Part shown: in pieces, positions 1-64,000 of the stretch | Layout of the letters: each line of letters opens with the position of its first letter | Position numbering within the stretch: the first letter of the stretch is position 1 | Assembly: GCF_007352635.1 (NCBI RefSeq) | Contig: NZ_VKLU01000005.1 | Coordinates: 635,940 to 699,939 of the forward strand | Length of the DNA: 64,000 nt | Direction: 5' to 3' | Source: Corallococcus sp. Z5C101001 | Lineage (GTDB): Bacteria; Myxococcota; Myxococcia; Myxococcales; Myxococcaceae | The notes under the pieces: generated by a model | Databases searched by the model: none | Told to the model about the DNA's origin: nothing | The model's input: the letters and a program-made list of their open reading frames with translations, nothing else | Position numbers and translations under genes: made by a program

Positions 1-414
1 CGTCGCCGGCCGGCCCAGCAGCAGGTTGCCCGCGTTCATCGGGTGGAAGCCGTCCGCGTCCTTCTCCGGCCTCACCGCGGCGATGATGGCGTCCGCGTCC
101 AGGTGCTTGGGAAGCGGCAACTGCACCAGGATGCCGTGGACCGCCGGGTCCTCGTTCAGTTGGTACACCAGCGCCAGGAGCTCCTCCTGGGTGATGTTCT
201 CGTCCGGGTGGTGCTCCCAGGAGTTGAAGCCCACCTCCCCGGCGGCCTTCTTCTTCCCCGTCACGTAGATTTTCGACGCCGGGTCCTCACCCACGCGCAC
301 CACGGCGAGTCCAGGGGTGATGCCGCGCTCCGCCTTCAGGCGCGTCACCTCCTCCTTGATTTCCGCCCGAACGCGCGCCGCCACTTCCCTGCCGTCAATC
401 AACTGGGCCGTCAT
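1..414 (-). CDS. folD: Bifunctional methylenetetrahydrofolate dehydrogenase/cyclohydrolase FolD. Only the N-terminal ~138 aa are here; the gene continues beyond the window start.
   Basis: Reverse-strand translation gives [138 protein letters not shown]. This is the canonical FolD N-terminus (PGLAVVxVGxDPAS, GILVQLPLP). The ORF is absent from the track because it has no stop codon inside the window. Confidence 0.7.
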
Positions 415-464
415 GCGGCGCACCTTATGCAAAACTGGGCCGGAACAAGGGAGCGAAGCGACGG

Positions 465-1299
465 TATGGGCGCGGGAAAAGTTCTCGGGGCGATGTTGGG
501 ACTCATGGCCGGCCTCCTCATCGGTGGGCCCTGGGCCATCGTGCTCGCCCTCATCGCGGGCGTGGCCGTGGGGCATTATTTCGACGAACAGCACGCCGCG
601 CCCCCGGACTTCCCGGAGTTGTTCAGCGACTTCCCCGCCCCCTTCGAGCCGCCCCCGCCGGTCCCCCTCACCCAGGGCCCAGGCGAGTTCCCCATCGTCC
701 AGACCCCCGAGGACGAACCGCTCGACCGCGACGTCGTCGCCCTCTTCGTGGACGTGGCCCGCGCCGACGGCGACATGCGCCGCGAGGAGGTCCGCGAGGT
801 CCGCCGCTACTTCGAGGAGGTCCTCCACGCCGACGCCCACACCGTCCAGGCCGTCCGCCGCCACCTCAAGGACTTCCTCAGCCGCCCCGCCTCCCTGGAC
901 GCGCCCGCCGCCCTCGCCTCCTGCCTGGACACCCTGCCTTCTGGCGAACGGCTCCGCCTGCTGGACGCGCTCTACGAGATGGCGCTCGCGGACGGCCCCC
1001 TCCAGCGCTCCGAACGCGAGGCCCTGAAGCGCATGGCCGACGGCCTGGACCTCCCGGACGCCAAGGTCCAGGCCCTCGCCCAACAACACCTGGGCGACGC
1101 GACCTCCCACTACGAGGCCCTGGGCCTCACCCCTGAAGCCACCGACGCGGAGGTGAAGACCGCCTACCGCAAGCTCGCCGCCGCCCACCACCCGGACAAG
1201 GCCAGCCACCTGGGCCCCAAGGCCGCCGAGCAGGCCGCCCGCCGGTTCCAGGCCGTTCGCGACGCGTACGAGGAAATCCGCCGCCAGCGCGGCCTGTAG
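465..1299 (+). CDS. djlA: DjlA-like membrane co-chaperone: N-terminal transmembrane helix, central TerB-like domain, C-terminal J domain.
   Basis: A hydrophobic N-terminus ([35 protein letters not shown]) is followed by a TerB-like region. The C-terminal J domain ([30 protein letters not shown]) carries the HPD motif. I chose the internal ATG at 465 over the long GC-artefact extension from 43. Confidence 0.7.
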
Positions 1300-1324
1300 C
1301 CCGGGTTAGAAGACAGGTACCCCC

Positions 1325-2026
1325 ATGAGCCAGCGTCCCCCGAAGAAGAAGGAAGCGGAGTTCCAGAACAACCCGTTCAAGTCCGCCATCAAGACGCTCC
1401 AGGACCACCAGAAGCAGGAGCAGCAGGCCGCCGCCGCCGCGGAGGCCGCGAAGAAGAAGGCCGTCTCCAAGCCGGTGAAGGCCCCCAAGGCCCGCCCCGA
1501 CGACGACGACGTGGGCCTCTTCTTCTCCGCCATGGACGGCGTGCAGCAGATCACCAACCGAGGGGAAGCCCCCAAGACGAACCCGCGCCTGCCCGAGCTC
1601 ATCGACGACAACGCGGAGGCGCTGGCGCAGCTGTCCGACCTGGTCGCGGGCGACGGGCCCCTCTCCATGACGGGCTCGGATGAGTCCTTCGAGGGCGCCT
1701 CCCCGGGCGTGGACCCGAACCTGCTGCGCTCGCTGCGCCGGGGCGACTTCTCCGTCCAGGACCGGTTGGACCTGCACGGCAAGACGCAGCGGGAGGCCCA
1801 GGCCCACGTCGAGCGCTTCCTGTCCGACAGCCGCCGCGCCAAGAAGCGCTGCGTGCTCATCGTCCACGGGCGCGGCCTGAATTCCAAGGATCAGGTCCCG
1901 GTGCTCAAGGACGCGGTCCGCGGGTGGCTGTCCCAGAAGCGCCTGGAGCGGATGGTGCTGGCGTTCGCCACCGCACGTCCGCAGGACGGCGGGGCCGGCG
2001 CCGTCTACGTGCTGCTGCGTCGATAG
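1325..2026 (+). CDS. Smr-domain protein (SmrB/MutS2 C-terminal-like nuclease domain) with a Lys/Ala-rich N-terminal region.
   Basis: The C-terminal region LDLHGKTQREAQAHVERFLSDSRRAKKRCVLIVHGRGLNSKDQVPVLKDAVRGWL matches the Smr domain consensus (DLHG...e.....G.G). Confidence 0.65.
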   Translation: MSQRPPKKKEAEFQNNPFKSAIKTLQDHQKQEQQAAAAAEAAKKKAVSKPVKAPKARPDDDDVGLFFSAMDGVQQITNRGEAPKTNPRLPELIDDNAEALAQLSDLVAGDGPLSMTGSDESFEGASPGVDPNLLRSLRRGDFSVQDRLDLHGKTQREAQAHVERFLSDSRRAKKRCVLIVHGRGLNSKDQVPVLKDAVRGWLSQKRLERMVLAFATARPQDGGAGAVYVLLRR

Positions 2027-2062
2027 CTTTACGCGTGCCCGGGGCTGTGCATACATGCCGCC

Positions 2063-3055
2063 ATGGTTCGCGACCTCATTGACCTCCACATCCACGTGGG
2101 TGGCGCGGTGGCCCCGCACATCCTGTGGTCCATTGCCCACCAGCAGGGCTTCAAGCTCCCCGTCAAGAACTACTTCGACTTCGTGGAGCTCATCACCTCC
2201 CGTCCGGGCAAGGTGGGCAGCCTCGACGACTACCTGAAGATCCTCCACACCTGGACGGAGAAGATCCAATCCTCTCCCAGCGCCATCGAGCGCTCCGTCT
2301 ACGAGGTGATTGGCAAGGAGTACCGGGGCAGCCGCGTCACGCAGATCGAGCTGCGCTTCAACCCGATGAAGCGCAACCTCTCCAGCGAGCTGGACCTGGA
2401 CCACATCATCCACGCCGCGCTCCGGGGCATGGACCGCGCGGTGCTGGAGTACGGCGTGAAGGTGGGCCTCATCTTCTGCCTGGCCCGCGAGTTCGACCAC
2501 AAGCTCAACAGCATCATCGTGGAGAAGGCCATCAAGTACCGCACGCGCGGCGTGTACGGCATCGACCTGGCCGGCACGGAGCGCGACGCGATGGAGCACA
2601 AGCCCGCGCTCGCGCAGTACGAGGACCTCTACGCCCGCGCGCGCAAGGGCGGCCTCAAGTGCACGGTGCACACCGGCGAGACGGCCGGCACGGGCGCCGA
2701 GGGCCTGATGGCGGTGGTGGAGAAGCTCAAGCCGAACCGCATCGGCCATGGCATCCGCGCCGCCTACGACGAGTCCGCGATGAAGGTCCTGCGTGAGAAC
2801 AACATCACGCTGGAGCTGTGCCCCACGTCCAACATCCACACCAAGGCCGTGGCGGACCTGGACGAGCTCAAGCACATCATGCGGACGTTCTGGGACCGCA
2901 AGGTGAAGTTCACCATCAACACGGACGGCCCCTACCTGCTGGAGACGGACATGCGGCGGGAGATTGAGATCGTCGAGTCCAACGGCCTGCTCACCACCGA
3001 ACAGGTGGATCAGGCGCTCGCGTGGGCGCGCGAAGCGTCCTTCATCCCCGCCTGA
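2063..3055 (+). CDS. Adenosine/AMP deaminase family metal-dependent hydrolase.
   Basis: The N-terminus LIDLHIHVGGAV aligns with the Add motif DIHRHLDG. C-terminal CPTSNIHTKAV and KFTINTDGPYL correspond to the conserved SLNTDDP metal-binding motif of the family. Confidence 0.7.
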   Translation: MVRDLIDLHIHVGGAVAPHILWSIAHQQGFKLPVKNYFDFVELITSRPGKVGSLDDYLKILHTWTEKIQSSPSAIERSVYEVIGKEYRGSRVTQIELRFNPMKRNLSSELDLDHIIHAALRGMDRAVLEYGVKVGLIFCLAREFDHKLNSIIVEKAIKYRTRGVYGIDLAGTERDAMEHKPALAQYEDLYARARKGGLKCTVHTGETAGTGAEGLMAVVEKLKPNRIGHGIRAAYDESAMKVLRENNITLELCPTSNIHTKAVADLDELKHIMRTFWDRKVKFTINTDGPYLLETDMRREIEIVESNGLLTTEQVDQALAWAREASFIPA

Positions 3056-3060
3056 CCAAC

Positions 3061-4158
3061 ATGTACGGCCTGACCCGCGCACTGTTGTTCACGCTTCCCC
3101 CGGAGCCCGCGCACCGGCTGGGCATGTCCGGCCTCGCGGCCCTGGGGAAGTGGCCCTCCCGCTGCCGGGCCATGCGCGAGCGCACGCTGCGCCAGGCGCC
3201 CATGGATTTGTCCGTGGACCTGGCGGGGCTGAAGTTCGCCCACCCGGTGGCGCTCGCCGCCGGGCTGGACAAGGACGCGGAGGCCGTGGACGGCCTGTTC
3301 GCGTGCGGATTCTCCGCGGTGGAGATTGGCACCGTCACGCCCCTGGCCCAGCCGGGCAACCCGAAGCCGCGCCTGTTCCGGCTGCCTGAACACCGCGCGG
3401 TCATCAACCGCATGGGCTTCAACAACCACGGCGCGTCCACCGCGGCGGAGCGCCTGAAGGCCCGCGCGTGGAAGCCCGGGCCGCTGGGCGTGAACATCGG
3501 CAAGAACAAGGACACGCCGCTGGAGCGCGCGGTGGACGACTACGTGGCGTGCGTGGATTCGCTCGCGCCGCTGGGAGACTACGTCGTCGTCAACGCGTCC
3601 TCGCCCAACACGCCGGGCCTGCGCAAGCTGCAGGAGCCGGAGCAGCTCTCCGCGCTGCTGCTCGCGGTGCGGGAGCGGATGGAGCGGGTGGCCCCGGGCA
3701 CGCCGCTGTTCCTGAAGATCGCCCCGGACCTGACGCCAGAGGCCGTGGACGAGGTCGTGGACGTGGCCCTGGCGCGCGGGCTGTCCGGCCTCATCGCCAC
3801 CAACACCACCCTCACCCGCCCCCTGGAGCACGTGCACGCGAAGGAGGCCGGCGGCCTTTCCGGCGCCCCCGTGCGCGAGCTGTCCAACGCCGTCATCCGC
3901 CGTGCGTACCAGCGCAGCCGGGGCGCCCTGCCCCTCATCGGCGTGGGCGGCGTGTTCACCGCCCAGGACGTCTACGAGAAGCTGCGGGCAGGTGCCACCG
4001 TGGTGCAGGTGTACACGGGTTTCATCTATGAGGGTCCGGGGATGGTGGGGCGCATCCTCCAGGACCTGGGGGCCCTGCTGGCCCGCGACGGCTTCGCCTC
4101 CGTTCGCGACGTGATTGGCGTGGACGCGCGCGAGGGTGGGCCCGCGTCTCCAGCGTAG
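3061..4158 (+). CDS. pyrD: Dihydroorotate dehydrogenase (quinone), class 2.
   Basis: The product MYGLTRALLFTLPPEPAHRLGM...LKFAHPVALAAGLDKDAEAVDGLFACGFSAVEIGTVTPLAQPGNPKPRLFRLPEHRAVINRMGFNNHGA...VVNASSPNTPGLR has the typical class-2 PyrD N-terminal membrane-association helix and catalytic motifs. The start lies 6 nt after the upstream stop. Confidence 0.85.
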   Translation: MYGLTRALLFTLPPEPAHRLGMSGLAALGKWPSRCRAMRERTLRQAPMDLSVDLAGLKFAHPVALAAGLDKDAEAVDGLFACGFSAVEIGTVTPLAQPGNPKPRLFRLPEHRAVINRMGFNNHGASTAAERLKARAWKPGPLGVNIGKNKDTPLERAVDDYVACVDSLAPLGDYVVVNASSPNTPGLRKLQEPEQLSALLLAVRERMERVAPGTPLFLKIAPDLTPEAVDEVVDVALARGLSGLIATNTTLTRPLEHVHAKEAGGLSGAPVRELSNAVIRRAYQRSRGALPLIGVGGVFTAQDVYEKLRAGATVVQVYTGFIYEGPGMVGRILQDLGALLARDGFASVRDVIGVDAREGGPASPA

Positions 4159-4598
4159 CGGCGCGCACGCCGCTTCGCTCGGGTCCAGGCGGTCCCCCTG
4201 CCCTCCAGGGCAGGACGCGGCGACGGTGCCCTCTGGCACCGGCTCCGTGTCTGTCTTGGAACACTGGAGACTCGGGATGGGCTCCGGGCGATGATGGCCA
4301 GTGCGGCTCACCGCCCGCGACGCATCCCCACCGCCGGAGCGCTTCCGCGCCCCGGTGCGGCCCCCAACCGTGGAGGCGCCCCGGCCCGCGCTGTCATCCT
4401 GGCGCAAGTGGGTGGTCCTCTCCGTGGCGGGGAGCCTGCTCGCCGCGACGGCCTGGTGGTGGCGTTGAAGCGACCGCGCCGCTGGGCCTGCCCATGCCGT
4501 CAGCCCCGCGAGCGCTCGATCCCTGCCCTGGCGTCATCCGTCGAGACCCGCGGGCCTGCTCATATTCACCCGCGTCCTTCACACACGCGGGAGACGCG

Positions 4599-5615
4599 AT
4601 GGCCAGGAAGATGAAAGCAGTGCAGGTGCGGCAGGCCGGAGGCCCGCTCGAACTCATCGAGCGCGATATCCCCGAGCCCGGTCCAGGGCAGGTACGCCTC
4701 GCGGTGGAGGCGTGTGGCGTCTGCCATAGCGACTCCCTCACCAAGGAAGGCGGGATGCCCATCCAATACCCGCGCGTGCCGGGCCATGAGGTGGTGGGTC
4801 GCATCGACCGGGTGGGCGCTGGAGTGACCGCCTGGAAGGAAGGGCAGCACGTAGGGGTGGGCTGGCACGGCGGACACTGCGGCCAGTGTGCCGCCTGCCG
4901 GGTGGGCGACTTCATCACCTGCGAGTTCGAGCAAGTGTGTGGCATCAGCTACGACGGTGGCTACGCCGAATACATGATCGCCCCCCAGGATGCGCTCGCC
5001 CGAGTCCCTGACGGAATGAACTCGCAGGACGTCGCGCCCCTGCTCTGCGCGGGAGTGACGACGTTCAACTCCTTGCGGAACATGGACGTCCGACCTGGGG
5101 ATCTGGTGGCGGTGCAAGGGATTGGCGGACTGGGCCATCTGGCGATCCAGTTCTCCCGAAAGCTTGGCTACCGCACCGTCGCCATCTCGCGTGGGGCGGA
5201 CAAGCGACCTCTCGCGCTCGAACTCGGCGCGCACGAGTACGTCGACACGGAGCAGGGCCCCGTGGCCAAGGCGTTGCAGAAACTGGGTGGGGCGCGCGTC
5301 ATCATGATGACCGCCTCGAGCAGCCGCCTCGCGGGAGAGCTGATTGGCGGCCTGGGACGCAACGGCACCCTCTTGCTGTTGGGAGCGGGCGCGGAGCCCA
5401 TTCCCATCCAGAGCCCTCGGCTGATCATGAAGCGCCAGCGCGTCCAGGGCTGGCCCAGCGGCAACCCCCAGGACTCGCAGGACACCCTGGCGTTCAGCGC
5501 GCTCTCCGGGGTGCGCTCACGCAACGAGGTGTTTCCGCTCGACCGAGCGGCGGATGCCTATGAGCGGATGATGAGCAACCACGCTCGCTTCCGGGTGGTG
5601 CTCAAGATGCGCTGA
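4599..5615 (+). CDS. Zinc-dependent alcohol dehydrogenase (MDR superfamily).
   Basis: The catalytic Zn motif GVCHSD, the structural Zn Cys cluster CGQCAACRVGDFITC and the Rossmann motif VQGIGGLGH are all present. I chose the internal ATG (MARKMKAVQV) as the start. Confidence 0.8.
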   Translation: MARKMKAVQVRQAGGPLELIERDIPEPGPGQVRLAVEACGVCHSDSLTKEGGMPIQYPRVPGHEVVGRIDRVGAGVTAWKEGQHVGVGWHGGHCGQCAACRVGDFITCEFEQVCGISYDGGYAEYMIAPQDALARVPDGMNSQDVAPLLCAGVTTFNSLRNMDVRPGDLVAVQGIGGLGHLAIQFSRKLGYRTVAISRGADKRPLALELGAHEYVDTEQGPVAKALQKLGGARVIMMTASSSRLAGELIGGLGRNGTLLLLGAGAEPIPIQSPRLIMKRQRVQGWPSGNPQDSQDTLAFSALSGVRSRNEVFPLDRAADAYERMMSNHARFRVVLKMR

Positions 5616-5630
5616 ACACAGCCCCCCTGC

Positions 5631-5658
5631 GCGCGGAGGGCCGCGCCGCCCTCCGCGC
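5631..5658 (+). terminator. GC-rich hairpin just downstream of the ADH stop: 11-bp perfect stem (GCGCGGAGGGC/GCCCTCCGCGC) with a 6-nt loop and no U-tract.
   Basis: The inverted repeat is read directly from the sequence. The missing T-tract makes intrinsic-terminator function uncertain. Confidence 0.3.
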
Positions 5659-5942
5659 CTCGGCAATGGCACCGGGAGGTCTTCATCCACCCCAGCCTCC
5701 CCCACCCTGGTCATTCCGAACTTGCGCACCTGCAAACCTGCTCAGTGGCGCACAGCCTCCGGATGCCTTTCGAGCGTCCCCGCCCTCCCCCCCGGGCGGA
5801 AATCCTCGGGCCTGTGATCGCGCGGGAAGACAATCGCAGACACCGGCGCGCCGGGCCGGGCCCTGCGGCGCGGGCCTACACGGACCTGGGACCGTCGATT
5901 CGGTGCGTGCGCGGGCCCAGGCGCTTGGGTATAGCGGCGCCC

Positions 5943-6905
5943 ATGCCCACCCTCCTCCTCAGCGCCAAGGACTTGCGCGGCCTCTACACCGTCGAACTCG
6001 GACTGGAAGCGGTTGAACGCGCCTTCCGGGCCCACGGTCGCGGCGACGCGCTGATGCCCCCCAAGGTGTACCTGTCCCTGCCCAAATATGACGGCGACTT
6101 CCGCGCCATGCCCGCGTTCCTCGACGGGGCGGCGGGCGTGAAGTGGGTCAACGCCCATCCGAACAACCCGCGCAAGCACGGCCTGCCCACGGTGCGCGCC
6201 GTCTACGTCCTCAGCGATCCGGACACCGCGTCCCCGCTGGCCATCCTGGACGGCACGCTGCTCACCGCGTGGCGCACCGGCGCCGCGGGCGGCATCGCGT
6301 CCAAGTACCTGGCCCGGAAGCAGCCCCGCACGCTGGGGCTGGTGGGCTGCGGCGTGCAGGCCCGTGTCCTCATCGACGCGCACCGCGCCCTCTTCGGCGA
6401 CCTGGAGCTGCTGCTGGCGGACGTGTCCTCCCAGGCCGCGGAGGCCCTTCAGAAGGAGAAGGGCGGCCGCGTCGTCAGCCTCCAGGAGGCCTCCGGCGCC
6501 GACATCGTCTGCTCCGCCACGCCCGCACGCGCTCCGGTGGTCCGCCGCGAGTGGGTCCAGCCCGGCGCCCACCTCAACGCCATGGGCGCGGACGCCCCCG
6601 GCAAGCAGGAGCTGGATCCGCGCCTGCTCGTCGAAGGGCGCGTCTTCATCGACGACGCGGACCAGGCGCTGCACTCCGGAGAGGTCAACGTGCCGCTGCA
6701 CGACGGCCTGCTCCAGGCCGGGCAGCTCGCCGGCACCCTGGGCGAGGTCGTCGCGGGCCGCAAGCCGGGCCGCACCGGCGACGAAATCACCGTCTTCGAC
6801 TCCACCGGCCTCGCCGTGCAGGACGTGGCGCTGGCCCGCGCGCTCTACGACGTGGCCCTCGCGAAGGGAGTCGGCCAGAAGTTCGACCTCGTCGAGGACG
6901 CCTGA
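5943..6905 (+). CDS. Ornithine cyclodeaminase / mu-crystallin family protein (archaeal-type alanine dehydrogenase-like).
   Basis: The product MPTLLLSAKDLRGLYTVELGLEAVERAF...KWVNAHPNNPRKHGLPTVRAVYVLSD...LGLVGCGVQAR shows the OCD/mu-crystallin Rossmann and substrate motifs. I chose the internal ATG start. Confidence 0.7.
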   Translation: MPTLLLSAKDLRGLYTVELGLEAVERAFRAHGRGDALMPPKVYLSLPKYDGDFRAMPAFLDGAAGVKWVNAHPNNPRKHGLPTVRAVYVLSDPDTASPLAILDGTLLTAWRTGAAGGIASKYLARKQPRTLGLVGCGVQARVLIDAHRALFGDLELLLADVSSQAAEALQKEKGGRVVSLQEASGADIVCSATPARAPVVRREWVQPGAHLNAMGADAPGKQELDPRLLVEGRVFIDDADQALHSGEVNVPLHDGLLQAGQLAGTLGEVVAGRKPGRTGDEITVFDSTGLAVQDVALARALYDVALAKGVGQKFDLVEDA

Positions 6906-7490
6906 GGCCCGCGGGAGCCCCCCAGGGGAGCCCCCTGGGGCTCCCACCTCGGACGTCCCCCGCCTGGGAGGGACCCGTCAGGACGCCCGGCTGTGTTTCA
7001 GTGAGATGAAAAAATAGAGCGCTCGCCGGCACCTTGGAGTTTTACCGGCGAGCGCCCCGGGCCGCGTGCCGACTGGCAGGGCCTCGTAAAGTCGCGGCGG
7101 ATGCGAAGCGGCCTCTGGCCCACCTCGCGCCACCTTCATGTGTCCACCGTACGCCCCGCGTCCCGTGTTTCCGGGCCCCGCGCTCAGCGTCCGTTTCCTT
7201 CAAAACCCTTGCTCATCCGCGGTGATTCCTTCCCCGCCTGATCAGGGCCCCTCAGGGTGCGCACGCCCGCCGTCACCGGCAACACCCGAGGCGCCATTAC
7301 CACACCCTTCCCATCAATCTCCACGAAAATCGAGCTATTCCCATCTATAACCTGCACACACGGGGTGCCACAGGGCGGAATGCCTCCCCTTTCCTACGAA
7401 CGCGCCCGCCCCCAATTGCTTGAGGACGGGCGTGGATTTTCCACATCGGTCTGACATTTCCCCGGCCCCCGGGGGCGGGTTTCAGCGGAA

Positions 7491-8615
7491 TTACAGTTCT
7501 GCCACCTGACGGTACAGCGCGTCATGCTGGCGCACCATCTTCTCCAGGGTCAGCTCCCGGGCGACGAAGGCGCGGGCGGCCTTGCCCATCTTCCGTGCCT
7601 CCTGGGGTTGGGCGAGCAGCCGGCGGAAGGCCTGGGCCAGCTGCGCGGGCCGCTCGGGCTCCACCAGGAGCCCTCGCTCGCCGTGCACGATGAGGTCCGG
7701 ATTGCCGCCCACCCGCGTCACGACCATGGGCAGCCCCGCCGCCATGCCCTCCATCACCGCGTTGGACATGCCCTCTGCGGTGGAGCACAGGACGCCGAAG
7801 GTGGCCCGCCCGTAGAGGGCTGGCACGTCCGTGCGGTGCTTGAGGAAGTGCACGCCATCCGACACTCCCAGGTCGTGCGCCATCTTCTCCAGCCCCGGTC
7901 GGCGCGGGCCGTCGCCCACGAACCACGCGTTCAGCCGCGCGCCCTCATGACGCAGCATGGCAAGCGCGAGGAGCAGGTCCTCCTGCCGTTTCACGGGGTG
8001 GCTCATGTTGGCCACGTGGACCACGGTGGGCAGGCCGCCGGTGTCTGGAAGCGGATCCTTGAGGCCTTCGGCGACGCGCGCGTCGAAGCGCTGCAGGTCC
8101 AGGCCGTTGTGGATGACGGAGATGCGCGAGGAGGGCAGCCCCTCCTCGTTCATGAGCAGCGTGCGGATGGCCTCCGCGTTGGCGATGACGTGGTCCGCCA
8201 TGCGCGTCACCTGCGTATGCAGCAGGCGGCGGGCCTTGCCCTGCCAGTGGGACAGGTCCAGGCGCCCGACGATGACCTTCGAGCCCGCGAGCTTCGCGGC
8301 CGGGACGGCGATGATGCTGGAGTAGAAGTCGTGCACGTGCACCAGTTGCACGCGGTTCTTCTTGAGCCAGCGAGACAGGCGGACGACCTGCAGCGCCGTG
8401 TTGGGCTGGACGAGCGTTCCCTTGAGGGAGAACACCTCCGGCGCGTGGCCCAGCTTCCAGACCGCGCCCATCAGCGGCCCGGCGTCCTCCAGCACCGACA
8501 CCTGCAAACGGTAGCTGGGGGGCAGGCCCCGCAGCAGCTCCAGCACCTGGACCTCGGTGCCGCCAATGTGGAACGACCGTGTGAATTGCACCAGTCGGAG
8601 GGGCTCCCGCCCCAT
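7491..8615 (-). CDS. Glycosyltransferase family 4 (GT-B fold).
   Basis: The C-terminal half (...TAEGMSNAVMEGMAAGLPMVVTRVGGNPDLIVHGERGLLVEPE) is the GT4 EX7E region. I prefer the ATG at 8615 (MGREPL...) because a GAGGAA Shine-Dalgarno sits 6 nt upstream. The longer ORF from 8636 would overlap the upstream ligase by 11 nt. Confidence 0.8.
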   Translation of the reverse strand: MGREPLRLVQFTRSFHIGGTEVQVLELLRGLPPSYRLQVSVLEDAGPLMGAVWKLGHAPEVFSLKGTLVQPNTALQVVRLSRWLKKNRVQLVHVHDFYSSIIAVPAAKLAGSKVIVGRLDLSHWQGKARRLLHTQVTRMADHVIANAEAIRTLLMNEEGLPSSRISVIHNGLDLQRFDARVAEGLKDPLPDTGGLPTVVHVANMSHPVKRQEDLLLALAMLRHEGARLNAWFVGDGPRRPGLEKMAHDLGVSDGVHFLKHRTDVPALYGRATFGVLCSTAEGMSNAVMEGMAAGLPMVVTRVGGNPDLIVHGERGLLVEPERPAQLAQAFRRLLAQPQEARKMGKAARAFVARELTLEKMVRQHDALYRQVAEL

Positions 8616-8625
8616 CCGTGCTTCC

Positions 8626-9909
8626 TCACGCCGCATGCCCAGTCCCCTCCCACGTGGCGACCGGCGTCTGCTTCAAGACCGGCTGCCTCCCCACCGCCAG
8701 GGCCCGCTCCCGTGCCTGCGCGATGCGGTGCGCGCTCGCGGCCAGGCCGAAGAGCACGTAGCAATGCGCGGACAGGATGTAGCCCGAGAACAAGTCACAG
8801 ATGAGGTAGCCGGCCACGGACGCCGATAGCGCGCGCGCCAGCCACCCCATTTCCGAGTCCGCCGACGCGGCCACCGCGCCGCCCACGGCCCCGCCCGAGA
8901 ACACCAGGAAGCACAGGAGGCCCACCCACCCCAGCTCCCCGATGACGTCGAGGAAGATGTTGTGCGCCACGTAGGCCCGGTGCGCCTCCGGCGGCGCGTA
9001 CTCGAACCACGCATAGCGGAAGCCGCCCGCGCCCACGCCCAGGAGCGGCTTGTCCAGGCTGATGCGGCTGGCCACCTGCCACGCATACACGCGGCCCATG
9101 GCGGACGCGTCCTCGTGGAAGTCCGCCACCGTCTCGTTGCGCTCCCAGAAGCTCTTGGGCGCGAACACCGCCAGGCCCAGCACGAACACGCTGCCCAGCA
9201 CGATGGCCTGCAGGCGGCGCTTCTCGCGGATGGCCCACAGCGCCATCGCCACCGACAGGCCAATGAAGCCGCCTCGCGAGTGCGACAGCACGATGGCCAC
9301 CACCGCCAGCACCGCGGACCCCGCGCACAGCACGCGGAACACCCAAGGGGTGCTCTTGCGCGCCAGGAACGCCACCGCCAGCGGCACCACCAGCACCATG
9401 TTCATCGCCATGTGGTTGGGGTCCGCGTACACGCCCACCCAGCGCGACCGGAAGCCCTCCACCATGTTCTCGCCGACGAGGTACCAATTGATGACGCCAA
9501 TGGACGTCACGATGGCGCCCAGCACCATCGCGCCGCACACCACCGCCAGCCGCTTGCCCGTGGTGATGACGTTGACGAGCGTCAGATAGATGGCCGTGAG
9601 CTTCAGCAGCTCCACGCCCTGTCCGCGCGTCACCTCCGGGTTCACGCTCCACGCCATCGAGCAGAACGCCAATGAGGAGAACGCCAGCAGCGCGATGCCG
9701 CGCGCGCCGTCGAAATAGATCGGCTCCGCCTTGCCCAGCCGCCGCATCACCATCAGCCCGGCCGCAAGGCCCGACGTCAGCAGCGCGAGCCGCAGCGGCT
9801 CCAACGCCGGGAGCCACTCACCCGGCACCGCGTACATCACCGCCGCGAACCCCGCGAGCATGAAGAAAGCCAGCACGTCGCGACGCTGCCCCTGCGCGCC
9901 CGGTCCCAT
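8626..9909 (-). CDS. O-antigen ligase (Wzy_C) family polytopic membrane protein, a candidate WaaL.
   Basis: About 10-12 predicted TM helices and the Wzy_C hallmark (AIVLSHSRGGFIGLSVAMAL) are present. The start is set at the internal ATG (MGPGAQ...). The gene is immediately upstream of, and coupled to, the GT4 gene. Confidence 0.7.
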   Translation of the reverse strand: MGPGAQGQRRDVLAFFMLAGFAAVMYAVPGEWLPALEPLRLALLTSGLAAGLMVMRRLGKAEPIYFDGARGIALLAFSSLAFCSMAWSVNPEVTRGQGVELLKLTAIYLTLVNVITTGKRLAVVCGAMVLGAIVTSIGVINWYLVGENMVEGFRSRWVGVYADPNHMAMNMVLVVPLAVAFLARKSTPWVFRVLCAGSAVLAVVAIVLSHSRGGFIGLSVAMALWAIREKRRLQAIVLGSVFVLGLAVFAPKSFWERNETVADFHEDASAMGRVYAWQVASRISLDKPLLGVGAGGFRYAWFEYAPPEAHRAYVAHNIFLDVIGELGWVGLLCFLVFSGGAVGGAVAASADSEMGWLARALSASVAGYLICDLFSGYILSAHCYVLFGLAASAHRIAQARERALAVGRQPVLKQTPVATWEGTGHAA

Positions 9910-10134
9910 GTACCCCACCCCTTCGCTGTCGGTCGCTCGTCCCGTCACACGCGTGCCCCTGGCCCTCGTGGATGTCCGGCTGTCGGCTGTTCGCGAACAG
10001 CTGGCGAACAGCAGACGGCTGGCGGGCAAGGGGCAAAGCAGCGGACGTGCCAGAGGCCGGGGGCGCTGGATGCCTGGATCTTCAGGGGGTTGCGTGAGGC
10101 TCCCGGACCGACGGGCCGGGCAAGGCTGAAAAAG

Positions 10135-11796
10135 CTACGGGACTGGCGCGCTCTCCATCGGAAGCACCGCGGAGGCGATCAAGTCCAGGCGCCCCTCGCG
10201 AAGCCACGGCGACCCCAGCTCCGACAGCAGCCGCGCCAGCGTGACGTTCACCACCCGACGCAGCTCCTCTCTCGCGCCTTCCGGCACCGCGGGCGACAGC
10301 GTCGCCACCGCGCGCTCCGCCGCGCTCGGGCGCAGGCGAGGCGAATCCGGGGTGCCTTCGAAGAGGCGCTGGCCCAGCTCCACCGTGCGCCCCAGGGGCA
10401 CGGGCCGCACGTCCACGCGCTCCTCCAGCACGGCCATGGCGACGCCCGCCGCCCACAGCCGCTCCACGCCCAGCACATCCAGCGAGACGCCGAAGCGGGC
10501 CAGCACCGTGCGCGCCGCGCCGTCGGAGCCGCCCAGCAGCGCGCCCAGCGCCGCCACCTGGCCCTCGGCGCGCGCGAGCAGCACCTCCGAACCGGCCACC
10601 TCCCGGAGCGAGCGGAACGGCACCGCTTCCGCGCCGGGCACGCGCAGCGCGCGGCGGGGCCGCTTGCGCCGCAGGGCCTCCAGCGCGGCGGCCTCCTCGG
10701 GGAGCACCAGCGGCACGTCGTCCAGCTTCACGAAGGGCGCCTTGAAGAGGCGGTCCGCGCGGTACTTGAGCTGGAGCGTCAGCGTGAAGCCCACCTGGAA
10801 GACGCGGCGCAGGGGCGTGTCGCGCAGCGCCTCCGGCGCCTTGGACGGGTCGCCGCCCGTCAGGTGCTCCAGGCCCAGCGACAGGTAGTCGCGCACCCAT
10901 TCGCCCACGCGGCGCACGGCGTCCAGGTCGCCCGGGTCGCCCAGCTCCGCGACGAGCACCGCGTTGGCCACTTCGCGCAGCTCATCCTCCGCGTTCATCC
11001 GCTCCACGTCGGACAGGTCGCGGAAGGCGGCCTCCAGGTAGTCCAGGTGGCCGCCCGTGGCGGTGAGCGCGGGGGCGGCGTTGCTCGAGGGACGCGGCGG
11101 CACGTCCACGCGGCTGAAGAGCGCCAGGGCGTCCTCCAGCGACGGGAAGCCCAGGTCGGACAGGCGCGCGCGGCGGAACTGGAACGCGGTCTCCTCCAGC
11201 TCGGAGGGAATCTCCCAGCGCACGGCCTCGAAGAGGCGCACCGCTTCGAAGGGGTTCTCCGCGATGAGGTCGTTGAGGAGCGCGCGCATGGCGGACATCT
11301 CCACGCCGTCCACCTTCAGCTCCACCAGGTAGCGCCCCTCCGGGGTCTCCATCGTCACGCCCTGCGGGTTGACGTCCGGGTTCTCCTCCAGGTCGTGGAC
11401 GACGGTGAACTCCTTGAGGAGCGTCTCCACCACCTCCAGGTCCACCGCGTGCACCTTGCGCAGGAAGTCCTCGGGTTCATCCCCGCGCGCGGCGCGCAGC
11501 CAGGTGAGCACCGCGTGCGGCTCCAGCTTGTCCTTCGACCAGCCGCCCAGGTCCACGAAGGTGCGGAACTGCGCGGGCGACGCCAGCTGCACGAGGTCCG
11601 TCGTGTCCGCCAGCCCCACCTCCTGGATGGTGACGTACAGGTCCTCCGCTGGCAGCGAGCGCACCAGCGCGGGCGTATCCTCCGCGTCGTAGAGCGCCGC
11701 CACCCGCTGGCGCGGGGACAGGCGCATCAACCGCTGACGCTCCTCGCGGGGAGCGAGGGGCGAAACACCACCGTTCGTCTTGCCGTTCTGGGACAC
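10135..11796 (-). CDS. Conserved hypothetical protein (about 550 aa, acidic, no TM) of the kind restricted to Myxococcales. Function unknown.
   Basis: A long ORF with strong GC3 bias on this strand and no recognisable catalytic motif. The start is ambiguous: a GTG at 11796 or an ATG about 69 nt downstream with a GAGGAG upstream. Confidence 0.5.
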   Translation of the reverse strand: MSQNGKTNGGVSPLAPREERQRLMRLSPRQRVAALYDAEDTPALVRSLPAEDLYVTIQEVGLADTTDLVQLASPAQFRTFVDLGGWSKDKLEPHAVLTWLRAARGDEPEDFLRKVHAVDLEVVETLLKEFTVVHDLEENPDVNPQGVTMETPEGRYLVELKVDGVEMSAMRALLNDLIAENPFEAVRLFEAVRWEIPSELEETAFQFRRARLSDLGFPSLEDALALFSRVDVPPRPSSNAAPALTATGGHLDYLEAAFRDLSDVERMNAEDELREVANAVLVAELGDPGDLDAVRRVGEWVRDYLSLGLEHLTGGDPSKAPEALRDTPLRRVFQVGFTLTLQLKYRADRLFKAPFVKLDDVPLVLPEEAAALEALRRKRPRRALRVPGAEAVPFRSLREVAGSEVLLARAEGQVAALGALLGGSDGAARTVLARFGVSLDVLGVERLWAAGVAMAVLEERVDVRPVPLGRTVELGQRLFEGTPDSPRLRPSAAERAVATLSPAVPEGAREELRRVVNVTLARLLSELGSPWLREGRLDLIASAVLPMESAPVP

Positions 11797-11835
11797 GCCG
11801 GGGGTGCTACCACAGCGTGCCCGGCCCCGGGAGAC

Positions 11836-12456
11836 TCAGACGCGGGTGGCCTTGCCGAAGGTGTCCAGCAGCGTGCCCCACACCTCCTCCACGCCCAGCT
11901 TTTCGGTGGAGGAGAACGGGATCACCGCCTCGCGGGGCAGCTCCAGCTGCGCGGCCACCGCGTGCAGCCGGGGCTTGCGCTGCGCCTTCGTCAGCCGGTC
12001 CACCTTGGTGGCCACGACGAGGATGCGGCGGTTGTGCTCCTGCAGATAGTCCAGCGTCTGGAGGTCTTCCGGAGTGGGGCCCACCTCCGCGTCGATGATG
12101 CTCACCACCACCTCCAGCCGGTGCCGGTTCTTCAGGTAGGAGGTGATCATCGCCTGCCACTGGGCCTTGTCCGCCTTGCTCGCCTTGGCGAAGCCGTAGC
12201 CGGGCAGGTCCGCCAGGCGCACCGTGTGGCGCTGCCCGTCGCGGTCCAGGTCCACGTCGAAGAAGTTGAGGGTGCGGGTGCGCCCGGGCGTGTTGGACAC
12301 GCGCACCAGCTTCCGCCGGTTCGTCAGGGCGTTGATCATGGACGACTTGCCCACGTTGGAGCGGCCGACGAAGGCCACCTCCGCGGCGTGGTCCGTGGGC
12401 AGGCCCTTGAGCTCCACGGCGGTGGTGACGAAGCGGGAGTCGAGGATCTTTATCAA
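11836..12456 (-). CDS. engB: Ribosome biogenesis GTP-binding protein YihA/EngB.
   Basis: The G1 motif GRSNVGKSS, the G3 DLPGYG and the G4 TKVD are present in typical EngB order. The start appears to be TTG, 11 nt after the upstream cytochrome stop. Confidence 0.85.
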   Translation of the reverse strand: MIKILDSRFVTTAVELKGLPTDHAAEVAFVGRSNVGKSSMINALTNRRKLVRVSNTPGRTRTLNFFDVDLDRDGQRHTVRLADLPGYGFAKASKADKAQWQAMITSYLKNRHRLEVVVSIIDAEVGPTPEDLQTLDYLQEHNRRILVVATKVDRLTKAQRKPRLHAVAAQLELPREAVIPFSSTEKLGVEEVWGTLLDTFGKATRV

Positions 12457-12467
12457 GCGGGGGTCAC

Positions 12468-12977
12468 TTACTTCTTCGCCGTGGCAGGAGCCGGCGTGGA
12501 GGGGGCCGCGTCCGCGCGGGTCTGCTTGCGAGCGCGTTCGGCGGACCAGTGGTCGATGGCCTTCAGCGCTTCCTTGAAGTCGAACGGGCGCAGCGAGGGA
12601 GACGAGGCGTCATGGCAGGTGCGGCACTGCTTCTCCGACGGGTCCACCAACCCCACCAGCCGCGCCAGCTCCGGGTCCTTCATCACGTAGGACGGCGAGT
12701 AGTACTGCCCGCCCCCGTGGCACGTCTCGCAGGTGACGGCCGTGAGCGACTGCTCGGACTGGTCCGGCGCGTGGCAGGACAGGCAGCGCGCGTCCTTCTT
12801 CTGCCCCTCCGCCAGCGTCTCCGTGGCCCGGGCGTGCTTGGACTTCATCCACGCGTCGTACGCTTCCGGGTGGCATCCCTTGCAACTGTCGGGGCCGGTG
12901 AAGTCCGCGGCACCGGCAAGACCGCCACAAACGGCGAGCAGGAGGGCGGAAAAGACCCGGAAGGCACGAGAACGCAT
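12468..12977 (-). CDS. Small secreted tetra-heme c-type cytochrome.
   Basis: A signal peptide (MRSRAFRVFSALLLAVCGGLAGA) is followed by four CxxCH heme-binding motifs (CKGCH, CLSCH, CETCH, CRTCH) in 169 aa. Confidence 0.7.
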   Translation of the reverse strand: MRSRAFRVFSALLLAVCGGLAGAADFTGPDSCKGCHPEAYDAWMKSKHARATETLAEGQKKDARCLSCHAPDQSEQSLTAVTCETCHGGGQYYSPSYVMKDPELARLVGLVDPSEKQCRTCHDASSPSLRPFDFKEALKAIDHWSAERARKQTRADAAPSTPAPATAKK

Positions 12978-13112
12978 GCCTTGAGCACGTAGCAGAGGCC
13001 CCAGGAGGGGGCAAGGCGTCTCGTTCGTGATTGAATACCGGGTGGACAGGCGCGTGGCTTGAGGTAACGGACCTTGAGGCGTGCCTGCCTGATCCGCTAG
13101 GGAGGAGTCGAG

Positions 13113-13595
13113 ATGCGGACCCCCGTGATTGCCGTCCTGTTCGCCGTTGCCGCCGTCGCTGTCTCCCTTCCTGCTTCCGCCAAGCCGTGGCAGGGCATTG
13201 AACCCGGGACCTCCAAGAAGGAGGACGTGGTGAAGAAGTTCGGGGAGCCGTCCCGGACCATGACCCAGGACGGCAAGGAGATCCTGGCCTACTTCTCCAA
13301 GGAGGCCATCAAGGGCACCACCCAGACGCAGTTCAAGGTGGACCCGGCCACCCAGCTGGTGGAGCGCATCGACGTGTTCCCCGCGCCCGTCATCGAGAAG
13401 GACACCATCGAGAACAGCTACGGCGCCGCGTGCCCGGCCGGCGCCATGCCGGCCACCCCCTGCTACCTGCGCAAGCTCACCGACGACTTCCGCACCTACT
13501 TCCTCTACGTGAAGCTGGGCGTGGCCATCTTCTTCAACGAGGACGGAAAGACGGTGCAGTCCTTCGTCTTCACCACGCCCAAGGCCGCGAAGTAG
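13113..13595 (+). CDS. Secreted hypothetical protein with a signal peptide.
   Basis: The N-terminal signal MRTPVIAVLFAVAAVAVSLPASA is clear. No recognisable domain follows. Confidence 0.5.
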   Translation: MRTPVIAVLFAVAAVAVSLPASAKPWQGIEPGTSKKEDVVKKFGEPSRTMTQDGKEILAYFSKEAIKGTTQTQFKVDPATQLVERIDVFPAPVIEKDTIENSYGAACPAGAMPATPCYLRKLTDDFRTYFLYVKLGVAIFFNEDGKTVQSFVFTTPKAAK

Positions 13596-13597
13596 CC

Positions 13598-14194
13598 GTG
13601 CACGTCTTCGGCCTGACGGGCGGCATCGCCTCCGGCAAGAGCACGGTGAGCCGGATGCTGCGAGAGCTGGGCGCGCGCGTGCTGGACGCGGACGTGCTCG
13701 CCCGTGAGGTGGTGGAGCCCGGCACGCCCGGGCTCCAGCGCATCCGCGAACGCTTCCCCGGGGTGGTGGGTCCCGACGGCCGGCTGGACCGGGTCCGGCT
13801 GGGCGCCCACATCTTCGCGGACCCCGCCGAGCGCGCCGCCCTCAACGCCATCGTGCACCCGGAGGTGCGCGCCCTGTTCCTCCAGAAGCTCCAGGCGCTG
13901 GAGGCGGAGGGCATCACCCACGCCATCTATGACGTGCCGCTGCTCATCGAGACGGGGCTCCACACGGCGATGGAGGGCGTGGCCGTGGTGTGGGTGCCGC
14001 GCGACGTGCAGAAGGCGCGGCTGATGGCGCGCGACGGGCTGGACGCGGAACAAGCGGAGGCGCGACTCCAGGCGCAGCTGTCGCTGGACGACAAGCGCGC
14101 GCACGCGACGTGGGTCATCGACAACAGCGGCGCGCCGGAGGCCACCCGTCCACAGGTGGAAGCCGTGTGGCGGGCGATGCTCGCGCGCGGCTGA
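13598..14194 (+). CDS. coaE: Dephospho-CoA kinase.
   Basis: VHVFGLTGGIASGKSTVSRMLRELGARVLDADVLARE is the CoaE P-loop N-terminus. The GTG start lies 2 nt after the upstream stop. The longer ATG ORF from 13430 overlaps the upstream gene out of frame. Confidence 0.8.
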   Translation: MHVFGLTGGIASGKSTVSRMLRELGARVLDADVLAREVVEPGTPGLQRIRERFPGVVGPDGRLDRVRLGAHIFADPAERAALNAIVHPEVRALFLQKLQALEAEGITHAIYDVPLLIETGLHTAMEGVAVVWVPRDVQKARLMARDGLDAEQAEARLQAQLSLDDKRAHATWVIDNSGAPEATRPQVEAVWRAMLARG

Positions 14195-14217
14195 CAGGCG
14201 GTTATGCTGCGCCGCGC

Positions 14218-15381
14218 ATGAGTGAGACGTCGACGACGCACAGGCCAGGCACCTACTTCATCACCGGCTATCCGGGGTTCATCGGCAAGCGGCTGGTGGA
14301 GCACATCGCGCGGGAGGACCCGGAAGGGCACATCTACGCGCTGGTGCAGCCCAAGGCCTTCAAGGAAGCGCAGGCGCTCGCGGCGAAGGTGAACGGCGCG
14401 CGCGTGGAGCTGCTCACCGGGGACGCGGTGGACATGCACCTGGGCCTGTCCGGCGAGGAGTACCAGCGCCTGTGCGAGCGGGTGACGGACATCTTCCACC
14501 TGGCGGCGGTGTCGCAGCTGGGGGTGCCCAAGGAGACCGCGTGGCGGGTGAACGTGGACGGCACGCGCAACCTGCTGGAGCTGGCGCGCGACTGCGAGAA
14601 CCTGTCGCGCTTCAACCACTTCTCCACCTGCTACGTGTCCGGCGACCGGGTGGGCGTCATCGCCGAGGACGAACTGGACCGGGCCCAGTCCTTCCGCAAC
14701 GCGTACGAGGAGACGAAGTTCCAGGCGGAGCGGCTGGTGCAGCGGGCCGCGGCCACGCTCCCCGTCACCGTGTTCCGGCCGTCCAGCGTGGTGGGCGACT
14801 CGCGCACGGGGGAGATCGACCGGTTCGAGGGCCCCTACTACCTGGGCATCCTGCTCGTCACGTCTCCGCTGGTGGTGCCGCTGCCCCTGCCGGGCAACGG
14901 CGTCGCGCCGCTCAACGTCGTCCCGGTGGACTTCGTGGTGGAGGCCGTGTGGCGGCTGTCGCGCGATGCGCGGGCGAAGGGGCGCACCTTCCACCTGGTG
15001 GACCCCAACCCCATGAGCGCGCGGCGCGTGTACGAGCTCATCGCGGAGAAGGCGCACAAGCGGCTGCCGCGCTTCAACCTGTCCGCGCGCGCCGCGGACG
15101 TGATGCTGCGGCTGCCGGTGCTGGAGAAGCTGGCGCGGCCCCAGCGCGCGGCCATCAGCTACGTGAACCACCTGGCCATCTACAACTGCCACAACACGCT
15201 GGAGCTGCTCGACGGCACGGGCGTGCGCTGCCCGCCGCTGTCGTCGTACCTGGATCAGCTCGTCGCCTACGTGCGCGAACAGTACAAGCAGCGCCGGGAG
15301 GGCGCGGAGGTGGAGGATCCGCTCGACCACGGGCCCCTGCCCTCCGGTGATGAGGCCTCCGCGCGGCGCTCGCGCCGCTGA
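14218..15381 (+). CDS. NAD(P)-dependent SDR-family epimerase/dehydratase or thioester-reductase-like protein.
   Basis: The Rossmann motif TGYPGFIGKRLVEHI is at the N-terminus and the YxxxK catalytic dyad (YEETK) follows. The overall architecture resembles terminal reductase or fatty acyl-CoA reductase domains. Confidence 0.65.
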   Translation: MSETSTTHRPGTYFITGYPGFIGKRLVEHIAREDPEGHIYALVQPKAFKEAQALAAKVNGARVELLTGDAVDMHLGLSGEEYQRLCERVTDIFHLAAVSQLGVPKETAWRVNVDGTRNLLELARDCENLSRFNHFSTCYVSGDRVGVIAEDELDRAQSFRNAYEETKFQAERLVQRAAATLPVTVFRPSSVVGDSRTGEIDRFEGPYYLGILLVTSPLVVPLPLPGNGVAPLNVVPVDFVVEAVWRLSRDARAKGRTFHLVDPNPMSARRVYELIAEKAHKRLPRFNLSARAADVMLRLPVLEKLARPQRAAISYVNHLAIYNCHNTLELLDGTGVRCPPLSSYLDQLVAYVREQYKQRREGAEVEDPLDHGPLPSGDEASARRSRR

Positions 15382-15941
15382 GCAGGGATGCCGCCCGGAC
15401 GCAAGGTGCGGCGCGGTATCCACCGCGCGTGACCGGCCGCCTGCCTGCCCCGGTTTATTCAGGCTCACGGCCCAGCTTATTCCAGACTGCCAATTGTTAC
15501 TGGATTGCTAACGCAAAGTTGCTGCCCCCCCCTCTTTTCAACGAAACAGTGTCCTGGTTAGCATGCGCTCGCACTGAATCCGGCGCGGTGAACACGACCG
15601 TGACCTGAACGTTGTTTGGAGAGCAGCGCTTGCCGGAGACGATTGACAGGCGATTCGAGTTGGCGCCCCGGGGTTCGGGGGTGGCGCCTCGCCTGTCCGG
15701 TCTGTCTCAGCATCCCGCGCGAGGTCCGCGCGCCCCTGCCCTCTCGCCTTTTCACGCTGCCCCCTGCCGCGTCGTCAATGCGACCTCTGGCGTTGGGATG
15801 CGTCTCCTATCGGGCTGTTGTCCACCTGCGGTCCACGGTCCGTAAGGGGAGGTCCGCCACCCCCGGCGTGCCTCTCCGTGCAGTCGTCGTCACAAGCAGT
15901 CCCCTCGTCCGGCAGTTCATCACCCCCAAGAAGGAAGGCGC

Positions 15942-18900
15942 ATGCGTCTCAGGGAAAAACTGTTGACCAGCCTGCTGCTGGTGCCCGTCGCGGGTACCAG
16001 CGCGTGGGCCAAGGAGCGGTCGAATTTCGACGCGTTCCTGGAGCAGCGGGATTCTCGCTCGCTGGCCGTGGATACCAACACGGCCGTGTCCCGTGGGCTT
16101 CGCATCGAGCACACCGAGCAGCGGCTCGGCGTGCCCACGTTCGCGTGGGCGACCCAGGACGGAGCGCTGTCCAAGTCCGTCATCCGCGCTGGCATGACGG
16201 CGGAGAACGCGGCGCGCGCGCACCTGCAGACCGTGGCGGACAGCTACCGGCTGTCGCGTGACGACGTCTCGGGCGCTTCGCTGCGCGCGATGCACAACAC
16301 CGGCAAGGGCGCCATCGTCGCGACCTTCAACCAGACGGTGAACGGCATCCCGGTCTTCCGCAACGAGCTGAAGGTCATCATGGGCCAGGACCTGCGCCTG
16401 GTGGCCGTCAGCGGCTACCTGGCCCCGTCCGAGCTCACGCTCACCGCCCGCACGAAGTCGCGCGGCGCGTTCCAGCTGAGCGCGGCGGACGCGGTCTCCG
16501 GTGCGTTCAAGGACCTGACGGGCTCCGGCACGCAGGCCACCTCGTTCATCAACGCGGGCACGCAGGGCGACTACACCTACTTCGAGCTGTCCCCCGGCGC
16601 GAAGTCCACGCTGGCGCAGGACCTGGCCGTCCCGGCCCGTGCCCGGCAGGTGTTCTTCACGATGTCCGGCGCGCTCGAGCCCGCCTGGTACGTGGAGGTC
16701 AACGCCGGCCCGAAGGCGGCGCGCTCCAGCCAGTACTTCTCCTACGTGGTGTCGGCGGCCACCGGCGCGGTGCTCTTCCGCAACGACCTGACCGTGGACG
16801 CGGCGGGCACGCCCTTCACGTACAAGGTCTGGGCGGACACGACGTCTCCGTTCATCCCGGAGGACGGTCCCCAGGGCAACGACGCGACCCCGCACCCCAC
16901 GGGCACGCGCGACGGCTTCCAGATCCCGCTGAACCGCCCGGCGCACGACATCACCCTGGCGAACAGCCCCTACAGCCAGAATGACCCCTGGCTGCCGGCC
17001 AACGCCACGCAGACCACGGGCAACAACGTGGACGCGTACGCGGACCTGTCCGCGCCGGACGGCTTCCAACCGAACAGCGCCGACATCCGCGCGGAGACGA
17101 CCAGCGCCAACACGTTCGCGTACGTCTACGACACCACCAAGGCGCCGGGGTCCAGCCCCCAGCAGATCAAGGCCTCGGTGGTGAACCTGTTCTATGTGAA
17201 CAACTTCCTGCACGACTGGTTCTACGACTCCGGCTTCGACGAGGCCTCGGGCAACGCCCAGTCGTACAACTTCGGCCGCGGTGGCGCGGAGAGCGACCCC
17301 ATCCAGGCCCAGGCCCAGGACTACGGCGGCCGCAACAACGCGAACATGAGCACGCCGGCGGACGGTGCGTCGCCGCGCATGCAGATGTACGTGTTCGACG
17401 GTACGCCCGAGCTGTCCGTGACGGCGCCCGCCACCCTGGCCGGCGTCTACGAGGCCGCCTCCGCGAGCTACGGCAAGCAGGCGTACGACATGACGGGGGA
17501 CCTCAAGGCTGCTCCGACCACCAACCCGCTGGGCTGCGCCGCGTTCGACGCCGGCTACTTCACCGGGAAGGTTGCCCTCATCGACCGCGGTACTTGCAAC
17601 TTCGTGGTCAAGTCGCTCTTCGCCCAGCAGGCGGGCGCGCTCGCCACGGTCATCGTCAACAACGCGCCAGGCAGCCCCGGCGCCATGGCTGGCAACGGCA
17701 CGGATGACGCCAAGGTCACCACTCCCTCGCTGATGATCACCCAGGCGGCGGGCGCCGCGTGGAAGGCCGGGCTGGCCACTGGCCCGGTGAGTGTGAAGTT
17801 CCTGCGCGAGCCGAACCAGGACCGCGACGGCACACTCGACAACGGCATCATCGCCCACGAGTGGGGGCACTACATCAGCAACCGCCTCATCGGTAACGCC
17901 GCGGGCCTCAGCAACAACCAGGGCCGCTCGATGGGCGAGGGCTGGGGTGACTTCCACGCGATGCTGATGCAGGTGCGCGCGTCGGACGTGACCAAGCCCG
18001 GCAACAACAATTGGCAGGGCGTCTACAGTACCGCGGGATACGTCTCCAGCGGCGGCAAGAACCAGGGCTACTACTACGGCATCCGTCGCCTGCCCTACTC
18101 GACGGACATGAGCAAGAACGGTTACACGTTCAAGCACATCTCCAACTACACCGCCCTGCCCGCCGACTCGAACTCCACGCGAGTGGACATCAACAGCGAG
18201 GTCCACAACAGCGGTGAAGTGTGGGCCACGATGCTTTGGGAGTGCTACGCGAGCCTGCTGAACGCGCACCCGTTCCCGGAGGCGCAGGACCGCATGAAGC
18301 GCTATCTCGTCGCCGCCTACAAGGCGACGCCGAACGCGCCCACCTACACGGAAGCGCGCGACGCGGTGCTGGCGGTGGCGCAGGCCAACGACCCGGCCGA
18401 CTACAGCCGCTTCGTGGCGGCGTTCGCCAAGCGCGGCATGGGCTTTGGCGCCAAGTCGCCGGACCGCAGCGTCTTCGACCACCTGGGCGTAGTGGAGAGC
18501 TTCTCCTCCGGCGGCAACCTGGAAGTCGTCAGCGTCCAGTTGGATGACAGCGTGAGCGGCTGCGACCAGGATGGAATCCTGGACGTGGGCGAGCAGGGCC
18601 GGCTCAAGCTCGTCGTGCGCAACACGGGCGGTGGCGGACTGAGCGCCTTCACCGGCACGGTCAGCACCTCCAGCTCCACTGCCACCCTGGCGTTCCCGGC
18701 GGGCAACACGGTGTCCGTCCCCGCCCTGTCGCGCGGTGCGCAGACCACCCTCTCCATCCCGGTGAGCCTCACCGCGGTGTCGGGTGCGAACGCTCGCGCA
18801 GGGCTGAAGGTCGTCTTCGACTCGACGGAGATTCCGACGGCGGCGAAGACGGTGACGTACGACCCCCGCGTCAACTACGACAACGTGCCGGCCGTCAGCA

Positions 18901-21113
18901 ACACGGAGAGCTTCGAGTCCGGCCTGTCTGCCTGGACGGTGTCGCAGAACCTCTCGTCCTCCGGTGACTTCTCGCTGTCTGGCACGCCGGCCAACCAGTA
19001 CGCGCACGGCCAGTCTCCATCCTCCGCGGCGGAGATCACCCTCACCAGCCCCTGGATGACGGTGGACGAAGCGCAGGACTTCACCATCAGCTACAAGTAC
19101 CGTCACTCCTTCGAGTACGACTTCAGCTACAACTACGCCTACGACGGCGCGGTGCTGGAGTTCACGGTCGACGGCATCGACTGGATCGACCCCTGGGATC
19201 TGTACCCGGTGGTGGACGCGGATCCGGGCTATGTGGCCGCCATCCAGCTGGGCGGCCAGAACCCCATCGAGGGCCGCGCCGCGATGGCGCGGGTGAGCGC
19301 GGGCTTCCCGGCCTTCACGGCGGCGAGCATCGACTTCGGTGACTTCTTCCCCAGCCTGGGCCTGAAGAACGTGCGCTTCCGCTTCCGCGTCGCCTCCGAC
19401 GTGGCCGTGGGTGGCTACGGTCTGGACGTGGATGACGTGAAGTTCACCGGCGCCACGGCCGTGTTCCCGTCGCAGGCCGACCAGGGCGCCACGCCCGGCG
19501 CTTGCAACGTGCGCCCGGTGGCCAACCCGGGCCCGGCGCAGGCCGTGGCCGAGGGTCGCATCGTCGGCGGCGTGTTCACGCGAACGACGGTCACCCTGAA
19601 CGGCTCCGGCAGCTTCGATCCGGACGCCGCCCCGGGCTCCGTGCTCACCTACAACTGGACGCAGGTGGGCGGCTACACGCCGGTGACGCTGACCGGCGCG
19701 AACACCGCGACGCCGAGCTTCGTGGCGAACGTGGACTATGACGACGTGCTCACCTTCCAGCTCGTCGTCACCGACGCGGCTGGCAAGACGAGCTTCCCGA
19801 AGACGGTGGACGTCAAGATCACCAACGTGAACCAGGTGCCGGTCGCCGTTGCCTCCGCGCAGGCCTCGGTGGACGAGCGTGACCCCACGCCGGTCGTCCT
19901 GGATGCCTCGGGCTCGTCGGATCCGGACCCGCTCGACAACGGCACCCTGACGTACTCCTGGGCGCAGACGGGCGGCACGCCCACCGTGACGCTGACCAAC
20001 GCCACCAAGGCGAAGGCCTCGTTCCTGGCGCCGGAAGTGACGGCGGACACGCAGCTGACCTTCACGGTCACCGTGACGGACAGCAGCGCCGCGAAGGCGA
20101 CGAAGTCCGTCGCCGTGACGGTGAAGAACGTGGACCGCGCTCCGGTGGCCAACGCCGGCGCGGACATCGCCGCGGACGCTCGCTCCACGGTGACGCTGTC
20201 GGGCTCCGGCTCGGATCCGGATGGCACGGCGGTCACGTACTTCTGGGAGCAGAAGGTCGGCCCCTCGGTGACCCTGACGGGTGCGGACACGGCGACGGCG
20301 AGCTTCACGGCGCCGGACGTCAGCGCCCCCACCGAGCTGACCTTCCAGCTCACCGTGTCCTCCGGTGGCCTGTCCACCACGGACCTGGTCAACGTCACGG
20401 TCCGCAAGGCGAACCGCCACCCGGTGGGCCAGGCTCCGGCCGCCATCGACGCGGACGAGGGCAGCAACGTGGAGCTGGACGCGTCCGGCATCACGGATCC
20501 GGATGGTGACGCCCTCACCTACGCCTGGATCCAGGTCGGTGGCCCCGCTGTGACGGCCACGGGCACGGATTCGGCCACGCTGAAGTTCACCGCGCCGGAG
20601 GTCCAGGTCGACACGGCCGTGGCCTTCAGCCTGACGGTGAAGGACTCGGACGGCGCCGTCGCCGGCCCGTTCGTCTACACGGTGAACGTGAAGCAGGTGA
20701 ACCAGGCGCCGGTCGCCAAGGCCCGCATCATCTCGGCCGTGCGTCCCGGTGAGCTGGTGAAGCTCGACGCCTCCACGTCCACGGATCCGGACCACGAGGC
20801 GCTGACCTACGCCTGGGCCCAGACGGGTGGCCCGTCCGTGACGCTCTCTGGCGCCGACACCGCCGAGGCCAGCTTCACGGCGAAGAAGTCCACGAACGCG
20901 GAGAACTACACCTTCACCGTGACGGTGAAGGACGCGGCCGGGGCCTCCAGCACCGCCGAGGTGAAGGTCGCCGTGGCGAAGTACGAGGAGCCGGTGACGG
21001 AGCAGCCGAAGGATGATGGCGGCTGCTCCTCCACGGGCGGCTCCGTGGGCGGCATGGCGCCGCTGATGGCGCTGTTCGCGGCCATGGCGCTCTCGCGCCG
21101 TCGCAAGGCGTAG
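15942..21113 (+). CDS. Secreted multidomain M36 (fungalysin-like) zinc metalloprotease: signal peptide, FTP/propeptide, PA domain, M36 catalytic domain (HEWGH), five tandem PKD/Ig-like domains and a C-terminal MYXO-CTERM sorting signal.
   Basis: A signal peptide (MRLREKLLTSLLLVPVAGTSAWA) is followed by a PA domain (FTGKVALIDRGTCNFVVKSLFAQQAGALATVIVNN). The zinc site is HEWGHYISNRL...EGWGDFHA. Five ~95-aa repeats of the pattern (NxAPVAxA...LDASGSSDPD...LTYxWxQxGGPxVTLxGAxTAxASFTAP) come next. The tail ...GGCSSTGGSVGGMAPLMALFAAMALSRRRKA matches the MYXO-CTERM pattern of Cys, a Gly-rich stretch, a TM helix and basic residues. Confidence 0.8.
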   Translation: MRLREKLLTSLLLVPVAGTSAWAKERSNFDAFLEQRDSRSLAVDTNTAVSRGLRIEHTEQRLGVPTFAWATQDGALSKSVIRAGMTAENAARAHLQTVADSYRLSRDDVSGASLRAMHNTGKGAIVATFNQTVNGIPVFRNELKVIMGQDLRLVAVSGYLAPSELTLTARTKSRGAFQLSAADAVSGAFKDLTGSGTQATSFINAGTQGDYTYFELSPGAKSTLAQDLAVPARARQVFFTMSGALEPAWYVEVNAGPKAARSSQYFSYVVSAATGAVLFRNDLTVDAAGTPFTYKVWADTTSPFIPEDGPQGNDATPHPTGTRDGFQIPLNRPAHDITLANSPYSQNDPWLPANATQTTGNNVDAYADLSAPDGFQPNSADIRAETTSANTFAYVYDTTKAPGSSPQQIKASVVNLFYVNNFLHDWFYDSGFDEASGNAQSYNFGRGGAESDPIQAQAQDYGGRNNANMSTPADGASPRMQMYVFDGTPELSVTAPATLAGVYEAASASYGKQAYDMTGDLKAAPTTNPLGCAAFDAGYFTGKVALIDRGTCNFVVKSLFAQQAGALATVIVNNAPGSPGAMAGNGTDDAKVTTPSLMITQAAGAAWKAGLATGPVSVKFLREPNQDRDGTLDNGIIAHEWGHYISNRLIGNAAGLSNNQGRSMGEGWGDFHAMLMQVRASDVTKPGNNNWQGVYSTAGYVSSGGKNQGYYYGIRRLPYSTDMSKNGYTFKHISNYTALPADSNSTRVDINSEVHNSGEVWATMLWECYASLLNAHPFPEAQDRMKRYLVAAYKATPNAPTYTEARDAVLAVAQANDPADYSRFVAAFAKRGMGFGAKSPDRSVFDHLGVVESFSSGGNLEVVSVQLDDSVSGCDQDGILDVGEQGRLKLVVRNTGGGGLSAFTGTVSTSSSTATLAFPAGNTVSVPALSRGAQTTLSIPVSLTAVSGANARAGLKVVFDSTEIPTAAKTVTYDPRVNYDNVPAVSNTESFESGLSAWTVSQNLSSSGDFSLSGTPANQYAHGQSPSSAAEITLTSPWMTVDEAQDFTISYKYRHSFEYDFSYNYAYDGAVLEFTVDGIDWIDPWDLYPVVDADPGYVAAIQLGGQNPIEGRAAMARVSAGFPAFTAASIDFGDFFPSLGLKNVRFRFRVASDVAVGGYGLDVDDVKFTGATAVFPSQADQGATPGACNVRPVANPGPAQAVAEGRIVGGVFTRTTVTLNGSGSFDPDAAPGSVLTYNWTQVGGYTPVTLTGANTATPSFVANVDYDDVLTFQLVVTDAAGKTSFPKTVDVKITNVNQVPVAVASAQASVDERDPTPVVLDASGSSDPDPLDNGTLTYSWAQTGGTPTVTLTNATKAKASFLAPEVTADTQLTFTVTVTDSSAAKATKSVAVTVKNVDRAPVANAGADIAADARSTVTLSGSGSDPDGTAVTYFWEQKVGPSVTLTGADTATASFTAPDVSAPTELTFQLTVSSGGLSTTDLVNVTVRKANRHPVGQAPAAIDADEGSNVELDASGITDPDGDALTYAWIQVGGPAVTATGTDSATLKFTAPEVQVDTAVAFSLTVKDSDGAVAGPFVYTVNVKQVNQAPVAKARIISAVRPGELVKLDASTSTDPDHEALTYAWAQTGGPSVTLSGADTAEASFTAKKSTNAENYTFTVTVKDAAGASSTAEVKVAVAKYEEPVTEQPKDDGGCSSTGGSVGGMAPLMALFAAMALSRRRKA
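19520..20990. repeat. Five tandem in-frame PKD/Ig-like domain repeats (about 290 nt each) inside the M36 protease gene.
   Basis: Repeated protein blocks end in ...VTVKNV / VNVKQV / VDVKITNV and each carries SGSxDPD and LTYxW motifs. The similarity extends to the nucleotide level. Confidence 0.6.
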
Positions 21114-21145
21114 AGCGTCGTCCAGTCCTGAAGCCCTGAAGTAAC

Positions 21146-21187
21146 GGGGGGCGGTCCTCACGATGAGGGCCGCCCCCTTCTTCGTTT
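21146..21187 (+). terminator. Rho-independent terminator downstream of the M36 protease gene.
   Basis: A 13-bp stem (GGGGGCGGTCCTC / GAGGGCCGCCCCC, one mismatch) with a 5-nt loop (ACGAT) is followed by TTCTTCGTTT. Confidence 0.6.
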
Positions 21188-21232
21188 CCACCGGGCATCC
21201 CCGGTGGCGGACGCGGTAGGCTCCCGCGCCTC

Positions 21233-21628
21233 ATGGCACGCACGTTCCAGGTGGGAGACACCTTCACCCACGTCCGCCAGTGCGACCGGCTGAGGCCGGT
21301 GTATTACGCGGGCGCTTCCGGGGACTACAACCCCATCCACATCGACCCGGAGGTGGGCCGACTCGCCGGCTTCAACGGCGTCATCCTCCAGGGACTCTGC
21401 ACCCTGGGCTGGGCCGTGGAGGCCGTGGCCGTCTTCGTGGGCGACCCAGGCCTCGTGCGCCGCGTGAAGGTGCGCTTCTCCCGGCCCGTGCTGCCCGAGG
21501 ACACCGTCACCTTCCAAGGCCGCGTCACCGCCGTCGCGGACGGACGGATGAGCACCGAAGTCACCGCCACCAACCAGCGCGGCGAGCCCGTCCTCCGGGG
21601 CGCCGTCGTGGAAACCTCGCTCGGATAG
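21233..21628 (+). CDS. MaoC-like (R)-specific enoyl-CoA hydratase/dehydratase, the catalytic hotdog subunit.
   Basis: The hydratase-2 motif GASGDYNPIHIDPEVGRLAGF is present in a single hotdog fold of 131 aa. Confidence 0.8.
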   Translation: MARTFQVGDTFTHVRQCDRLRPVYYAGASGDYNPIHIDPEVGRLAGFNGVILQGLCTLGWAVEAVAVFVGDPGLVRRVKVRFSRPVLPEDTVTFQGRVTAVADGRMSTEVTATNQRGEPVLRGAVVETSLG

Positions 21629-21630
21629 CC

Positions 21631-22113
21631 ATGGCCCTGGACCCGAAATTCGTCGGCCGCGCCTACGGCCCCTTCACCTACGAGATTGGCCGGGAGAAGC
21701 TGCGCGAGTTCTCCCTCCTCCTCGGAGGCTCCGTGCCCTCCGCGGGCACCTTCGGCGAGCCCCCCGCCCATGTCAGCCCCCTGCTCTATTCGCGGGAAGC
21801 CGCGCAGGCGGGCCCCTACGGCGACATCATCGCCTTCCCCAGCTTCGCGGTGGTCTTCGCCATCCGCCCCTTCAGCGCCGCCATCGCGGACCCGGAGCTG
21901 GGCGTGGACCGCGTGCGGCTGGTGCACGGCGAACAGGAGCTGGAGTTCCTGGGCGTGATGCGCCCGGGCGACGTGCTCACCACCACGGGCCACATCACCG
22001 AGCTGTATCGCAAGGCCGGGATGGACTTCCTCGTCGTCACCACGGAGACCCGCAACGCCAGCGGCGAGCCCGTGGTGCGCGGCGTGTGGACCGCTGTCAT
22101 CCGCTCCGCGTGA
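21631..22113 (+). CDS. MaoC-associated hotdog-fold protein (HadA/HadC-like non-catalytic partner, N-terminal hotdog type).
   Basis: The gene starts 2 nt after the MaoC stop. Hotdog-like sequence (VRLVHGEQELEFLGVMRPGDVLTTTGHITEL) lacks the DxNPxH motif. This resembles the paired-subunit dehydratase arrangement. Confidence 0.6.
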   Translation: MALDPKFVGRAYGPFTYEIGREKLREFSLLLGGSVPSAGTFGEPPAHVSPLLYSREAAQAGPYGDIIAFPSFAVVFAIRPFSAAIADPELGVDRVRLVHGEQELEFLGVMRPGDVLTTTGHITELYRKAGMDFLVVTTETRNASGEPVVRGVWTAVIRSA

Positions 22114-22126
22114 CGGCAGGCGCGGC

Positions 22127-22918
22127 CTACTCGCCGGGGGCGATGATGCCCTCGTCGAGCAGCTGCGCGAGGATGCGCGCGGTGTCCAGGCGCGACATGC
22201 CCGACAGCGCGAAGAGGTCGTCGAAGCTCACCGCGCCGTCGATTTGAGCGAGCACGAAGCCCGCGCGGTGGTCCAGGTTGAGCCAGATGATGTCGTCCGG
22301 CTGCAACCGCACGCGCGGCATGCGGTTCAGGTCGCCCAGGCGGGCCTCCAGCATGGACACCAGGATGCGCTCGCTGCGGTCGCGCAGCGCCTCCACGCGG
22401 GGATTCTCCGGCGCCAGGGACTGCGCCCGGCGCAGCAGCTCCACCGCGCCGGAGTGGTCGTCCAGCGACAGCAGGTCCTCCGCTCCCCGGAGCAGGCTCT
22501 CCACCTCCGAGCCCTCGGGCAGGACGCCCACGGGCACGAAGGTCTCCGGGAGGCCGAACTCCTGCGTGCGGTGGGCCTCCGCGATGAGGTCCAACGCGTC
22601 GCCTCGCGTCCCCGTCCCCTCCGGCAGGCTCACCGAGTCGCGCAGCGGCTCCACGGGGCTGGGCGACGACGGGCCCACCCATGCCCCCCAGTCCGCTTCC
22701 TGGTCGGGGGCCGCGAGGTTCCACCCGGACTCCCCGGGCCCCGGGTTCGCGCCCGCGGTCTCCGGAGCGCCGTCCCGCCCGAGGAGCCGGCGCGCGCGCG
22801 CGTTGTCCGGGTCCAGCTCCAGGGCCCGGACGAACAGCTTCTCCGCGCCGGCCATGTCGCCACTCAGTCGCAACAGCAACCCGGCTTCGACCAGCGCCTT
22901 GGCCCGGAGGGCGTTCAT
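22127..22918 (-). CDS. TPR-repeat protein, third gene of the Hsp70 operon.
   Basis: An N-terminal TPR-like helix pair (AKALVEAGLLLRLSGDMAGAEKLFVRALELDPDNARARRLL) is followed by an acidic linker and a C-terminal conserved region. Confidence 0.5.
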   Translation of the reverse strand: MNALRAKALVEAGLLLRLSGDMAGAEKLFVRALELDPDNARARRLLGRDGAPETAGANPGPGESGWNLAAPDQEADWGAWVGPSSPSPVEPLRDSVSLPEGTGTRGDALDLIAEAHRTQEFGLPETFVPVGVLPEGSEVESLLRGAEDLLSLDDHSGAVELLRRAQSLAPENPRVEALRDRSERILVSMLEARLGDLNRMPRVRLQPDDIIWLNLDHRAGFVLAQIDGAVSFDDLFALSGMSRLDTARILAQLLDEGIIAPGE

Positions 22919-22921
22919 GGG

Positions 22922-24769
22922 CTACCTCCCCGGTGTTCCGCGCGGTCCGGCCGAGCGCAGCAGCGGCAGGCTCTGGGCGAGCGCCTCGCAGGCCCGGGTG
23001 AGCGCCCCCACGTCCTCGGCGGCGCGCGCCTGGCGCGCGTGGGCCAGGGCGGCCTCCGCTTGGGCGACGACGTCGGGGGACAGCCCTCCGGCCCCGGGCA
23101 GGAGCCGGACTCGGGAGAGCGCGTCCACCAGGTCACGGGCCAGGATGTCCAGCTCCACGCGCTTCGACTTCAGCTCTTCCGTGTTGCGCGCCGCCACCAG
23201 CCAGTCGCGCTGCTCGTCCATGATGCGGCGCAGCTCGTCCTCGGTGAGGCCGCTGGAGGCGGTGACGGTGATGGACTGGCGCAGGCCCGTGTCGCGGTCC
23301 CGCGCGGAGACGGAGACGATGCCCTCCGCGTTGATGTCGAACGTCACCTCGATCTCCACCTGTCCGCGCGGCGCCTCGCGCAGGCCGGTGAGGAGGAACT
23401 CCCCCAGGAGCTCGTTGTGGTGCGCCAGCTCGTGCTCGCCCTGGAGCACCATGATCTTCACCGTGCGCTGGAAGTCCTTGGAGGTGGCGAACACCTCCGT
23501 GGCGGACGTGGGCACGGTGGTGTTGCGCGGAATCAGGCGGCGCACGTAGCCGCCCGCGATCGCCACGCCCATGCTCTGGGGGGTGACGTCCAGCAGCAGC
23601 AGCTCTCCCTCCTGGGCCACCAGGGCGTGCGCCTGAATGGCGGCGCCCAGGGCCACCACCTCCTCGGCGTGCACGCCCTTGCAGGGCTCGCGGCGGAAGT
23701 ACTGGCGCACCTGATCCACGATGCGAGGCATGCGCGACATGCCCCCCACGAGGATGACCTCCTTCAGCTCCGAGGGGCGCACCTTCGCCTCGCCCAGCAC
23801 CTCCGACGTGATGCCTACCAGGCGCTCGCCCAGGTCCGCCGTCAGGTCCTCCAGCTTCTCTCGGGTGAGCGTGCTCTGCAGGTGCAGCGCGGCGCCTCCG
23901 CCCGGCGGGGTGCAGATGAAGGGCAGGTGCAGCTGCGTCTCCTTCACCGACGACAGCTCCACCTTCGCCTTCTCCGCGGCGTCCTTCAGCCGCTGGAGCG
24001 CCATCCGGTCCTTGCGCAGGTCGATGCCGTGTTCCTTGGCGAAGCCGAAGACCATCCACTCGATGATGCGGTGGTCCCAGTCCTCGCCGCCCAGGAAGGT
24101 GTCCCCGCCGGTGGCCACCACGTCGAAGATGCCGTTGTTGATCTCCAGCACCGACACGTCGAAGGTGCCGCCGCCCAGGTCCAACACGGCGATCTTCCCG
24201 TTCACCGTGCGCCCGAAGCCGTACGCCAGCGCCGCCGCGGTGGGCTCGTTGATGATGCGCAGGACCTCCAGCCCCGCGATGCGGCCCGCGTCCTTGGTGG
24301 CCTGCCGCTGCCCGTCGTTGAAGTAGGCGGGCACGGTGATGACGGCCTGGGTGACGGGCCGGCCGAAGTGCGCCTCCGCGTCCGCCTTCAGCTCCGCGAG
24401 GATCATCGCGCTGACCTCCGGGACGGCCAGGTCGCGGCCCGCCAGCCGGATGCGCACGTCGTCGTGCTGGCCGCACACCACCTGGTACGTCAGCGCGCGC
24501 AGCGCGTCCTGCACCGGGTGCGAGGAGAACTTGCGGCCGATGAGCCGCTTCGCCGCGGACACCGTGTCCTGCGGGTTGGTGATGGCCTGGCGCTTGGCGA
24601 TGCCGCCCACCAGGCGCTTGCCGTTCTTCGACACCGCCACCACGGACGGAGTGAGGGGGGCGCCGGTGCGGTTCTTGATGATGAGGGGCTGACCGTCCTG
24701 CACGGTGGCGACGAGGCTGTTCGTCGTCCCCAGGTCGATGCCAATCAGCGGTTCGGGCTCAGCAGCCAT
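22922..24769 (-). CDS. Hsp70-family chaperone, HscC-like atypical DnaK paralogue.
   Basis: The product [15 protein letters not shown]...LTPSVVAV...[14 protein letters not shown]... carries Hsp70 ATPase-domain phosphate and connect motifs. The substrate-binding region is shortened, as in HscC. Confidence 0.85.
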
Positions 24770-24784
24770 GGGGACGCATGCACC

Positions 24785-26116
24785 TCACGAGAACGTCCAA
24801 CGCAGCTTCTTGAGGGCCGCGCGGGCCTCGGCGTTGTCCGGATCCAGGCGCACGGCCTCCTCGAAGTGGTGCTTGGCCTGCTTCTTCTGCCCCGCGACCA
24901 GGAGCACCTGCGCGAGCAACAGCTGGTAGTCCGCCCGGCCGGGCTTCAGCTCCACCGCGCGCTGCGCGAGCGCCCGCACCTCCTGCGGATCCTGCGCCAG
25001 CTCCCGCCCCACGCGCGCGGCCTGATAGGAGGCCTCCGGGTGGTCCCCGTTGAGCGACACGGCCAGCTTGTAGGCCGCCTGCGCGCCGCTGAAGTCCCCT
25101 CGCATCTCCAGCTCCTGCCCCCGCTCCACCTCGGTCTGGGCGCGGTGCAGGTCGTGCTTGCGGCGCGCGTCCACCAGGAGCGAGGCGACCTCGCGGTTCT
25201 TCGGATCCAGGCCCAGGACGTGGTTGAAGTCCTGGTAGGCCCGCTCGAAGTCCCCGCGCGCGGTGGCCGCCTTGCCCCGGGCGATGAGCTCCGTGAGCTT
25301 GTGGCTGCGCGCCATGTACGGGTGGCGCGCGAAGCGGGCCTGCCGCTCGGCTCGGCGGGCCTCGGACTCCGGGTCCTCCGGGGCGGGCGGAGGGGGCTCG
25401 GCGGGAGGCGGCGGGGTGACGGCCGCGAAGGACTCCGCCGTGGGACGCCGGCCTGGAACCGGGGGCGCGGGAGGGGCCGGGCGCGCGGCCTGCGGCGGAG
25501 GGGCGGCCTGCGGCGGGGCCGCGGCGGGCGGGCGCGGCGGCTCCTGGCGACTGAGGGCGTTGTGGGCGTCCGTGAGGCGCTTGAAGATGCGCTCCAGCCG
25601 CGCGCGGAAGCTGCCCAGGTTCTTGCCGAAGTAACGGTCCGGGTGGAAGCGGCGGGACGCGTTGTAATAGGCCTGCTTCACCTCCTGCGCGGTGGCGCCC
25701 CGGGGCACGCCCAGCACGGCGTGGTGGTCCATCCCGTCCAGCGAGCGCTCCAGGTCGATGATCTCGCGCTTCTGCTCGGGCTCCAGGTCCACTTCCTCGG
25801 CCATCGCGGCATCCAGCGAGGGCGCGGCGGGCGTGGCGCGTTGCACCACGCGGGCCGGGACGATGGCGCCCTTGGCGCGCAGGGAGAGCAGCACGGCGAT
25901 GGTGCGGGCCTCGCCCAACGACGAGCGGGACAGCACCGCGTCGATGCGTTCGACGCGGCCCACCAGCGCCAGCACCGAGCCCTCCTCCGGACTGAGGTGG
26001 AGGCGGGCCGGATCCAGGTGGGGCACGGTCGCGATGTGGTCGGTCCTGCCCCCCAGGCCGACGATGGGGTTGGGCGCGCTCAAGGTCACACGTTCCGGAG
26101 GCTGGCGAATCCCCAA
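24785..26116 (-). CDS. J-domain protein with C-terminal TPR repeats, the co-chaperone partner of the adjacent Hsp70.
   Basis: The J domain DHHAVLGVPRGATAQEVKQAYYNASRRFHPDRY has the HPD motif. A Pro-rich linker is followed by at least four TPR repeats ending in ...AEARAALKKLRWTFS. Confidence 0.75.
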   Translation of the reverse strand: MGIRQPPERVTLSAPNPIVGLGGRTDHIATVPHLDPARLHLSPEEGSVLALVGRVERIDAVLSRSSLGEARTIAVLLSLRAKGAIVPARVVQRATPAAPSLDAAMAEEVDLEPEQKREIIDLERSLDGMDHHAVLGVPRGATAQEVKQAYYNASRRFHPDRYFGKNLGSFRARLERIFKRLTDAHNALSRQEPPRPPAAAPPQAAPPPQAARPAPPAPPVPGRRPTAESFAAVTPPPPAEPPPPAPEDPESEARRAERQARFARHPYMARSHKLTELIARGKAATARGDFERAYQDFNHVLGLDPKNREVASLLVDARRKHDLHRAQTEVERGQELEMRGDFSGAQAAYKLAVSLNGDHPEASYQAARVGRELAQDPQEVRALAQRAVELKPGRADYQLLLAQVLLVAGQKKQAKHHFEEAVRLDPDNAEARAALKKLRWTFS

Positions 26117-26176
26117 GTGTAGGTGTCCGGGAAGCAGGGCGTCAATCTTCCCGGGTCCATCATGCCCCTCCCCCTT

Positions 26177-27460
26177 CTACAGAGAGGCCAATACACGCTG
26201 GAGGATGCCCAGCGCTTCGTCCAGTTCGTTCTGGGAGATGATGAGCGCCGGGGCGAAGCGCAGCGTGACTTCGCCCGCCGAGTTCACCAGCAGTCCGGCA
26301 TCGCGCAGCTTCGCGATGACGGGGGCCACCTCCCGGTCCAGCTCGATGCCCAGGAGCAGGCCGCGGCCTCGCACGGCCTGGATGCGGCCCTGCGGCAGGG
26401 CGGCCTGGAGCGCCCGGGCGCCGGCGAGGAAGTGCTCTCCCTTGGCCTGCACCTCCGCCAGCAGGCCGGGCTGCCGCAGCAGCCGCAGCACCACGTTGGC
26501 GGCGGCGGCGGAGACCAGGTTGCCGCCGAAGGTGGTGCCGTGGGTGCCGGGCGTCAGGCTCCTGGCCAGCTCCTCGCGGCACAGCATGGCGCCCATGGGC
26601 AGGCCGTTGCCCAGGGCCTTGGCGACGCTGATGGCGTCCGGCTGGATGCCGTCGTGCATGAAGCCGAAGGGCAGGCCGGTGCGCCCCATGCCCGTCTGCA
26701 CCTCGTCCACGAGCAGCAGCAGGCCCTGCTCGTCGCACAGCGCGCGCAGGCCCTGGAGGAAGCCGGGGGGCGCCATGCGCACGCCGCCTTCGCCCTGGAT
26801 GGGCTCCACCAGGATGGCGGCGGTGGCGGGGCCCACGGCGCGGCGCACCGCCTCCAGGTCGCCGTAGGGCACGTGCTTGAAGCCCTGGGGCAGCGGCTCG
26901 AAGCCGGCGTGGTACTTCGGCTGGCCGGTGGCGGTGACGGTGGCCAGCGTGCGGCCGTGGAAGCTCTTCTCGAAGGAGAGGACCTCGTAGCGCTCCGGCG
27001 TACCCCGGTCCTTCATCACCTTGCGCGCGAGCTTGAGGAGCGCCTCGTTGGCCTCCGCGCCGGAGTTGCAGAAGAACGCGCGCGGCAGGCCCACCCAGTC
27101 GGTGAGCTGCGCGGCCAGGTCGATCTGCGGCTGCGAGTAGAAGACGTTGGACACGTGCCAGAGCGTGTCCAGCTGCGCCTTCGCCGCCGCGACCACCTCC
27201 GGGTGGCAGTGGCCCAGGGCGCACACCGCGATGCCGCCGATGCAGTCCAGGTACGCCTTGCCATCCGCGTCCCACACCCGGGTGCCCTGCCCACGCACCA
27301 GGGCGATGGGCTGCTGCTTGTAGTTCTGCAGCAGGTGCTGCTTGGCCTTCTGGATGAGGGTGTCGTTGCCAGGAGGGGTGGACGCGGGAGACGGCGACGG
27401 TTGCGGCAAGGTGGTGTACCTCACGATTCTTGGGTGACGCGGTGGGACAACGCGGCGCAC
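26177..27460 (-). CDS. argD: Acetylornithine aminotransferase (class-III PLP aminotransferase).
   Basis: GGIAVCALGHCHP, LLLVDEVQTGMGRTG and AKALGNGLPMGA (the PLP lysine region) are present. The GTG start at 27460 gives a ~35-aa N-terminal extension relative to typical ArgD, so the true start may be an internal TTG or GTG. Confidence 0.8.
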   Translation of the reverse strand: MRRVVPPRHPRIVRYTTLPQPSPSPASTPPGNDTLIQKAKQHLLQNYKQQPIALVRGQGTRVWDADGKAYLDCIGGIAVCALGHCHPEVVAAAKAQLDTLWHVSNVFYSQPQIDLAAQLTDWVGLPRAFFCNSGAEANEALLKLARKVMKDRGTPERYEVLSFEKSFHGRTLATVTATGQPKYHAGFEPLPQGFKHVPYGDLEAVRRAVGPATAAILVEPIQGEGGVRMAPPGFLQGLRALCDEQGLLLLVDEVQTGMGRTGLPFGFMHDGIQPDAISVAKALGNGLPMGAMLCREELARSLTPGTHGTTFGGNLVSAAAANVVLRLLRQPGLLAEVQAKGEHFLAGARALQAALPQGRIQAVRGRGLLLGIELDREVAPVIAKLRDAGLLVNSAGEVTLRFAPALIISQNELDEALGILQRVLASL

Positions 27461-27469
27461 GCTAGCGCG

Positions 27470-28867
27470 CTAGAGGATGTAGCGCGACAAGTCCTCGTCC
27501 TGGACGATGGCGGCCAGGCGGTCGCGCACATAGGCGCCGTCCACCTGGAAGTCGCGCGGGCCCAGTTCGCTGGCGGTGAAGGACACCTCGTCCAGGAGCC
27601 GCTCCAGCACGGTGTGCAGCCGGCGAGCGCCAATGTTCTGCGTGCGCTCGTTGGCCTGCTGGGCGATGCGGGCGATCTCCGCCACGGCGTCTTCCGTGAA
27701 GGACAGGCGCACCCCTTCCGTGGCGAGCAGCGCGGTGTACTGGCGCATGAGCGAGTTCTTCGGCTCGCGCAGGATGCGCACCAGGTCCTCACCGGAGAGC
27801 GCCTCCAGCTCCACGCGGATGGGGAAGCGGCCTTGGAGCTCCGGGATGAGGTCCGCCGGCTTGGAGACGTGGAAGGCGCCCGCGGCGATGAAGAGCATGT
27901 GGTCCGTCTTCACCTGGCCGTACTTGGTGTTGACGGCGGAGCCCTCCACGATGGGCAGGATGTCGCGCTGCACGCCCTCGCGCGAGACGTCCGGCCCCCC
28001 GCCGCCCTTGCCACCCTCGCGGCTGGCGATCTTGTCGATTTCGTCGATGAAGACGATGCCGCTGGACTCGGCGCGCAGCACGGCCTCGCGCTGGACGCGG
28101 TCCGGATCCACCAGCTTCTGGGCCTCCTCCGCGCGCAGCACCTGAAGCGCCTCGGGCACGCGCAGGCGGCGCTTCCGGGTGTTCTTCATGCCCGGCATGT
28201 TCTTGAACAGGTCCTGGAGGTTGACGCCGATCTCCTCCATGCCCTGGCCACTGAAGTTGCGCATGAACGTGGGCGAGCTCTCGCTCGTCTCCACCTCCAC
28301 GGTCTGATCATCCAGCGTGCCGGCGCGCAGCTGGGCGCGCAGCTTCTCCCGCTCGCTGTCTCCCAGCGGCGAGGGCGTAGGCGCCGGCGGCGGGGAGAAG
28401 CCAAAGGGCGGCGACGAGGGGGTGCGCGACTGGCCGCCGTTCTTGAGCAGGTCCATCAGCCGGTCCTCGGCCAGCTCCTCCGCGCGCGGTTTGACCTTCT
28501 CCGTCTCCTCTTCGCGCACGAGCGCGATGGCGGCCTCCACGAGGTCGCGGATCATCGACTCGACGTCGCGGCCCACGTAGCCCACTTCGGTGAACTTGCT
28601 GGCCTCCACCTTGACGAAAGGGGCCTGGGACAGCTTCGCCAGGCGGCGGGCGATCTCCGTCTTCCCCACGCCAGTGGGGCCGATCATGATGATGTTCTTC
28701 GGATAGATTTCATCGCGAAGGTCATCGGACACCTGCTGGCGGCGCCACCGGTTGCGCAGGGCGATGGCCACTGCGCGCTTGGCGTCGTTCTGGCCGACGA
28801 TGTAACGGTCCAGCTCGCTGACGACCTCGCGAGGCGTGAAGGCGGACAACTTGCGCGATTCGGCCAC
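27470..28867 (-). CDS. hslU: ATP-dependent protease ATPase subunit HslU.
   Basis: The N-terminus [34 protein letters not shown] and the Walker [16 protein letters not shown] are present. An I-domain Pro-rich insertion ([20 protein letters not shown]) is also visible. Confidence 0.9.
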
Positions 28868-28879
28868 GGGGCGGTCCTC

Positions 28880-29407
28880 TCAGAGCTCTTCGTAGGTGAC
28901 GTTGGAATTGGTGTAGACGCAGATGTCCGCGGCGATGGCCATGGACTGCGAACAGATGTCGCGGGCCGACATCTGGGTGTTCGCCAGCAGGGCGCGCGCG
29001 GCGGACAGGGCATAGTGGCCCCCGCTGCCCACGGCGGCGATGCCGTGGTCGGGTTCGATGACGTCGCCCGCGCCGGAGAGGATGAACGTCTTCTCCCGGT
29101 CCGCGACGATGAGCAGCGCTTCCAGGCGGCGGAGGAAGCGGTCGGTGCGCCAGTCCTTGCCAAGCTCCACGCAGGCGCGCGCCAGGTTCTTCTGGTGCTC
29201 CTTGAGCTTGGCTTCGAAGCGCTCGAAGAGCGTGAAGGCGTCCGCGGTGCTGCCAGCGAAGCCGGCGAGCACCTGCCCCTCGCCGATGCGGCGCACCTTG
29301 CGCGCCGTGTTCTTCATGATGGTCTTGTCGAGACTGACCTGACCGTCGCCCGCGATGACGACCTTCCCTTCGCGGCGGACGCAGAGGATCGTGGTGCCAT
29401 GGAACAT
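28880..29407 (-). CDS. hslV: ATP-dependent protease subunit HslV.
   Basis: [25 protein letters not shown]... has Thr2 as the catalytic nucleophile after Met removal. The GSGG motif is present. Confidence 0.9.
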
Positions 29408-29488
29408 GACCGGGGGTTTAACAAGACCGACCGGCCCCCACCCGTAAAAACGGCCTGGCTGTCCGCTCCCTCACCCTGGGACGGGAGT

Positions 29489-29878
29489 TCAGGTCGCGGT
29501 CGCCTTCATCCATCGTCCCACCAGCTTCACGAGGGCGGCCTTCTTCGCCTTCGCGGTCTTCGCGTCAGGCAGCGTGACGACGCCCCGGTCCGGAGCCAGC
29601 CACTCCACGAGGGCCGAGTCGTCCTCGAAGGCGAAGCCCTTCGAGTCCTTCACCTTCGCGCCCCGGTGCAGGATGACCTGGAAGATGCCCTTGGGGGCCA
29701 ACCGGAACGTCACCCGGTCGTCACCTGAGTGGACGAAGCTGGGGGCCTTCCACTTGATGCGCTCGGTGATGGCCGCGTCGGAGGCCAGGATGGCGGCGCG
29801 CACGGCTTCGATCTCCGCCTTCAGCGGGTGTTCGAGTGCCGCCATGTACTCGTCGACATCGTTGCTCGTGGTCGCCAT
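29489..29878 (-). CDS. DUF1801 (YdhG-like) small cytosolic protein.
   Basis: A 129-aa ORF with clear codon bias. The pattern (…RIKWKAPSFVHSGDDRVTFRLAPKG…) is typical of the DUF1801/YdhG family. Confidence 0.55.
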   Translation of the reverse strand: MATTSNDVDEYMAALEHPLKAEIEAVRAAILASDAAITERIKWKAPSFVHSGDDRVTFRLAPKGIFQVILHRGAKVKDSKGFAFEDDSALVEWLAPDRGVVTLPDAKTAKAKKAALVKLVGRWMKATAT

Positions 29879-30123
29879 CCCCGGTCCTTTACGATTGGGC
29901 CTCCGCGGAGCTTACCAGTCCGACTTTCGCCCCCTATGCCGATCTTCCAGGGACGAGAACATCACTCACGGACAGGCAAGTCGCGTGCGCGGACTCTTTA
30001 CAGGACCTCCTCAGGAAGACAGTGCAGGACTACGGTGGCGCGCTTCATCACAGGTCAGACGTTGCGCAGTCCCCGTGTCGCAAGCAGACCTCGACCCTCG
30101 GTGCGCAGGTCAGCCTCTCCTGC

Positions 30124-30387
30124 TCAAGTGGTTCGATGCCGTCGCCATGGGCCACCTGCTGAATCACGTTCGGCATCCCAGTCCGATGGGAGATCGCGGA
30201 CCTCATTCAGCGTCGGATCATTCTCGAAGAGGTGATTGATCCCAACGACCCGGGGGTGCTCATCCTCAGCGTGGCTACCTCCACAGAGGAACTGCCAGTC
30301 ACCATCGCCCCGAGACACCAGCAGCACATGGTGAGTCTTTTGAAACACATGCGAACAGACGTAGGCCGGAGTCTCGGACTCGCTCAT
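30124..30387 (-). CDS. Small DUF2185-like protein, a family found in polymorphic-toxin immunity loci.
   Basis: The pattern YVCSHVF...HHVLLVSRGDGDWQFLCGGSHAEDEHPRVVGINHLFENDPTLNEV resembles the DUF2185 core (hydrophobic-R-acidic-(S/D)GW-F-xG-E-acidic...DP). I chose the start at MSESE, directly after the upstream gene stop. Confidence 0.4.
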   Translation of the reverse strand: MSESETPAYVCSHVFQKTHHVLLVSRGDGDWQFLCGGSHAEDEHPRVVGINHLFENDPTLNEVRDLPSDWDAERDSAGGPWRRHRTT

Positions 30388-30860
30388 GACTTCCCCTCCC
30401 CAGGCGACCTGGCCCATTCCTGCCTCAAGATCGGCTCTTCACAGTCAACCAACCCGGCAGTCATGGCTCCGGCAACGTACCGCCGCACCTCCCCAAGAGA
30501 GACACCCCCTGGGACATTCACCGCCACCACCCTATGTGCAGCGTCAAACTCAGTCGAGCAACCCAACCGCTTCAACTCCCCCACAACCCCCACAAGACTC
30601 ATGCGATCATAAACAATCAGCCGCAGCAATGAGTTCCCAGACTCACGCCTCGTCGCCCGATACCACAAGCGCCCGTCCTCCTCCTCTACCTCGATCGAAT
30701 CCCCGAGCGTCGCACCTCTAAAAAAGAATGGGATATTATCGAGCACGAACAGCCCGCCCCCAACAGGAGTGCACCACAGACTCTCCGTTCCAACAGGAGG
30801 ATATCCGTCCTCATCCTGTTCAAGATGGAAAAACACCTTTCGACGTCCACTCATGACCAT
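30384..30860 (-). CDS. DUF4265-like protein, a putative immunity-type protein.
   Basis: FHLEQDEDGYPPVGTESLWCTPVGGGLFVLDNIPFFFRGATLGDSIEV...RESGNSLLRL matches my recollection of the DUF4265 signature (EDGYPP...E.lW...ldNiPFf..g.s.gD.v). The region is low-GC. Confidence 0.4.
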   Translation of the reverse strand: MVMSGRRKVFFHLEQDEDGYPPVGTESLWCTPVGGGLFVLDNIPFFFRGATLGDSIEVEEEDGRLWYRATRRESGNSLLRLIVYDRMSLVGVVGELKRLGCSTEFDAAHRVVAVNVPGGVSLGEVRRYVAGAMTAGLVDCEEPILRQEWARSPGEGKS

Positions 30861-30990
30861 TGATAATTGTCATCCCCTACCTGATTACAATCCCCTCACA
30901 AGCCTTGCCGTGGAAACTCCACTGCGATTCTTCGCGAGCTGGAGAGGCGCAAGCCACCCACGGGCCTCAAACACATCACCAAGCGAAGAA

Positions 30991-31566
30991 TCATGACTCG
31001 AATCGATGAAGCACAAATGCCACTTCGTTCCCGGCTTCTCTGACGATATGGGTCAGTATTCGCGAGGTTCCCGGGGGAATCCGAAGCTCCAGTCCCGGCG
31101 CAATTTCTGCACGCAGAGCACTGTCCACGATGACATATGACTCATCACGGATCGTCATCACCAGCCGCTCCACGACGAAATGAGCATTTGCCTCAAAGGA
31201 AAGTGCAGCATCGACCAAACACTCTTCAGCAGGCGAACAGGTCCACCTGACGATTGCCGGACCGTCAATCCGCTCAACAACAGTTGTCCGCAGCGGCTCA
31301 TCACCCAAGACCAAAACCTCACCCCAGTCTCGTTTGAGCACGCCCGCGTAACCGTCGATGGCGCATGCATCGCGGTAATCATCACAAGCCGTCCCAGTCC
31401 AACGTGACCTCATCGAACCGGGCAGCATCACAAGCGGTCCCCCCATCGATTCGACCCAGCTACGCGGCTGCGACTTCATGTCCTGTCCTACCCAGCTTCC
31501 CAGCGAATGGTTGGCGACAAAGAGCGGCCGGGAAATCCAACGCAACTCCACGGACTGCTCTTGCAA
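30991..31566 (-). CDS. Imm21-like protein, resembling polymorphic-toxin immunity protein family 21.
   Basis: WVESMGGPLVMLPGS..RWTGTACDDYRDACAID.YAGVL..DWGEVLVLGDEPLRTTVVE....IVRW....LHRFES fits the Imm21 pattern as I recall it (GGPL, DY..AC, LVLgDEP, RW). The region is low-GC. Confidence 0.4.
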   Translation of the reverse strand: MQEQSVELRWISRPLFVANHSLGSWVGQDMKSQPRSWVESMGGPLVMLPGSMRSRWTGTACDDYRDACAIDGYAGVLKRDWGEVLVLGDEPLRTTVVERIDGPAIVRWTCSPAEECLVDAALSFEANAHFVVERLVMTIRDESYVIVDSALRAEIAPGLELRIPPGTSRILTHIVREAGNEVAFVLHRFES

Positions 31567-31621
31567 CTCAAATCCGGGACAGAGATCCGAGCATCGGAAA
31601 GACTCTCAAGCCCACACAACC

Positions 31622-32524
31622 TCACGCGCGCGGGTGCGCCGCGTCGTAGACCTCTTGCAACTGCTCGAAGGTCACGTGGGTGTACTTCTGCGTGGTGGAC
31701 AGGCTCGCGTGGCCCAGCAACTCCTGGATGCTGCGGATGTCCGCGCCGCCGCCCAGCAGGTGCGTGGCGAACGAGTGGCGCATCGCGTGCGGGCTCACCT
31801 TGCGCGCCAACGCCAGCCGCAGCACATACGCATCCAGGTGCCTCGCGATGCTCCGGGGCGTCAACCGGCCGCCTCGGAAGTTGAGGAACAGCGCGTCCGG
31901 GTCCTGCCCCGCATGCACCGTGGCCAACAGCTCGCCGCGCCTCGCGAGGTACGCCTCCAGTGACTGGATGGACTTCGCGTTGAGCGGCACCAGCCGCTCC
32001 TTGCTGCCCTTGCCCATCACCCGGACGATGCGACTGCTCCGGTCCACGCCCAACGTCGACAGACCGCACAGCTCGCTGATGCGCAGGCCGCCGCCGTACA
32101 GCATCTCCAGGATGGCCTTGTCACGCAGCCCCAACACCGTGTCCAGGTCCGGCATGTCGAGGATGGCGAACACCTCCTCCACCGGCAGCACCTTGGGCAG
32201 TGACTTCGGCAGCTTCGGACTCTTCACCAGCTTGGCGGGACTGGCCGGCAGCAGCTTCTGCCGCACGAGGTACTTGTAGAACGACTTGATACTCGCCAGC
32301 CGCCGCGCGCGGCTCGTGGGCGCATGGTCCACGCTCAGCGTGCCCAGGTAGCCACGGATGGCCGCGTGCGTGCCCGCGAGCAGCGACAACTTCATCCGAT
32401 CCACCAGGTAGCGCTCATAATCCACCAGGTCGATGAGGTAGTTGCGCACCGTGTGAGGGGACGCGCCCTTCTCGCCTTCCAGGTGGATCTTGAACTGCTC
32501 CAGCAGCGGGGACAGAGGGGACAT
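31622..32524 (-). CDS. xerC: Tyrosine site-specific recombinase XerC (housekeeping chromosome-dimer resolvase).
   Basis: An N-terminal SAM-like domain is followed by the catalytic R...HxxR...Y region (ARKVSPHAMRHSFATHLLGGGADIRSIQELLGHASLSTTQKYTHV). It is linked to hslVU, as codV is to clpQY in Bacillus. Confidence 0.85.
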   Translation of the reverse strand: MSPLSPLLEQFKIHLEGEKGASPHTVRNYLIDLVDYERYLVDRMKLSLLAGTHAAIRGYLGTLSVDHAPTSRARRLASIKSFYKYLVRQKLLPASPAKLVKSPKLPKSLPKVLPVEEVFAILDMPDLDTVLGLRDKAILEMLYGGGLRISELCGLSTLGVDRSSRIVRVMGKGSKERLVPLNAKSIQSLEAYLARRGELLATVHAGQDPDALFLNFRGGRLTPRSIARHLDAYVLRLALARKVSPHAMRHSFATHLLGGGADIRSIQELLGHASLSTTQKYTHVTFEQLQEVYDAAHPRA

Positions 32525-32587
32525 GGTCGGGGAAGCCTAGGGGCCTCCCCGAGCCTCGCAAGATTCGCGTCGCTCCGCGAGCAGGTC

Positions 32588-34900
32588 CTACTTCGCGGGC
32601 GCCGGAGCAGGCACGGCCGCCGGAGCCGCCCCCGAGGGCGCGGGCGCACCCGGCAGCGCGGATGGCACCAGCTTCGGCAACAGCACCCGGCAGGCGTCCT
32701 CGGACAGCCAGTGGTACGTGCACAGCCACTCCGTCACGGGCACCCGCACCTGCCAGCCCAGGATGAAGAGGATGGCCAACGTGAGGCCGAGGCGTGCCCC
32801 CATCGACATGCCCTCGCTCTCATCGTCGTCCTGCGTATGGCGCAGCGCACCTCGCACCAGGTCCGCGCGATCCACTCGCGCCCCCTTGGGCAGCTTCGGA
32901 CGACGGGTGATGAGCGTCGCCACGCCGCGCGTGAGCATCAGCCGATCATTCAGCGCCCAGCCCGACCCCTCCAGGAGCAACGCCAGGTTGCGCCGCCGCA
33001 GCTTCAGCCACCCGAGCAGCCCCGCGGGCGCCATCACCACGATGGCCAGGATGGTCGCCGCGGTGATGACGTCCACCAGCGTCAGCGACTTCACCTGCGT
33101 GAGGATGAACGCCAGCGACGACCCCAGCGCCGCGAACGCGATGCCGCCCGCCGCGAGCACCCCCGCCAGACCTCCTCCCGCGGGAGCCGCCGCGGGTGCC
33201 GCCGCCGCGGGCGCCGCCACGGGTGGGGGCGCGGTCACCGTCTGCTTGTAGCCAGCCTCCAGCGATGAATCGAACTCCTTCTCCCCAGACGCGGCCAGCC
33301 CCTCCACCTTGCTGGTGATGAACGCGCCGATGCGCATGAACGGCATCGTCATCGACTCCCAGAGCGACACGGGCTGGCGGATGATCTGCGTGACGATGGC
33401 GTCGCTCTCCTTCCCGTCCACGTCGTAGAACACGCCGCGCTTGCCCACGACGAGCTCCGTGCTGCGGCCGGCGGTGACCGGGACCGCCACCTCGTAGCCG
33501 TCCGCGCCGTCCCTCGGCATCACCTTCACGTAGAGGATGCAGGTGGTGCCCTGCCCCGTCAGCGCCGAGTGCGCCGCGCGATCCGTCACCAGCACCGACA
33601 GCGTGTACTTACGGCCGCCGAGGATGAGCGTGCCCCGCTCCATCAGCGCCCGCCGCTTCGGCAGGTACAGGCTGGGCATGCTGATGAAGTTGTTGGCGAA
33701 CAGCAGCAACCAGCGCTGGTACAGCACCAACCGCTCCAGCTCCGCGATGACGTCCAGCGTGGGCTTGAGCGACAGGTCCTCCCCGCTCGCCGCCTCCAGC
33801 GCGTCCAGATCCTCGTCCGACACCGCGCCCAGCGTGTCCGCCACCGTGTGCAGCGGGCTCGCGTCCCGCTTCGCCTGCCAGCCGAGGATGGCCTCCGACT
33901 TCGACGACAGCTCCCGCCATGCGGTGTCCGTCAGCTTCACGCCATCTCCCAGGAGCGGCGTCGCCACTTCCTGGTGGAAGGCCTCCAGCTTCTCGTAGCC
34001 AGCGCCCCGGAACAGCCGCGCCCACACCAACACGCCGGACGCATCCGGCGGCGCGATGGGCAGCTCGCCCGCCGCCTTCCCCAGGGCCCCCAGGTCGCCC
34101 AGCGCACCCTCCACCCGGTCCGCGCGCAGGCGCAGGTTGGCGGCGGCCTCTGGCTGCGCGGCCACCAGCCTGCACTGCATGAAGTAGCCATCCAGCAGCG
34201 GCGCCACGTCGTGGACCCGCTTCGCCTGCTCCAGGCTCGCCGTGCCCCAGGTGAACACCGCGTCCTTGCCGGACAGATGCGTCAGCAGCGCGGCGCGCTC
34301 CTCGCGGAAGCGCTTCACCAACCCGACGTCCACTCCCGCGAGGCCCGCGCGGTTCGTCACCTGCGGGAACGCCGCGATGATGGACTGCGCCAGGGGCCGC
34401 AGCCGCTCCGGCAGCGACACCGGCGCGACCAGGCCGTCGCCGTTCTTGCCCGCGTCACGCAGCGCCTTGTCGCTGGTGCGCAGCTGCTCCAACGACAGCC
34501 GCGTGGCGTCAGGCGCCTGCAACGTGCGCAGCACCAGCTCCGCCGCGCCCCGCAGGTTGTCCGCGGCGTCGGAGAGCGCCGCGAGCTCCAACACGTCGCT
34601 GCCCGCGTCCGCCCCCTTGCGGTCCTTCAGCCGCGCCGCCGTCCAGTCCACGGCGCCTCGCAGCTCCTCCACCCGGATGCGGCGGTTGCCATCCGCGTCC
34701 ATCAGCGCGAGGAAGCGCGGATCACACGCGATGCCCTCCATGGGGCACGCGAGCGCCATCCACTGTGTCGCGGGGATGCGCACCGCTTCGGTGAGGGTGT
34801 TGAAGTCAGGGATGTCGACCTGGAGCGAGCCGCCATAGCGGCGATAGACGAGGGGTGCCATTCGGCACGCGAAGACAGCACACCCCGCCCACCGGTGCAC
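32588..34900 (-). CDS. Large hypothetical protein (about 770 aa) with an EF-hand-like Ca-binding loop near the N-terminus and 3-4 C-terminal TM helices.
   Basis: DADGNRRIRVEELRGAV fits the EF-hand 12-residue loop (DxDxNGxIxxxE). The C-terminal TM segments are GLAGVLAAGGIAFAALGSSLAFIL, VITAATILAIVVMAPAGLLGWL and LGLTLAILFILGW. The start is uncertain. Confidence 0.5.
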   Translation of the reverse strand: MHRWAGCAVFACRMAPLVYRRYGGSLQVDIPDFNTLTEAVRIPATQWMALACPMEGIACDPRFLALMDADGNRRIRVEELRGAVDWTAARLKDRKGADAGSDVLELAALSDAADNLRGAAELVLRTLQAPDATRLSLEQLRTSDKALRDAGKNGDGLVAPVSLPERLRPLAQSIIAAFPQVTNRAGLAGVDVGLVKRFREERAALLTHLSGKDAVFTWGTASLEQAKRVHDVAPLLDGYFMQCRLVAAQPEAAANLRLRADRVEGALGDLGALGKAAGELPIAPPDASGVLVWARLFRGAGYEKLEAFHQEVATPLLGDGVKLTDTAWRELSSKSEAILGWQAKRDASPLHTVADTLGAVSDEDLDALEAASGEDLSLKPTLDVIAELERLVLYQRWLLLFANNFISMPSLYLPKRRALMERGTLILGGRKYTLSVLVTDRAAHSALTGQGTTCILYVKVMPRDGADGYEVAVPVTAGRSTELVVGKRGVFYDVDGKESDAIVTQIIRQPVSLWESMTMPFMRIGAFITSKVEGLAASGEKEFDSSLEAGYKQTVTAPPPVAAPAAAAPAAAPAGGGLAGVLAAGGIAFAALGSSLAFILTQVKSLTLVDVITAATILAIVVMAPAGLLGWLKLRRRNLALLLEGSGWALNDRLMLTRGVATLITRRPKLPKGARVDRADLVRGALRHTQDDDESEGMSMGARLGLTLAILFILGWQVRVPVTEWLCTYHWLSEDACRVLLPKLVPSALPGAPAPSGAAPAAVPAPAPAK

Positions 34901-34963
34901 GCATCAACCACCGGCCCAGCGCGAAGGACGGAAGACCCGGCGGGCCCTCCGTCCCCGGGGCCC

Positions 34964-36583
34964 CTACTGCGCCGTCGCGATGGCGCTGTACACGCCGGGG
35001 CTCTGCCCCTGGCCGATGATGTAGACAGCCCTCGCGTCGTCCTTGCCGGCGAAGTACGCGGGAACCTGCACGCCCTGGTCGAGCGTCTTCCGCGCCCCCG
35101 ACTTCACGTCATAGATGGCCACGTCGTACGTGTCCGAGTCCATGCGCGCATACGTCGCGAGCACGCGCGAACCGTCGTCGGAGACCTTGTAGCTGAAGAT
35201 GCCCTGCAGCCACGTCTTCGCCTCCGCCTGCTTCTCCCCCAGGTCCAGCGCCTTGAAGTCGCACGCGCGGCCGTTGCGGATGCAGTTGGTGCGGAACACC
35301 ACCGCGCCGTTGTTCGGCGTGAAGCCGTAGCCGAACACGCCCGGCTGCACCTTCTCCGCCTTCTCCTGGCCGAGCGCGTACAGCATCAGGTCCACGGAGA
35401 ACACCGGCTTGAGGAAGCGCGACAGGAACGCGACGTAGCGGCTGTCCGAACCCCACACGAAGTTGGGCACCCGGTCCCCCACGCGCTTCGGCGCGCCATC
35501 CGGCAGCGACGCGACGCCCAGCGAGCCCGCGCGCGACGGCTGATCATACCGCTCCAGGAAGCCCACCGCCTTCGAGTCCGGCGCGAAGGCCATCTCCTCC
35601 ACCGCCTCGCCCACCTTGCGCCCCGCACCGCCGGACGATGGGCCCACGTACAGGTCGCCCAGTTGCTCCGGCTTGCCGTTCTCCGTGCGCGCCAGCCACT
35701 GCCCATCCGGAGAGAAGCCGAACACCTTCGTGCCCACCGCGAGCTTCTGCCCCTTCAGCGCGGGCACCTCCGCGAGGTACAGATCATACATCCCCCGCAC
35801 GGCCTCGCTGCGCACCTGGTACGCCACGCGCTTGCCGTCCGACGACACCTGATAGTCACCCACCTGATCCGCCAGCTTGCGCGGGGGCTCGCTCGCGCCC
35901 ACCGTCACCGCCGCCAGACCGCCCGCGGCAGACAGTCTCCGCTTGAAGAGCAGCGTCTTGCCGTCCGGGGTGAACTGCGCGGTGCTCACCTCTCCCGCCA
36001 CTGTCTGGAAGGGGCCGTTCGGCAGGGGGCCCAGCTTGAGCGCGCCCGCGTCGACGAACGCCACGTTCACGCCATCCGGAGACGGCAGCAGGTACGTCAC
36101 CGCGGAGCCCAACGTCACCGGCTCCGCCGCCGCGTCCGCCATGGCCAGCACGTGCAGCTCACCGGACTGCGAGGCCGGGTTGTACCCCGTCACGTAGAGC
36201 AGGTGCTTCGAGTCCTGGGAGAACAACAGGCTGCCCGGCACGTTCGTCACGCCATCGCCCAGCTCCCTCGGCTTCCCGCCCGCCACCGGCACCACGTACA
36301 GCGTGCCCACCAGCATCTGCGGCGGGATGCCGTCCAGCCGGGGCTTCTGCCCGTTGAGCAGGTACGTGGCGAACTGCCCGTCCGGTGAGAGCCGCAGGTC
36401 CGCCGCGCGACCCGCCGCGAGCAACTGCCCCTGCCCCCCCACCACCGCGGTGCCCTTCGCCGCGCTGCGGACCGTGTCGCCCTTCGCGGCGCTGCGCTGG
36501 GACGGCGCGCTTCCATCCTCGCCCTTCTTGCACCCCGTCACCGCCAGCAGGGCCGCCAGGCCCACCATGCCGATCCGCTTCAT
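34964..36583 (-). CDS. Lipoprotein with TolB-like/WD40-like beta-propeller repeats.
   Basis: A lipobox ([18 protein letters not shown]) is followed by repeated SPDG/FSPDG/FTPDGK beta-propeller blades ([57 protein letters not shown]). Its ATG overlaps the trmFO stop (ATGA). Confidence 0.6.
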
Positions 36584-37944
36584 GCGCTCGTCTGTCCTTC
36601 CGTCTGGGCCGAAACGCCCGCGTGTGGCAGCCAGGCCACCAGGTCCTGCTTCGCCCGCGCCGAATAGGCCGCGCGCTTGTCCGCCTTCTTCATCCGCCCC
36701 GTCAGCGGCGGGAACAGCCCGTAGATGACGTTGGTGGGCTGGTGCGGATGGTCCGGCGGGTGCGCCTCTCCCGTCAGGTGCCGGTACAGCGAGCCCAGCG
36801 CCGTCGTCGCCGGAGGCGGCACGAACGCGCCTCCCGTCAGTCGCGCGTGGATCGCCAGCGCCACCAGGTAGCCGCATGCAGCGCTCTCCACGTAGCCCTC
36901 CACCCCCGTCACCTGCCCCGCGAAGAACACCCGCCGCTCCGTCTTCAACGACAGGTCCTCCGCCAGCAGGCGGGGCGAGTCGATGAACGTGTTGCGGTGG
37001 ATCTGCCCCATCCGCAGGAACTCCGCATTCTGGAGCCCTGGGATGCACGTGCTGAAGATGCGCTTCTGTTCACCCCACGTCAGACGCGTCTGGAAACCCA
37101 CCATGTTCCACGCCGTCCCCGCCCGGTCCTCCATGCGCAGCTGCACCACCGCGTAGGGATCCATCCCCGTGCGCGGGTCCTTCAGGCCCACGGGCTTCAT
37201 CGGCCCGAAGGCCAGCGTCTCGTCGCCGCGCTCCGCCATCACTTCGATGGGCAGACATCCTTCGAAGTATTTCGGTTCCTCGAAGCTGTGCGGCACGACC
37301 TTCTGGCCCGCCTTCACCTCCTGGACGAAGCGGTGGTACTCCTCCTTCGTCATGGGCAGGTTGAGGTAGTCATCCCCGCCGCCCTTGCCGTAGCGGCTCT
37401 GGCGGAACGCCACCCCCATGTCGATGGAGTCTCCGGACAGGATGGGCGCGATGGAGTCGTAGAAGTAGAGCTTCGTGCCGACGTGACGCTCCAGGTCCTG
37501 GGTGAGCGCCTCCGACGTCAGCGGCCCCGTCGCCACCACCACCACGCCGTCCTCCGGCAGCCGCTCCACCTCCCCCGCCACCATCTCCACCCCCACGCCG
37601 GACTGGAGCCGGGTGGTGATCTCCCGCGAGAAGCCCTCGCGCTCCACCGCCAGCGCGTCACCCGCGGGCACGCGGTGGAGATCCGCGCTGCTGAGCACCA
37701 ACGAGCCCAGCGCACGCAGCTCCGCGTGCAGCAGGCCAATGGCGCTCTCCGGGTTGTCCGACCGCAACGAGTTGCTGCACACCAGCTCCGCGAGCGTGTC
37801 CGACTTATGCGCGGGAGAACGCTTGTGCGGCTTCATCTCCCGCAGCACCACCGGCACGCCGCGCCGCGCGAGCTGGTACGCGCACTCGGTGCCCGCCAGG
37901 CCCCCGCCAATCACCGTCACCCGCTGCTGCTTCACGTCCGACAT
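36580..37944 (-). CDS. trmFO: Methylenetetrahydrofolate--tRNA-(uracil54-C5)-methyltransferase TrmFO (Gid).
   Basis: The FAD-binding N-terminus [21 protein letters not shown] and the conserved segments [11 protein letters not shown] and [20 protein letters not shown] are present. The length (454 aa) is typical. Confidence 0.9.
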
Positions 37945-38178
37945 GCATGCCTCCGGGCCCCGCGGTCCCCGGGTGCCCCAAGAAGGTCCTGTTAGCAGGA
38001 AGGCCGCGCCCTTTCACGCCCGCCCGCCTGCCCTGCGTCCCACCATGCGTGCGGACTGGGAGGTGAGGTTTCCCCACCTGTGTTCGAACCCTAGGTTTCT
38101 CGCGGTCTTCGCTCGGGACGGCACCGCGTCCGGGCAAGCACCCTTCAACCGCGAACCTGGGATGGGAGTCACGCAGCC

Positions 38179-38571
38179 ATGAGCCGAACCGACGACTTGT
38201 TGAAGATCCGGGGCCTGCTTCAGGAACGCCGCCGTTCGACCGAGGCCGCCCAGGCAGGGGCTCGCCGGGAGCTGGCGGCCCTGAAGGACCAGGAGCGCGA
38301 TCCCGAGTACGAGGAGCAGGCGCAAGCGGAGCTGGCGGACTACACGCTCTCCACGCTCATCGAGGCGCAGCGCCGGGAGATCATGCTCATCGACGCGGCG
38401 CTCAGCCGCATGGACAACGACGTGTTCGGCGAGTGCGTGGACTGCGGCAATGAAATCTCGCTGGACCGCCTGGAGGCCATGCCCTTCGCGATCCGCTGCG
38501 AGCAGGACGCCGCCGAGCATGAGCAGGAGACGCGAGAGGCCGCGCGGCACGTCGGCAGCCTGTCCCTCTAG
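38179..38571 (+). CDS. DksA/TraR-family C4 zinc-finger transcription factor.
   Basis: A coiled-coil N-terminus is followed by the C-terminal CVDCGNEISLDRLEAMPFAIRCEQDA four-Cys finger characteristic of the DksA/TraR family. Confidence 0.7.
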   Translation: MSRTDDLLKIRGLLQERRRSTEAAQAGARRELAALKDQERDPEYEEQAQAELADYTLSTLIEAQRREIMLIDAALSRMDNDVFGECVDCGNEISLDRLEAMPFAIRCEQDAAEHEQETREAARHVGSLSL

Positions 38572-38587
38572 CGAAGCCGTCCAGCGC

Positions 38588-38620
38588 TCCCCCGTGCCTC
38601 CATCCCGCGCGGGGGAGCGG
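38588..38620. terminator. Putative bidirectional hairpin between the convergent dksA-like and exbD genes: 9-bp stem GCTCCCCCG/CGGGGGAGC with a 15-nt loop.
   Basis: The inverted repeat is read from the sequence. There is no clear U-tract. Confidence 0.25.
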
Positions 38621-38655
38621 TGTGTCTGGCGCCCGGAAGGGCGCACGCAAGGGGC

Positions 38656-39231
38656 CTACTCCGCGTCGCGCTGGAGCACGATGAAGCGGTAGTTCCGCAG
38701 CTCGTTCTCGCCCGCCGTGTAGAGCACCGTCAGCAGCAGATCATACGGGACCATCTTGTCCGCGATGACCGACAGCTCATGGCTGAACGGGGCGGCCGGG
38801 TTGCGCTCCGCAATGAACTTGAGCTTCTGCACTTCCTTCTTCAGCTGCGCGTCCAGGCCCAGCACCAGGCGCCCCTGGAGCTGGGCCTCCGGGATGCGGC
38901 CATCCTTCAGCCGGACCACCTCGCGCTCCCCCACCAGGATGTTCTTGGGGGTGATGGTGATGGCCACCGTGTCCTTCGGCGTGGCGCGCGTGGAGGACAC
39001 CGGCGGCCGGACGTCCTCGGACGCGGTGATGGCCGCGGAGGACGACGCGAAGGACTTCAGCAGGAACACCAGGATGATGGTCATCATGTCCATCATCGCG
39101 GTGATGTTGAGCTCCTTCACCTCGCTGGCGGCCTCGCGCTCCTTGCGCTTCTTGCGCGTGAGGGCCCGGCGGTAGCGCATGCGCGCGAGCTGCTCGGCTT
39201 CTTCGGCGGTCAGGGGCGCGGGTTCGGACAT
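38656..39231 (-). CDS. ExbD/TolR-family biopolymer transport protein (second of two).
   Basis: The single TM segment LNITAMMDMMTIILVFLL is typical of ExbD/TolR N-termini. Confidence 0.75.
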   Translation of the reverse strand: MSEPAPLTAEEAEQLARMRYRRALTRKKRKEREAASEVKELNITAMMDMMTIILVFLLKSFASSSAAITASEDVRPPVSSTRATPKDTVAITITPKNILVGEREVVRLKDGRIPEAQLQGRLVLGLDAQLKKEVQKLKFIAERNPAAPFSHELSVIADKMVPYDLLLTVLYTAGENELRNYRFIVLQRDAE

Positions 39232-39233
39232 GG

Positions 39234-39758
39234 CTACAGGGCGCTCAGCGTGACGTCGGGGAAGAGCAGCTTGCGCTCGCTGGCGGAGCCCGCCGTCTCA
39301 CGCAGGGCGTCCATCGTCTGGATGAGCGAGTCGTAGGGGATGTCCGGATCCGCCGCGACGATGACCTTCGTCTCCTGCGGGAAGGCGGCCTTGAGCTTCA
39401 CCATCCGCGCGTTGAGCGCGGCGAAGTCCTGCGTGCCGTCCGCCTTCAGCGGCACCGTGGGCGCGCCTCCCTCCGCGGGCGCGGCCTCCGGGCTGTTGCC
39501 CCGGACATAGAGCCCCTTGTGGGAGATGAGCACCGTCAGCATCAGCTTGGGCGCGTCCGCGTCCCCCTGCCCCAGGCCCGCGGCGCCATAGGTGGGCGCG
39601 GACACGTTGAGCGCGCCGAAGGCGGTGAGCCCGGTGATGGACAGCAGCATGAAGATGATGAGGTTCATGAGGATGTCGAGGTACGGGACGATGTTCAGCT
39701 CGCCCCCCTCTTCCTCTTCCATCGGCTTCAGCTTGCGGCGCGAGTGGTGGAACGCCAT
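39234..39758 (-). CDS. ExbD/TolR-family biopolymer transport protein (first of two).
   Basis: The TM segment LNIVPYLDILMNLIIFMLL matches the ExbD/TolR signature. The gene starts 2 nt after the exbD-2 stop region. Confidence 0.75.
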   Translation of the reverse strand: MAFHHSRRKLKPMEEEEGGELNIVPYLDILMNLIIFMLLSITGLTAFGALNVSAPTYGAAGLGQGDADAPKLMLTVLISHKGLYVRGNSPEAAPAEGGAPTVPLKADGTQDFAALNARMVKLKAAFPQETKVIVAADPDIPYDSLIQTMDALRETAGSASERKLLFPDVTLSAL

Positions 39759-39785
39759 GGCGAGCCTCCGCAGTCCGGCCCGGGA

Positions 39786-40541
39786 CTACGACGCCGCGCG
39801 GACGTCGCTGTCCGAGGGGACGACTTCCAGCGAGCCCCGGCGCGACAGCAGGTTCTCCAGCTTCAGGGCCTGGAGCTCCACCTGCTCCACCATGTTCTTC
39901 GCGTAGTTGCTGAAGAACAGGTGCGCCACGATGCAGAGCACCGCGATGGAGAGGCCGAAGCCCGTGTTGTACATGGCCTCCGAGATGCCGTTGGAGAGCA
40001 GCGCCTGCTTCTGCTCCGCCGGCACGTTGCCCAGCGCGCGGAAGGTGCCGATGAGGCCCACGATGGTGCCCACCAGGCCCACCAGCGTCGCGATGTTCGC
40101 GAGCGACCACAGCCACTGCACGCGGCGCGAGACGTGCGGCGTGTGCTCGGCCAGCGCCTCCTCCACCGCCCGGGCCACCTCCAGCTCCCCGCGGTTCGCG
40201 TTGATGAGCCCCGCGCGGATGACGCGCGCCAGCGGCGAGCGCGGCGCCATGCCACAGAACTTCACCGCGCGGTCCAGGTTGCCGCTGCGCACCATCTTGT
40301 GGACCTGTTCGATGAACGCGCTCGCGTTGAGGCGGTAGCGGTAGAGCAGCGTCACCGCGCGCTCCCCCACGACGGCCAGCGAGGCGGCCAGCCAGAACAG
40401 GTTCACGAACATGAACGGGCCGCCGGCCTTGAACGCGCCGACGATGAAGTCCCCCAGGCCTCCAGAAGAGGCATGGCCCGCCGCGGCGGGTGCGGCCTCG
40501 GCCAGCACCACGCGCAGCAACTCGTTCACCGAGGGAATCAT
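39786..40541 (-). CDS. MotA/TolQ/ExbB-family proton-channel protein.
   Basis: Three TM helices are present, with the conserved C-terminal motif region (ATLVGLVGTIVGLIGTF...GISEAMYNTGFGLSIAVLCIV). Confidence 0.8.
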   Translation of the reverse strand: MIPSVNELLRVVLAEAAPAAAGHASSGGLGDFIVGAFKAGGPFMFVNLFWLAASLAVVGERAVTLLYRYRLNASAFIEQVHKMVRSGNLDRAVKFCGMAPRSPLARVIRAGLINANRGELEVARAVEEALAEHTPHVSRRVQWLWSLANIATLVGLVGTIVGLIGTFRALGNVPAEQKQALLSNGISEAMYNTGFGLSIAVLCIVAHLFFSNYAKNMVEQVELQALKLENLLSRRGSLEVVPSDSDVRAAS

Positions 40542-40700
40542 CGCGGACCGCTTCCTTTCGCCGCCCCCGCGCGCACCCCTGCCGGAAACAGGCAGGAGGC
40601 GATCACGGGCCGGGAGTAATCCGGACTTCTAGGACTTCGCCCGCGAGGGTGTCAAGCCAGGGGGAAACAGCCAGCCCCCTGGAATGACTGGGGTTTCCGC

Positions 40701-43289
40701 TCAGGCCACGGCAGGGGGCGGAGAAGCGGGCGCGGCCTCGGCGGCCCCCCCGGGAACGCCCTGCTCCACCACCTCGCGGCGGTAGTCGCATTCCTTGTTC
40801 GGGCACGCGATGTAGGCGCCGTCCCGCTTGGAGAACTTCTGCAAGAGGTAGGGCGACGCGCACTGCGGGCACTGCTCCGCGAGCGGCCGGTCCCACGCGG
40901 CGAACTTGCACTCGGGGTACCGGTTGCAGCCGAAGAAGATCTTCCCGCGTCCGCTGCGGCGCTCGGTGAGGTAGCCCACCTTGCACTCCGGGCAGTTCAC
41001 GCCGATGGAGATGGGCTTGGACGTCTTGCAGTCCGGGTAGCCCGAGCACGCCATGAAGCGCCCGAAGCGGCCGCGCTTGATGACCATGGGCTTGGTGCAC
41101 TTCTCGCACTTCTCGTCCGTGGTCTCCTCCTCCACGATGACGATCTTGCCCTCGGCGTCCCGCTTGAAGTCCTTGGTGTTCTTGCAGTCGGGGTAGTTCG
41201 AGCAGGCGAGGAAGTGACCCATCTTCCCGAACTTGATGACGAACGGGTTGCCGCACTTCTCGCAGGCGATGTCGGTCTTGATCTCCTCGCGCTTGACGTC
41301 GCGCATCTCCGCTTCGGCCTTCTCGAGCGTCTCCTTGAAGGGCCCGTAGAAGTCGTGCAGCACCGTCTTCCAGGACGCGCCGCCGTCCGAAATCTGGTCC
41401 AGCTTCTCCTCCATGCTGGCCGTGAACGTCACGTCCATCTCATGGGGGAAGTGCTTGACCAGCATCTCGTTGGTCATCTGGCCCAGGTCGGTGGGGCGGA
41501 AGCGGCTCTCCAGCTTCTCCACGTACTTCTTGTCCTGGATGTTGGAGAGGATGGCCGCGTACGTGGACGGACGTCCGATGCCGCGCTCCTCCAGCTCCTT
41601 CACCAGCGTGGCCTCGCTGAAGCGCGGGGGCGGCTGGGTGAAGTGCTGCTCGTTGAGGAGCCTGTCCAGCGAGAGGACCTCGCCCTCGTTGAGCGGCGGC
41701 AGCTCACCCACGGCGTCCTCGGCGCCCTCTTCTCCAGCGGCCTTGGCCTTCTCCGCCGCGGCCTCTTCCTCCGGGGTGAGGCCCGCGCCGTAGACCCCCA
41801 GGTAGCCGGGGAACTTCAGCGTGCTGCCGGACGCGCGGAAGGTGGCGCGGCCCGCGGTGATGTCGGCGCTCGTCTGATCATAGACGGCGGCCTTCATCTG
41901 GCAGGCGACGAAGCGGTTCCAGATGAGCTCGTAGAGCCGGAACATGTCCAGCTCGTCCATGGCGTCGAAGAAGGGACGCACGCGCTCGGGCGGATACTCC
42001 AGGGACGTGGGCCGGATGGCCTCGTGCGCGTCCTGGGCGCCCTTGCGGCTCTTGTAGACCATGGGCTCCGCGGGCAGGTAGTCCGCGCCGAACTTCTTCC
42101 CGATGAAGTCGCGCACCTGCGTCACGGCGTCGTCGGACAGACGCGTGGAGTCCGTACGCATGTACGTGATGAGCGCCGTCTGGCCCTCCTCCCCCAGCGG
42201 CACGCCTTCGTACAGCTTCTGCGCCAGCGTCATCGTCTTCTTGGCGGTGAAGTGCAGCCGGTTCGCCGCCTCCTGCTGGAGCTTGGAGGTGATGAAGGGC
42301 GCGGGCGCGTTGCGGCGGCGCTCCTTGCGGTCCACCTTCGCCACGGTGAAGGGCGCGTCCTTCAGCTCCGCGACGAGCCCGTCCGTGGTGGCGCGGTCCT
42401 TCAGCTCCACCCGCTTGCCGTCCACGCGGGACAGCTTGGCCTTGAAGGGCGGCGGCCCCTGCGGGCCCTGCACCAGCGCGTCCAGCGTCCAGTACTCCTC
42501 CGGCTGGAAGGCCTTGATCTCCGCCTCGCGCTCCACGATGAGGCGCACCGCGACGGACTGCACGCGGCCCGCGGACAGGCCCCGGCGGATCTTCTTCCAG
42601 AGCAGCGGCGAGATTTGATAGCCGACGAGCCGGTCCAGGATGCGCCGGGTCTGCTGCGAGTCGTAGTTGTCCTGGTTGAGCTGGCGCGGCTGCGCGATGG
42701 CGTCCTGCACCGCGCGCTTGGTGATCTCGTTGAAGGTCACCCGCAGGGAGTCCGGGTGGCCCAGCTCCTCCTTGATGTGCCAGGCGATGGCCTCGCCCTC
42801 GCGGTCGGGGTCCGTGGCCAGGAACACCCGGTCCACGGTCTTGGCCATCTTCTTCAGCTCGTTGAGCACCTTCTCCTTGCCCTTGATGACCGTGTACTCG
42901 GGCTGGAAGTCGTGCTCCACGTCGACGCCAATCTTGCTCTTGGGCAGGTCCTTCACGTGGCCCACGGAGGCCTTCACCGTGTAGCCGGTGCCCAGGTACT
43001 TCTTGATGGTCTTGGCCTTGGCGGGCGACTCCACCACGACCAGGTAGTGCGGCCCCTTGCCACGGCGCTCGGGCACTTCCTCCTCGGCGTCGGCGTCCAC
43101 GGTGGGCAGCTCATCGCCATCCGCGCCCCGGCGACGGGCGGCCGTCTTCTTCTTGGCCGACACCTTCTTCGCCGCCGTCTTCTTCTTGGCCGCCTTCTTG
43201 GCCGCCGGCTTCTTCGAGGCCGCCTTCTTGGGCGTCTCCTCCGCCGCCGCCTCCGTCTGCGCCGCCTGTGTCTTCTTCCGCGTGGCCAT
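40701..43289 (-). CDS. topA: DNA topoisomerase I with a Lys/Ala-rich N-terminal extension and C-terminal Cys4 zinc ribbons.
   Basis: The Toprim region is YLVVVESPAKAKTIKKYLG. The active-site region sits around ...LYEGV..ITYMRTDS and multiple CxxC...CxxC ribbons (CEKCGNPF, CSNYPDC, CEKCTKPM, CSGYPDC, CPECKVG, CNRYPEC, CPQCASP) follow. Confidence 0.9.
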   Translation of the reverse strand: MATRKKTQAAQTEAAAEETPKKAASKKPAAKKAAKKKTAAKKVSAKKKTAARRRGADGDELPTVDADAEEEVPERRGKGPHYLVVVESPAKAKTIKKYLGTGYTVKASVGHVKDLPKSKIGVDVEHDFQPEYTVIKGKEKVLNELKKMAKTVDRVFLATDPDREGEAIAWHIKEELGHPDSLRVTFNEITKRAVQDAIAQPRQLNQDNYDSQQTRRILDRLVGYQISPLLWKKIRRGLSAGRVQSVAVRLIVEREAEIKAFQPEEYWTLDALVQGPQGPPPFKAKLSRVDGKRVELKDRATTDGLVAELKDAPFTVAKVDRKERRRNAPAPFITSKLQQEAANRLHFTAKKTMTLAQKLYEGVPLGEEGQTALITYMRTDSTRLSDDAVTQVRDFIGKKFGADYLPAEPMVYKSRKGAQDAHEAIRPTSLEYPPERVRPFFDAMDELDMFRLYELIWNRFVACQMKAAVYDQTSADITAGRATFRASGSTLKFPGYLGVYGAGLTPEEEAAAEKAKAAGEEGAEDAVGELPPLNEGEVLSLDRLLNEQHFTQPPPRFSEATLVKELEERGIGRPSTYAAILSNIQDKKYVEKLESRFRPTDLGQMTNEMLVKHFPHEMDVTFTASMEEKLDQISDGGASWKTVLHDFYGPFKETLEKAEAEMRDVKREEIKTDIACEKCGNPFVIKFGKMGHFLACSNYPDCKNTKDFKRDAEGKIVIVEEETTDEKCEKCTKPMVIKRGRFGRFMACSGYPDCKTSKPISIGVNCPECKVGYLTERRSGRGKIFFGCNRYPECKFAAWDRPLAEQCPQCASPYLLQKFSKRDGAYIACPNKECDYRREVVEQGVPGGAAEAAPASPPPAVA

Positions 43290-43312
43290 GGCTCTCCTAC
43301 CTCGGACTGCCT

Positions 43313-44443
43313 CTAAACCTTCTCGTACCGTTTACCCGGGTGCTGGACCACCAGCCCCGACAATTCCAACTCCACCAGTGCGCTCGTGAGCGCCGCGGGG
43401 GACAGCGGACTGCCGGCGAGCACCTCGTCGAATGAACGAGGAACCCTGTCCAACAGCCCATACGCCCCGCGCGCTTCCGCCGACAGGGCCTGCCACCACC
43501 CACCATCCCGTCCCGCGGGCACCGCCCGGACCGGATGAACGCCCACCGCCGCGCAAACCGCTTCCGCCGACGTGCACGCCTGGGCCCGCCCGTCCGCCAG
43601 CAGGGCGTTACAGCCCGCCGCCGCCGGCTGCCAGAGCTCCCCCGGCAGGGCGAAGACCGGGCGCCCCTGCGTCCGGGCCGCCTCCGCGGTGTAGAGGCTC
43701 CCGGAGTCGTGCGCGGCCCGCATCACCAGCACCGCATCCGACGCGCCAGCGATGAGCCGGTTGCGCCGGGGGAACGTCGTCGTGCTCGCCCGCACGCCGG
43801 GGGGCAGCTCGCTGAAGAACACCCCTCCCCGCTCCAGGAAGTGGGGGAGCAGGCGGGCTTGAGCCGGGTCCAGGGCGTCCAGCGCCGACCCCAGGAAGGC
43901 CCACGTCTCCCCCCCCACATCCAGCGCGCCCCAGTGGCACGCCCGGTCCACGCCCTCGGCCGCGCCCGACACCACGCCCACGCCAGCCTCCGCCACCTTC
44001 CGGGCGAACGTGCGAGCGAACGGCAGGAAGCCCTGGTCCGGATGGCGGCTGCCCACCATGCCCAGACGCCGCCGGGGCGGCCCTGGCTGGCCCCGGTGGA
44101 ACAGCAGCGGCGGCGCGTCCTCCAGGCCCACGAGCCGGGCCGGATGGGCAGGCGTCCCCGCGAAGGCCACCTGGATGTCCGCGCGGGCGCAGGCCGCTTC
44201 CACCCGCGAGGCCACCTCGTCCAGGGATGCGACGGTGGCGAGCCGCTGGCGGACGGGGGCGGGCACCGGCACGTCGGACACCCAGTCCCGCACGGGCGCG
44301 GACGCGAGCCGGGACAGCGCCCCACCGGCGAACGCACGCACCCCGTCCAGCGTCCGGGGCCCCAGGCCAGGAATGGCCCAGAGCGCCAGGCAGGCACGCT
44401 GTTCGACTGTGGGTGTGTACGTGTCCGTGTGCGCCATGCCCAT
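43313..44443 (-). CDS. dprA: DNA processing protein DprA (Smf).
   Basis: The Rossmann-like DprA core GMVGSRHPDQGFLPFARTFARKVAEAGVGVVSGAAEGVDRACHWGAL...PRRNRLIAGASDAVLVMRAAHDSGSLYTAEAARTQGRPVFALPG is present. I chose the ATG at about 44443 (MGMAHTD, with AGGCGGGG upstream) over the GTG at 44494. The gene lies 23 nt upstream of topA. Confidence 0.8.
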   Translation of the reverse strand: MGMAHTDTYTPTVEQRACLALWAIPGLGPRTLDGVRAFAGGALSRLASAPVRDWVSDVPVPAPVRQRLATVASLDEVASRVEAACARADIQVAFAGTPAHPARLVGLEDAPPLLFHRGQPGPPRRRLGMVGSRHPDQGFLPFARTFARKVAEAGVGVVSGAAEGVDRACHWGALDVGGETWAFLGSALDALDPAQARLLPHFLERGGVFFSELPPGVRASTTTFPRRNRLIAGASDAVLVMRAAHDSGSLYTAEAARTQGRPVFALPGELWQPAAAGCNALLADGRAQACTSAEAVCAAVGVHPVRAVPAGRDGGWWQALSAEARGAYGLLDRVPRSFDEVLAGSPLSPAALTSALVELELSGLVVQHPGKRYEKV

Positions 44444-44582
44444 CCCCGCCTGTTTCCCACCTATATAGAGGTGGTCCCGGGAGGGGCGTGACACATAACA
44501 CCGGAACTTCGGGGGTCAAGCGACCCGCCCTTCCCGGGCGGGTCGAATGCATCATTCCTGCCGGTCGCGGCCGTCCTTCCGG

Positions 44583-45815
44583 CTAGCGGCTGGCGGTGGG
44601 GGTCCCATCCTTGCGCATGACGGCGCGGTCTCCCGCGGAGACCTCCACCAGGGAGCGGGTCAGCAGGCAGTTGGAGGTGCGCTCACGCACCTCGGTGACC
44701 ATGCACTGGGCCACGGCCTCCCACGGGTAGGCCTTCTGCTCCTTGCCCGCGTCGCCCATCTTGTAGTCGGTGCGGCCGAGCACGTCGCGGCTGGGGTCGC
44801 CCCGGCGCTCGATGGTGAAGGTGTTGCCCACCTGCACGCCGTCCGCGGTGCCACGGTCCACGACGACGAAGTGGTGCTCGCCCAGCAGCGTCTGGCCCGG
44901 CGTCATCGGCGTCAGCACGTAGCCGGGGATCTCCTTGCTGTTGGGCTTGGGGGCGATCCGCTCCGACAGCCGCTCGCTGGACGGGCCCACCAGGTCGCCA
45001 CGGGCGATGGGGTCCCAGGTCTCCATGATGCGCGCGGTCACCACGTCGTTGTTGACGGCGACGACCTGCACCGTGCCCAGCAGCTCCGTGAGGAACCCCG
45101 TGCGGGCGTTCGTCACCGGGTGCTTCACCTCTTCCACGGTGTGGAAGATGACGTAGCGGTCGCCGACCTTGGCGGCGCCGCGCTTCTTGAAGCGCAGGTA
45201 GACCTTGTCCGGGGCGGACAGCATCAGCGCCTCGGAGGCCGAGCCGTCGATGCGGCCCGCCTCGTCCAGCTCCCGCGCCGTCACGAAGCCCTTGGTCGTC
45301 ACCGGGCGCGTGCTGGATGGGTCGTAGCCGATCTTCCCCACCACCGACACGAGGCTGCCGCCGCTCACGTCCTGGGGCGCCGTCATGTCGTCCGCGGGCA
45401 GCTCACCGGCCTCCACGCGCGAGGGCACTTCCTCGCCGCCGGGGAAGAACTTCACGTTGTTGCCCGGGTAGATCCAGTGCGGGTTGGCGATCTGCGGGTT
45501 GTAGGACCAGACCTTGGGCCAGTACCAGGGGCTGCCCAGGTAGCGCTGGGACAGGTCCCACAGCGTGTCGCCGGACTCCACGGTGTGCACCTGACCGGGC
45601 GCGCTCTCACGGCCCTGACGGGCGCCGGGCGGGAGCGTGACGGAGGTGGGCCGCTGCTCCACGTCGTCGGAGATGTCCTGGCCCTCCGTCTCACTGGCCG
45701 GCTGCGGTTCCTCCTCTTGCGCGTCCTGGGCATGGGCCGTCCACGCCGGCGCGACGGCGAGGGGCACGAGCAGGGAGGCAAGGATCCGGGTGCGCATCGG
45801 ACGACGTCCTTTCAC
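44583..45815 (-). CDS. Secreted LysM-domain peptidoglycan-binding protein.
   Basis: A signal peptide (MRTRILASLLVPLAVAPAWTAHA) is followed by the LysM domain HTVESGDTLWDLSQRYLGSPWYWPKVWSYNPQIANPHWIYPGNNVKF. Confidence 0.65.
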   Translation of the reverse strand: MKGRRPMRTRILASLLVPLAVAPAWTAHAQDAQEEEPQPASETEGQDISDDVEQRPTSVTLPPGARQGRESAPGQVHTVESGDTLWDLSQRYLGSPWYWPKVWSYNPQIANPHWIYPGNNVKFFPGGEEVPSRVEAGELPADDMTAPQDVSGGSLVSVVGKIGYDPSSTRPVTTKGFVTARELDEAGRIDGSASEALMLSAPDKVYLRFKKRGAAKVGDRYVIFHTVEEVKHPVTNARTGFLTELLGTVQVVAVNNDVVTARIMETWDPIARGDLVGPSSERLSERIAPKPNSKEIPGYVLTPMTPGQTLLGEHHFVVVDRGTADGVQVGNTFTIERRGDPSRDVLGRTDYKMGDAGKEQKAYPWEAVAQCMVTEVRERTSNCLLTRSLVEVSAGDRAVMRKDGTPTASR

Positions 45816-45824
45816 GAAAGGGGC

Positions 45825-46721
45825 TTACGGCGAGAGCGCGGCGAGCCGCTGCTCCGCCTGCGTGGCGGCGGCCGTCCCCGGGAACTGGGTAACGACGCGA
45901 GTATAGAGGGCCCGGGCATCCACGGCTTGATTCAGCCGCACCCGGCACTCCGCGAGCCGGAGCATGCCGTCCTGGACGGCATCCCCAGCGGGATAGGTCT
46001 TGATGAGCCGTTCGAACGTCTTCGCCGCGCCGGCCGGATCCTTGAGGCCCATCTGGCCCAGCCCGCTGAAGTACAGGGCATTGTCGGCGCGAGGGTGGCG
46101 GGGGTTCTCGTCCGCGAAGCGCGTGAGCTTCTCCACGCCCCCCTCCACGTTGCCGGTGCGCAGCATCGCCACGGCGTGCTCGTACTCGGCGTCGAGGATG
46201 GCCGGATCCTTCTCCGGCACCTCCACCCGGCCCGGGGACGCGAAGCCCGTCCCCGACGAGCCCTCCACCGGGCTGATGAACATCTCCATCTGATCCGTGT
46301 CCGGCTCCACCACGGGCACCACGGTGTTGATGCGCGGCGCCGGTTCCTTCTTCGGCTTGAGCCGCACCACCGCGAGCTGCGCCGGGGGCAGCCCCAGCGC
46401 CTCGCCGGTGCCGCCGACCTCGGAGGAGGAGGCCTCGGTCCGGGGGCTCGCCGCGCCCGCGGGGGACGCGGACGGCGTGGCGGCGGGCGAAGCGCTCCGG
46501 GCAGCGCGGGCGACGGCGTCGCGGTTCTCCAGCCGCTCCAGGCGCTCCACCAGCGTCGCCTGGGTGGCGCGCAGCGTGCGCACCTCCGCCTCCAGCCGGC
46601 CCACTTCCGCCTGGGAGGCGGCGGTGGTGGCGCATGCGGTCGGCGCGCTCAGCGCCACGGCGGCAAACAGGCGGAAGAGAAAGGGACGCACCGACACGAG
46701 CCTGGACGGAGGGGATTCCAC
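45825..46721 (-). CDS. YbgF/CpoB-like periplasmic protein: N-terminal coiled coil plus C-terminal TPR repeats.
   Basis: A signal peptide is followed by a coiled coil (EVGRLEAEVRTLRATQATLVERLERLENRD). The C-terminal TPR-like region (LYFSGLGQMGLKDPAGAAKTFERLIKTYPAGDAVQDGMLRLAECR) matches the Tol-Pal-associated YbgF architecture. Confidence 0.55.
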   Translation of the reverse strand: MESPPSRLVSVRPFLFRLFAAVALSAPTACATTAASQAEVGRLEAEVRTLRATQATLVERLERLENRDAVARAARSASPAATPSASPAGAASPRTEASSSEVGGTGEALGLPPAQLAVVRLKPKKEPAPRINTVVPVVEPDTDQMEMFISPVEGSSGTGFASPGRVEVPEKDPAILDAEYEHAVAMLRTGNVEGGVEKLTRFADENPRHPRADNALYFSGLGQMGLKDPAGAAKTFERLIKTYPAGDAVQDGMLRLAECRVRLNQAVDARALYTRVVTQFPGTAAATQAEQRLAALSP

Positions 46722-46780
46722 GTCGAGGATAGGAAGGCCGGTGAGAGACCGTCAAGAAAACGGCCGTATGGGCCCAGCCG

Positions 46781-47539
46781 CTAGAAGCGGTGGAGCACGA
46801 AGTTGAGGTGCCGGCCGGTGCGCCCCGCGTCCCGCCGGTGCGAGAAGAACCGCTCGCGATCACACGCCGTACAGGCCTGTAGCACGTCCACGTGCTCCGG
46901 CTTCAGGCCCGCCTTCAGGAGCGACGCCTTCACCGCGTGGGGCAGGTCCAGGTGGGGCTTTTCACCCGCTCGCACGACGTCCGGACCGAAGCGCGCGCGG
47001 AAGCGGTCTCCCAGCTCCGCGGAGACCTCGTAGCAGCACGCCTGGATGCAGGGCCCCACCGCCGCCAGCAGGTGCTCCGGCTGGCTTCCCCGCGCCCCCA
47101 GCGCCTCCACCGCGCGAGCGCTGATCTCCAGGTCCGTGCCCCGCCACCCTGAATGCACCGCCGCCACGCGCCGGCCCCGAGGATCCACCAGCAGCACCGG
47201 CACGCAGTCCGCGGTGCCCACCGCCACCCAGCTCCCCTCCCCTTCCGTCCACAGCGCGTCCGCTTCGCCCAGCGTCGGGCGCAGCGAGTCGTCGTCCGCG
47301 CCGTGCGCCGGCAGCACCGTATCGCCATGCACCTGCGACACCCGGCAGAGCGCCCCCACCTTCGCGCCCACCGCCTGGGCCAGCCGCCGGTGGTTCTCCT
47401 CCACGCGCGAGCGCTCGTCTCCCACGGAGAAGCCCAGGTTCAGCGACGCGTAGGGCCCCTCCGACACCCCACCCGCCCGCGTGGCGAAACCGTGCGGCAC
47501 GGGCAGCAACGAGGACGTGAGGAACGTGGGTAGGGCCAT
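46781..47539 (-). CDS. pgeF: Peptidoglycan editing factor PgeF (YfiH / polyphenol-oxidase-like, DUF152).
   Basis: SLNLGFSVGDE, the TADCVPVLLVD and VAAVHSGWRG His/Cys motifs, and the C-terminal CTAC....FFSHRRD are characteristic of YfiH. I chose the ATG at about 47539 (MALPTF...). Confidence 0.75.
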   Translation of the reverse strand: MALPTFLTSSLLPVPHGFATRAGGVSEGPYASLNLGFSVGDERSRVEENHRRLAQAVGAKVGALCRVSQVHGDTVLPAHGADDDSLRPTLGEADALWTEGEGSWVAVGTADCVPVLLVDPRGRRVAAVHSGWRGTDLEISARAVEALGARGSQPEHLLAAVGPCIQACCYEVSAELGDRFRARFGPDVVRAGEKPHLDLPHAVKASLLKAGLKPEHVDVLQACTACDRERFFSHRRDAGRTGRHLNFVLHRF

Positions 47540-47757
47540 GGGGCGTCTCCGATGCTTCGGGCGCGAACTTGGGACAGGCCTTCCCACCGTGCCACGGACG
47601 CAGCCCCTGAAAACAGGAACATGCGGAGAACAACAACCCAGGTTCAATATTTCCACACGAGTACGTTTGACAGGTCGTGTCACCCCCCTGACAATTTCTG
47701 GACACTCCGGCTCACGCGGACAGGTCGCGCGGGCGCGGAGCACACTGCGCCCCGCAC

Positions 47758-49683
47758 ATGGCCCTCGGTTCCGAGACGATTGGCAGGAAGCTCTTGTGGA
47801 GCATCGCCCTGCCTGGATTGGTGGTGGCGCTCCTGGGCGTGGGGCACTTCTCGCGCGAGGCGCGGCAGGCGGTGCGCGAGGGCACGCACCTGGAAGCCCT
47901 GGCGCTGGCGGAGTTCGTCGCGTCCACCTTCACCCTGCCGCAGGCGCCGGGCGCGGCGCCGCATGCCGCGGTGACGGAGGCGCTGGCGTCGGACACGCGG
48001 CTGTTCCGCTCGGTGGAGGACCTGCGGGTGCTGATGCTGAACGGGCGGATCCGCTGGAGCCGGAAGCCCGCCGAGCAGGGGCATCCGCATCCGGAGGCCG
48101 CGCGGCTGAAGGACTCGAGCCAGGAGACGGCGCGCTCCAGCGAACACGGCACGGAGGTGGTGCGTCCCCTGGGCGGTCCGGAGTGCTCCGGCTGTCACGC
48201 CGGGGCCGCCGCGCAGCGCATGGGGGTCCTCCAGGTGCGCCTGGGCGAGCCCGCGCTGCACCGCCAGTTGCAGACGGTGTTCCAGGACGCGCTGGGCGCG
48301 ATGGTGCTCTTCGTGGGCATCCTGGCGCTCGTCACCTGGCTGTCGCTGCGCTTCGTGCTCACCGGTCCGCTCAAGCGGCTGAGCGAGGCCATGGGGCGCG
48401 CGGCGGACGGCGACCTGCTGGTGCGCGCGGACGCCCGGGGCACGGACGAGATCTCGCGGCTGGGCGCGGCCTTCAACCAGATGCTGGCGCGGCTCACCTC
48501 CATGAAGGTGGAGGAGATCGACACGCACCGCGACCTGCAGCTGGTGAAGGAGAAGCTGGCGCTGAAGGACGAGCTGGAGGAGCGCCTGCGGGAGCTGTCG
48601 CTGCTGTTCGACGTGGCGCGCTCGCTCAACACCACGCTGGAGCTGGATGAGCTGTTGTCGCGCATCACCCGGATGGTGGTGGAGCGGCTGCACATCCCCG
48701 ACTTCTCCATCATGCTCCTCAACGAGGAGGGCCTGCTGGAGGTGAAGCACGCGTGGCCGCAGGGCCGGGGCCTCGAGGGCCACACCTTCGCCATGGGCGA
48801 GGGCGCGTGTGGCCGGGCCGCCCAGACGCGCAAGGCGGTGTACCTGCCGGACCTCACCGACGGGACCAGCATCTTCGCGCGGCGCGGGCTGCGCGGCGGC
48901 TCGGAGCAGGGCTCGCTCCTGGCGGTGCCCATGGTGCACGCGGAGATCCTGCTGGGCGTCATCAACTTCCAGCGTCCGGACACGGCGAGCTTCTCCGCGG
49001 AGGAGATCGAGCTCTTCACGGCGGTGGCGGATCAGGCCGCCACGGCGGTGACGAACGCGCGCCTGCACGCGGAGACGGTGAAGCTGACGCTCACGGACGC
49101 GCTCACGGGCGTGCCCAACCGCCGCCACCTCTTCCAGCGCCTGGACCTGGAGCTGGCGCGGGCCCAGCGCTTCGGCGTGCCGCTGGCGCTGCTGATGGTG
49201 GACGTGGACCACTTCAAGCGGCTGAACGATCTGGCCGGACACCGGGCCGGAGACGAGACGCTGCGTCGGGTCTCCGACGTGCTGAGGACCCGCGCGCGCA
49301 AGGTGGACACGCTGGGGCGCTACGGCGGCGAGGAGTTCGTGCTGCTCCTGCCCCAGGTCTCCAAGACGACGGCGGTGGAGGTCGCGGAGACGCTGCGCCG
49401 CGCGGTGGCGGAGTCCGTGACGCTGAGCCGGACGGGGCTGCCCGGCGGGCACGTCACGGTGTCCATCGGCGTCGCGCACTTCCCCACGGACGCGAACACC
49501 CAGGAGACGCTCGTCGACTGCGCGGATTCGGCGCTCTATTGCAGCAAGCGCACGGGCCGCAACCGCGTGACGCCGTTCGAGCCCGGCATGGAGGTGCACC
49601 CCGGCCGCGAGCGCAGCATCAACGCGCCGCCCGCGGACGCGCCGACCACGCCGCCCGCGCCTCCGGGCCTCGCCAAGGCGTGA
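47758..49683 (+). CDS. Membrane-anchored sensor diguanylate cyclase: TM segments, periplasmic/sensor region with CxxCH-like motif, HAMP, GAF and GGDEF domains.
   Basis: The TM segments are LLWSIALPGLVVALLGV and AMVLFVGILALVTWLSL. A HAMP-like linker (LKRLSEAMGRAADGDLLVRADARGTDEISRLGAAFNQMLARL) and a GAF region lead into the GGDEF domain with RYGGEEF (GGEEF active motif) and an RxxD I-site-like region. Confidence 0.8.
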   Translation: MALGSETIGRKLLWSIALPGLVVALLGVGHFSREARQAVREGTHLEALALAEFVASTFTLPQAPGAAPHAAVTEALASDTRLFRSVEDLRVLMLNGRIRWSRKPAEQGHPHPEAARLKDSSQETARSSEHGTEVVRPLGGPECSGCHAGAAAQRMGVLQVRLGEPALHRQLQTVFQDALGAMVLFVGILALVTWLSLRFVLTGPLKRLSEAMGRAADGDLLVRADARGTDEISRLGAAFNQMLARLTSMKVEEIDTHRDLQLVKEKLALKDELEERLRELSLLFDVARSLNTTLELDELLSRITRMVVERLHIPDFSIMLLNEEGLLEVKHAWPQGRGLEGHTFAMGEGACGRAAQTRKAVYLPDLTDGTSIFARRGLRGGSEQGSLLAVPMVHAEILLGVINFQRPDTASFSAEEIELFTAVADQAATAVTNARLHAETVKLTLTDALTGVPNRRHLFQRLDLELARAQRFGVPLALLMVDVDHFKRLNDLAGHRAGDETLRRVSDVLRTRARKVDTLGRYGGEEFVLLLPQVSKTTAVEVAETLRRAVAESVTLSRTGLPGGHVTVSIGVAHFPTDANTQETLVDCADSALYCSKRTGRNRVTPFEPGMEVHPGRERSINAPPADAPTTPPAPPGLAKA

Positions 49684-49776
49684 GGCTCGAGGCTCGAGGA
49701 CTCGCGCCCACGTGCGCGCGGTCCTGAAGCCCCCGCTCCTCGCGGGTGAACAGCGTCGCGGTGAAGCGCCCTGCCC

Positions 49777-50370
49777 CTACCGCTGCACGAGCGTGCGCAC
49801 CACGGGGAGCATCAGGTCCGCCCACTCGTCGTAGCCCGCCGCGGAGGGGTGGAATCCATCCGAGCAGAAGAAGTCCGGACGCCGGGGGATCATCTCCCGG
49901 CTGGCGGTGAAGAGGTCCACGAGGTGCAGTCCGTGCGTGCGGGCCACCGTGGCGATGGACTCGTTGAACGGCCCGATGCGGCCCTCGTACAACGTGCTGG
50001 GCACCATCCTGGCCACCGGCGCGAGCGCCATGTCGGCGATGTTCACCACCACCATCGACGCGCCCGTCTGCTTCAGTCGCCGGGCGATGCGGTCCAGGTC
50101 GTCCTGGAACTCCGCCACCTCGGTGCCGCGCCAGATGTCGTTGGTGCCCACGCCCAAGGTGATGAGCGTGGGCTGCAACGCGACGACGCGCTTGAGGGCG
50201 TTGTTGACGACGTCGCGCACCCGCGCCCCGCTCTGCCCCAGGTTGGTGTGGCCTACGGGAAGGCCCCCCTGCCGGAGGCGGGAGGCAAGGCGGTCGGGGT
50301 AGCCCCCGCCCTGCGCTGCCCCCACCCCCACCGCCGTGCTGTCACCCAACGAGACGTAGTTGACGCTCAT
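49777..50370 (-). CDS. SGNH/GDSL-family hydrolase (lipase/esterase).
   Basis: Block I YVSLGDSTAVG (GDS with the catalytic Ser), block III GVGTNDIWRG and block V DGFHPS (catalytic His) are all present. Confidence 0.65.
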   Translation of the reverse strand: MSVNYVSLGDSTAVGVGAAQGGGYPDRLASRLRQGGLPVGHTNLGQSGARVRDVVNNALKRVVALQPTLITLGVGTNDIWRGTEVAEFQDDLDRIARRLKQTGASMVVVNIADMALAPVARMVPSTLYEGRIGPFNESIATVARTHGLHLVDLFTASREMIPRRPDFFCSDGFHPSAAGYDEWADLMLPVVRTLVQR

Positions 50371-50419
50371 CGACGTTCGTCCACCCCCGTGCCCTTCGGG
50401 TTGACTCAGCGCTTCGACG

Positions 50420-51946
50420 TCACGGCATCTTCAGCGCGCGCAGCAGGCGTCCGCCGCCTGGCCCCGCCACGCGCAGCAGCAGCGTGCTGCCCCCAGGCGC
50501 GGCGCGGATGACCGCGGCCAGCTCCTTCGCGCTGGCGATGGGCTTGCGGTTCGCCTCCACCACCAGCATGCCTGGGATCAGCTGCGCGCGGTCCGCGGGC
50601 GAGCCCGGGACGATGTCGGTGATGAGCGCGCCAGAGCGCTCGGTGAAGCCCGCCTGGGAAGCGGTCCGCGCATCCAGGTCCTGGAGGGACACCCCCACGC
50701 GCCGCGAGCTGTCCTGCTCGTCCGTGACCTCCGGCTTCTTCTTGGACAGGCCCTCCAGGTCCGGCCGGGTGCCCATCGTCACCTTGACGTCCTGCTTCTT
50801 GCCATCGCGGTAGACCGTCAGCGTCGCGACGCTGTTCGGCTTCTTGAGCGCCACCGTGCGCGTGAGCTCGCTGTCGGAGCGCACCGTCTGCCCGTCGACC
50901 GCGACCACCACGTCGTCCGCCTTGAGGCCCGCCTTCGACGCTGGGGAGTCGGGGTTGATCTGCGTGAGGATGGCGCCCTCGTTCACCGGCAGCTTCAGCG
51001 CCTGCGCCAGGTCGCGGGTCAGGGGCTGGATGCCCACGCCCAGCCAGCCGCGCGTGACGGATCCGCTCTTCTCCAGCTGCGGAAGGAGCGCCTTGATGAG
51101 GTTGCTGGGCACGGAGAATCCAATGCCCGTGCCCCCGCCGACGATGGCGGTGTTGATGCCCACCACCTCGCCCTTCATGTTGAAGAGCGGGCCGCCCGAG
51201 TTGCCGGGGTTGATGGCCGCGTCCGTCTGGAGGAAATCGTCGTACGCGCTGGCGCCGATTTCACGGGCGCGCGCGGACAGGATGCCCACGCTCACGCTGG
51301 AGGCCAGACCGAAGGGGTTGCCAATCGCCAGCACCCAGTCGCCCACGCGCACCGCGTCCGAGTCGCCCAGCTTCACGGCGGGCAGCTGATCCACCTTCTC
51401 CTTGATCTTCACCACGGCCACGTCGGTGAGCGGGTCGCGCCCCACCACCTCGCCGGTGAACGAGCGACCGTCGTCCAGGCGGATGGTGATGGTGACCGCG
51501 TCCTCGATGACGTGGTTGTTCGTGAGCACCAGCCCCTTGGGGTCGATGATGAAGCCCGATCCGGCTCCCTGGCGGATCTGCTCCCGCTCGCTGCGGCCCC
51601 GGCTTCCTCCGCCCCGACCTCGGCTTCCGTTGCCCCCAAAGAAGCGGTCGAAGAGCGGGTTGTCCTCCATGCCCTCCGGCACTTCAGGACGGGCTTGCAC
51701 GTCCACGTTCACCACGGCGGACTTCACCGACTCCACCAGCGGCGCCAACGACGCCAGCGACTGGGCCTCGCGCGTGGCGGGTTGCAGGTTGCCAGCCGCC
51801 CCAGAGGCCGCCTGCTGCGTCTGCGGGGCGGAGGGCTTGGAAGCGGGCGCCTGCGCGAGGGCGAGCGTGGGTGACGCCAGCACCAGCACGGCGGCCACGA
51901 GCGTGCGACGGAACGGAGGGAGCGTGAGGGTCATGGGTTCTTTCAA
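50420..51946 (-). CDS. Periplasmic serine endoprotease DegP/HtrA (Do family) with two PDZ domains.
   Basis: A signal peptide is followed by the catalytic triad regions TNNHVIEDA (His), DVAVVKI (Asp) and GNSGGPLFN (Ser). Two PDZ-like segments follow. Confidence 0.85.
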   Translation of the reverse strand: MKEPMTLTLPPFRRTLVAAVLVLASPTLALAQAPASKPSAPQTQQAASGAAGNLQPATREAQSLASLAPLVESVKSAVVNVDVQARPEVPEGMEDNPLFDRFFGGNGSRGRGGGSRGRSEREQIRQGAGSGFIIDPKGLVLTNNHVIEDAVTITIRLDDGRSFTGEVVGRDPLTDVAVVKIKEKVDQLPAVKLGDSDAVRVGDWVLAIGNPFGLASSVSVGILSARAREIGASAYDDFLQTDAAINPGNSGGPLFNMKGEVVGINTAIVGGGTGIGFSVPSNLIKALLPQLEKSGSVTRGWLGVGIQPLTRDLAQALKLPVNEGAILTQINPDSPASKAGLKADDVVVAVDGQTVRSDSELTRTVALKKPNSVATLTVYRDGKKQDVKVTMGTRPDLEGLSKKKPEVTDEQDSSRRVGVSLQDLDARTASQAGFTERSGALITDIVPGSPADRAQLIPGMLVVEANRKPIASAKELAAVIRAAPGGSTLLLRVAGPGGGRLLRALKMP

Positions 51947-52036
51947 GCTAAAGCGGAAACGAGGCCCCGCAACCGGAACGACGTCGCCCGGTCACGGGAT
52001 GTGAACTCCCGACCAGCCTGCCTGTTCCCGAAGCAC

Positions 52037-53665
52037 TCAACCGGGCTGGTACACCCGGTAGTCCAGCTCGGGGAACAGGTTGTCCCGCCCCTCCACGTGG
52101 GAGAGCCAGGACGCGTCGACCGTGCCCGCGCGCACCTGGTCGTGCAGTCGGAGGAAGCGTTGCAAATGCTCCTTCGTGCGACGCACGGCGTAGTCCACCA
52201 TGGTGCCGGTCTTCATGATGAAGGCCCAGTCGGAGGACTGCGCGAGGAGCAGCTCGCGCGCGGCCTGATTCAGCGCCCGGCGCGTCAGCGGCGGCGCGTC
52301 GGGAAAGTCCCGGGCCAGCTCCACCATCTGTCGCGCGCAGTGGTTCAGGTGGCGGTAGATCCAGTCGTTGGTCCCGTCCAGCCACATGTTCGCATAGCCG
52401 CCCGCGCCCCAGGACGACAGGGGCGGCGTGGCCACCTGGTTCTCCGGGTGCTCGCGCAGGTCATCCAGAGGGCTGATCAACTGGAGGCGGCTGGGGTTGC
52501 GCGCGGCCTGACGGATGAGGGCGTCGATGAAGTGCGGGCCTTCGAACCACCAGTGGCCGAAGAGCTCGGCGTCGTAGGGCGCGACGACCACCGGCTTGCG
52601 GCCGTTCATGCGGGACGCGAGGTGTTCGAACTGGCGCTCGCGATTGAACAGGAAGTTGCTCGCGTGCACCCAGGCGCGCTCGCGGGCCGCGGCCGGGTTG
52701 TAGGGCTGCTTGTCGTTCGTCTTGCCGGTGATGCGGAAGTACTTGAAGCCGGTGTTCTTGCGGTCGCCGGTGGGCTGGACGAAGGGCCGGATGTAGTCCT
52801 GGTCCAGGTCCCAGCCGATGTCCCGATAGAACTCGCGGTAGACGGGGTCGCCGGGGTAGCCGTGCTCGGTGCTCCACACCTGCTGGCTGCTCTCCGGATC
52901 GCGGGCGAAGGCGGCGACGCCCGGCTCGGTGAAGATGGGCGCGTAGGGGCCATGGAGCGGACGGGGCGAGGCGTCCGTGAGCGCGTGCGTGTCGACGAAG
53001 AAGTAGCGGATGCGCTCGGCGGCGAGGATGCGCTCCAGGCCCGGGTAGTAGCCGCACTCCGCCAGCCAGATGCCCGAGGGATCGCGGCCGAAGTTCTGGC
53101 GGTAGTGGTTCGCCGCCACCGTCACCTGGGCGCGCACGGCCTCGGGCGTCTGCTGCATCAGCGGCAGGAAGCCATGGGTCGCGTTGCAGGTGAGGATGTC
53201 CAGGTGGCCGGAGTCCTGGAGCCTGCGGAACGCGGCCACCAGGTCGCGCCGGTACTGGTTGTGGTACGCGAGGCGCAGCGATTCGAAGTGGTCGCGGTGG
53301 AAGACGGCCAGCGGATGGAAGGTGGCGTCATCCCGGGTGCGGTGCACCTCGCGGGCGCCGAGTTCGCAAAGCAGCTCCAACCGCCGGGCGTAGCGCTCCC
53401 GCAGCAGCTCGTCGTTGAGCATGGAGACGAGCGTGGGCGACAGCGTCATCGTCACGCGGAACGGGACGCGGTCCTCGACCAGCGCGTCGAACACGCGCAG
53501 CAGCGGCAGGTACGTCTCGGAGATGGCTTCGTAGAGCCAGTCCTCCTCGAGGAAGTCCTCGTACTCGGGGTGGCGGACGAACGGGAGGTGCGCGTGAAGG
53601 ACCAGCGCGAGGGAGCCCAGGCTCATAGGTCGGTCGAGTGGCCGTGCGGGTTCACTTACGTCCAC
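52037..53665 (-). CDS. Glycoside hydrolase family 57 1,4-alpha-glucan branching enzyme (GH57 plus C-terminal DUF1957).
   Basis: The N-terminus LALVLHAHLPFVRHPEYEDFLEEDWLYEAISETYLPLL is the GH57 signature. The catalytic region ...WLAECGY... and the C-terminal helical DUF1957 region are present. The start is either 53665 or an internal ATG (MSLGS). Confidence 0.8.
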   Translation of the reverse strand: MDVSEPARPLDRPMSLGSLALVLHAHLPFVRHPEYEDFLEEDWLYEAISETYLPLLRVFDALVEDRVPFRVTMTLSPTLVSMLNDELLRERYARRLELLCELGAREVHRTRDDATFHPLAVFHRDHFESLRLAYHNQYRRDLVAAFRRLQDSGHLDILTCNATHGFLPLMQQTPEAVRAQVTVAANHYRQNFGRDPSGIWLAECGYYPGLERILAAERIRYFFVDTHALTDASPRPLHGPYAPIFTEPGVAAFARDPESSQQVWSTEHGYPGDPVYREFYRDIGWDLDQDYIRPFVQPTGDRKNTGFKYFRITGKTNDKQPYNPAAARERAWVHASNFLFNRERQFEHLASRMNGRKPVVVAPYDAELFGHWWFEGPHFIDALIRQAARNPSRLQLISPLDDLREHPENQVATPPLSSWGAGGYANMWLDGTNDWIYRHLNHCARQMVELARDFPDAPPLTRRALNQAARELLLAQSSDWAFIMKTGTMVDYAVRRTKEHLQRFLRLHDQVRAGTVDASWLSHVEGRDNLFPELDYRVYQPG

Positions 53666-55991
53666 GGCGCGAAGACCGGGACCGGGAGGAGGACTTGGAG
53701 CCCGGGGACGCAGGCTCCGGCGGATTCTTCGGCGGCTCGGGAGGCGCGGACGACTTCGCGGTCGTGGGAGCCGCCTCCTTCACAGGCGCGGCACTCGGAG
53801 CCACGGGCGCTTCGCTTCGCGCGGGCGCGGCGCTCGAACTCCCTGGCGCCGGAGGAGCCCTTCGCGCCGCCTCGGCGGCCTCGCGTGCCTTGTCCAGGGC
53901 GCGCTGCTCGGACGCGGTGGGGCCTCGCGTGATGCTCAAGGCCCACGGGTCCCGAGGCGCCTCCGGCTCCGGGGCTGACACGGGCCCCGGCGAGCGTGCC
54001 TCGGCCCCGCTGACGGGGACAGGGCGCGCCAGCGGGAGGTCCCTCGCCTCGAGTGCCTCGCCCTGTGAAGGGGATGCGGACTCGGGTGCGCGTGGCGCGC
54101 TCGGAGTCCCGCTTGCCCCCGTCGCCCGCTCCACGGACAGGGACTGCTGATCCGAAGCGCCCGTCACCAGGGGCACGGCCTGGTATTGCTGATCCGACGC
54201 CCCCACCGCTCGATCCACGGACAGGTAGCGCTGCTCCGACGCCCCCACCGCGCGGGGAACGGTCAGATACCTTTGGTCCGAAGCCCCCGGTGCGCGCGGC
54301 ACCTCCAGATACTGCCGGTCCGAAGCCCCGGGCACGGCAGACACCGTGAGATAGCGCTGGTCCGAAGCACCCGGCGCCCGCGGGACATCGAGATACGCCT
54401 GGGCTCCCCGCCCCTCCACGTACCGCTGCTCGGAAGCCCCCGCGGCGCGAGGCACCTCCAGATAGCGGTACGCCGACACGCCTCCAGGAAGCAGCGTCTG
54501 CCCGTACCGCTGTTCCGAGGCACCGGCCGCACGAGCCACCTCCAGATACGGGTGGCGGGCCGGTGCTCCAGCGAGCTGGTCCGAAGCACCCGGCACTCGC
54601 TCCACGGACAGGTAGCGCTGATCCGACGCCCCTGGCGCACGCGACGGCGCCAGCACCTCTCCCCCGCCGAGCTTCGTCTCCCCCATCCGCGCCACGGCCT
54701 CGTACCGTTGGTCCGAAGCCCCCGGTGCACGCGGCACGTCGAGATGATCCGCTTCCGCGTAGCGCTGATCCGACGCGCCCGGGACTCGCGGCGCATCGAC
54801 ATAAGCTTCCGTGCGCTCGCGGTGGACCTCCGGCACGTCCATCACGCCCCCGCTCCCCGGCAGCGACACCCGGCGCCAGGTCACGTATTCGCGCTCCTGG
54901 ACACCTGGTACTCGCGTGGACGCCGCCTCCGGACCCGCCTCCGCGTGCTGTCGCTCCTCGACTGGCGGAGGCATGCGCAGGAACCGGATGGACGTATCCT
55001 CTGACGGCCCCGCGGGCGGCAGCGTGGCCCGGTTCGAGGACTGCCCGATGCGGCGCGACCGGCCATCGGCGCCGACGAAGTGCGCCTCCACCCGGTACGT
55101 GCGCCCGGGCGACAGGCCCTGAAGGTAGAAGCTGCGCGACTCCAGCGCGAAGTCCACCTCGCGCGACACGCCTTCACCGTCGAACACCTTCAATACGGCG
55201 CGAGGCGACGGCAAGCCGTCGAGCGCCCGACCCCGGGTCGCGTCGCTGAAGTCCCAGAAGGCGAACAGCGTGTGAGGATCCCGCGCGAGCAGCACCATCG
55301 CGTCGTCCTGGTAGTCCAGGGGCAACACGCCCAGGTGCTCTTCCCGCTCGGGCGACGCGTCAGCCGGCGGCAAGCGCGGCGACTGCTCCTCCAAGAGGTG
55401 GTGGCGGCGCGCCTCATCTGGCCCCGCCATCCTCGTCACGAAGAAGCCCTCCACCAGCGGCTCGGCCGCATGGGGCGGCTCGCTCGCGGGCGAAGCGGGC
55501 GCATCCGGAGCGGCGCCATCGCGAGCGCTCGACGGGCGCGGAGTCGCGACCTCGGGGCCGAGCGACAGCGTGTCCTCGTCATCCGGGTCCCGGCGAGCCT
55601 TCTCCCGGGCCGGGAACGTCACCACCCGCGCGGGCTGCGTCCTGGGCCCGCCACTGGGCTGCGTGATGGGCTCCTCGGAAAGTTCTCGTGCATGTGATCC
55701 CGCTGCCTCGGCCGGAGGCAGCGGCACGGACTCGGCAGGCGCGGCGTGCACGGGGCCGGAATCCTCCCGTCTGGAATCCAGCGTCCTCGCTTCACCCTTC
55801 ACGTCCCCCGAGCCACGCTGGGACGTGCCCAGCCCCGCCATGCGCGCGAGCCGCCCCAGGGCGGGAATGCGCTCGGCCAGCGAGGCGACGAACTCCCGCC
55901 CCCGGGACGTGCCGGACCCTTGCCGGAGGTATTTCCGGGCCAGTTCCCGCAGGTAGCTCACGGTGACGCCCTTCCGCTCATCCATGGACAC
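53652..55991 (-). CDS. DUF4912-domain protein with a long Pro/Ala/Ser-rich disordered region, about 14 degenerate PRAPGASDQRY-type repeats and a basic C-terminus.
   Basis: The DUF4912-like core is LPLDYQDDAMVLLARDPHTLFAFWDFSDATRGRALDG...AVLKVFDGEGVSREVDFALESRSFYLQGLSPGRTYRVEAHFVGADGRSRRIG. The gene's 3' end overlaps the GH57 start by about 14 nt, consistent with translational coupling. Confidence 0.6.
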   Translation of the reverse strand: MSMDERKGVTVSYLRELARKYLRQGSGTSRGREFVASLAERIPALGRLARMAGLGTSQRGSGDVKGEARTLDSRREDSGPVHAAPAESVPLPPAEAAGSHARELSEEPITQPSGGPRTQPARVVTFPAREKARRDPDDEDTLSLGPEVATPRPSSARDGAAPDAPASPASEPPHAAEPLVEGFFVTRMAGPDEARRHHLLEEQSPRLPPADASPEREEHLGVLPLDYQDDAMVLLARDPHTLFAFWDFSDATRGRALDGLPSPRAVLKVFDGEGVSREVDFALESRSFYLQGLSPGRTYRVEAHFVGADGRSRRIGQSSNRATLPPAGPSEDTSIRFLRMPPPVEERQHAEAGPEAASTRVPGVQEREYVTWRRVSLPGSGGVMDVPEVHRERTEAYVDAPRVPGASDQRYAEADHLDVPRAPGASDQRYEAVARMGETKLGGGEVLAPSRAPGASDQRYLSVERVPGASDQLAGAPARHPYLEVARAAGASEQRYGQTLLPGGVSAYRYLEVPRAAGASEQRYVEGRGAQAYLDVPRAPGASDQRYLTVSAVPGASDRQYLEVPRAPGASDQRYLTVPRAVGASEQRYLSVDRAVGASDQQYQAVPLVTGASDQQSLSVERATGASGTPSAPRAPESASPSQGEALEARDLPLARPVPVSGAEARSPGPVSAPEPEAPRDPWALSITRGPTASEQRALDKAREAAEAARRAPPAPGSSSAAPARSEAPVAPSAAPVKEAAPTTAKSSAPPEPPKNPPEPASPGSKSSSRSRSSRRGRK
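54110..54803. repeat. In-frame array of about 14 degenerate 13-14-aa repeats (consensus VPRAPGASDQRYLxV) within the DUF4912 protein gene.
   Basis: The units YVDAPRVPGASDQRY, LDVPRAPGASDQRY, LEVARAAGASEQRY, LEVPRAAGASEQRY, LDVPRAPGASDQRY, LEVPRAPGASDQRY, LTVPRAVGASEQRY, LSVDRAVGASDQQY and others are visible in the translation. Confidence 0.5.
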
Positions 55992-56119
55992 CTCGCCTCG
56001 TTATGTCGCGGCATACAGGGGGTCAACGCATCCGTCACGGGATGTGTTGGTCTGCCGACCCCGTTCTTCTCCGTCACGCCCGATGACACCTCCGCCTTGT
56101 CCAAGTATCCTGCGACCGC

Positions 56120-59100
56120 TTGAGTGACCTGCCCAGACTTCTCCTGTGCAGCTTTGACGTCATCCCCGGCCCGTCTGGCTCCTCACGCCGACTGACCGAG
56201 TATCTGAAGGCGTTGCCTGATCGCTTCTCCGTGGTGGTGCTGTCGGCGAAGACGCCCGACCACTCCCATATCGAGAAGTACCAGGGCGCCCGGCTGCTCC
56301 GGGTCCCGGTAGGCTCCGGGGACCTGGCCTCGCGCATCCAGTCCTTCGAACGGGCCGTGCGTCGGCAGCTGGAGAGCGAGGACTACGCCCTCGCCCACTT
56401 CACGGACCCCTTTGGCGGCTACGCGCTCTGCGAGCTGAAGGCGGACTACGGCTACCGCCTCATCTATGAGGCCCAGACGTTCCCGTCCCAGGAGCTGCGC
56501 TACACCCATCCGCAGACGGACGGGGACCGCCGCTTCCTGTCGAAGATCCGCCGGCAGGAGCTCTTCTGCCTGATGAACGCGGACCTCGTGGTCACCGGCT
56601 CGCAGACGACGCGCGCGTACATCCAGGGGCTGGGAGCGGCGGAGGACCAGCTGCGCATGCTGCGCGCGCCGGTGGACCTGCAACCGTACGACCCCGAGGT
56701 GCTCGGCGTCCCGGATGGGTCGCCCCTCCGGATGATGTACCTGGGCAGCCACGTGGGCTGGCAGGGCCTGCCCACCCTGCTGCGGGCCACCGCGCTCGCG
56801 GCCCAGCAGGTGGACGTGCGGTTGACGCTGGTGGGCGCGCACCATCCGGACTGGAAGCCCCACCTGGACGACCTGGTCAACGACCTGGGACTCAAGGAGA
56901 AGGTCGACTTCCAGCCGCCGGTCACGCACGACGACCTGGTGAAGGTGCTGGCGCTCGCGGACGTGGGCGTGCTGCCGCTGGACGACTCGGAGCGCAACCG
57001 GCTCCAGGGTGGACCGCTGGCCAAGGTCTCCGAGTATCTGGCCGCCGGACGGCCCGTCATCGCCGCGGACCTGCCCGTCACCCGTGAGCTGATTCCCAAG
57101 GACGCCGCGGTCTTCTTCCCACCCGGCGACAGCCGCGCCCTCTCCGAGCGCATCCTCGATCTGGCGCGCGACGTGCCTCGCCGCGTGGCGCTCGGACGGG
57201 CTGGGCGCGCGTTCGCGGAGAAGGTGCTGGACGCGCGCCTCATCCGGGGCCAGTTGCTGGACCTCTACGACTCGCTGCTGGAGAAGCGAGGGCACGTGCC
57301 GGTGGAGGCCTCCAGCGAACCGCCCGACGTCACGATGACGGGCACGCCCACGAACCGGCTCGCGAGCCTGGGCATGCCGGAGGCGTCGAAGCCCGCGCCG
57401 ATGCCCAAGGCCCCCGCGAAGCCCGCCGTTGAGGAAGCGGCGGCGCCCCCCGCGAAGGAAGGCGCGGAGGACCTGCCCCTGGTGATGGGGATGGCGCTGG
57501 ACGATGGGATGGACACGCGGCTCGTGAAGACCGAGCCGGACATGCGGCCCGACGAGGTCCCCATGGTGATGGGGCTGCCGCTCCGCGAGTCCGCCGCGAG
57601 CCCACCCGCCGCGGCGCCCGAACCCGCGTCCACGCCGACGTCCAAGACGACCGACGGGGCCGCGAGGAGCGCACTCCCGGTCCCTCCCGAGAAGGAGGAG
57701 CCCGAGCCCCTGGGCGGACGGATCGGCGACGCCCCCCAACCCACCGAGATGCTGACGCGTCCCGCCGCGAAGCCGCTCGCGGCGGGGGACGACGCACAGT
57801 CCTCCGACACGGGTGACGACAGCGCGGATGCGGCATCGTCCGGGGTGACGGTCGTGCGCCGGCCTTTCGGGGACGGCGAAGGCGACGCGCCCGCCTCTAC
57901 GGCCACCGTGCGCAAAGCGCCCGGAGACGCCGAGGAGTCGGCCCCGGCCGCCACACCCATCGTGCATCGACCGGCCGGAGATGATGTGGACGCCGCACCG
58001 GCGCCCACGCCCATCGTTCGCAGGCCCACGTCCCTGGACGACGACGAGAGCGCCGCACCAGCGCCCACGCCCATCGTCCGCAGGCCCACGTCCCTGGACG
58101 ACGACGAGAGCGCCGCACCGGCCCCGACGCCCGTCGTCCGCAGGCCCACCGCCCCGGATGACGACGAGCGCGTCTCGCCAGCGCCCACGCCTATCGTCCG
58201 CAGGCCTACGTCCCTGGACGACGACGAGAGCGCCTCACCAGCTCCGACGCCCGTCGTCCGCAGGCCTCCATCCCCGGACGACGAGCGCGCCTCACCAGCG
58301 CCCACGCCTATCGTCCGCAGGCCCGCCGACCCGGACGACGACGAGCGCGCCTCACCTGCGCCCACGCCCATCGTCCGCAGGCCCGCCGACCCGGACGACA
58401 ACGAGCGCGCCTCACCTGCGCCCACGCCCATCGTCCGCAGGCCCGCCGACCCGGACGACGACGAGCACGCCTCACCAGCGCCCACGCCCATCGTCCGCAG
58501 GCCCGCTCCTCCAGAGGAAGAGGACTCCGCGCCCGTCGTCCGCAAGTCCTCCTCCACGGAGGACGAGCCTTCCGCGTCCAGCGCACGCCGCCCCTCATCA
58601 CTCTCGGAGGACGAGGAGCGAGCCCCCACGCCCATCGTGCGCCGCGCCAGCGTCACCCGCGATGACGAGTCGCCCGCTCCGACGCCCATCGTGCGCCGGT
58701 CCTCCGTGCTGGCGGAGGACTCCCCGGAGCCACCGGCGCCCACGCCCATCGTCCCCATGCGGTCCGTGTTGAGCGGAGCCCGTAGCACCGGGGCCGGGCG
58801 GTCGACGCGGCCGAGCGCCACGCCGGATCAGGCCCCCTTCGAACCGCCTCGCCTCTCTCCCTCTCCCCTTCCCATGGCCGACGCGGACAAACCGCTCATC
58901 CGTGGCGGCCTCGTCGCGGATGCTGGCCGGCCCTCCTCCTCCCGTCCTCCGGTGCTCACGGAGTCCGACAAGCCGCCCCTCCGAGGGGGTCTCGCGCCGG
59001 ACGCGGACCGCCCACCGCAGCTGCCGCCCCGCGCCACCGCCCCGCCTCCCGTCCCCCGTCAGGGGCCGCCGCCACGGCTGCTGCCCACGCCGGATCCGCA

Positions 59101-59518
59101 GGCGAAGACACCACCCGTGCTGAGGCCCTCCACGCCCGCGCACGCCGACGACGAGCCGGAGGAGATCGCCGCCGACGAGGCCCAGTCCCTGGACGACGAC
59201 GTGAGCCACACGCCGTCGAACGCCAGCGCGGCGCTGGACGAGCCGGAGGAGATCGACAGCGACGAGGTCCACGACGCGGACTCGCTCGACATGGAGGACG
59301 CGGAGGCCGAAGACGCAGGGCCCGCGCCCGCGCCCCCTGGCTCCACGCTCAACCCGTGGTTCGCGCAGCTCGCGCACGGGTACTGCCCGCCCGAGGGCGC
59401 GCGCTTCGCCCGGCACACCCCGCCCACGAACTTCCCCGGGCGGGATCCGGATGAGGCCGCGTCCCCAGGGGCGACTCCCCCTGTCGGCCAGGGAGCGGTT
59501 CGCGGCAAGAACTCGTGA
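56120..59518 (+). CDS. Glycosyltransferase family 4 catalytic domain (about 390 aa) fused to a roughly 740-aa Pro/Asp/Ala-rich intrinsically disordered tail containing about 15 tandem 20-aa repeats.
   Basis: The N-terminal GT-B/GT4 features include MYLGSHVGWQGLPTLL..., the EX7E-like region (VLPLDDSERNRLQGGPLAKVSEYLAAGRPVIAAD) and the closing GRAFAEKVLDARLIRGQLLDLYDSLL. The tail repeats read PAPTPIVRRPTSLDDDESAA. The gene is divergent from the DUF4912/GH57 operon. Confidence 0.7.
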   Translation: MSDLPRLLLCSFDVIPGPSGSSRRLTEYLKALPDRFSVVVLSAKTPDHSHIEKYQGARLLRVPVGSGDLASRIQSFERAVRRQLESEDYALAHFTDPFGGYALCELKADYGYRLIYEAQTFPSQELRYTHPQTDGDRRFLSKIRRQELFCLMNADLVVTGSQTTRAYIQGLGAAEDQLRMLRAPVDLQPYDPEVLGVPDGSPLRMMYLGSHVGWQGLPTLLRATALAAQQVDVRLTLVGAHHPDWKPHLDDLVNDLGLKEKVDFQPPVTHDDLVKVLALADVGVLPLDDSERNRLQGGPLAKVSEYLAAGRPVIAADLPVTRELIPKDAAVFFPPGDSRALSERILDLARDVPRRVALGRAGRAFAEKVLDARLIRGQLLDLYDSLLEKRGHVPVEASSEPPDVTMTGTPTNRLASLGMPEASKPAPMPKAPAKPAVEEAAAPPAKEGAEDLPLVMGMALDDGMDTRLVKTEPDMRPDEVPMVMGLPLRESAASPPAAAPEPASTPTSKTTDGAARSALPVPPEKEEPEPLGGRIGDAPQPTEMLTRPAAKPLAAGDDAQSSDTGDDSADAASSGVTVVRRPFGDGEGDAPASTATVRKAPGDAEESAPAATPIVHRPAGDDVDAAPAPTPIVRRPTSLDDDESAAPAPTPIVRRPTSLDDDESAAPAPTPVVRRPTAPDDDERVSPAPTPIVRRPTSLDDDESASPAPTPVVRRPPSPDDERASPAPTPIVRRPADPDDDERASPAPTPIVRRPADPDDNERASPAPTPIVRRPADPDDDEHASPAPTPIVRRPAPPEEEDSAPVVRKSSSTEDEPSASSARRPSSLSEDEERAPTPIVRRASVTRDDESPAPTPIVRRSSVLAEDSPEPPAPTPIVPMRSVLSGARSTGAGRSTRPSATPDQAPFEPPRLSPSPLPMADADKPLIRGGLVADAGRPSSSRPPVLTESDKPPLRGGLAPDADRPPQLPPRATAPPPVPRQGPPPRLLPTPDPQAKTPPVLRPSTPAHADDEPEEIAADEAQSLDDDVSHTPSNASAALDEPEEIDSDEVHDADSLDMEDAEAEDAGPAPAPPGSTLNPWFAQLAHGYCPPEGARFARHTPPTNFPGRDPDEAASPGATPPVGQGAVRGKNS
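57900..58760. repeat. Tandem in-frame 60-nt repeats (about 15 copies, central ones near-identical) encoding P-A-P-T-P-I-V-R-R-P-[T/A]-[S/D]-[L/P]-D-D-D-E-[S/R]-A-[A/S].
   Basis: The unit ccagcgcccacgcccatcgtccgcaggcccacgtccctggacgacgacgagagcgccgca recurs with small substitutions (TSLDDDESA, TAPDDDERV, PSPDDERAS, ADPDDDERAS, ADPDDNERAS, ADPDDDEHAS). Confidence 0.6.
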
Positions 59519-59617
59519 GGCAGCCGACCGAGCACCGCCCGGAAACTTCCCAAGCCTTATACCCGCCCGCTAGGATGTCGCGGTTTTCACTGCACTTTTT
59601 GCTGGGTGAAGGGCTTC

Positions 59618-62600
59618 ATGGAGCGTCGCGTCCTCATCGTCGAAAGCCAGAACGACTTCGCACTCAGCATGGCCTCCGTGCTCAAGAGCGCGGGCTACAA
59701 CACGGCCATGGCCACCACTGCGTCAGACGCGCAGCGGGAGCTGGAGAAACGCCGACCCGATCTGGTCGTCGTGCGCGCGGAGCTGCCGGACCAGTCCGGC
59801 TTCGCCCTCTGTGGTCAGATCAAGAAGGGCAAGTGGGGACAGAACCTCAAGGTCCTCCTCCTCTCCTCCGACTCTGGCGTGGAGGGGCTGAACAAGCACC
59901 GTGAGACGCCCGCCGCCGCAGATGGCTATCTCGTCATCCCGTTCGAGATGGGAGAGCTCGCGTCGATGAGCGCGGGCATCGTGCCGCCCGGCTCCGATGA
60001 GACGGACGCGGACCTGGACGCCGCGCTCTCGGGCGCCCCGCGGGAAGCCCCGCCCCCCATGCCCGGCGTGCGCACCGGCGCCCCGCCCAAGCTGCCCAAG
60101 CGCGAGCGCCGCAGCGCGATGACGGACGAGGACAAGTCCTTCATGGACCGGGCCTTCTCGTCCATCGCGGACCGCAAGGCGGAGCTCTTGGCGGAGTCCC
60201 GCCAGTTGAAGCGCCCGCCCCCGCGCCGCGAGCTGATGGGCACGCCCGAGGGGAAGATCCAGATCCTCCGGGACGAGCTGAAGACGCGTGAAGCGCAGCT
60301 CGCGCGCCTGTCGGAGATCTGGAGCGTCCGCGAGCGGGAGCTGCTGTCCGTCGAGGACCGCCTCCACGAGAAGGACGTGGAGCTGCAGGGCCTGAAGATG
60401 CAGGTGGATGACCTGCTGCGGCGCTTCAACGACGCCCAGCAGTCCATCGTCCAGAAGGAGCGCGAGCACGGCGCCACCGTGGACGACCTGCTCCTGCAGA
60501 AGTTCTCCTCGGAGAAGGACCTCATCGAGGTCGTCGCCTCCAAGGAGAAGGACATCAACGTCCTGCGCAAGGAGGTCAACCTCCGCGACGAGGAGCTGGC
60601 CCGGCGCGGCGCGGACCTGGAGAGCTGGCGCAACGAGTTCGACAAGCTGGAGAAGCACCTCGGCGTCGTCACGCTGGAGTTCGAGGTCAAGGAGCAGAAG
60701 CTCCAGGACACCGTCCGCGCCAACGAGGCGGACATCCTCCAGCTGCGCGAGCGCGGCGACCAGTTCGAGTCGGAGCTGGGCCGCACCGTCAGCGAGCGCG
60801 ACCAGCGCTACGCCGAGCTGGACGGCGAGCTCCAGGCCCTCCAGGAGCGCCTGAGCCAGACGGAGCAGGAGCGCGACGCCACCGTGCGCGGCCTGGAGAC
60901 CCGGGCCACCACGGCGGAGGAGCACGCCAGCCGCTCCGACGCGGAGATCGAGCGCCTCAACGCCGAGCGCGCCCAACTGGAGCAGCGCCTCACGCAGCAG
61001 GTGGCGGACCTGGAGTCGGACATCGCGCGCGTCACTGGCGAGCGCGACCAGCTGCGGCTGGACAAGGACGCCCTGGAGGCGGACCTCACCCAGCGCGTGG
61101 AGGAGCGGGACGCGAAGCTCTCCGCGCTCGACCGCGAGCTGCAGGAGGCCATCGCCCGCAACGAGAACAGCGAGGCGGAGCTCAACGCCACCATCCAGCA
61201 GCACCGCGAGCGCATCGGTGAGCTGGAGGGCGAGGTCGAAGCCGTCAAGACGCACCTGGAGGACCGCGAGTCGGAGCTCAACGCGGAGCTCCAGGCGCTC
61301 CAGCAGGCCAAGGACGCGCTGGAGCAGGACCTCACCAGCCAACTGGAGGACCTGCGCGCCGCGAAGGACGCCCTGGAGGCGGACCTCAACGGTCAGATTC
61401 AAGCGCTCAGCGAGCAGCTGGACGCCGCCCAGCGCCAGGGCGAGCAGCTCTCCGCGCGCGTCGCCTCCCTCGAGGACACCGTCGCCCAGCGCGACGGCAC
61501 CATCGAGGGCCTGCAGTCCGACGTCGCCGAGCGCGACTCGCGCATCTCCGAGCTGACCGGCAACCTGGAGGCCACCAGCCAGCAGCTCTCCGAGACGCAG
61601 GGCACGCTCTCCAGCACCGAAGCCACCCTCGCGGAGACGCGCGGCGAGCTCGAGGCCACCAGCCAGACCCTCGCGGACACCCAGGCGACGCTGGCCCGCA
61701 CCGAGGGCACGCTGTCGGAGACGCGCGGCGAGCTGGAGGCCACCAGCCAGACCCTCTCCGAGACGCAGGCGAACCTCGCGCGGACGGAGGAGACGCTCTC
61801 CACCACCCGCGGCGAGCTGGAGGCCACCAGCCAGACGCTGGCCACCACCGAGGCCACCCTCGCCCAGACGCAGGACACGCTGGCGCGCACGGAAGGCACC
61901 CTCGCGGAGACGCAGGGCACCCTCGCCAGCACCGAAGGCACGCTCGCGGAGACGCGCGGCGAGCTCGAGGCCACCAGCCAGACGCTCGCGGACACCCAGT
62001 CCCGGCTCGCGCAGACGGAGGAGACACTCTCCACCACGCGCGGTGAGCTGGAGGCCACCAGCCAGACCCTCTCCGACACGCAGGGCACGCTCGCCAACAC
62101 CGAGGGCACGCTCGCGGAGACGCGCGGCGAACTCGAGGCCACCAGTCAGTCGTTGACGGACACGCAGTCGCGGCTGGCGCAAACGGAGGCCACGCTCGCG
62201 TCCACCCAGGGCGAGCTGGAGGCCACCAGCCAGACGCTGGCCACCACCGAGGCCACCCTCGCCCAGACCCAGGACACGCTGGCGCGCACGGAAGGAGCCC
62301 TCGCGGAGACGCAGGGCACCCTCGCCAGCACCGAGGGCACGCTCGCGGAGACGCGCGGCGAACTCGAGGCCACCAGTCAGACGCTGACGCAGACCCAGGA
62401 CACCCTGGAGGCGACGCGCGGCGACCTGGCGAAGGTGACCACGCACCGCGATGAGCTGGACGCGGAGCTGAACGAGACGCGCGACATCCTCCAGGAGACC
62501 AACGGCCTCCTGGCGCGAACCACCGAGGAGCGCGACGCTCGCATCGCGGAGCTGAAGGCGCTCCACGAGGCGAAGGATTCGCTGGAGCAGGACCTCACGG

Positions 62601-64000
62601 GCCAGATTGGCCAGCTGCGCGCGGACCTGTCGGAGACGCAGGGCCTCTACGACGCCGAACGCGGCGCGCACGCGAAGCTCGCCGAAGAGACCACCGCGCA
62701 CATCAACGCCCTCACCGGCGAGCGCGACGGGCTGACCTCAGACCTCTCCGCCACGTCGCAGCAGTTGGCGGACACGCAGGGCCAGCTCGCCGGGACCCAG
62801 GACGCGCTGGCCCGCGAGGAGCAGGCCCACGCCCAGGCCCGCCAGGCCGCCGCCAACACCCAGGCGGAGCTGGAGCGCCAGCTCTCCGACTCCCAGGCCA
62901 ACGGCGAGGACCTGGCCGAACAGCTCATCGTCACCAAGCACGAGCTGGGCACTCGCGTGGCGGAAGTCACGCAGCTGTCCTCCACGCTCGCGCAGACGGA
63001 GGACGCGCGCCACCACCTGGAGGACCGCCTCCAGACGCTCACCCACGAGTCGCAGCGCCGTGAGGAGCTCCTCCAGAACGAGGTCGACACCAAGGGCAAG
63101 GAGCTGTCGGACACGCTGCGCAAGCTCACCCACGTGACGCAGGAGAAGATGCGTCAGGCGGAGGTGCTCAACCGCGAGGTCGCCACCCGCACCGAACAGG
63201 TGAAGCAGCTGGAAGGCCAGCTGGAGGCCCAGGCCGCCGAGTCCAAGAAGCAGGCAGACGCGCTGAACCAGCAGCTCTCGTCGGTGTCCGGCGAGCTGGA
63301 CGGGACGCGCAAGGCCGTCGCCGACCGCGACGCGCAGCTCCAGCACGCCGCGCAGCACCAGAAGAAGCTCACCAGCGAGCGCGACGGGCTGGCCGGACAG
63401 CTCCAGCAGGCCCAGGCCCAGGCCCAACAGCAGGCCCAGCAGGCCGCCGCCGCCGCCGCCGAGGCGAAGAAGCAGGCGGACGACCTGGCCGCGAAGCTGG
63501 CCAAGTCCGAGCAGCGCATCGCGCAGCTGGCGCAGGAGGCCCAGAAGTTCGCCGCCGACACCGACGCGAAGCTCAAGGACGCCCAGGCCCAGCTGCAGGC
63601 CCGCACCAAGAAGGCCCAGGACCTGGAGCTGGCGCTGGAGAACGCCCAGAGCACCCGGGCCCGCGCGGAGAAGGACCTCAACGCCCGCGTCGCCGCCGCG
63701 GAGACCAAGGCCAACGAGGCCGCCGCCCGGCTCGCCACCGCGCAGAAGGAGCGCAAGGACCTGGAGGCCCGTCAGGTCAAGGAGCTGGAGGACCTCAACG
63801 CCAAGCAGAAGGCCGAGCTGGAGCGCCGCGAGGCCATCAAGGCCCAGGAGGTCGCCCGCCTCCAGACCTCCGTCCAGGAGAAGAGCAAGGCGCTCAAGGT
63901 CGCGGAGCTGGAGCTGGCCCGCTTCAAGAGCAAGGCCCCCGCCCCGGCCGCCGCCCCCGCCGCGAAGGCCGCCGCCAAGCCCACCGAGGACGAGCACCTC
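59618..64000 (+). CDS. aglZ: AglZ-like gliding-motility scaffold: N-terminal FrzS/AglZ-type pseudo-receiver domain followed by a coiled-coil of more than 1300 residues. It is partial: no stop codon before the window end.
   Basis: MERRVLIVESQNDFALSMASVLKSAGYNTAMATTASDAQRELEKRRPDLVVVRAELPDQSGFALCGQIKK has a receiver fold lacking the canonical phospho-accepting Asp context. Continuous heptad-rich, myosin-tail-like sequence runs to the last codon of the window. The ORF is missing from the track because it has no stop. Confidence 0.6.
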   Translation, partial: MERRVLIVESQNDFALSMASVLKSAGYNTAMATTASDAQRELEKRRPDLVVVRAELPDQSGFALCGQIKKGKWGQNLKVLLLSSDSGVEGLNKHRETPAAADGYLVIPFEMGELASMSAGIVPPGSDETDADLDAALSGAPREAPPPMPGVRTGAPPKLPKRERRSAMTDEDKSFMDRAFSSIADRKAELLAESRQLKRPPPRRELMGTPEGKIQILRDELKTREAQLARLSEIWSVRERELLSVEDRLHEKDVELQGLKMQVDDLLRRFNDAQQSIVQKEREHGATVDDLLLQKFSSEKDLIEVVASKEKDINVLRKEVNLRDEELARRGADLESWRNEFDKLEKHLGVVTLEFEVKEQKLQDTVRANEADILQLRERGDQFESELGRTVSERDQRYAELDGELQALQERLSQTEQERDATVRGLETRATTAEEHASRSDAEIERLNAERAQLEQRLTQQVADLESDIARVTGERDQLRLDKDALEADLTQRVEERDAKLSALDRELQEAIARNENSEAELNATIQQHRERIGELEGEVEAVKTHLEDRESELNAELQALQQAKDALEQDLTSQLEDLRAAKDALEADLNGQIQALSEQLDAAQRQGEQLSARVASLEDTVAQRDGTIEGLQSDVAERDSRISELTGNLEATSQQLSETQGTLSSTEATLAETRGELEATSQTLADTQATLARTEGTLSETRGELEATSQTLSETQANLARTEETLSTTRGELEATSQTLATTEATLAQTQDTLARTEGTLAETQGTLASTEGTLAETRGELEATSQTLADTQSRLAQTEETLSTTRGELEATSQTLSDTQGTLANTEGTLAETRGELEATSQSLTDTQSRLAQTEATLASTQGELEATSQTLATTEATLAQTQDTLARTEGALAETQGTLASTEGTLAETRGELEATSQTLTQTQDTLEATRGDLAKVTTHRDELDAELNETRDILQETNGLLARTTEERDARIAELKALHEAKDSLEQDLTGQIGQLRADLSETQGLYDAERGAHAKLAEETTAHINALTGERDGLTSDLSATSQQLADTQGQLAGTQDALAREEQAHAQARQAAANTQAELERQLSDSQANGEDLAEQLIVTKHELGTRVAEVTQLSSTLAQTEDARHHLEDRLQTLTHESQRREELLQNEVDTKGKELSDTLRKLTHVTQEKMRQAEVLNREVATRTEQVKQLEGQLEAQAAESKKQADALNQQLSSVSGELDGTRKAVADRDAQLQHAAQHQKKLTSERDGLAGQLQQAQAQAQQQAQQAAAAAAEAKKQADDLAAKLAKSEQRIAQLAQEAQKFAADTDAKLKDAQAQLQARTKKAQDLELALENAQSTRARAEKDLNARVAAAETKANEAAARLATAQKERKDLEARQVKELEDLNAKQKAELERREAIKAQEVARLQTSVQEKSKALKVAELELARFKSKAPAPAAAPAAKAAAKPTEDEHL
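61560..62430. repeat. 21-nt periodic in-frame repeat array (about 40 heptads of type x-T-x-x-T-L-A/S, e.g. ETRGELE ATSQTLA DTQATLA RTEGTLS) inside the AglZ-like coiled coil.
   Basis: Nucleotide units such as gcggagacgcgcggcgagctcgaggccaccagccagacgctc recur many times. Thr/Leu positions are strictly phased. Confidence 0.6.

Follow-up and report, generated by a model that had tools for sequence, protein, structure and literature searches.

The Corallococcus counterpart of MXAN_3015 to MXAN_3017, a predicted accessory Hsp70 module of Myxococcaceae and Archangiaceae

In cyanobacteria, a specialized DnaK (DnaK1) is paired with a cognate class C J-domain protein (DnaJ3) and the general GrpE (McDonald et al. 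2022, mBio, PMC9239167). In Myxococcus xanthus, MXAN_3016 was assigned in CDD as 'molecular chaperone DnaK' under cl35085 and not PRK00290 (Pan et al. 2021, mSphere), and MXAN_3015 was described as a class C J-domain protein (Pan et al. 2024, mSystems). MXAN_3016 is non-essential, weakly transcribed and not heat-induced, and cannot complement E. coli ΔdnaK; its deletion mutant displayed wild-type swarming, S- and A-motility, fruiting-body formation and predation, the only defects being lower sporulation and lower H2O2 resistance, mild phenotypes common to three other Hsp70 deletions (PMC8265645) and thus not specific. The kind of system is thus already known from the deletion and phenotyping of this Hsp70. 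In the literature searched, MXAN_3015, MXAN_3016 and MXAN_3017 were nowhere treated as one unit and MXAN_3017 was never mentioned.

Organization and conservation of the locus

In a 64,000-nt stretch of Corallococcus sp. Z5C101001 DNA (the window), three co-directional ORFs on the minus strand (24785-26116, 22922-24769 and 22127-22918) encode a J-domain/TPR protein (J protein), an Hsp70 and a TPR protein (T protein; Table 1). The tight spacing noted in the original prediction was confirmed, with 15 nt between the J and Hsp70 genes, 3 nt between the Hsp70 and T genes and a coding-type GC3 of 0.94-0.96 across the three ORFs (0.94 for the J gene alone). The three genes are translationally coupled and constitute a real chaperone operon. 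Residues of the J protein are numbered here on the longest ORF of 443 aa, although its start at 26116 is probably wrong: as judged from sequence, translation most likely begins with the TTG at position 26083 and yields 432 aa, since the database protein P0153 has this length and 100% identity and all aligned homologues begin with MSxxxxIVGLG, matching that start.

Table 1 Features of the triad and of its upstream neighborhood (positions in the window).
Feature	Position	Strand	Basis or remark
J-domain/TPR co-chaperone gene	24785..26083	-	Orthologue of M. xanthus MXAN_3015
J protein, winged-helix-like N-domain (residues 27-88)	25853..26038	-	AlphaFold model and alignment
J protein, J domain (residues 130-192)	25541..25729	-	PF00226, E 5.8e-11
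J protein, Pro/Ala-rich disordered linker (residues 193-248)	25373..25540	-	pLDDT <60
J protein, TPR superhelix (residues 249-439)	24800..25372	-	About 5 helical hairpins; Pfam and model
DnaK-type Hsp70 paralogue gene (615 aa)	22922..24769	-	Orthologue of MXAN_3016
Hsp70, nucleotide-binding domain	about 23600-24769	-	
Hsp70, substrate-binding domain and lid	about 22925-23599	-	
T protein gene (263 aa)	22127..22918	-	MXAN_3017 family; TPR / disordered linker / winged-helix-like
T protein, N-terminal single TPR	22781-22918	-	Pfam TPR_2, E 3.8e-8
T protein, disordered linker	22520-22780	-	Hypervariable
T protein, C-terminal module	22130-22519	-	Near-invariant
argD-family transaminase gene	26177-27460	-	NCBIfam argD, 488.8 bits
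hslU	27470-28867	-	NCBIfam hslU, 637 bits
hslV	28880-29407	-	NCBIfam HslV, 292 bits
Sigma-70-like promoter candidate	26116..26145	-	TTGACG / 18 nt / TACACT; consensus scan only

The upstream same-strand context (26177..29407) consists of the argD-family, hslU and hslV genes, and the promoter candidate sits within the 93-nt gap between the argD-family and J genes, the consensus scan having returned 2 sites in 11.3 kb where 0.6 were expected. No isc genes were found near the triad in the window, no SCP2 gene among its neighbors, and a comparison with the anti-phage defense models of PADLOC (E 0.01 or better) gave no match for any of the three proteins. In place of the CitMHS transporter of M. 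xanthus, the Corallococcus window has a small islet of low GC and a DUF1801 gene.

The order J→Hsp70→T was kept in all 65 informative species loci of Myxococcaceae and Archangiaceae (those with enough upstream DNA to judge it), so that the co-conservation check proposed along with the original prediction came out in favor of a unit. Median gaps across loci were about 11 nt (J-Hsp70) and 2-3 nt (Hsp70-T), and many gene pairs in related loci overlap by 1 or 4 nt. In the present analysis the triad was encountered only in genomes of these two families. Identity to the M. xanthus counterparts was 82% for the Hsp70, about 62% for the J protein and about 53% for the T protein, and both genera share the order xerC, hslV, hslU, argD, J, Hsp70, T and a convergent MaoC pair. 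The primers used for the MXAN_3016 deletion (PMC8265645) map exactly onto the flanks of the M. xanthus orthologue gene, and P0202 and MXAN_3015 (PMC11019930, Data Set S4) have the same J-domain sequence. By sequence comparison, the triad is the Corallococcus counterpart of MXAN_3015, MXAN_3016 and MXAN_3017, from which it differs in genus and in the lengths of the J and T linkers.

Features of the three proteins

The Hsp70 belongs to the Hsp70 superfamily (PF00012, E 6.7e-199, profile positions 2-589 of 599) and is a DnaK-derived paralogue. Its residues 8-599 aligned with residues 4-593 of E. coli DnaK with 47% identity (521 bits), compared with 40% (352 bits) for HscA and 34% (263 bits) for HscC, and DnaK was the top match among E. 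coli paralogues and solved structures alike. The NCBIfam score exceeded the cut-off of NF001413 (714.6; cut-off 648) and lay below those of TIGR02350 (692.3; 822.55) and of NF009946 and NF009947 (625 and 618; about 1000). An assignment as HscA was rejected, with a score under the cut-off of TIGR01991 (536; 708) and the isc genes not nearby, as was one as HscC, whose gaps are absent in alignment A5; the HscC-like N-terminus originally proposed does not survive these comparisons. Nor did the supposedly shortened and diverged substrate-binding and lid region, which proved to be full length, with only the disordered C-terminal tail of DnaK absent. Catalytic K70, E171, T199 and D201 are kept, together with P143, R151, R167, N170, T173, D393 and the VLLL linker. 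The protein thus has its ATPase, the allostery between its domains and the site where the J domain docks intact, along with the substrate-binding domain and lid. The arch of the substrate cleft was altered in nine of nine orthologues compared (M404A, A429S, T437K/R). Orthologues end in ...GVxQRIGxR or ...GPRGTPGR and have no acidic EEVD-like C-terminal motif.

As the original prediction had stated, no grpE is present: no GrpE-like sequence was detected in the window or in 84 related loci (L001-L084). Contrary to what had been argued, this is not diagnostic of a non-housekeeping set and says little, because the M. xanthus DnaKs use two GrpEs, the only ones in the whole genome, encoded elsewhere (PMC11019930), and because K55, R56 and E267 of the Hsp70 are of the DnaK type. 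Likewise, neither canonical DnaK gene of M. xanthus adjoins a J-protein gene (PMC11019930).

The J protein starts with a domain modeled by AlphaFold with pLDDT >90 as strand, helix, strand, helix, helix, strand, in which the motif LLSLRAKGAIVPA is nearly invariant in the homologue alignment; the region upstream of the J domain, previously suggested to form a domain, is thus conserved and folded. This N-domain is basic, with a computed pI of about 8-11 in all orthologues, and matched DprA_WH, TrmB and HTH_24 weakly, below curated thresholds. In the J domain, H158, P159 and D160 of the HPD motif (nt 25637-25645) are invariant across 20 homologues. The disordered linker that follows differs in length between homologues and leads to the predicted C-terminal TPRs, recognized by Pfam as TPR_2 (E 3e-15), TPR_19 and TPR_14 and modeled as 10 helices with pLDDT >94, which superpose on the consensus TPR 1na0 (rmsd 1.4 Å, 114 columns). 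Foldseek matched this region to consensus TPR proteins, OGT, MamA and Hop, the latter (7kw7_E, from Hsp90-Hsp70-Hop-GR) at rank 50 among the PDB matches. A conserved KKLRW(P/T)F motif follows the superhelix at the C-terminus. In agreement with the earlier reading, Pfam detected neither the DnaJ Zn-finger (PF00684) nor the C-terminal domain (PF01556) in the J protein, which has no cysteine. It belongs to class C (type III) of the J-domain proteins, to which Data Set S4 of PMC11019930 also assigns MXAN_3015.

The T protein carries an N-terminal TPR, as anticipated. Its C-terminal module was modeled as a TPR-like hairpin and a long helix together with a winged-helix-like domain of three helices that is acidic (pI about 4.4), and 30 or more of the last 60 residues are invariant (alignment A2). 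Matches of this domain to HTH_Crp_2 (9 of 12 members) and to IclR HTH models were sub-threshold. The design of two ends joined by a linker is common to every family member, even those of 650-926 aa, the linker spanning 80 to about 750 residues. The winged-helix-like domains of the J and T proteins are oppositely charged in every orthologue, and their comparison by hhalign (E 3e-4 to 2e-3, probability 12-41%) indicates weak homology.

Proposed mechanism and alternatives

As originally proposed, the locus is a conserved accessory unit separate from the housekeeping DnaK set. We lean, with some reservation, toward a three-gene accessory Hsp70 module of Myxococcaceae and Archangiaceae that would work as follows. 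The HPD-bearing J domain of the class C protein would trigger ATP hydrolysis by the co-encoded Hsp70, while the TPR superhelix and the basic winged-helix-like N-domain may determine which client is bound or where the system acts. With a conserved end on either side of a flexible linker, the T protein could be an adaptor or scaffold binding the J protein or the Hsp70, or alternatively be an obligate client itself. A general GrpE would act in trans as nucleotide exchange factor, as with cyanobacterial DnaK1/DnaJ3, the inferred GrpE dependence of the Hsp70 resting on four residues only. Going by what has been published on MXAN_3016, the module contributes to sporulation and to recovery from oxidative stress and not to motility.

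The strongest competitor, to which we assign a minor yet appreciable likelihood, is that the J protein is mainly a co-chaperone or client of the housekeeping DnaK1, with the adjacent Hsp70 as a weak back-up and adjacency reflecting co-regulation. MXAN_3015 was recovered with MxDnaK1, and only with it, by co-immunoprecipitation, as confirmed by split luciferase, and swapping the SBDβ of DnaK1 abolished the binding (PMC11019930), which suggests that the J protein may serve DnaK1 or be its client; the basic and hydrophobic KKLRW(P/T)F motif would be the kind of peptide that DnaK binds. MXAN_3016 itself is listed among the proteins interacting with MxDnaK1 and MXAN_3017 went undetected (PMC11019930, Data Set S3), and MXAN_3016 is transcribed at a very low level relative to MXAN_3192 (PMC8265645). 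Since MXAN_3015 also binds the housekeeping DnaK1 and MXAN_3016 co-purifies with it, the module is not insulated and the earlier term 'dedicated' was too strong. However, the antibodies in that study were raised solely against DnaK1 and DnaK2, and the one against DnaK1 could also recognize a related Hsp70 paralogue. Moreover, without a direct functional link to the Hsp70 encoded alongside, it is hard to see why adjacency and translational coupling should have been kept in 65 species-level loci.

That the triad works with the HslUV protease, handing particular damaged or regulatory proteins to HslU, appears improbable. The hslV-hslU pair lies upstream on the same strand (hslU in 53 of 56 related loci), two loci have the J gene immediately after hslU (19-40 nt apart), and the oxidative-stress phenotype of ΔMXAN_3016 fits protein quality control. 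The xerC-hslV-hslU string is, however, ancient and widely conserved, so the linkage to the triad may be inherited synteny; an unrelated argD-family gene separates hslU from the J gene in 54 of the 56 loci, in the window a promoter-like site occupies the 93-nt gap after it, and the remaining three loci have no hslU within reach.

A bolder extension of the favored module, slightly less plausible than the protease reading, would have the basic J and acidic T winged-helix modules heterodimerize into a two-part TPR scaffold, tethered by a long flexible stretch, that recruits the arch-modified Hsp70 to a particular set of clients and passes these to HslUV. If true, this would be a bacterial counterpart of Hop/CHIP triage, evolved without the EEVD tail. 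The TPR co-chaperones Hop and CHIP dock on the EEVD of Hsp70, and this eukaryotic docking mode, which we rejected for the triad, cannot apply as such to an Hsp70 that has no EEVD-like end.

Equally hypothetical and a shade more doubtful is a nucleoid- or DNA-directed chaperone, in which the J winged helix would bind DNA (CbpA does so in a different way) and bring the Hsp70 to DNA-bound clients. The predicted topology and pI of the J N-domain and the weak HTH matches of both proteins point in this direction, but all of these matches fall below curated thresholds, the strongly acidic T domain is incompatible with DNA binding, and winged helices often serve protein-protein contacts.

A regulatory Hsp70 system of the HscC/StkA/SglK type controlling fibrils/EPS and S-motility is scarcely credible: the M. 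xanthus DnaK paralogues SglK and StkA do serve EPS and S-motility (PMC4319316, PMC8265645) and the pairing of an Hsp70 with a non-canonical J protein loosely recalls HscC-DjlB/DjlC, with Sel1/TPR-like genes in the E. coli locus, but the Hsp70 is nearer to DnaK than to HscC, primer mapping and synteny identify its orthologue as MXAN_3016 and not MXAN_3474 or MXAN_6671, and the motility, fruiting bodies and predation of ΔMXAN_3016 were wild type, making the EPS/S-motility role once suggested unlikely.

Comparison with known systems

The eukaryotic co-chaperones DNAJC7/TPR2 and DNAJC3/p58IPK combine a J domain and a TPR superhelix in one protein, as does the J protein, in which the J domain precedes the TPRs, the reverse of their domain order. 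Among M. xanthus paralogues, SglK (MXAN_6671) has the GrpE homologue grpS upstream, and StkA (MXAN_3474) is a 540-aa protein followed by the SCP2-type StkB and then StkC (PMC4319316), whereas the present Hsp70 is flanked by the J/TPR and T proteins, with neither a GrpE nor an SCP2 gene there, and an assignment as StkA or SglK was rejected. With E. coli HscC-DjlB/DjlC the locus shares an accessory Hsp70 near non-canonical J proteins and TPR-like (Sel1) proteins; HscC, however, is a 556-aa protein whose nucleotide-binding domain (subdomain IIB) and lid carry deletions that are absent here, its linker and arch residues differ, and DjlB and DjlC have only the J domain in common with the J protein.

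Like canonical DnaK (E. coli DnaK and MxDnaK1, MXAN_3192), the Hsp70 has a nucleotide-binding domain, VLLL linker, SBDβ and helical lid, and it shares all catalytic, allosteric and J-contact residues as well as the K55/R56/E267 set. Unlike it, the Hsp70 has no C-terminal tail, carries M404A and A429S in the arch and adjoins the gene of a class C J protein instead of having a class A DnaJ as partner; its orthologue also departs from canonical function in heat induction, expression and replacement of E. coli DnaK (PMC8265645). In Nostoc DnaK1/DnaJ3, the J gene is non-adjacent and the machinery served has been identified (T4P motor, HPS; PMC9239167), whereas the present locus has the J gene next to that of the Hsp70 and includes a third, TPR/winged-helix protein, and motility of the M. 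xanthus mutant is unaffected. What the triad has in common with DnaK1/DnaJ3 is a non-housekeeping DnaK paralogue, a non-canonical J partner and clade-wide co-occurrence of the two.

Gene organization and conservation of the three-gene unit

In myxobacteria, the number of Hsp70 genes reaches about 15. At this locus, application of a GC3 filter to retain one real ORF per locus (window G+C ~70%) yielded a J-domain/TPR gene (J), an Hsp70 gene and a gene for a TPR/linker/winged-helix-like protein (T), with 15 nt between the J stop codon and the Hsp70 ATG and 3 nt between the Hsp70 stop codon and the T ATG, so that the tightly spaced minus-strand trio of the original prediction was borne out at gene level. 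The unit ends at T, because 13 nt separate its stop codon from the end of two convergent dehydratase genes (the MaoC pair). The gap upstream of J contains a promoter-like site matching the consensus, and a terminator scan returned sites no commoner than in shuffled sequence.

Features of the window, in order of position
Feature	Position	Strand	Basis or remark
TerB/J-domain gene	43-1299	+	
Smr-domain gene	1325-2026	+	
GT4 glycosyltransferase gene	7491-8636	-	
Wzy_C (O-antigen-ligase-like) gene	8626-10029	-	
DUF6178 gene	10135-11796	-	
EngB-like GTPase gene	11836-12456	-	
M36 fungalysin peptidase gene	15942-21113	+	
Dehydratase gene, convergent on T	21233-21628	+	Pfam/NCBIfam
Dehydratase gene, convergent on T	21634-22113	+	Pfam/NCBIfam
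T gene	22127-22918	-	GC3 filter
Hsp70 gene	22922-24769	-	GC3 filter
J/TPR gene (longest ORF)	24785-26116	-	GC3 filter
J C-terminal motif KKLRW(P/T)F	~24791-24811	-	residues 436-442
J start codon TTG, most likely	26083	-	start of homologues
Promoter-like site TTGACG, 18 nt, TACACT	26145-26116	-	argD-J gap; consensus match alone
argD-family transaminase gene	26177-27460	-	GC3 filter; Pfam/NCBIfam
hslU	27470-28867	-	GC3 filter; Pfam/NCBIfam
hslV	28880-29407	-	GC3 filter; Pfam/NCBIfam
DUF1801 gene	29489-29878	-	GC3 filter; Pfam/NCBIfam
Low-GC islet	30000-31600		
DUF4265 ORF	30384-30860	-	within low-GC islet
Imm21 polymorphic-toxin immunity ORF	30991-31566	-	within low-GC islet
xerC	31622-32524		
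GrpE candidate, rejected	54366-54557		weak tblastn match

A T alignment matched 185 GTDB species genomes, the best 80 of which were kept and, by record title, belonged without exception to Myxococcaceae/Archangiaceae or to MAGs labelled Myxococcales, Myxococcota or 'Proteobacteria'. Together with four loci found via Hsp70 homologues they gave 84 loci, considered informative when at least 3.4 kb was available upstream of T. The order J, Hsp70, T on one strand was found in all 65 informative loci, and the seven loci in which the full order could not be confirmed were all cut by a contig end; the triad is clearly co-conserved as a unit, and the lack of co-conservation that would have refuted the original prediction was not observed. 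Gaps between J and Hsp70 concentrated at 9-18 nt and those between Hsp70 and T at -4 to +3 nt, the latter indicating translational coupling.

The surroundings are also largely maintained: in 53 of 56 loci hslU precedes the triad on the same strand, and in 54 of 56 the transaminase gene lies between hslU and J, whereas in two loci J directly follows hslU. The conserved position of the triad behind hslVU allows a proteolysis-coupled role with HslUV, although this position may simply be inherited synteny. The link is not universal, because in three MAG loci (L032, L033 and L047) hslV/hslU were not found within 3.7 kb upstream of a present transaminase-J-Hsp70-T string.

Several neighbouring features deserve mention. 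Between the DUF1801 gene/hslV and xerC lies a low-GC islet (0.60 vs about 0.70), a slot occupied by a CitMHS transporter gene in M. xanthus and by a Smr gene in other relatives, and its varied content therefore identifies it as a variable insertion slot adjoining a Xer recombinase gene. In this window a Smr-domain gene instead comes right after that of a second J-domain protein, which combines a TerB domain with a J domain at its C-terminus and matches the NCBIfam DjlA model in the J region only (71.8 bits vs a cut-off of 162); more distant relatives place the Smr gene between xerC and hslV. A 1723-aa secreted-type protein, in which an M36 fungalysin peptidase is joined to a PA domain and many PKD/Big repeats, has no counterpart at the syntenic position in M. 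xanthus and the other relatives, where an epimerase gene and coaE directly follow the MaoC pair. The minus-strand group of DUF6178, EngB-like, Wzy_C and GT4 genes also occurs beyond the convergent MaoC genes in M. xanthus and in distant relatives.

A DnaK-type Hsp70 orthologous to MXAN_3016

The Hsp70 (615 aa) is 96% identical to Corallococcus proteins annotated 'molecular chaperone DnaK' and is covered almost end to end by PF00012. Its placement was based on comparison with the paralogues of E. coli, on NCBIfam cut-offs and on the tree published by Pan et al. 2021. The original prediction of an HscC-like N-terminus is contradicted by its 47% identity to E. coli DnaK (521 bits, residues 8-599 against DnaK 4-593), compared with 40% for HscA (352 bits) and 34% for HscC (263 bits), and the closest solved structures were those of full-length E. 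coli DnaK (538 bits). Nor are the substrate-binding and lid regions shortened and diverged, as had been proposed: over 209 residues the substrate-binding half shares 42% identity with DnaK, the HscC alignment spanning just 94, and in a multiple alignment none of the HscC deletions was present, the sole part missing relative to DnaK being the disordered C-terminal tail. The protein exceeded the cut-off of the NCBIfam DnaK model NF001413 (714.6 vs 648), fell below that of TIGR02350 (692 vs 822) and fell short of the NCBIfam HscA models.

Residue mapping over nine orthologues revealed that the VLLL linker and the residues with catalytic and allosteric roles (K70, E171, T199, D201, P143, R151 and D393) are retained, as are the J-contact residues R167, N170 and T173. 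K55, R56 and E267 are likewise retained; at these positions the protein follows DnaK, and HscA and HscC have other residues. All nine orthologues carry changes in the substrate arch, M404A and A429S, together with T437K/R. Judged from sequence, we read this protein as a working, J-responsive chaperone with an altered client cleft which, on the basis of established DnaK biochemistry, is probably GrpE-responsive.

The M. xanthus DK1622 protein ABF91200 (database protein P0121, 613 aa) belongs to the same 90% cluster as P0023, our 82%-identical match, and its locus reads xerC, hslV, hslU, transaminase, J (453 aa), Hsp70, T (294 aa) and the convergent MaoC pair. The four published primers for the in-frame deletion of MXAN_3016 map to the ABF91200 locus, the two junction primers abutting the gene start and stop exactly, and the MXAN_3015 J-domain sequence (Data Set S4, PMC11019930) is identical to that of database protein P0202. 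Primer mapping, locus order and J-domain identity therefore define the window genes as orthologues of MXAN_3015, MXAN_3016 and MXAN_3017. This sets the locus apart from the Hsp70s of EPS and motility to which it had been likened, StkA (MXAN_3474, 540 aa, followed by StkB (SCP2) and StkC) and SglK (MXAN_6671, with grpS upstream), which are different loci.

Pan et al. 2021 (PMC8265645) report weak transcription of MXAN_3016 and no heat induction; the gene is dispensable, fails to rescue E. coli ΔdnaK and, in their tree, is placed close to the typical DnaK branch but not within it. Its deletion reduces sporulation and H2O2 survival and leaves fruiting bodies, predation and both A- and S-motility normal (PMC8265645), the last of which argues against the proposed role in EPS and motility. 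MXAN_3015 co-purified only with the housekeeping MxDnaK1, as confirmed by split luciferase, and binding was lost on SBDbeta swap; MXAN_3016 is listed both in the MxDnaK1 interactome and as a 'MxDnaK1-specific substrate', and MXAN_3017 was not detected in the MxDnaK1 interactome data (PMC11019930). The module is therefore tied into the main DnaK network, and calling it 'dedicated', as initially done, is not yet justified. Another M. xanthus class C J-domain protein binding MxDnaK1 only, MXAN_2745, is encoded close to the short-lidded DnaK-like protein MXAN_2747 (PMC11019930, PMC8265645), and adjoining J/Hsp70 pairs may recur among myxobacteria.

Domain architecture of the J and T proteins

A 432-aa protein of Corallococcus sp. 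Z5C101001 matches the J protein with 100% identity, and because the homologues of J all begin 'MSxxxxIVGLG', the TTG codon giving 432 aa is its most likely start (residue numbers here follow the 443-aa longest ORF). The J domain (E 5.8e-11) has an invariant HPD motif; a proline-rich linker comes next, and the C-terminal part consists of TPRs; no cysteine, Zn-finger or DnaJ C-terminal domain was found in the protein, in keeping with the predicted architecture. In the AlphaFold model (mean pLDDT 85), ten helices over residues 249-439 match consensus TPR proteins, OGT, MamA and Hop (Foldseek), and a conserved acidic helix (113-126) leads from the N-domain into the J domain. The N-domain is strongly conserved (LLSLRAKGAIVPA) and basic (pI 8-11), with a predicted winged-helix-like topology of strand, helix, strand, helix, helix, strand at residues 27-88 (pLDDT >90). 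It gave only weak, sub-threshold Pfam matches to DprA_WH, TrmB and HTH_24, and its profile had no meaningful match in the PDB. The C-terminal KKLRW(P/T)F is nearly invariant among 20 homologues of 43-87% identity; this basic-hydrophobic tail, speculatively, resembles an Hsp70-binding peptide and might explain the SBDbeta-dependent MXAN_3015-DnaK1 binding (PMC11019930).

The T protein (263 aa) has one clear, conserved N-terminal TPR (residues 1-46), a disordered linker and a C-terminal module of ~130 residues, in which a TPR-like hairpin and a long helix are predicted to precede a three-helix domain. Among the last 60 residues, more than 30 are invariant in the alignment, and the three-helix domain is acidic (pI ~4.4), with an HTH_Crp_2 match below threshold in 9 of 12 members. 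The module profile matched 2644 clusters (50% identity) at E <= 1e-3 and 297 at E <= 1e-30, and among the matches listed the module was nearly always C-terminal. No fusion to Hsp70, J or other domains was found in ten of the longest members (650-926 aa), eight of which had the N-terminal TPR only and two no Pfam domain, so that their extra length is linker. When the full T model was compared with PDB structures by Foldseek, the disordered linker spoiled the search and only insignificant TPR matches were returned (best E 0.04); the module profile had no meaningful PDB match. No PDB, above-threshold Pfam or PADLOC family covered the J N-domain or the T module, and a defence system was rejected for want of a PADLOC match. 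Comparisons of the winged-helix-like domains of J and T (BLAST E 0.007; hhalign E 3e-4 to 2e-3, probability 12-41%) suggest rather than establish homology and, given their opposite charge, one may speculate that they bind each other.

A specialised DnaK paralogue and its probable partners

We file the locus as a specialised DnaK paralogue with its cognate class C J protein. The catalogued MXAN_3016 with its deletion phenotype, and MXAN_3015 as a class C protein interacting with DnaK1, are already known; the strict three-gene unit, the T family, the winged-helix-like modules and the invariant arch changes were not described in the literature that could be searched. An MXAN_3016-type Hsp70 always accompanied by one J/TPR co-chaperone and one TPR/linker/winged-helix protein amounts to a concrete three-protein unit, in which the two partners and the changed substrate arch are the likely sources of client specificity.

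No GrpE-like sequence was detected in the window or in the 84 related loci by tblastn with E. coli GrpE, a weak match (E 0.02) inside a DUF4912 protein being noise. The predicted absence of grpE near the locus is thus correct, yet says little as a sign of a non-housekeeping set, because in M. xanthus neither canonical dnaK has a J-protein gene beside it and there are only two GrpEs (PMC11019930), MXAN_4331 and MXAN_6672. In the cycle that we propose for the specialised paralogue, the J protein would fire the ATPase of the Hsp70 encoded with it, the client or location would be chosen by the TPR and winged-helix modules of the J and T proteins, and a general GrpE would reset the cycle, much as the specialised DnaK of the cyanobacterial DnaK1/DnaJ3/GrpE system uses the general GrpE (PMC9239167).

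Follow-up and report, generated by a model that had tools for sequence, protein, structure and literature searches.

A TolQ-TolR-TolR triad of Corallococcus is probably the orthologue of M2, the second and non-gliding Agl set of Myxococcus xanthus

The triad and its surroundings

The stretch of DNA analysed here (the window) comprises 64,000 nucleotides of contig NZ_VKLU01000005.1 from Corallococcus sp. Z5C101001. Three open reading frames lie on its minus strand at 40541..39786, 39758..39234 and 39231..38656, and the tight packing that a sequence-only reading had reported for this site, with one MotA/TolQ/ExbB gene and two ExbD/TolR genes separated by 27 and 2 nt, is what we find. The features are as follows.

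39786..40541, minus strand: TolQ/AglR-type channel subunit, 251 aa; probable orthologue of MXAN_3003; PF01618
39234..39758, minus strand: AglQ-type ExbD/TolR subunit (R1), 174 aa; probable orthologue of MXAN_3004; PF02472
38656..39231, minus strand: AglS-type ExbD/TolR subunit (R2), 191 aa; probable orthologue of MXAN_3005; PF02472
40542..40700, minus strand: spacer of 159 nt between the topA stop and the triad; possible own promoter
38572..38655, no strand assigned: spacer of 84 nt between the triad and the dksA-like gene; two GC-rich hairpins

The 251-aa protein matches PF01618 (MotA_ExbB) at 82 bits against a cutoff of 22.9, R1 and R2 match PF02472 (ExbD) at 52.5 and 48.6 bits respectively (cutoff 25.4), and all three frames carry a coding signal in their GC3 of 0.95-0.96. 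A consensus promoter scan reported nothing in 40542..40700, and the promoter-like boxes picked out there by eye (TTGACA at 40655..40650, a spacer of 18 nt and TAGAAG at 40631..40626) give a weak hint that the triad may have a promoter of its own. At the other end, the 84-nt spacer folds at -46.7 kcal/mol (z = -1.19 against shuffles), lacks a T-run and has no match in an Rfam search; its predicted hairpins are compatible with the end of an operon, and are statistically not distinctive.

A DksA/TraR-type gene (38179-38571, plus strand) converges on the triad, and topA (43289..40701) and dprA (44494..43313) lie upstream, each where it had been placed from the sequence. The same reading had noted that no tonB, tolA, tolB or pal gene follows. 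This stands for tonB, tolA and pal, since no TonB_C, TolA or Pal/OmpA gene is present among the annotated neighbours (about 22 to 64 kb of the window), but it does not stand for tolB: a TolB-like gene on the same strand, three genes downstream of the triad (36583..34964), encodes a PD40 beta-propeller lipoprotein orthologous to AglU. The window contains no second MotA or ExbD gene. The AglZ-like gene that had also been pointed out is confirmed, running on the plus strand from 59615 to the end of the window and encoding a receiver domain and, behind it, a coiled coil of over 1400 aa; a search with the AglZ N-terminus returned no named AglZ among its results. The closeness of aglZ and aglU is a conserved trait of this chromosomal region, and no proof of function.

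Relationship to the Agl sets of Myxococcus xanthus

The gene arrangement is of the Agl type: behind one channel gene come two diverged TolR-type genes, one Q-type and one S-type. R1 and R2 are only 27% identical and fall into separate clades across loci, R1 within the R1/Q-type clade, and both types are present in 80 of the 80 scanned loci of sufficient length among the matches listed. The relatives at 42-96% identity all lie within TolQ-R-R triads.

We think that the triad is probably the Corallococcus orthologue of MXAN_3003-3005, the M. xanthus cluster called M2 (Luciano et al. 2011 PLoS Genet; Wartel et al. 2013 PLoS Biol), and hence a second, non-gliding paralogue of AglRQS that would act as a proton-driven motor with its partner encoded elsewhere. 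It is in that case an already described orphan paralogue and not a new set, and the earlier caution that myxobacteria carry several paralogous sets was apt. Luciano 2011 lists M2 as the only other complete Agl set. In that work MXAN_3003/4/5 were entered as homologues of AglR/Q/S (Table S3: MXAN_3004 with AglQ, MXAN_3005 with AglS), with lengths of 260/173/193 aa, and aglU (MXAN_3008) with 547 aa (Tables S1/S3).

Several observations point to this orthology. The Corallococcus proteins are 69% (channel), 67% (R1, against the 173-aa protein) and 80% (R2, against the 193-aa protein) identical to those of M. xanthus. In three M. xanthus loci (L001-L003) the gene order is identical to that of the window across more than 20 kb, starting upstream with HtrA, lipase, GGDEF, Cu-oxidase_4, TPR, LysM, dprA and topA and continuing through the TolQ-type gene, the two ExbD genes, the convergent dksA, trmFO, PD40, a protein of about 753 aa and a xerC-like gene. 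The lengths encoded in L001, namely 245 aa (260 from an upstream ATG), 173, 193 and 547 aa, can be compared directly with the published ones, and the primers 3003-O1/3003-O2 of Wartel 2013 match the two ends of the 260-aa frame in L001/L002, at its first codons and its last five. No match to the aglR and aglQ primers was found within the 20.7-kb loci L001-L003. Finally, AglZ, TsaP and AglU flank the triad in the order expected from their published M. xanthus tags (MXAN_2991, MXAN_3001 and MXAN_3008). An exact count of locus tags from aglZ to the triad was tried as well and discarded, as the fit was only approximate (dprA/topA take one tag, and there is one extra tag elsewhere); the orthology is therefore argued from primers and lengths.

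The triad is thus syntenic with, and primer-matched to, MXAN_3003-5 instead of MXAN_6862/6861/6860 (AglRQS), a separation of the two M. xanthus sets whose basis is primers, lengths, synteny and literature and not a tree that includes AglRQS. The best 120 homologues are all M2-type, and a scan of named Myxococcus and Corallococcus genomes gave M2-type loci only, among the matches listed. Look-ups in the clusters of 20 representatives yielded no named Myxococcus AglR, a motif search for primer-derived AglR termini among the collected proteins found no match, and a metagenome scan with the 18-mer of the published aglR primer gave 14 chance matches, none of them beside a TolQ-like gene. One protein (P0272) considered as a representative of the AglR family was rejected, as it proved to be an orphan.

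Is the triad a gliding motor?

The sequence-only reading had proposed an AglRQS-like arrangement of one channel and two TolR-type genes, and from it a motor for motility or for the spore coat. The first proposal holds insofar as the triad is of the Agl type with two different TolR-type genes, although such a 1+2 arrangement is not diagnostic on its own. That the triad would be the gliding and spore-coat motor itself, as AglRQS or as its functional equivalent in Corallococcus, has several points in its favour: it is a member of the Agl family with a Q-type/S-type pair, its Q-type subunit has an aspartate (D28) as AglQ does, it has the gliding genes aglZ and aglU on either side, and Anaeromyxobacter has an Agl-type set at the same position, its sole set according to Luciano, which presumably drives Glt. 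We nevertheless consider this very unlikely. The triad is orthologous to MXAN_3003-3005 and not to aglRQS (MXAN_6862-60), and an M. xanthus strain deleted for MXAN_3004 glides normally (PMC3169522) and forms viable spores (PMC3858216). Moreover, MXAN_3003 showed no two-hybrid interaction with GltG or NfsG (PMC3858216), and M2 does not compensate for the loss of aglRQS in M. xanthus.

The comparison with AglRQS (MXAN_6862-6860) is instructive on both sides. Both sets have one TolQ-type, one Q-type and one S-type TolR gene with the transmembrane aspartate, both stand apart from the Glt partners, and a 5:1:1 complex is predicted for the triad by homology to the published AglR5QS model. On the other hand, AglQ and AglS have 162 and 194 aa, as against 173-174 and 191-193 aa in M2 sets, which are paralogues and not orthologues of AglRQS; and M2 of M. 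xanthus is needed for neither gliding nor sporulation, and shows no binding to GltG or NfsG. With M2 of M. xanthus itself the agreement is close, the lengths being equal within a few residues and D28 of the Q-type subunit being present in both; the differences are the genus and channel position 188, which is Glu in the Corallococcus triad and Lys in Myxococcus.

Comparison with TolQ-TolR and ExbB-ExbD

By domain and residues the triad belongs to the proton-driven 5:2 motor superfamily of MotA/TolQ/ExbB and MotB/TolR/ExbD proteins, with a MotA_ExbB domain, three transmembrane segments, a transmembrane Asp and Thr residues in TM2/TM3. The AlphaFold2 model of the channel protein (pLDDT 77) is helical, and is best matched by solved TolQ chains (target-normalised TM-score 0.68-0.74), then by ExbB chains (0.6-0.7), then by MotA.

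The canonical families are nonetheless remote. The NCBIfam TolQ model TIGR02796 gives 54 bits against a cutoff of 221, TIGR02801 gives 39 against 127, and the ExbB model TIGR02797 gives 32 against 206, with the ExbD models likewise far under their cutoffs. The locus has no tolQ-tolR-tolA-tolB-pal cluster, only the distant PD40 lipoprotein AglU, and no TonB_C gene lies among the annotated neighbours or in the conserved block of 56 loci (among the matches listed). With ExbB-ExbD the triad has in common the superfamily, the fold and the transmembrane Asp of ExbD-type proteins. The triad shares with TolQ-TolR (TolQ5R2, TolQRA, e.g. 8odt, 9ddm) the best structural match and the conserved Thr-Thr-Asp, and differs from it by a sequence identity of about 20%, by two different TolR-type genes in place of a TolR homodimer, and by the absence of a tolA-tolB-pal operon.

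Sets with one exbB and two exbD genes (exbB-exbD1-exbD2) occur in TonB systems of other bacteria, and the triad might accordingly be such an energiser of a TonB-dependent outer-membrane transporter, with its tonB elsewhere. The common superfamily, a fold that also matches ExbB, and the fact that the best PDB sequence match of both R1 and R2 is ExbD are in line with this idea. However, the scores far below the ExbB and ExbD equivalog cutoffs speak against it, as do the nearest relatives at 42-60% identity, which are Agl-type triads, and the lack of any tonB or transporter gene in the conserved block of 56 syntenic loci (among the matches listed). We therefore hold an ExbB-type function to be unlikely, and the earlier view that this is not an iron-uptake energiser is supported by its Agl type, its low NCBIfam scores and the absence of an adjacent tonB.

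The TolB-like AglU raises a further alternative, in which the triad and AglU would form a Tol-like envelope system, or in which the triad would be a conditional back-up for AglRQS or TolQR. In 32 loci (among the matches listed), which range from Corallococcus to Anaeromyxobacter, two genes separate the triad from an AglU-like PD40 gene; mutants in aglU have the same combined gliding and spore phenotype as agl mutants, and the closest fold is that of TolQ. Yet the aglU phenotypes are absent from the MXAN_3004 deletion, the spacing can be explained by two insertions into one housekeeping block (dprA-topA-trmFO-xerC-hslVU), no TolA or Pal partner is close by, and M. xanthus has a complete Tol-Pal system at MXAN_5753-5757. 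This scenario, too, appears improbable. A dispersed Tol-Pal-like set made of a CpoB-like TPR protein, the LysM protein, the triad and AglU was also considered, and was dropped, as the LysM protein is TsaP (MXAN_3001), which belongs to type IV pili, and dprA-topA-trmFO-xerC-hslVU is a housekeeping block.

Motor residues, mechanism and partner

The channel protein has three hydrophobic segments (residues 40-58, 147-165 and 193-211), and its T159 and T193 align to T145 and T178 of E. coli TolQ and are invariant in 89 sequences. Position 188, which corresponds to E173 of E. coli TolQ, is E or K, with Glu here and Lys in Myxococcus-type orthologues, so that the chemistry of the channel is incompletely conserved. 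R1 has a single N-terminal transmembrane segment in which D28 aligns with the transmembrane Asp of TolR/ExbD and is invariant in 85 sequences; in R2, which starts with a basic cytoplasmic tail of about 40 aa, D48 aligns with the transmembrane Asp of ExbD and is invariant in 83 sequences (the reference residues being TolR D23 and ExbD D25). The sequence-only reading had suggested looking for this Asp in each TolR paralogue, and both have it. Within Corallococcus, the TolQ-type gene has a dN/dS of 0.18-0.22 and R2 one of 0.25-0.45, as compared with 0.12-0.17 for topA; the extreme GC3 bias inflates these values, which are usable only relative to neighbouring genes. Judged from these comparisons, the triad genes are under purifying selection.

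Given the invariant Asp and Thr motor residues and the purifying selection, the triad most likely works as a proton-driven motor whose partner is encoded elsewhere. The Pfam domains, the TolQ-like predicted fold and the retention of both TolR types across loci speak for the same view; since M2 has no reported phenotype, it is conservation that argues for its activity. By homology to solved complexes (TolQ5R2, ExbB5D2) and to the published model of AglR5QS, the triad would form a motor unit in the inner membrane, in which five TolQ-type subunits would enclose one copy of each TolR-type subunit, paired as a heterodimer, with the transmembrane aspartates D28 (R1) and D48 (R2) facing T159 and T193 of the channel. 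Proton flow would then drive a conformational or rotary cycle, and a partner of the TolA, TonB or GltG type, which would have one N-terminal membrane helix and be encoded elsewhere in the genome, would receive it.

For this partner we can make, by elimination, only a tentative proposal, namely the GltG paralogue of one or both of the orphan Glt-like clusters G4 (MXAN_1919-1923) and G5 (MXAN_1327-1331). Each has a GltG homologue and no motor of its own (tables of Luciano). Two motors, together with sets resembling G4 and G5, are found in Myxococcus and Stigmatella, and a single motor with a single Glt set in Anaeromyxobacter. Against this link, polar mutants of the gltD homologues of G4 and G5 have no motility phenotype.

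Evolution of the locus and implications

In Anaeromyxobacter, too, the triad is inserted between topA and trmFO and an AglU-like gene comes shortly after; for four complete genomes of this genus one Agl set each, of matching lengths (224/162/194 aa), has been reported (Luciano 2011). It is possible, if rather doubtful, that the chromosomal site of M2, and not that of aglRQS, is the ancestral one for the Agl motor. If so, the gliding motor of Myxococcus would be a relocated duplicate that kept the old job, and the copy left in place (M2) would have been freed for a new task, for which the powering of the orphan Glt-like G4/G5 envelope machines is a candidate. In Myxococcus and Stigmatella these machines appear alongside the second motor.

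Recognising the triad as probable M2 averts its mis-annotation, to which an automated or by-eye reading would lead, as it would be neither the gliding motor nor a TolQR or ExbBD set. It also draws attention to a conserved and apparently functional motor across Myxococcaceae and related lineages, for which no output has been reported in 15 years. The synteny with Anaeromyxobacter offers a testable scenario for the divergence of the gliding motor and its paralogue, and the GltG paralogues of G4 and G5 are a suggested place to seek the partner of M2.

Findings

The triad lies in high-GC myxobacterial sequence (GC about 70% in the window), and its three ORFs are tightly packed, with spacings of 27 nt and 2 nt.

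Triad genes and immediate neighbours in the window
44494..43313: dprA, upstream of the triad
43289..40701: topA, upstream of the triad
40541..39786, minus: TolQ-type channel gene, 251 aa; PF01618 (MotA/TolQ/ExbB), above the gathering cutoff
39758..39234, minus: R1 (AglQ-type subunit), 174 aa; PF02472 (ExbD/TolR), above the gathering cutoff
39231..38656, minus: R2 (AglS-type subunit), 191 aa; PF02472 (ExbD/TolR), above the gathering cutoff
38179-38571, plus: DksA/TraR-type gene, convergent with the triad
37944..36580: trmFO, neighbour of the triad

We recovered the same three genes, gaps, protein families and dksA, topA and dprA neighbours that the sequence-only reading had described; the window contains no further MotA or ExbD gene. 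That reading also saw no tonB, tolA, tolB or pal downstream; this holds for tonB, tolA and pal, none of which is near the triad among the annotated window neighbours, but three genes downstream, at 36583..34964, a TolB-like PD40 lipoprotein is encoded. Corallococcus proteins match the channel protein at 94% identity, and assembly GCA_009909145.1 carries an identical copy.

Myxococcus xanthus has two complete Agl sets, the gliding and spore-coat motor aglRQS (M1; MXAN_6862-60; 245/162/194 aa) and a second one, M2 (MXAN_3003-3005). The window triad is the orthologue of M2 and not of aglRQS, as synteny, published lengths, published primers and flanking markers indicate. At least 16 genes around the triad are in the same order in the window and in three M. 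xanthus-type loci (L001-L003, retrieved via a Myxococcus member of the protein cluster), where the triad measures 245/173/193 aa. In L001 the channel ORF reaches 260 aa if begun at an upstream ATG; the next two genes encode 173 and 193 aa, and a 547-aa PD40 gene lies five positions on; Luciano et al. list MXAN_3003/4/5 as 260/173/193 aa (Table S3) and aglU (MXAN_3008) as 547 aa (Table S1). In L001 and L002, the Wartel et al. primers 3003-O1 and 3003-O2 find their sites at position 9956, where the 260-aa ORF has its ATG, and at 10721-10735, covering its final five codons ahead of the stop; the aglR and aglQ primers have no match within these 20.7-kb loci. The flanking markers aglZ (MXAN_2991), tsaP (MXAN_3001) and aglU all have counterparts in the window: respectively a receiver plus coiled-coil gene, a LysM gene (45815..44583) and the PD40 lipoprotein gene. 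Protein identity between window and M. xanthus (channel 69%, R1 67%, R2 80%) is comparable with that of the neighbours (topA 88%, AglU 67%). One M. xanthus-type assembly annotates dprA and topA together as a 1234-aa product (L001:6136-9840), and such a call may explain why a single locus tag (MXAN_3002) separates tsaP from MXAN_3003.

Being the orthologue of a cluster already described and genetically tested, the triad is not new. Deletion of MXAN_3004 left motility unaffected (PMC3169522) and gave viable spores (PMC3858216); in two-hybrid assays MXAN_3003 gave no signal with GltG or NfsG, and AglR was positive (PMC3858216). Loss of aglRQS is not compensated by M2, the function of which was stated as unknown; our full-text literature search found no later papers naming MXAN_3003-3005. 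The earlier family assignment was a good one, but the prediction of a motility or spore-coat-secretion motor is contradicted by this published work. The idea of a true gliding motor stands refuted in the case of the M. xanthus orthologue; for this genome it would still be formally open were M1 absent, but is very improbable.

The proteins themselves have features expected of a functioning motor. Three hydrophobic segments occur in the channel protein, and a single N-terminal one in each small protein; channel residues T159 and T193 correspond in the alignment to TolQ T145 and T178, and R1 D28 and R2 D48 align with the transmembrane Asp of TolR and ExbD, so that each TolR paralogue carries this residue, a point the sequence-only reading had wished to see checked. 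All four residues are invariant across 83-89 sequences from related loci, among the loci listed. Channel position 188 (TolQ E173) is E or K among the same loci: Glu in Corallococcus and Anaeromyxobacter, Lys in at least 20 syntenic Myxococcus-type loci, including L001-L003. An AlphaFold2 model of the channel (pLDDT 77) best matches solved TolQ chains (target-normalised TM-score 0.68-0.74), then ExbB, then MotA and PomA. Among Corallococcus sequences the channel gene has a dN/dS of 0.18-0.22, R2 one of 0.25-0.45, the faster R1 one of 0.45-0.78 and topA one of 0.12-0.17, values which are inflated by extreme GC3 bias and meaningful only relative to neighbouring genes. In this genus R1 also diverges much faster than both partners in identity (about 80%, versus 92-96% for the channel, in L019 and L023). 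R1 and R2 share only 27% identity and fall in two clades, both kept in every locus among those listed; the Q/S split is therefore ancient. On the pattern of the homologous TolQ5R2 complex and of the AglR5-AglQ-AglS model in the literature, a pentamer of channel subunits around an R1-R2 heterodimer is likely.

Distribution and evolution of the locus

Our scan of one genome per species gave at least 80 related loci. Among those listed, at least 56 have the order dprA/topA - triad - dksA/trmFO and at least 32 the whole block with an AglU-like gene as well; the syntenic loci span Corallococcus, Myxococcus, Pyxidicoccus, Citreicoccus, Hyalangium, Archangium and Anaeromyxobacter. The Anaeromyxobacter ORFs (e.g. 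A. oryzisoli, L064) measure about 219-224, 176-179 and 194 aa. In the exhaustive list of Luciano et al., four Anaeromyxobacter genomes each have one Agl set (224/162-164/194 aa) and one Glt set; two motors are present in Myxococcus and Stigmatella, alongside Nfs-, G4- and G5-like sets. Since Anaeromyxobacter is syntenic here and listed with a single set, the M2 position looks, from gene order, like that of the ancestral single Agl motor.

More distant triads of Agl type sit among different genes. In Kofleriaceae-type loci these encode PBP1A, a large TPR protein and small uncharacterised proteins. Two further triads of this kind (L014, L083), non-syntenic, branch beside the Myxococcaceae M2 group, both with DUF3108 and GH123 neighbours, and one Myxococcota MAG has two Agl-type triads in tandem with an adjoining PD40 protein (L016:3594-7624).

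A housekeeping block (window 27470-44494) is made up of dprA, topA, trmFO, xerC-like, hslV and hslU, an order that also occurs in Bacillus subtilis. The block is interrupted three times: by the triad with dksA, by aglU with a conserved membrane protein of 757-770 aa (32588-34861, beside aglU, no Pfam match), and by a low-GC island. The first two look like insertions, and for the triad adjacency to topA or dprA is therefore uninformative on function. The island (about 29900-31600, between the xerC-like gene and hslV; GC 0.60 versus about 0.70) holds Imm21, DUF4265 and DUF1801 genes, which resemble polymorphic-toxin immunity genes, and is not present at this position in the M. xanthus-type loci.

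Other genes in the window

The AglZ-like gene claimed earlier is indeed an AglZ orthologue (59615-64000, plus), with a receiver domain and more than 1400 aa of coiled coil, running off the window end; at about 61.4-62.6 kb the coiled coil has a run of near-identical short repeats (..TLAETRGELEATSQTL..). The AglU orthologue (34964-36583, minus) has the lipobox LAVTGC and is a beta-propeller lipoprotein of the PD40 type, whose start and the trmFO stop share 4 nt. In at least 32 loci, including Anaeromyxobacter, an AglU-like gene lies two genes from the triad. The LysM protein (44583-45815, minus) is the orthologue of TsaP, the type IV pilus secretin-associated protein, and adjoins a TPR protein (45825-46721, minus) whose CpoB/YbgF similarity is sub-threshold (76.9 bits versus a cutoff of 90.1). 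The gene at 15942-21113 (plus) encodes a secreted metalloprotease of 1723 aa, of the M36 (fungalysin-type) family, that carries a PA domain and five PKD-like repeats.

Discussion

The triad belongs to the MotA/TolQ/ExbB-ExbD/TolR superfamily and to its Agl-type subgroup, but not to AglRQS proper, Tol-Pal or TonB-ExbBD. We consider it, with reasonable though not high confidence, an active Agl-type proton-driven motor unit, the M2 orthologue, whose transducer partner is encoded elsewhere. A TonB energiser with its tonB at another location would accord with ExbB as the second structural match, and seems to us unlikely, the triad falling outside TonB-ExbBD. The AglU gene nearby gives some room to a Tol-like function with AglU, or else to a conditional back-up role; both together are unlikely too, the triad lying outside Tol-Pal.

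As an Agl-type motor, the triad would drive a partner encoded away from the locus. By elimination, we infer that the most economical partners would be the GltG paralogues of G4 (MXAN_1923) and G5 (MXAN_1330), two orphan Glt-like clusters of M. xanthus (MXAN_1919-1923 and MXAN_1327-1331), because there are four Glt-like machines to just two motors, of which M1 powers Glt and Nfs. What remains of interest is a conserved motor at the apparent ancestral Agl locus.

What the first reader, a model, noticed from the sequence alone, without database searches (positions are those of the whole stretch)
57290..59518. A 740-residue disordered tail with about 15 near-identical 60-nt tandem repeats fused to a glycosyltransferase
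Past the GT4 fold, the protein is almost purely P/A/D/E/R/S/T. Its centre is a tandem array with consensus PAPTPIVRRP-[T/A]-[S/D]-[L/P]-DDDE-[S/R]-A-[A/S], and the central copies are near-identical at the nucleotide level. This indicates recent expansion by slippage or recombination, and the copy number is probably variable between strains. Each unit combines a basic IVRRP motif with an acidic DDDE patch, so the array is a multivalent, charge-patterned ligand. I do not know of GT4 enzymes with such tails. The array is also a likely site of assembly collapse or expansion.
Basis: seen in the sequence. Interest (0 to 1): 0.65.

Follow-up and report, generated by a model that had tools for sequence, protein, structure and literature searches.

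The report
Repeat-expanded disordered tail on myxobacterial glycosyltransferase
A Corallococcus sugar-transferase enzyme carries a real 740-residue floppy tail whose centre is a recently expanded, strain-variable array of a short conserved peptide motif; relatives across the myxobacteria share such a tail, ending in a conserved peptide, but nobody has studied it.

Summary
ORF 56120-59518 (+) encodes a GT4 glycosyltransferase (aa 1-392) fused in frame to a 740-aa Pro/Ala/Asp/Ser/Arg/Glu tail. AlphaFold gives the tail no structure. The 60-nt array is real: lag-60 self-match is 0.84, against 0.36 for codon shuffles. But it has 9 core units, not 15. These include two near-identical trios (92-97% nt); other core pairs are 80-87%. 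About 7 degenerate flanking units bring the total to 16.

The window is Corallococcus sp. Z5C101001. C. silvisoli c25j21 is 99.3% identical across the locus yet lacks exactly 177 nt (three units). Six of the gene's 7 substitutions lie in the array. M. xanthus strains also differ by whole units. 20 of 54 genome contigs end inside this gene.

The tail is not a one-off. Many relatives with over 40% GT identity (all named ones Myxococcota) combine GT4, a disordered spacer and a conserved C-terminal peptide (PWFAQLAHGYCPPEG..F.R..PPT.FPGRD). The gene block GH57 branching enzyme, DUF4912, GT4-tail, AglZ is conserved. The repeat amplifies a conserved motif, [DE]EpP[AS]PTP[IV]V[RK]xP. Archangium lacks it.

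Best reading: a multivalent tether, glycogenin-like in layout. Partner and sugar product are unknown.

The parts
56120..59518 (+). Complete CDS (TTG start, TGA stop), 1132 aa: GT4 glycosyltransferase with a disordered tail. Identical to TSC31627.1 / WP_143901476.1 of Corallococcus sp. Z5C101001.
56120..57295 (+). GT4 (GT-B, retaining-type) catalytic domain, aa 1-392.
   Evidence: Pfam Glyco_transf_4 and Glycos_transf_1. 77-98% identity in 54 orthologous loci. A 517-aa relative modelled at pLDDT >90 over this domain. Closest PDB folds are GlgM, MshA and SPS.
57296..59515 (+). 740-aa intrinsically disordered tail, aa 393-1132.
   Evidence: composition; AF2 pLDDT <50 with no secondary structure; no Pfam or PDB hit; GC3 0.87 in frame
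57338..57361 (+). Conserved linear motif TGTPTNRL (T405, G408, T409, P410, T411 and R413 are invariant among 42 orthologues).
57467..57589 (+). Pair of conserved motifs: EDLPLVMGMALDDGMDTRLVKTEPD and VPMVMGLPLRE. The 'PPVVMG' and 'KT[DE]P' cores are also seen in relatives with 45-60% GT identity.
   Evidence: (D7)
57845..58798 (+). Whole repeat zone, aa 576-893: 16 units built on x-T-P-[IV]-V-[RK]-x-P plus an acidic spacer. It ends with the conserved terminal unit PAPTPIVPMRS.
58004..58510 (+). Core tandem array. Eight 60-nt units and one 57-nt unit, followed by the motif half of the next unit. Type A is PTPIVRRPTSLDDDESAAPA (units 1, 2, 4). Type B is PTPIVRRPADPDDDERASPA (units 6, 7, 8).
58100..58276 (+). 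177-nt (59-codon, three-unit) segment that is absent from the otherwise 99.3% identical C. silvisoli c25j21 locus.
58886..58990 (+). Second, looser repeat type: DKPxIRGG / RPPVL. It is expanded to many copies in Myxococcus and Pyxidicoccus orthologues.
59021..59080 (+). Conserved proline-rich motif LPPRAxxPPPVPRQxPP (L968 invariant).
59147..59269 (+). Acidic segment with two copies of DEPEEIxxDE. Net charge per residue over aa 1010-1075 is -0.38.
   Evidence: (D5)
59348..59446 (+). Conserved C-terminal peptide LNPWFAQLAHGYCPPEGARFARHTPPTNFPGRD. This is the hallmark of the clade: it always lies 14-57 aa from the C-terminus in proteins of 447-1463 aa. It is predicted to form a short helix (PWFAQLA).
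53652..55991 (-). Divergently transcribed DUF4912 protein (779 aa). It has its own array of about 12 (V/A)PRAPGAS(D/E)QRYL repeats. It is a conserved neighbour and a candidate partner.
52037..53665 (-). GH57-type 1,4-alpha-glucan branching enzyme; conserved neighbour.
59618..64000 (+). AglZ homologue (receiver domain plus a long coiled coil; it runs off the window). It starts 100 nt after the GT4 stop on the same strand and is a conserved neighbour even in distant Myxococcota MAGs.

Best explanation
The region is the translated, intrinsically disordered C-terminal tail of a cytoplasmic GT4 glycosyltransferase that is conserved in the family Myxococcaceae and its relatives.

Layout. The ancestral layout, seen across the clade, has three parts: a catalytic domain, a flexible spacer of very variable length that carries a few short linear motifs, and a conserved peptide of about 33 residues near the C-terminus.

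Origin of the array. In the Myxococcaceae, one motif in the spacer ([D/E]-E-p-P-[A/S]-P-T-P-[I/V]-V-[R/K]-x-P) has been amplified into an in-frame tandem array. Unequal recombination, slippage and gene conversion keep changing the array. In this strain it has reached 16 units, with two young trios.

Proposed mechanism (inferred, not shown). The tail acts as a multivalent tether. The repeated motif supplies many equivalent docking sites, or modification sites, for one partner. The C-terminal peptide docks a second partner, or folds back on the enzyme. Spacer length sets the reach. This is the layout by which glycogenin uses a variable linker and a C-terminal peptide to hold glycogen synthase.

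Likely setting. The conserved neighbours are a GH57 branching enzyme and a DUF4912 protein. They point to branched alpha-glucan metabolism as the likeliest pathway and to those proteins, or the co-oriented AglZ, as candidate partners.
For: Shown:
- Single ORF, GT4 domains, disordered tail.
- The fused ORF is conserved in 54 loci, with complete proteins of 611-1485 aa.
- 42-orthologue alignment: the invariant tail columns fall only in short motifs and in the C-terminal peptide W1080-R1108.
- The C-terminal peptide is found in about 50 of the top ~80 50%-identity representatives. It always lies 14-57 aa from the end, whatever the protein length (447-1463 aa), and is absent below ~40% GT identity.
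- The motif T-P-[IV]-V-[RK]-x-P, preceded by acidic residues and Pro, is conserved in Corallococcus, Myxococcus/Pyxidicoccus, Citreicoccus and Hyalangium. Unit length and spacer sequence differ between them.
- Within the window's core units, motif codons 1-8 vary almost only synonymously (one I/V change), while spacer codons 9-18 vary in amino acid. This indicates selection on the motif.
- Copy-number change between near-identical strains, with substitutions clustered in the array.
- The block GH57-BE / DUF4912 <> GT4-tail / AglZ is present in every locus with enough flank, and in two MAGs with only 45-53% GT identity.

From the literature:
- Glycogenin has a catalytic domain, a variable linker and a C-terminal glycogen-synthase-binding peptide, and linker length governs particle size (PMC9188544).
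- GT4 genes nested with GH57 genes are uncharacterised and have been speculated to be glucan synthases (PMC11046441).
Against: - No binding partner, sugar donor or acceptor has been demonstrated.
- The GT4 domain resembles GlgM, MshA and SPS about equally and reaches no NCBIfam cut-off, so the 'alpha-glucan' assignment rests on gene neighbourhood only.
- Archangium, Vitiosangium and Cystobacter orthologues lack the PTPIVR array altogether, so the array is dispensable for the ancestral function.
- AF2 gives only modest confidence (block mean 67) for the C-terminal helix and does not show where it docks.
- The exact copy number in this draft assembly could not be checked against reads.
- The search for the C-terminal peptide in other protein architectures was uninformative: only 8 candidates, all fragments.
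Confidence: 0.5

Rival explanations
1. Pure entropic spacer. Only the length and flexibility of the tail matter. The repeats are neutral filler produced by replication slippage in GC-rich, Pro/Ala-coding DNA, and the motif has no binding function.
For: Tail length varies about 20-fold across the clade (447-1463 aa proteins). Archangium orthologues do without the array. Copy number changes between near-identical strains with no other change.
Against: The core T-P-[IV]-V-[RK]-x-P plus upstream acidic residues and Pro is conserved across genera whose spacers and unit lengths differ. Within the array, motif codons change synonymously while spacer codons change amino acids. Neutral filler would not keep Thr-Pro in every one of the 131 regex-selected motif instances outside Archangium, nor the unconstrained flanking positions.
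Confidence: 0.2
2. Multisite phosphorylation or phospho-docking array. Each unit offers a Thr-Pro site (T-P-x-x-[R/K], with a hydrophobic residue at +3) for one of the many myxobacterial Ser/Thr kinases. This would create graded regulation of the enzyme or docking sites for FHA-domain proteins.
For: Thr and Pro are present in all regex-selected motif instances, with [IV] at +2 and +3 and [RK] at +4. The resemblance to proline-directed kinase and FHA (pT-x-x-[ILV]) consensus patterns comes from my own knowledge and is a lead only.
Against: There are no phosphoproteomic data. No kinase, phosphatase or FHA gene lies in the conserved four-gene block. The pattern match is short and could be chance.
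Confidence: 0.15
3. Assembly artefact. The repeat count, or the fusion of tail to enzyme, was produced by mis-assembly of short reads.
For: The array breaks many assemblies: 20 of 54 contigs end inside the gene. The two closest strains differ by exactly three units, which could be a collapse in one of them. No reads were available.
Against: The fused ORF with an array and the same C-terminal peptide occurs in complete chromosomes: C. coralloides KYC2213, C. exercitus SDU142, Myxococcus sp. Y35 and M. xanthus DK1622. Units carry distinguishing substitutions in an ordered A-A-x-A-x-B-B-B pattern, and the frame is kept throughout. The tail and array are therefore real. Only the exact number (9 core units) is unverified.
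Confidence: 0.05

Closest known systems
Glycogenin (eukaryotic GT8 glycogen primer) with its variable linker and C-terminal glycogen-synthase-binding peptide (GN34)
   Same: N-terminal glycosyltransferase domain. A linker that varies in sequence and length between species. A short conserved peptide at the C-terminus. A setting in glucan metabolism (here inferred from the GH57 branching-enzyme neighbour). For glycogenin see PMC9188544; for this family.
   Different: The catalytic fold is GT4/GT-B, not GT8/GT-A. There is no sequence similarity in the peptide. Self-glucosylation and synthase binding are untested. The linker here carries amplified motif arrays and reaches more than 1000 aa. This is an analogy of layout, not membership.
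GT4 alpha-glucan-related enzymes (mycobacterial GlgM maltose-1-phosphate synthase; uncharacterised GT4 genes nested with GH57 genes in archaea and bacteria)
   Same: GT4 fold. GlgM (6tvp) is the top Foldseek hit. The gene lies adjacent to a GH57 branching-enzyme gene, an arrangement the review PMC11046441 notes as unexplained.
   Different: Only about 18% identity to GlgM. MshA and SPS score almost the same. No NCBIfam equivalog is reached. None of the 31-36%-identity relatives whose neighbourhoods were examined has the GH57, DUF4912 or AglZ neighbours, and none below about 40% identity has the C-terminal peptide.
In-frame variable-number tandem repeats in bacterial proteins (for example Pro-rich linker repeats of surface or scaffold proteins)
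   Same: The unit length is a multiple of three. There is concerted evolution of units, strain-to-strain copy-number polymorphism, and breakage of short-read assemblies.
   Different: The repeats sit on a cytoplasmic enzyme with no signal peptide or membrane segment, rather than on a surface antigen. The repeat preserves a specific motif that is conserved across genera.
M. xanthus DK1622 orthologue Q1D822 / ABF86636.1 (gene next to aglZ, MXAN_2991)
   Same: Same gene in the same four-gene block, with the same tail plan: TP[IV]V[KR] repeats, the LPPR motif, the acidic segment and the C-terminal peptide.
   Different: Its units are PTPIVKAP or TPVVRSP with Ser-rich rather than DDDE spacers. It is 1030 aa long. 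No publication on it was found in the searchable library.

Membership tests
CAZy GT4 / Pfam Glyco_transf_4 + Glycos_transf_1 (GT-B retaining glycosyltransferases) | Both Rossmann-like halves match the family profiles above the curated cut-offs | tested here: met
   PF13439 41.7 bits (cut-off 28.5), PF00534 56 bits (26.4), PF13692 66.4 bits (27)
CAZy GT4 / Pfam Glyco_transf_4 + Glycos_transf_1 (GT-B retaining glycosyltransferases) | GT-B fold | tested here: met
   Model of a 517-aa relative has pLDDT >90 over aa 1-390. Foldseek probability 1.00 to GlgM, MshA, SPS, BshA and WaaG.
Named GT4 equivalogs (GlgM, MshA, BshA, EpsE, WcaI, PEP-CTERM stp3 and others) | Score at or above the NCBIfam trusted cut-off | tested here: not met
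   Best hit is TIGR04063 at 54.9 bits against a cut-off of 442. All others are far below their cut-offs.
Glycogenin-type tethered primer (functional analogy) | Catalytic domain, then a linker variable in length and sequence, then a conserved C-terminal peptide | tested here: met
Glycogenin-type tethered primer (functional analogy) | GT8 / GT-A catalytic fold with a self-glucosylated Tyr | tested here: not met
   The domain is GT4 / GT-B. Self-glucosylation is not testable here.
Glycogenin-type tethered primer (functional analogy) | The C-terminal peptide binds the chain-elongating synthase | not testable with these tools
   There is no multimer prediction or interaction data. AF2 monomer shows only a short helix at modest confidence.
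In-frame VNTR / concerted-evolution repeat array | Head-to-tail units whose length is a multiple of 3, far more self-similar than chance | tested here: met
   Period 60, lag-60 match 0.836 against 0.363 +/- 0.021
In-frame VNTR / concerted-evolution repeat array | Copy number differs between closely related strains by whole units | tested here: met
   177-nt / 3-unit difference from C. silvisoli c25j21 at 99.3% locus identity. M. xanthus strains differ by whole units. Caveat: these are assemblies, not reads.
Intrinsically disordered region carrying short linear motifs | Low-complexity composition, no predicted structure, and conservation confined to short islands | tested here: met
Any curated repeat or domain family for the tail (Pfam-A) | Profile match in aa 393-1132 | tested here: not met
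   0 families at E <= 10. 0 PDB sequences at E <= 10 for the C-terminal 73 aa.

The most novel reading that the evidence does not exclude
This GT4 clade would be a bacterial counterpart of the glycogenin/scaffold principle. An enzyme would organise a cytoplasmic polysaccharide-synthesis assembly through a long disordered, multivalent tail. The amplified PTPIVR/acidic units and the equally repeat-rich DUF4912 neighbour (GAS[D/E]QRY array, found in the same lineages) would act as the two multivalent partners, possibly forming a condensate. The strictly conserved linkage to aglZ would couple this assembly spatially to the gliding-motility machinery, for example by supplying polysaccharide at focal adhesion sites.
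Probability: 0.12. Interest if true: 0.85.

Novelty: new variant of a known kind. Interest (0 to 1): 0.5.

Why it matters
If the tether reading is right, myxobacteria have a cytoplasmic glycosyltransferase whose reach and valency are tuned by a fast-evolving repeat array. It would also be anchored by a conserved C-terminal peptide. As far as I know, this design has been described for eukaryotic glycogenin but not for bacterial glucan enzymes.

The gene sits immediately upstream of aglZ, a well-studied motility gene, in every genome examined. It lies beside a GH57 branching enzyme and an unstudied DUF4912 protein. No paper on it was found. It is therefore a cheap, well-defined target in the M. 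xanthus model: delete the array, delete the peptide, or pull down partners.

There are two practical points. The array is a natural strain-typing marker. It is also a recurrent break point in short-read myxobacterial assemblies, so many database entries for this protein are truncated.

Tried and rejected
- Literature. Searches for DUF4912, MXAN_2989/2990/2992/2993, Q1D822/ABF86636/AAR39425/WP_020478600, and aglZ + glycosyltransferase + slime found nothing on this gene. The original aglZ paper is not held.
- C-terminal peptide in other architectures. The word-index search returned only 8 short fragments of the same gene, so it was uninformative.
- Pfam and PDB sequence searches with the tail and with the C-terminal peptide gave no hits.
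- AF2 of the full 1132-aa protein gave a poor model of the N-terminal half of the enzyme (mean pLDDT 43.9). It was useful only to show that the tail is unstructured. A shorter relative gave a good enzyme model but could not show where the C-terminal helix docks.
A profile search against the PDB gave only a weak FN3-like signal, E 0.0026.
- Other strands and frames. ORFs overlapping the array (57265-58821 on the minus strand, 57981-58772 on the plus strand) were rejected as coding. GC3 is highest only in the GT4 frame, and the orthologues conserve that frame.
- Contingency on/off switch: rejected, because the 60- and 57-nt units never break the frame.
- Co-variation of the DUF4912 and GT4 array sizes. 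Both arrays occur in Myxococcaceae and not in Archangium, but the counts do not track each other within genera and the pattern is confounded by phylogeny.
- Relatives with 31-36% GT identity were checked for the neighbourhood and lack it.


Full report
**1. What is there**

The stretch 57290-59518 lies inside one uninterrupted ORF, 56120-59518 on the + strand (TTG start, TGA stop, 1132 aa). Residues 19-364 match the two halves of the GT4 glycosyltransferase fold above Pfam's cut-offs. The remaining 740 residues are 20% Pro, 15% Ala, 10% Asp, 9% Ser, 8% Arg and 7% Glu. They match no Pfam family and no PDB sequence.

AlphaFold2, run with a 42-orthologue alignment, gives pLDDT below 50 and no secondary structure from residue 391 to the end. 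The one exception is a seven-residue helix at 1079-1085. Third-position G+C is 0.87 in this frame across the tail, as expected for a translated frame in this 72% G+C genome. The overlapping ORFs in other frames do not have that property.

The protein is identical to TSC31627.1 of Corallococcus sp. Z5C101001. RefSeq's alternative start lies 31 codons downstream, but it removes residues that are conserved in orthologues.

**2. The repeat**

Tandem Repeats Finder reports period 60 at 57991-58506, 8.6 copies and 87% matches. The gap-free repeat finder puts 9 copies in register, spaced 60 nt apart, with one spaced 57 nt. Self-identity at lag 60 is 0.836 in the core. In 1000 codon shuffles it is 0.363 +/- 0.021, with a maximum of 0.43.

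At protein level 16 units can be recognised between residues 576 and 893. They are not all alike:
- Units 1, 2 and 4 (PTPIVRRPTSLDDDESAAPA) are 92-95% identical in DNA.
- Units 6, 7 and 8 (PTPIVRRPADPDDDERASPA) are 95-97% identical.
- The other measured core pairs are 80-87% identical.
- The two downstream flanking units compared are only 50-67% identical to the core.

'About 15 near-identical' should read '9 core units including two young trios, plus about 7 degenerate units'.

Within the core, the first eight codons (PTPIVRRP) differ almost only synonymously (CCC/CCG, CCC/CCT, GTC/GTT, CCC/CCT), with one Ile/Val change. The spacer codons differ in amino acid. That is the signature of selection on the motif.

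**3. Is it recent and variable?**

Yes, as far as assemblies can show. The orthologue in C. silvisoli c25j21 (P0135) is 100% identical in protein outside the array. It lacks exactly 59 residues, which is three units. At DNA level the 14-kb locus is 99.3% identical, and the gap is 177 nt (58100-58276). Of the 7 substitutions in the 3.4-kb gene, 6 lie inside the ~500-nt array. This pattern fits unequal recombination and gene conversion between units.

M. xanthus strains differ from each other by one 25-residue or one 18-residue unit. Two M. stipitatus entries are 1265 and 1590 aa long. Other Corallococcus species carry only 4-6 copies of the motif, in shorter units of 15-18 residues, so this strain's 20-residue units expanded independently.

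In 20 of 54 orthologous loci from the genome collection, the contig ends inside this gene. The prediction that the array breaks assemblies is therefore borne out. I could not check the copy number in this draft assembly against reads.

**4. The tail is a family trait, not an oddity of this strain**

All 54 loci (Corallococcus, Myxococcus, Pyxidicoccus, Citreicoccus, Hyalangium, Vitiosangium, Archangium and MAGs) encode the enzyme fused to a tail. Complete proteins range from 611 to 1485 aa, while the catalytic domain stays 77-98% identical.

A full HMMER scan of 1.84 billion representatives with the catalytic domain alone found 228 representatives at E < 1e-30. Nearly all full-length representatives with more than about 45% identity carry a C-terminal extension. 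All named members are Myxococcota.

In a 42-sequence alignment the invariant tail columns are confined to short islands:
- TGTPTxR
- two PxVMG...L / KTEPD motifs
- LPPR
- two DEPEEI motifs
- the block W1080-F-A-Q-x-A-H-G-Y-C-P-P-x-G-x-x-F-x-R-x-x-P-P-T-x-x-P-G-R1108

That last peptide occurs in about 50 of the top ~80 representatives. It always lies 14-57 residues from the C-terminus, whether the protein has 447 or 1463 residues. It is absent from all representatives below ~40% identity.

A 517-residue relative modelled well: pLDDT above 90 for residues 1-390, a tail below 50, and a helix on PWLAQLVH at modest confidence.

The ancestral plan is therefore an enzyme, a flexible spacer of arbitrary length with a few motifs, and a conserved C-terminal peptide.

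**5. What the repeat amplifies**

I collected every T-P-[IVL]-[IVT]-[RKHP] site in the tails and aligned their surroundings. The same extended motif appears in four groups: [D/E]-E-p-P-[A/S]-P-T-P-[I/V]-V-[R/K]-x-P. The counts are 35 instances in 5 Corallococcus proteins, 75 in 8 Myxococcus/Pyxidicoccus, 7 in Citreicoccus and 14 in Hyalangium-like proteins.

What follows the motif differs between groups: DDDE or EEE in Corallococcus, APLPLDE or Ser-rich in Myxococcus. Six Archangium/Vitiosangium proteins have no true instance; the single regex hit there does not fit the extended motif.

The array always ends with a variant unit, PAPTPIVP(M/A)RS. The conserved entity, however, is the Pro-Thr-Pro-Ile-Val-Arg/Lys core preceded by acidic residues, not a fixed charge pair.

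**6. Genomic setting**

The gene is divergent from a DUF4912 gene (53652-55991, minus strand), which is followed by a GH57 1,4-alpha-glucan branching enzyme (52037-53665) and an HtrA protease. It is followed 100 nt downstream, on the same strand, by a receiver-domain/coiled-coil protein. That protein is the AglZ homologue; AglZ is MXAN_2991 in M. xanthus (PMC4546325).

The order HtrA / GH57 / DUF4912 <> GT4-tail / AglZ is present in every locus with enough flank. In two Myxococcota MAGs whose GT domain is only 45-53% identical, the core block GH57 / DUF4912 <> GT4-tail / AglZ is kept, while the gene beyond GH57 is a TPR protein. There the AglZ homologue is 43% identical over 1221 residues. Relatives at 31-36% identity have none of these neighbours.

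The closest folds in the PDB are GlgM (maltose-1-phosphate synthase), MshA and sucrose-phosphate synthase, with nearly equal scores. No NCBIfam equivalog is reached. A recent review notes that GT4 genes nested with GH57 genes are uncharacterised and may be glucan synthases (PMC11046441). The link to alpha-glucan metabolism is therefore an inference from neighbourhood, not from the enzyme itself.

**7. How it most likely works**

Shown:
- The tail is translated, disordered and conserved in plan.
- It carries conserved short motifs and a conserved terminal peptide.
- The array multiplies one of those motifs and turns over quickly.

Inferred: the tail is a multivalent tether. Many equivalent motif copies would give avidity for one partner, or many sites for one modifying enzyme. 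The C-terminal peptide would engage a second partner or the enzyme itself, and the spacer length would set the reach.

The nearest functional analogue is glycogenin. There a variable linker joins the catalytic domain to a C-terminal peptide that holds glycogen synthase, and linker length controls particle size (PMC9188544). This is an analogy of layout only, because the catalytic folds differ (GT4 against GT8).

Candidate partners are the products of the conserved neighbours. The DUF4912 protein has a weakly FN3-like core and its own ~12-copy repeat. That repeat occurs in the same lineages as the GT4 array and is absent in Archangium, but this co-distribution is confounded by phylogeny.

I put 0.5 on the multivalent-tether reading. 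The rivals are:
- a pure entropic spacer (0.2), which is weakened by motif conservation;
- a multisite Thr-Pro phosphorylation or FHA-docking array (0.15), which rests only on a pattern resemblance from memory;
- an assembly artefact (0.05), which is excluded for the existence of the tail and array but not for the exact count.

**8. Novelty and verdict**

Repeat-bearing disordered linkers and in-frame VNTRs are known kinds. What is not described, as far as the searchable literature shows, has three elements:
- a Myxococcota-wide GT4 clade built as enzyme + spacer + conserved C-terminal peptide;
- its fixed position between a GH57/DUF4912 pair and aglZ;
- the lineage-specific amplification of one motif.

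I rate it a new variant of a known kind, with interest 0.5. It is real, cleanly delimited and cheaply testable in a model organism, but its function is still inferential.

Noticed in passing
window 53652-55991 (-), repeats about 54117-54800; TRF rows 54188-54396: The divergent DUF4912 gene has its own in-frame array: about 12 copies of (V/A)PRAPGAS(D/E)QRYL with a 42-nt period. Orthologues have 10-14 copies in Corallococcus, 2-8 in Myxococcus/Pyxidicoccus and 0 in most Archangium-group loci (a few have 1-3). This is the same phyletic pattern as the GT4 PTPIVR array. The DUF4912 core shows weak FN3-like similarity (E 0.0026).
   Followed up: partly
window 59618-64000 (+), repeats 61558-62385: The downstream AglZ homologue (receiver domain plus coiled coil; it runs off the window) contains nested 21/42/84/168/399-nt tandem repeats that encode TLAETRGELEATSQ-type heptad units. 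The 399-nt period has 1.9 copies at 88% identity. Three adjacent genes therefore all carry in-frame arrays.
   Followed up: partly
loci L003, L005-L011, L015, L016, L019, L021, L024, L027-L029, L036, L047, L052: 20 of 54 genome contigs end inside the GT4 tail. As a result, many database entries for this protein are 'partial'. L051 has a 319-aa truncated ORF, and P0310 appears frameshifted in the tail.
   Followed up: partly
window 56120-56212: Start-codon disagreement. GenBank TSC31627.1 uses the TTG at 56120 (1132 aa). RefSeq WP_370456574.1 starts 31 codons later (1101 aa). Residues 16-31 are conserved among orthologues and belong to the first strand and helix of the fold, so the longer form is more likely. 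A sigma-70-like site at 56083-56111 ends only 8 nt before the TTG, which would imply a nearly leaderless mRNA if it is used.
   Followed up: partly
window 58886-58990 and orthologues L013, L014, L022, L025, L054: A second repeat type occurs in the tail (DKPPIRGG / ERPPPVLRP / LPPVVR). It has two copies here but is independently expanded to many copies in Myxococcus and Pyxidicoccus, for example the 'SERPSARGTPVPEPERPRGT' arrays in L014. Different lineages thus amplify different parts of the same tail.
   Followed up: no
window 47758-49683 (+) and 50420-51946 (-): The wider neighbourhood includes a HAMP-GAF-GGDEF diguanylate cyclase and an HtrA/DegP protease. The protease is part of the conserved block in the 54 genome loci (it is replaced by a TPR protein in the two distant MAGs). 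A GDSL lipase lies between them.
   Followed up: no
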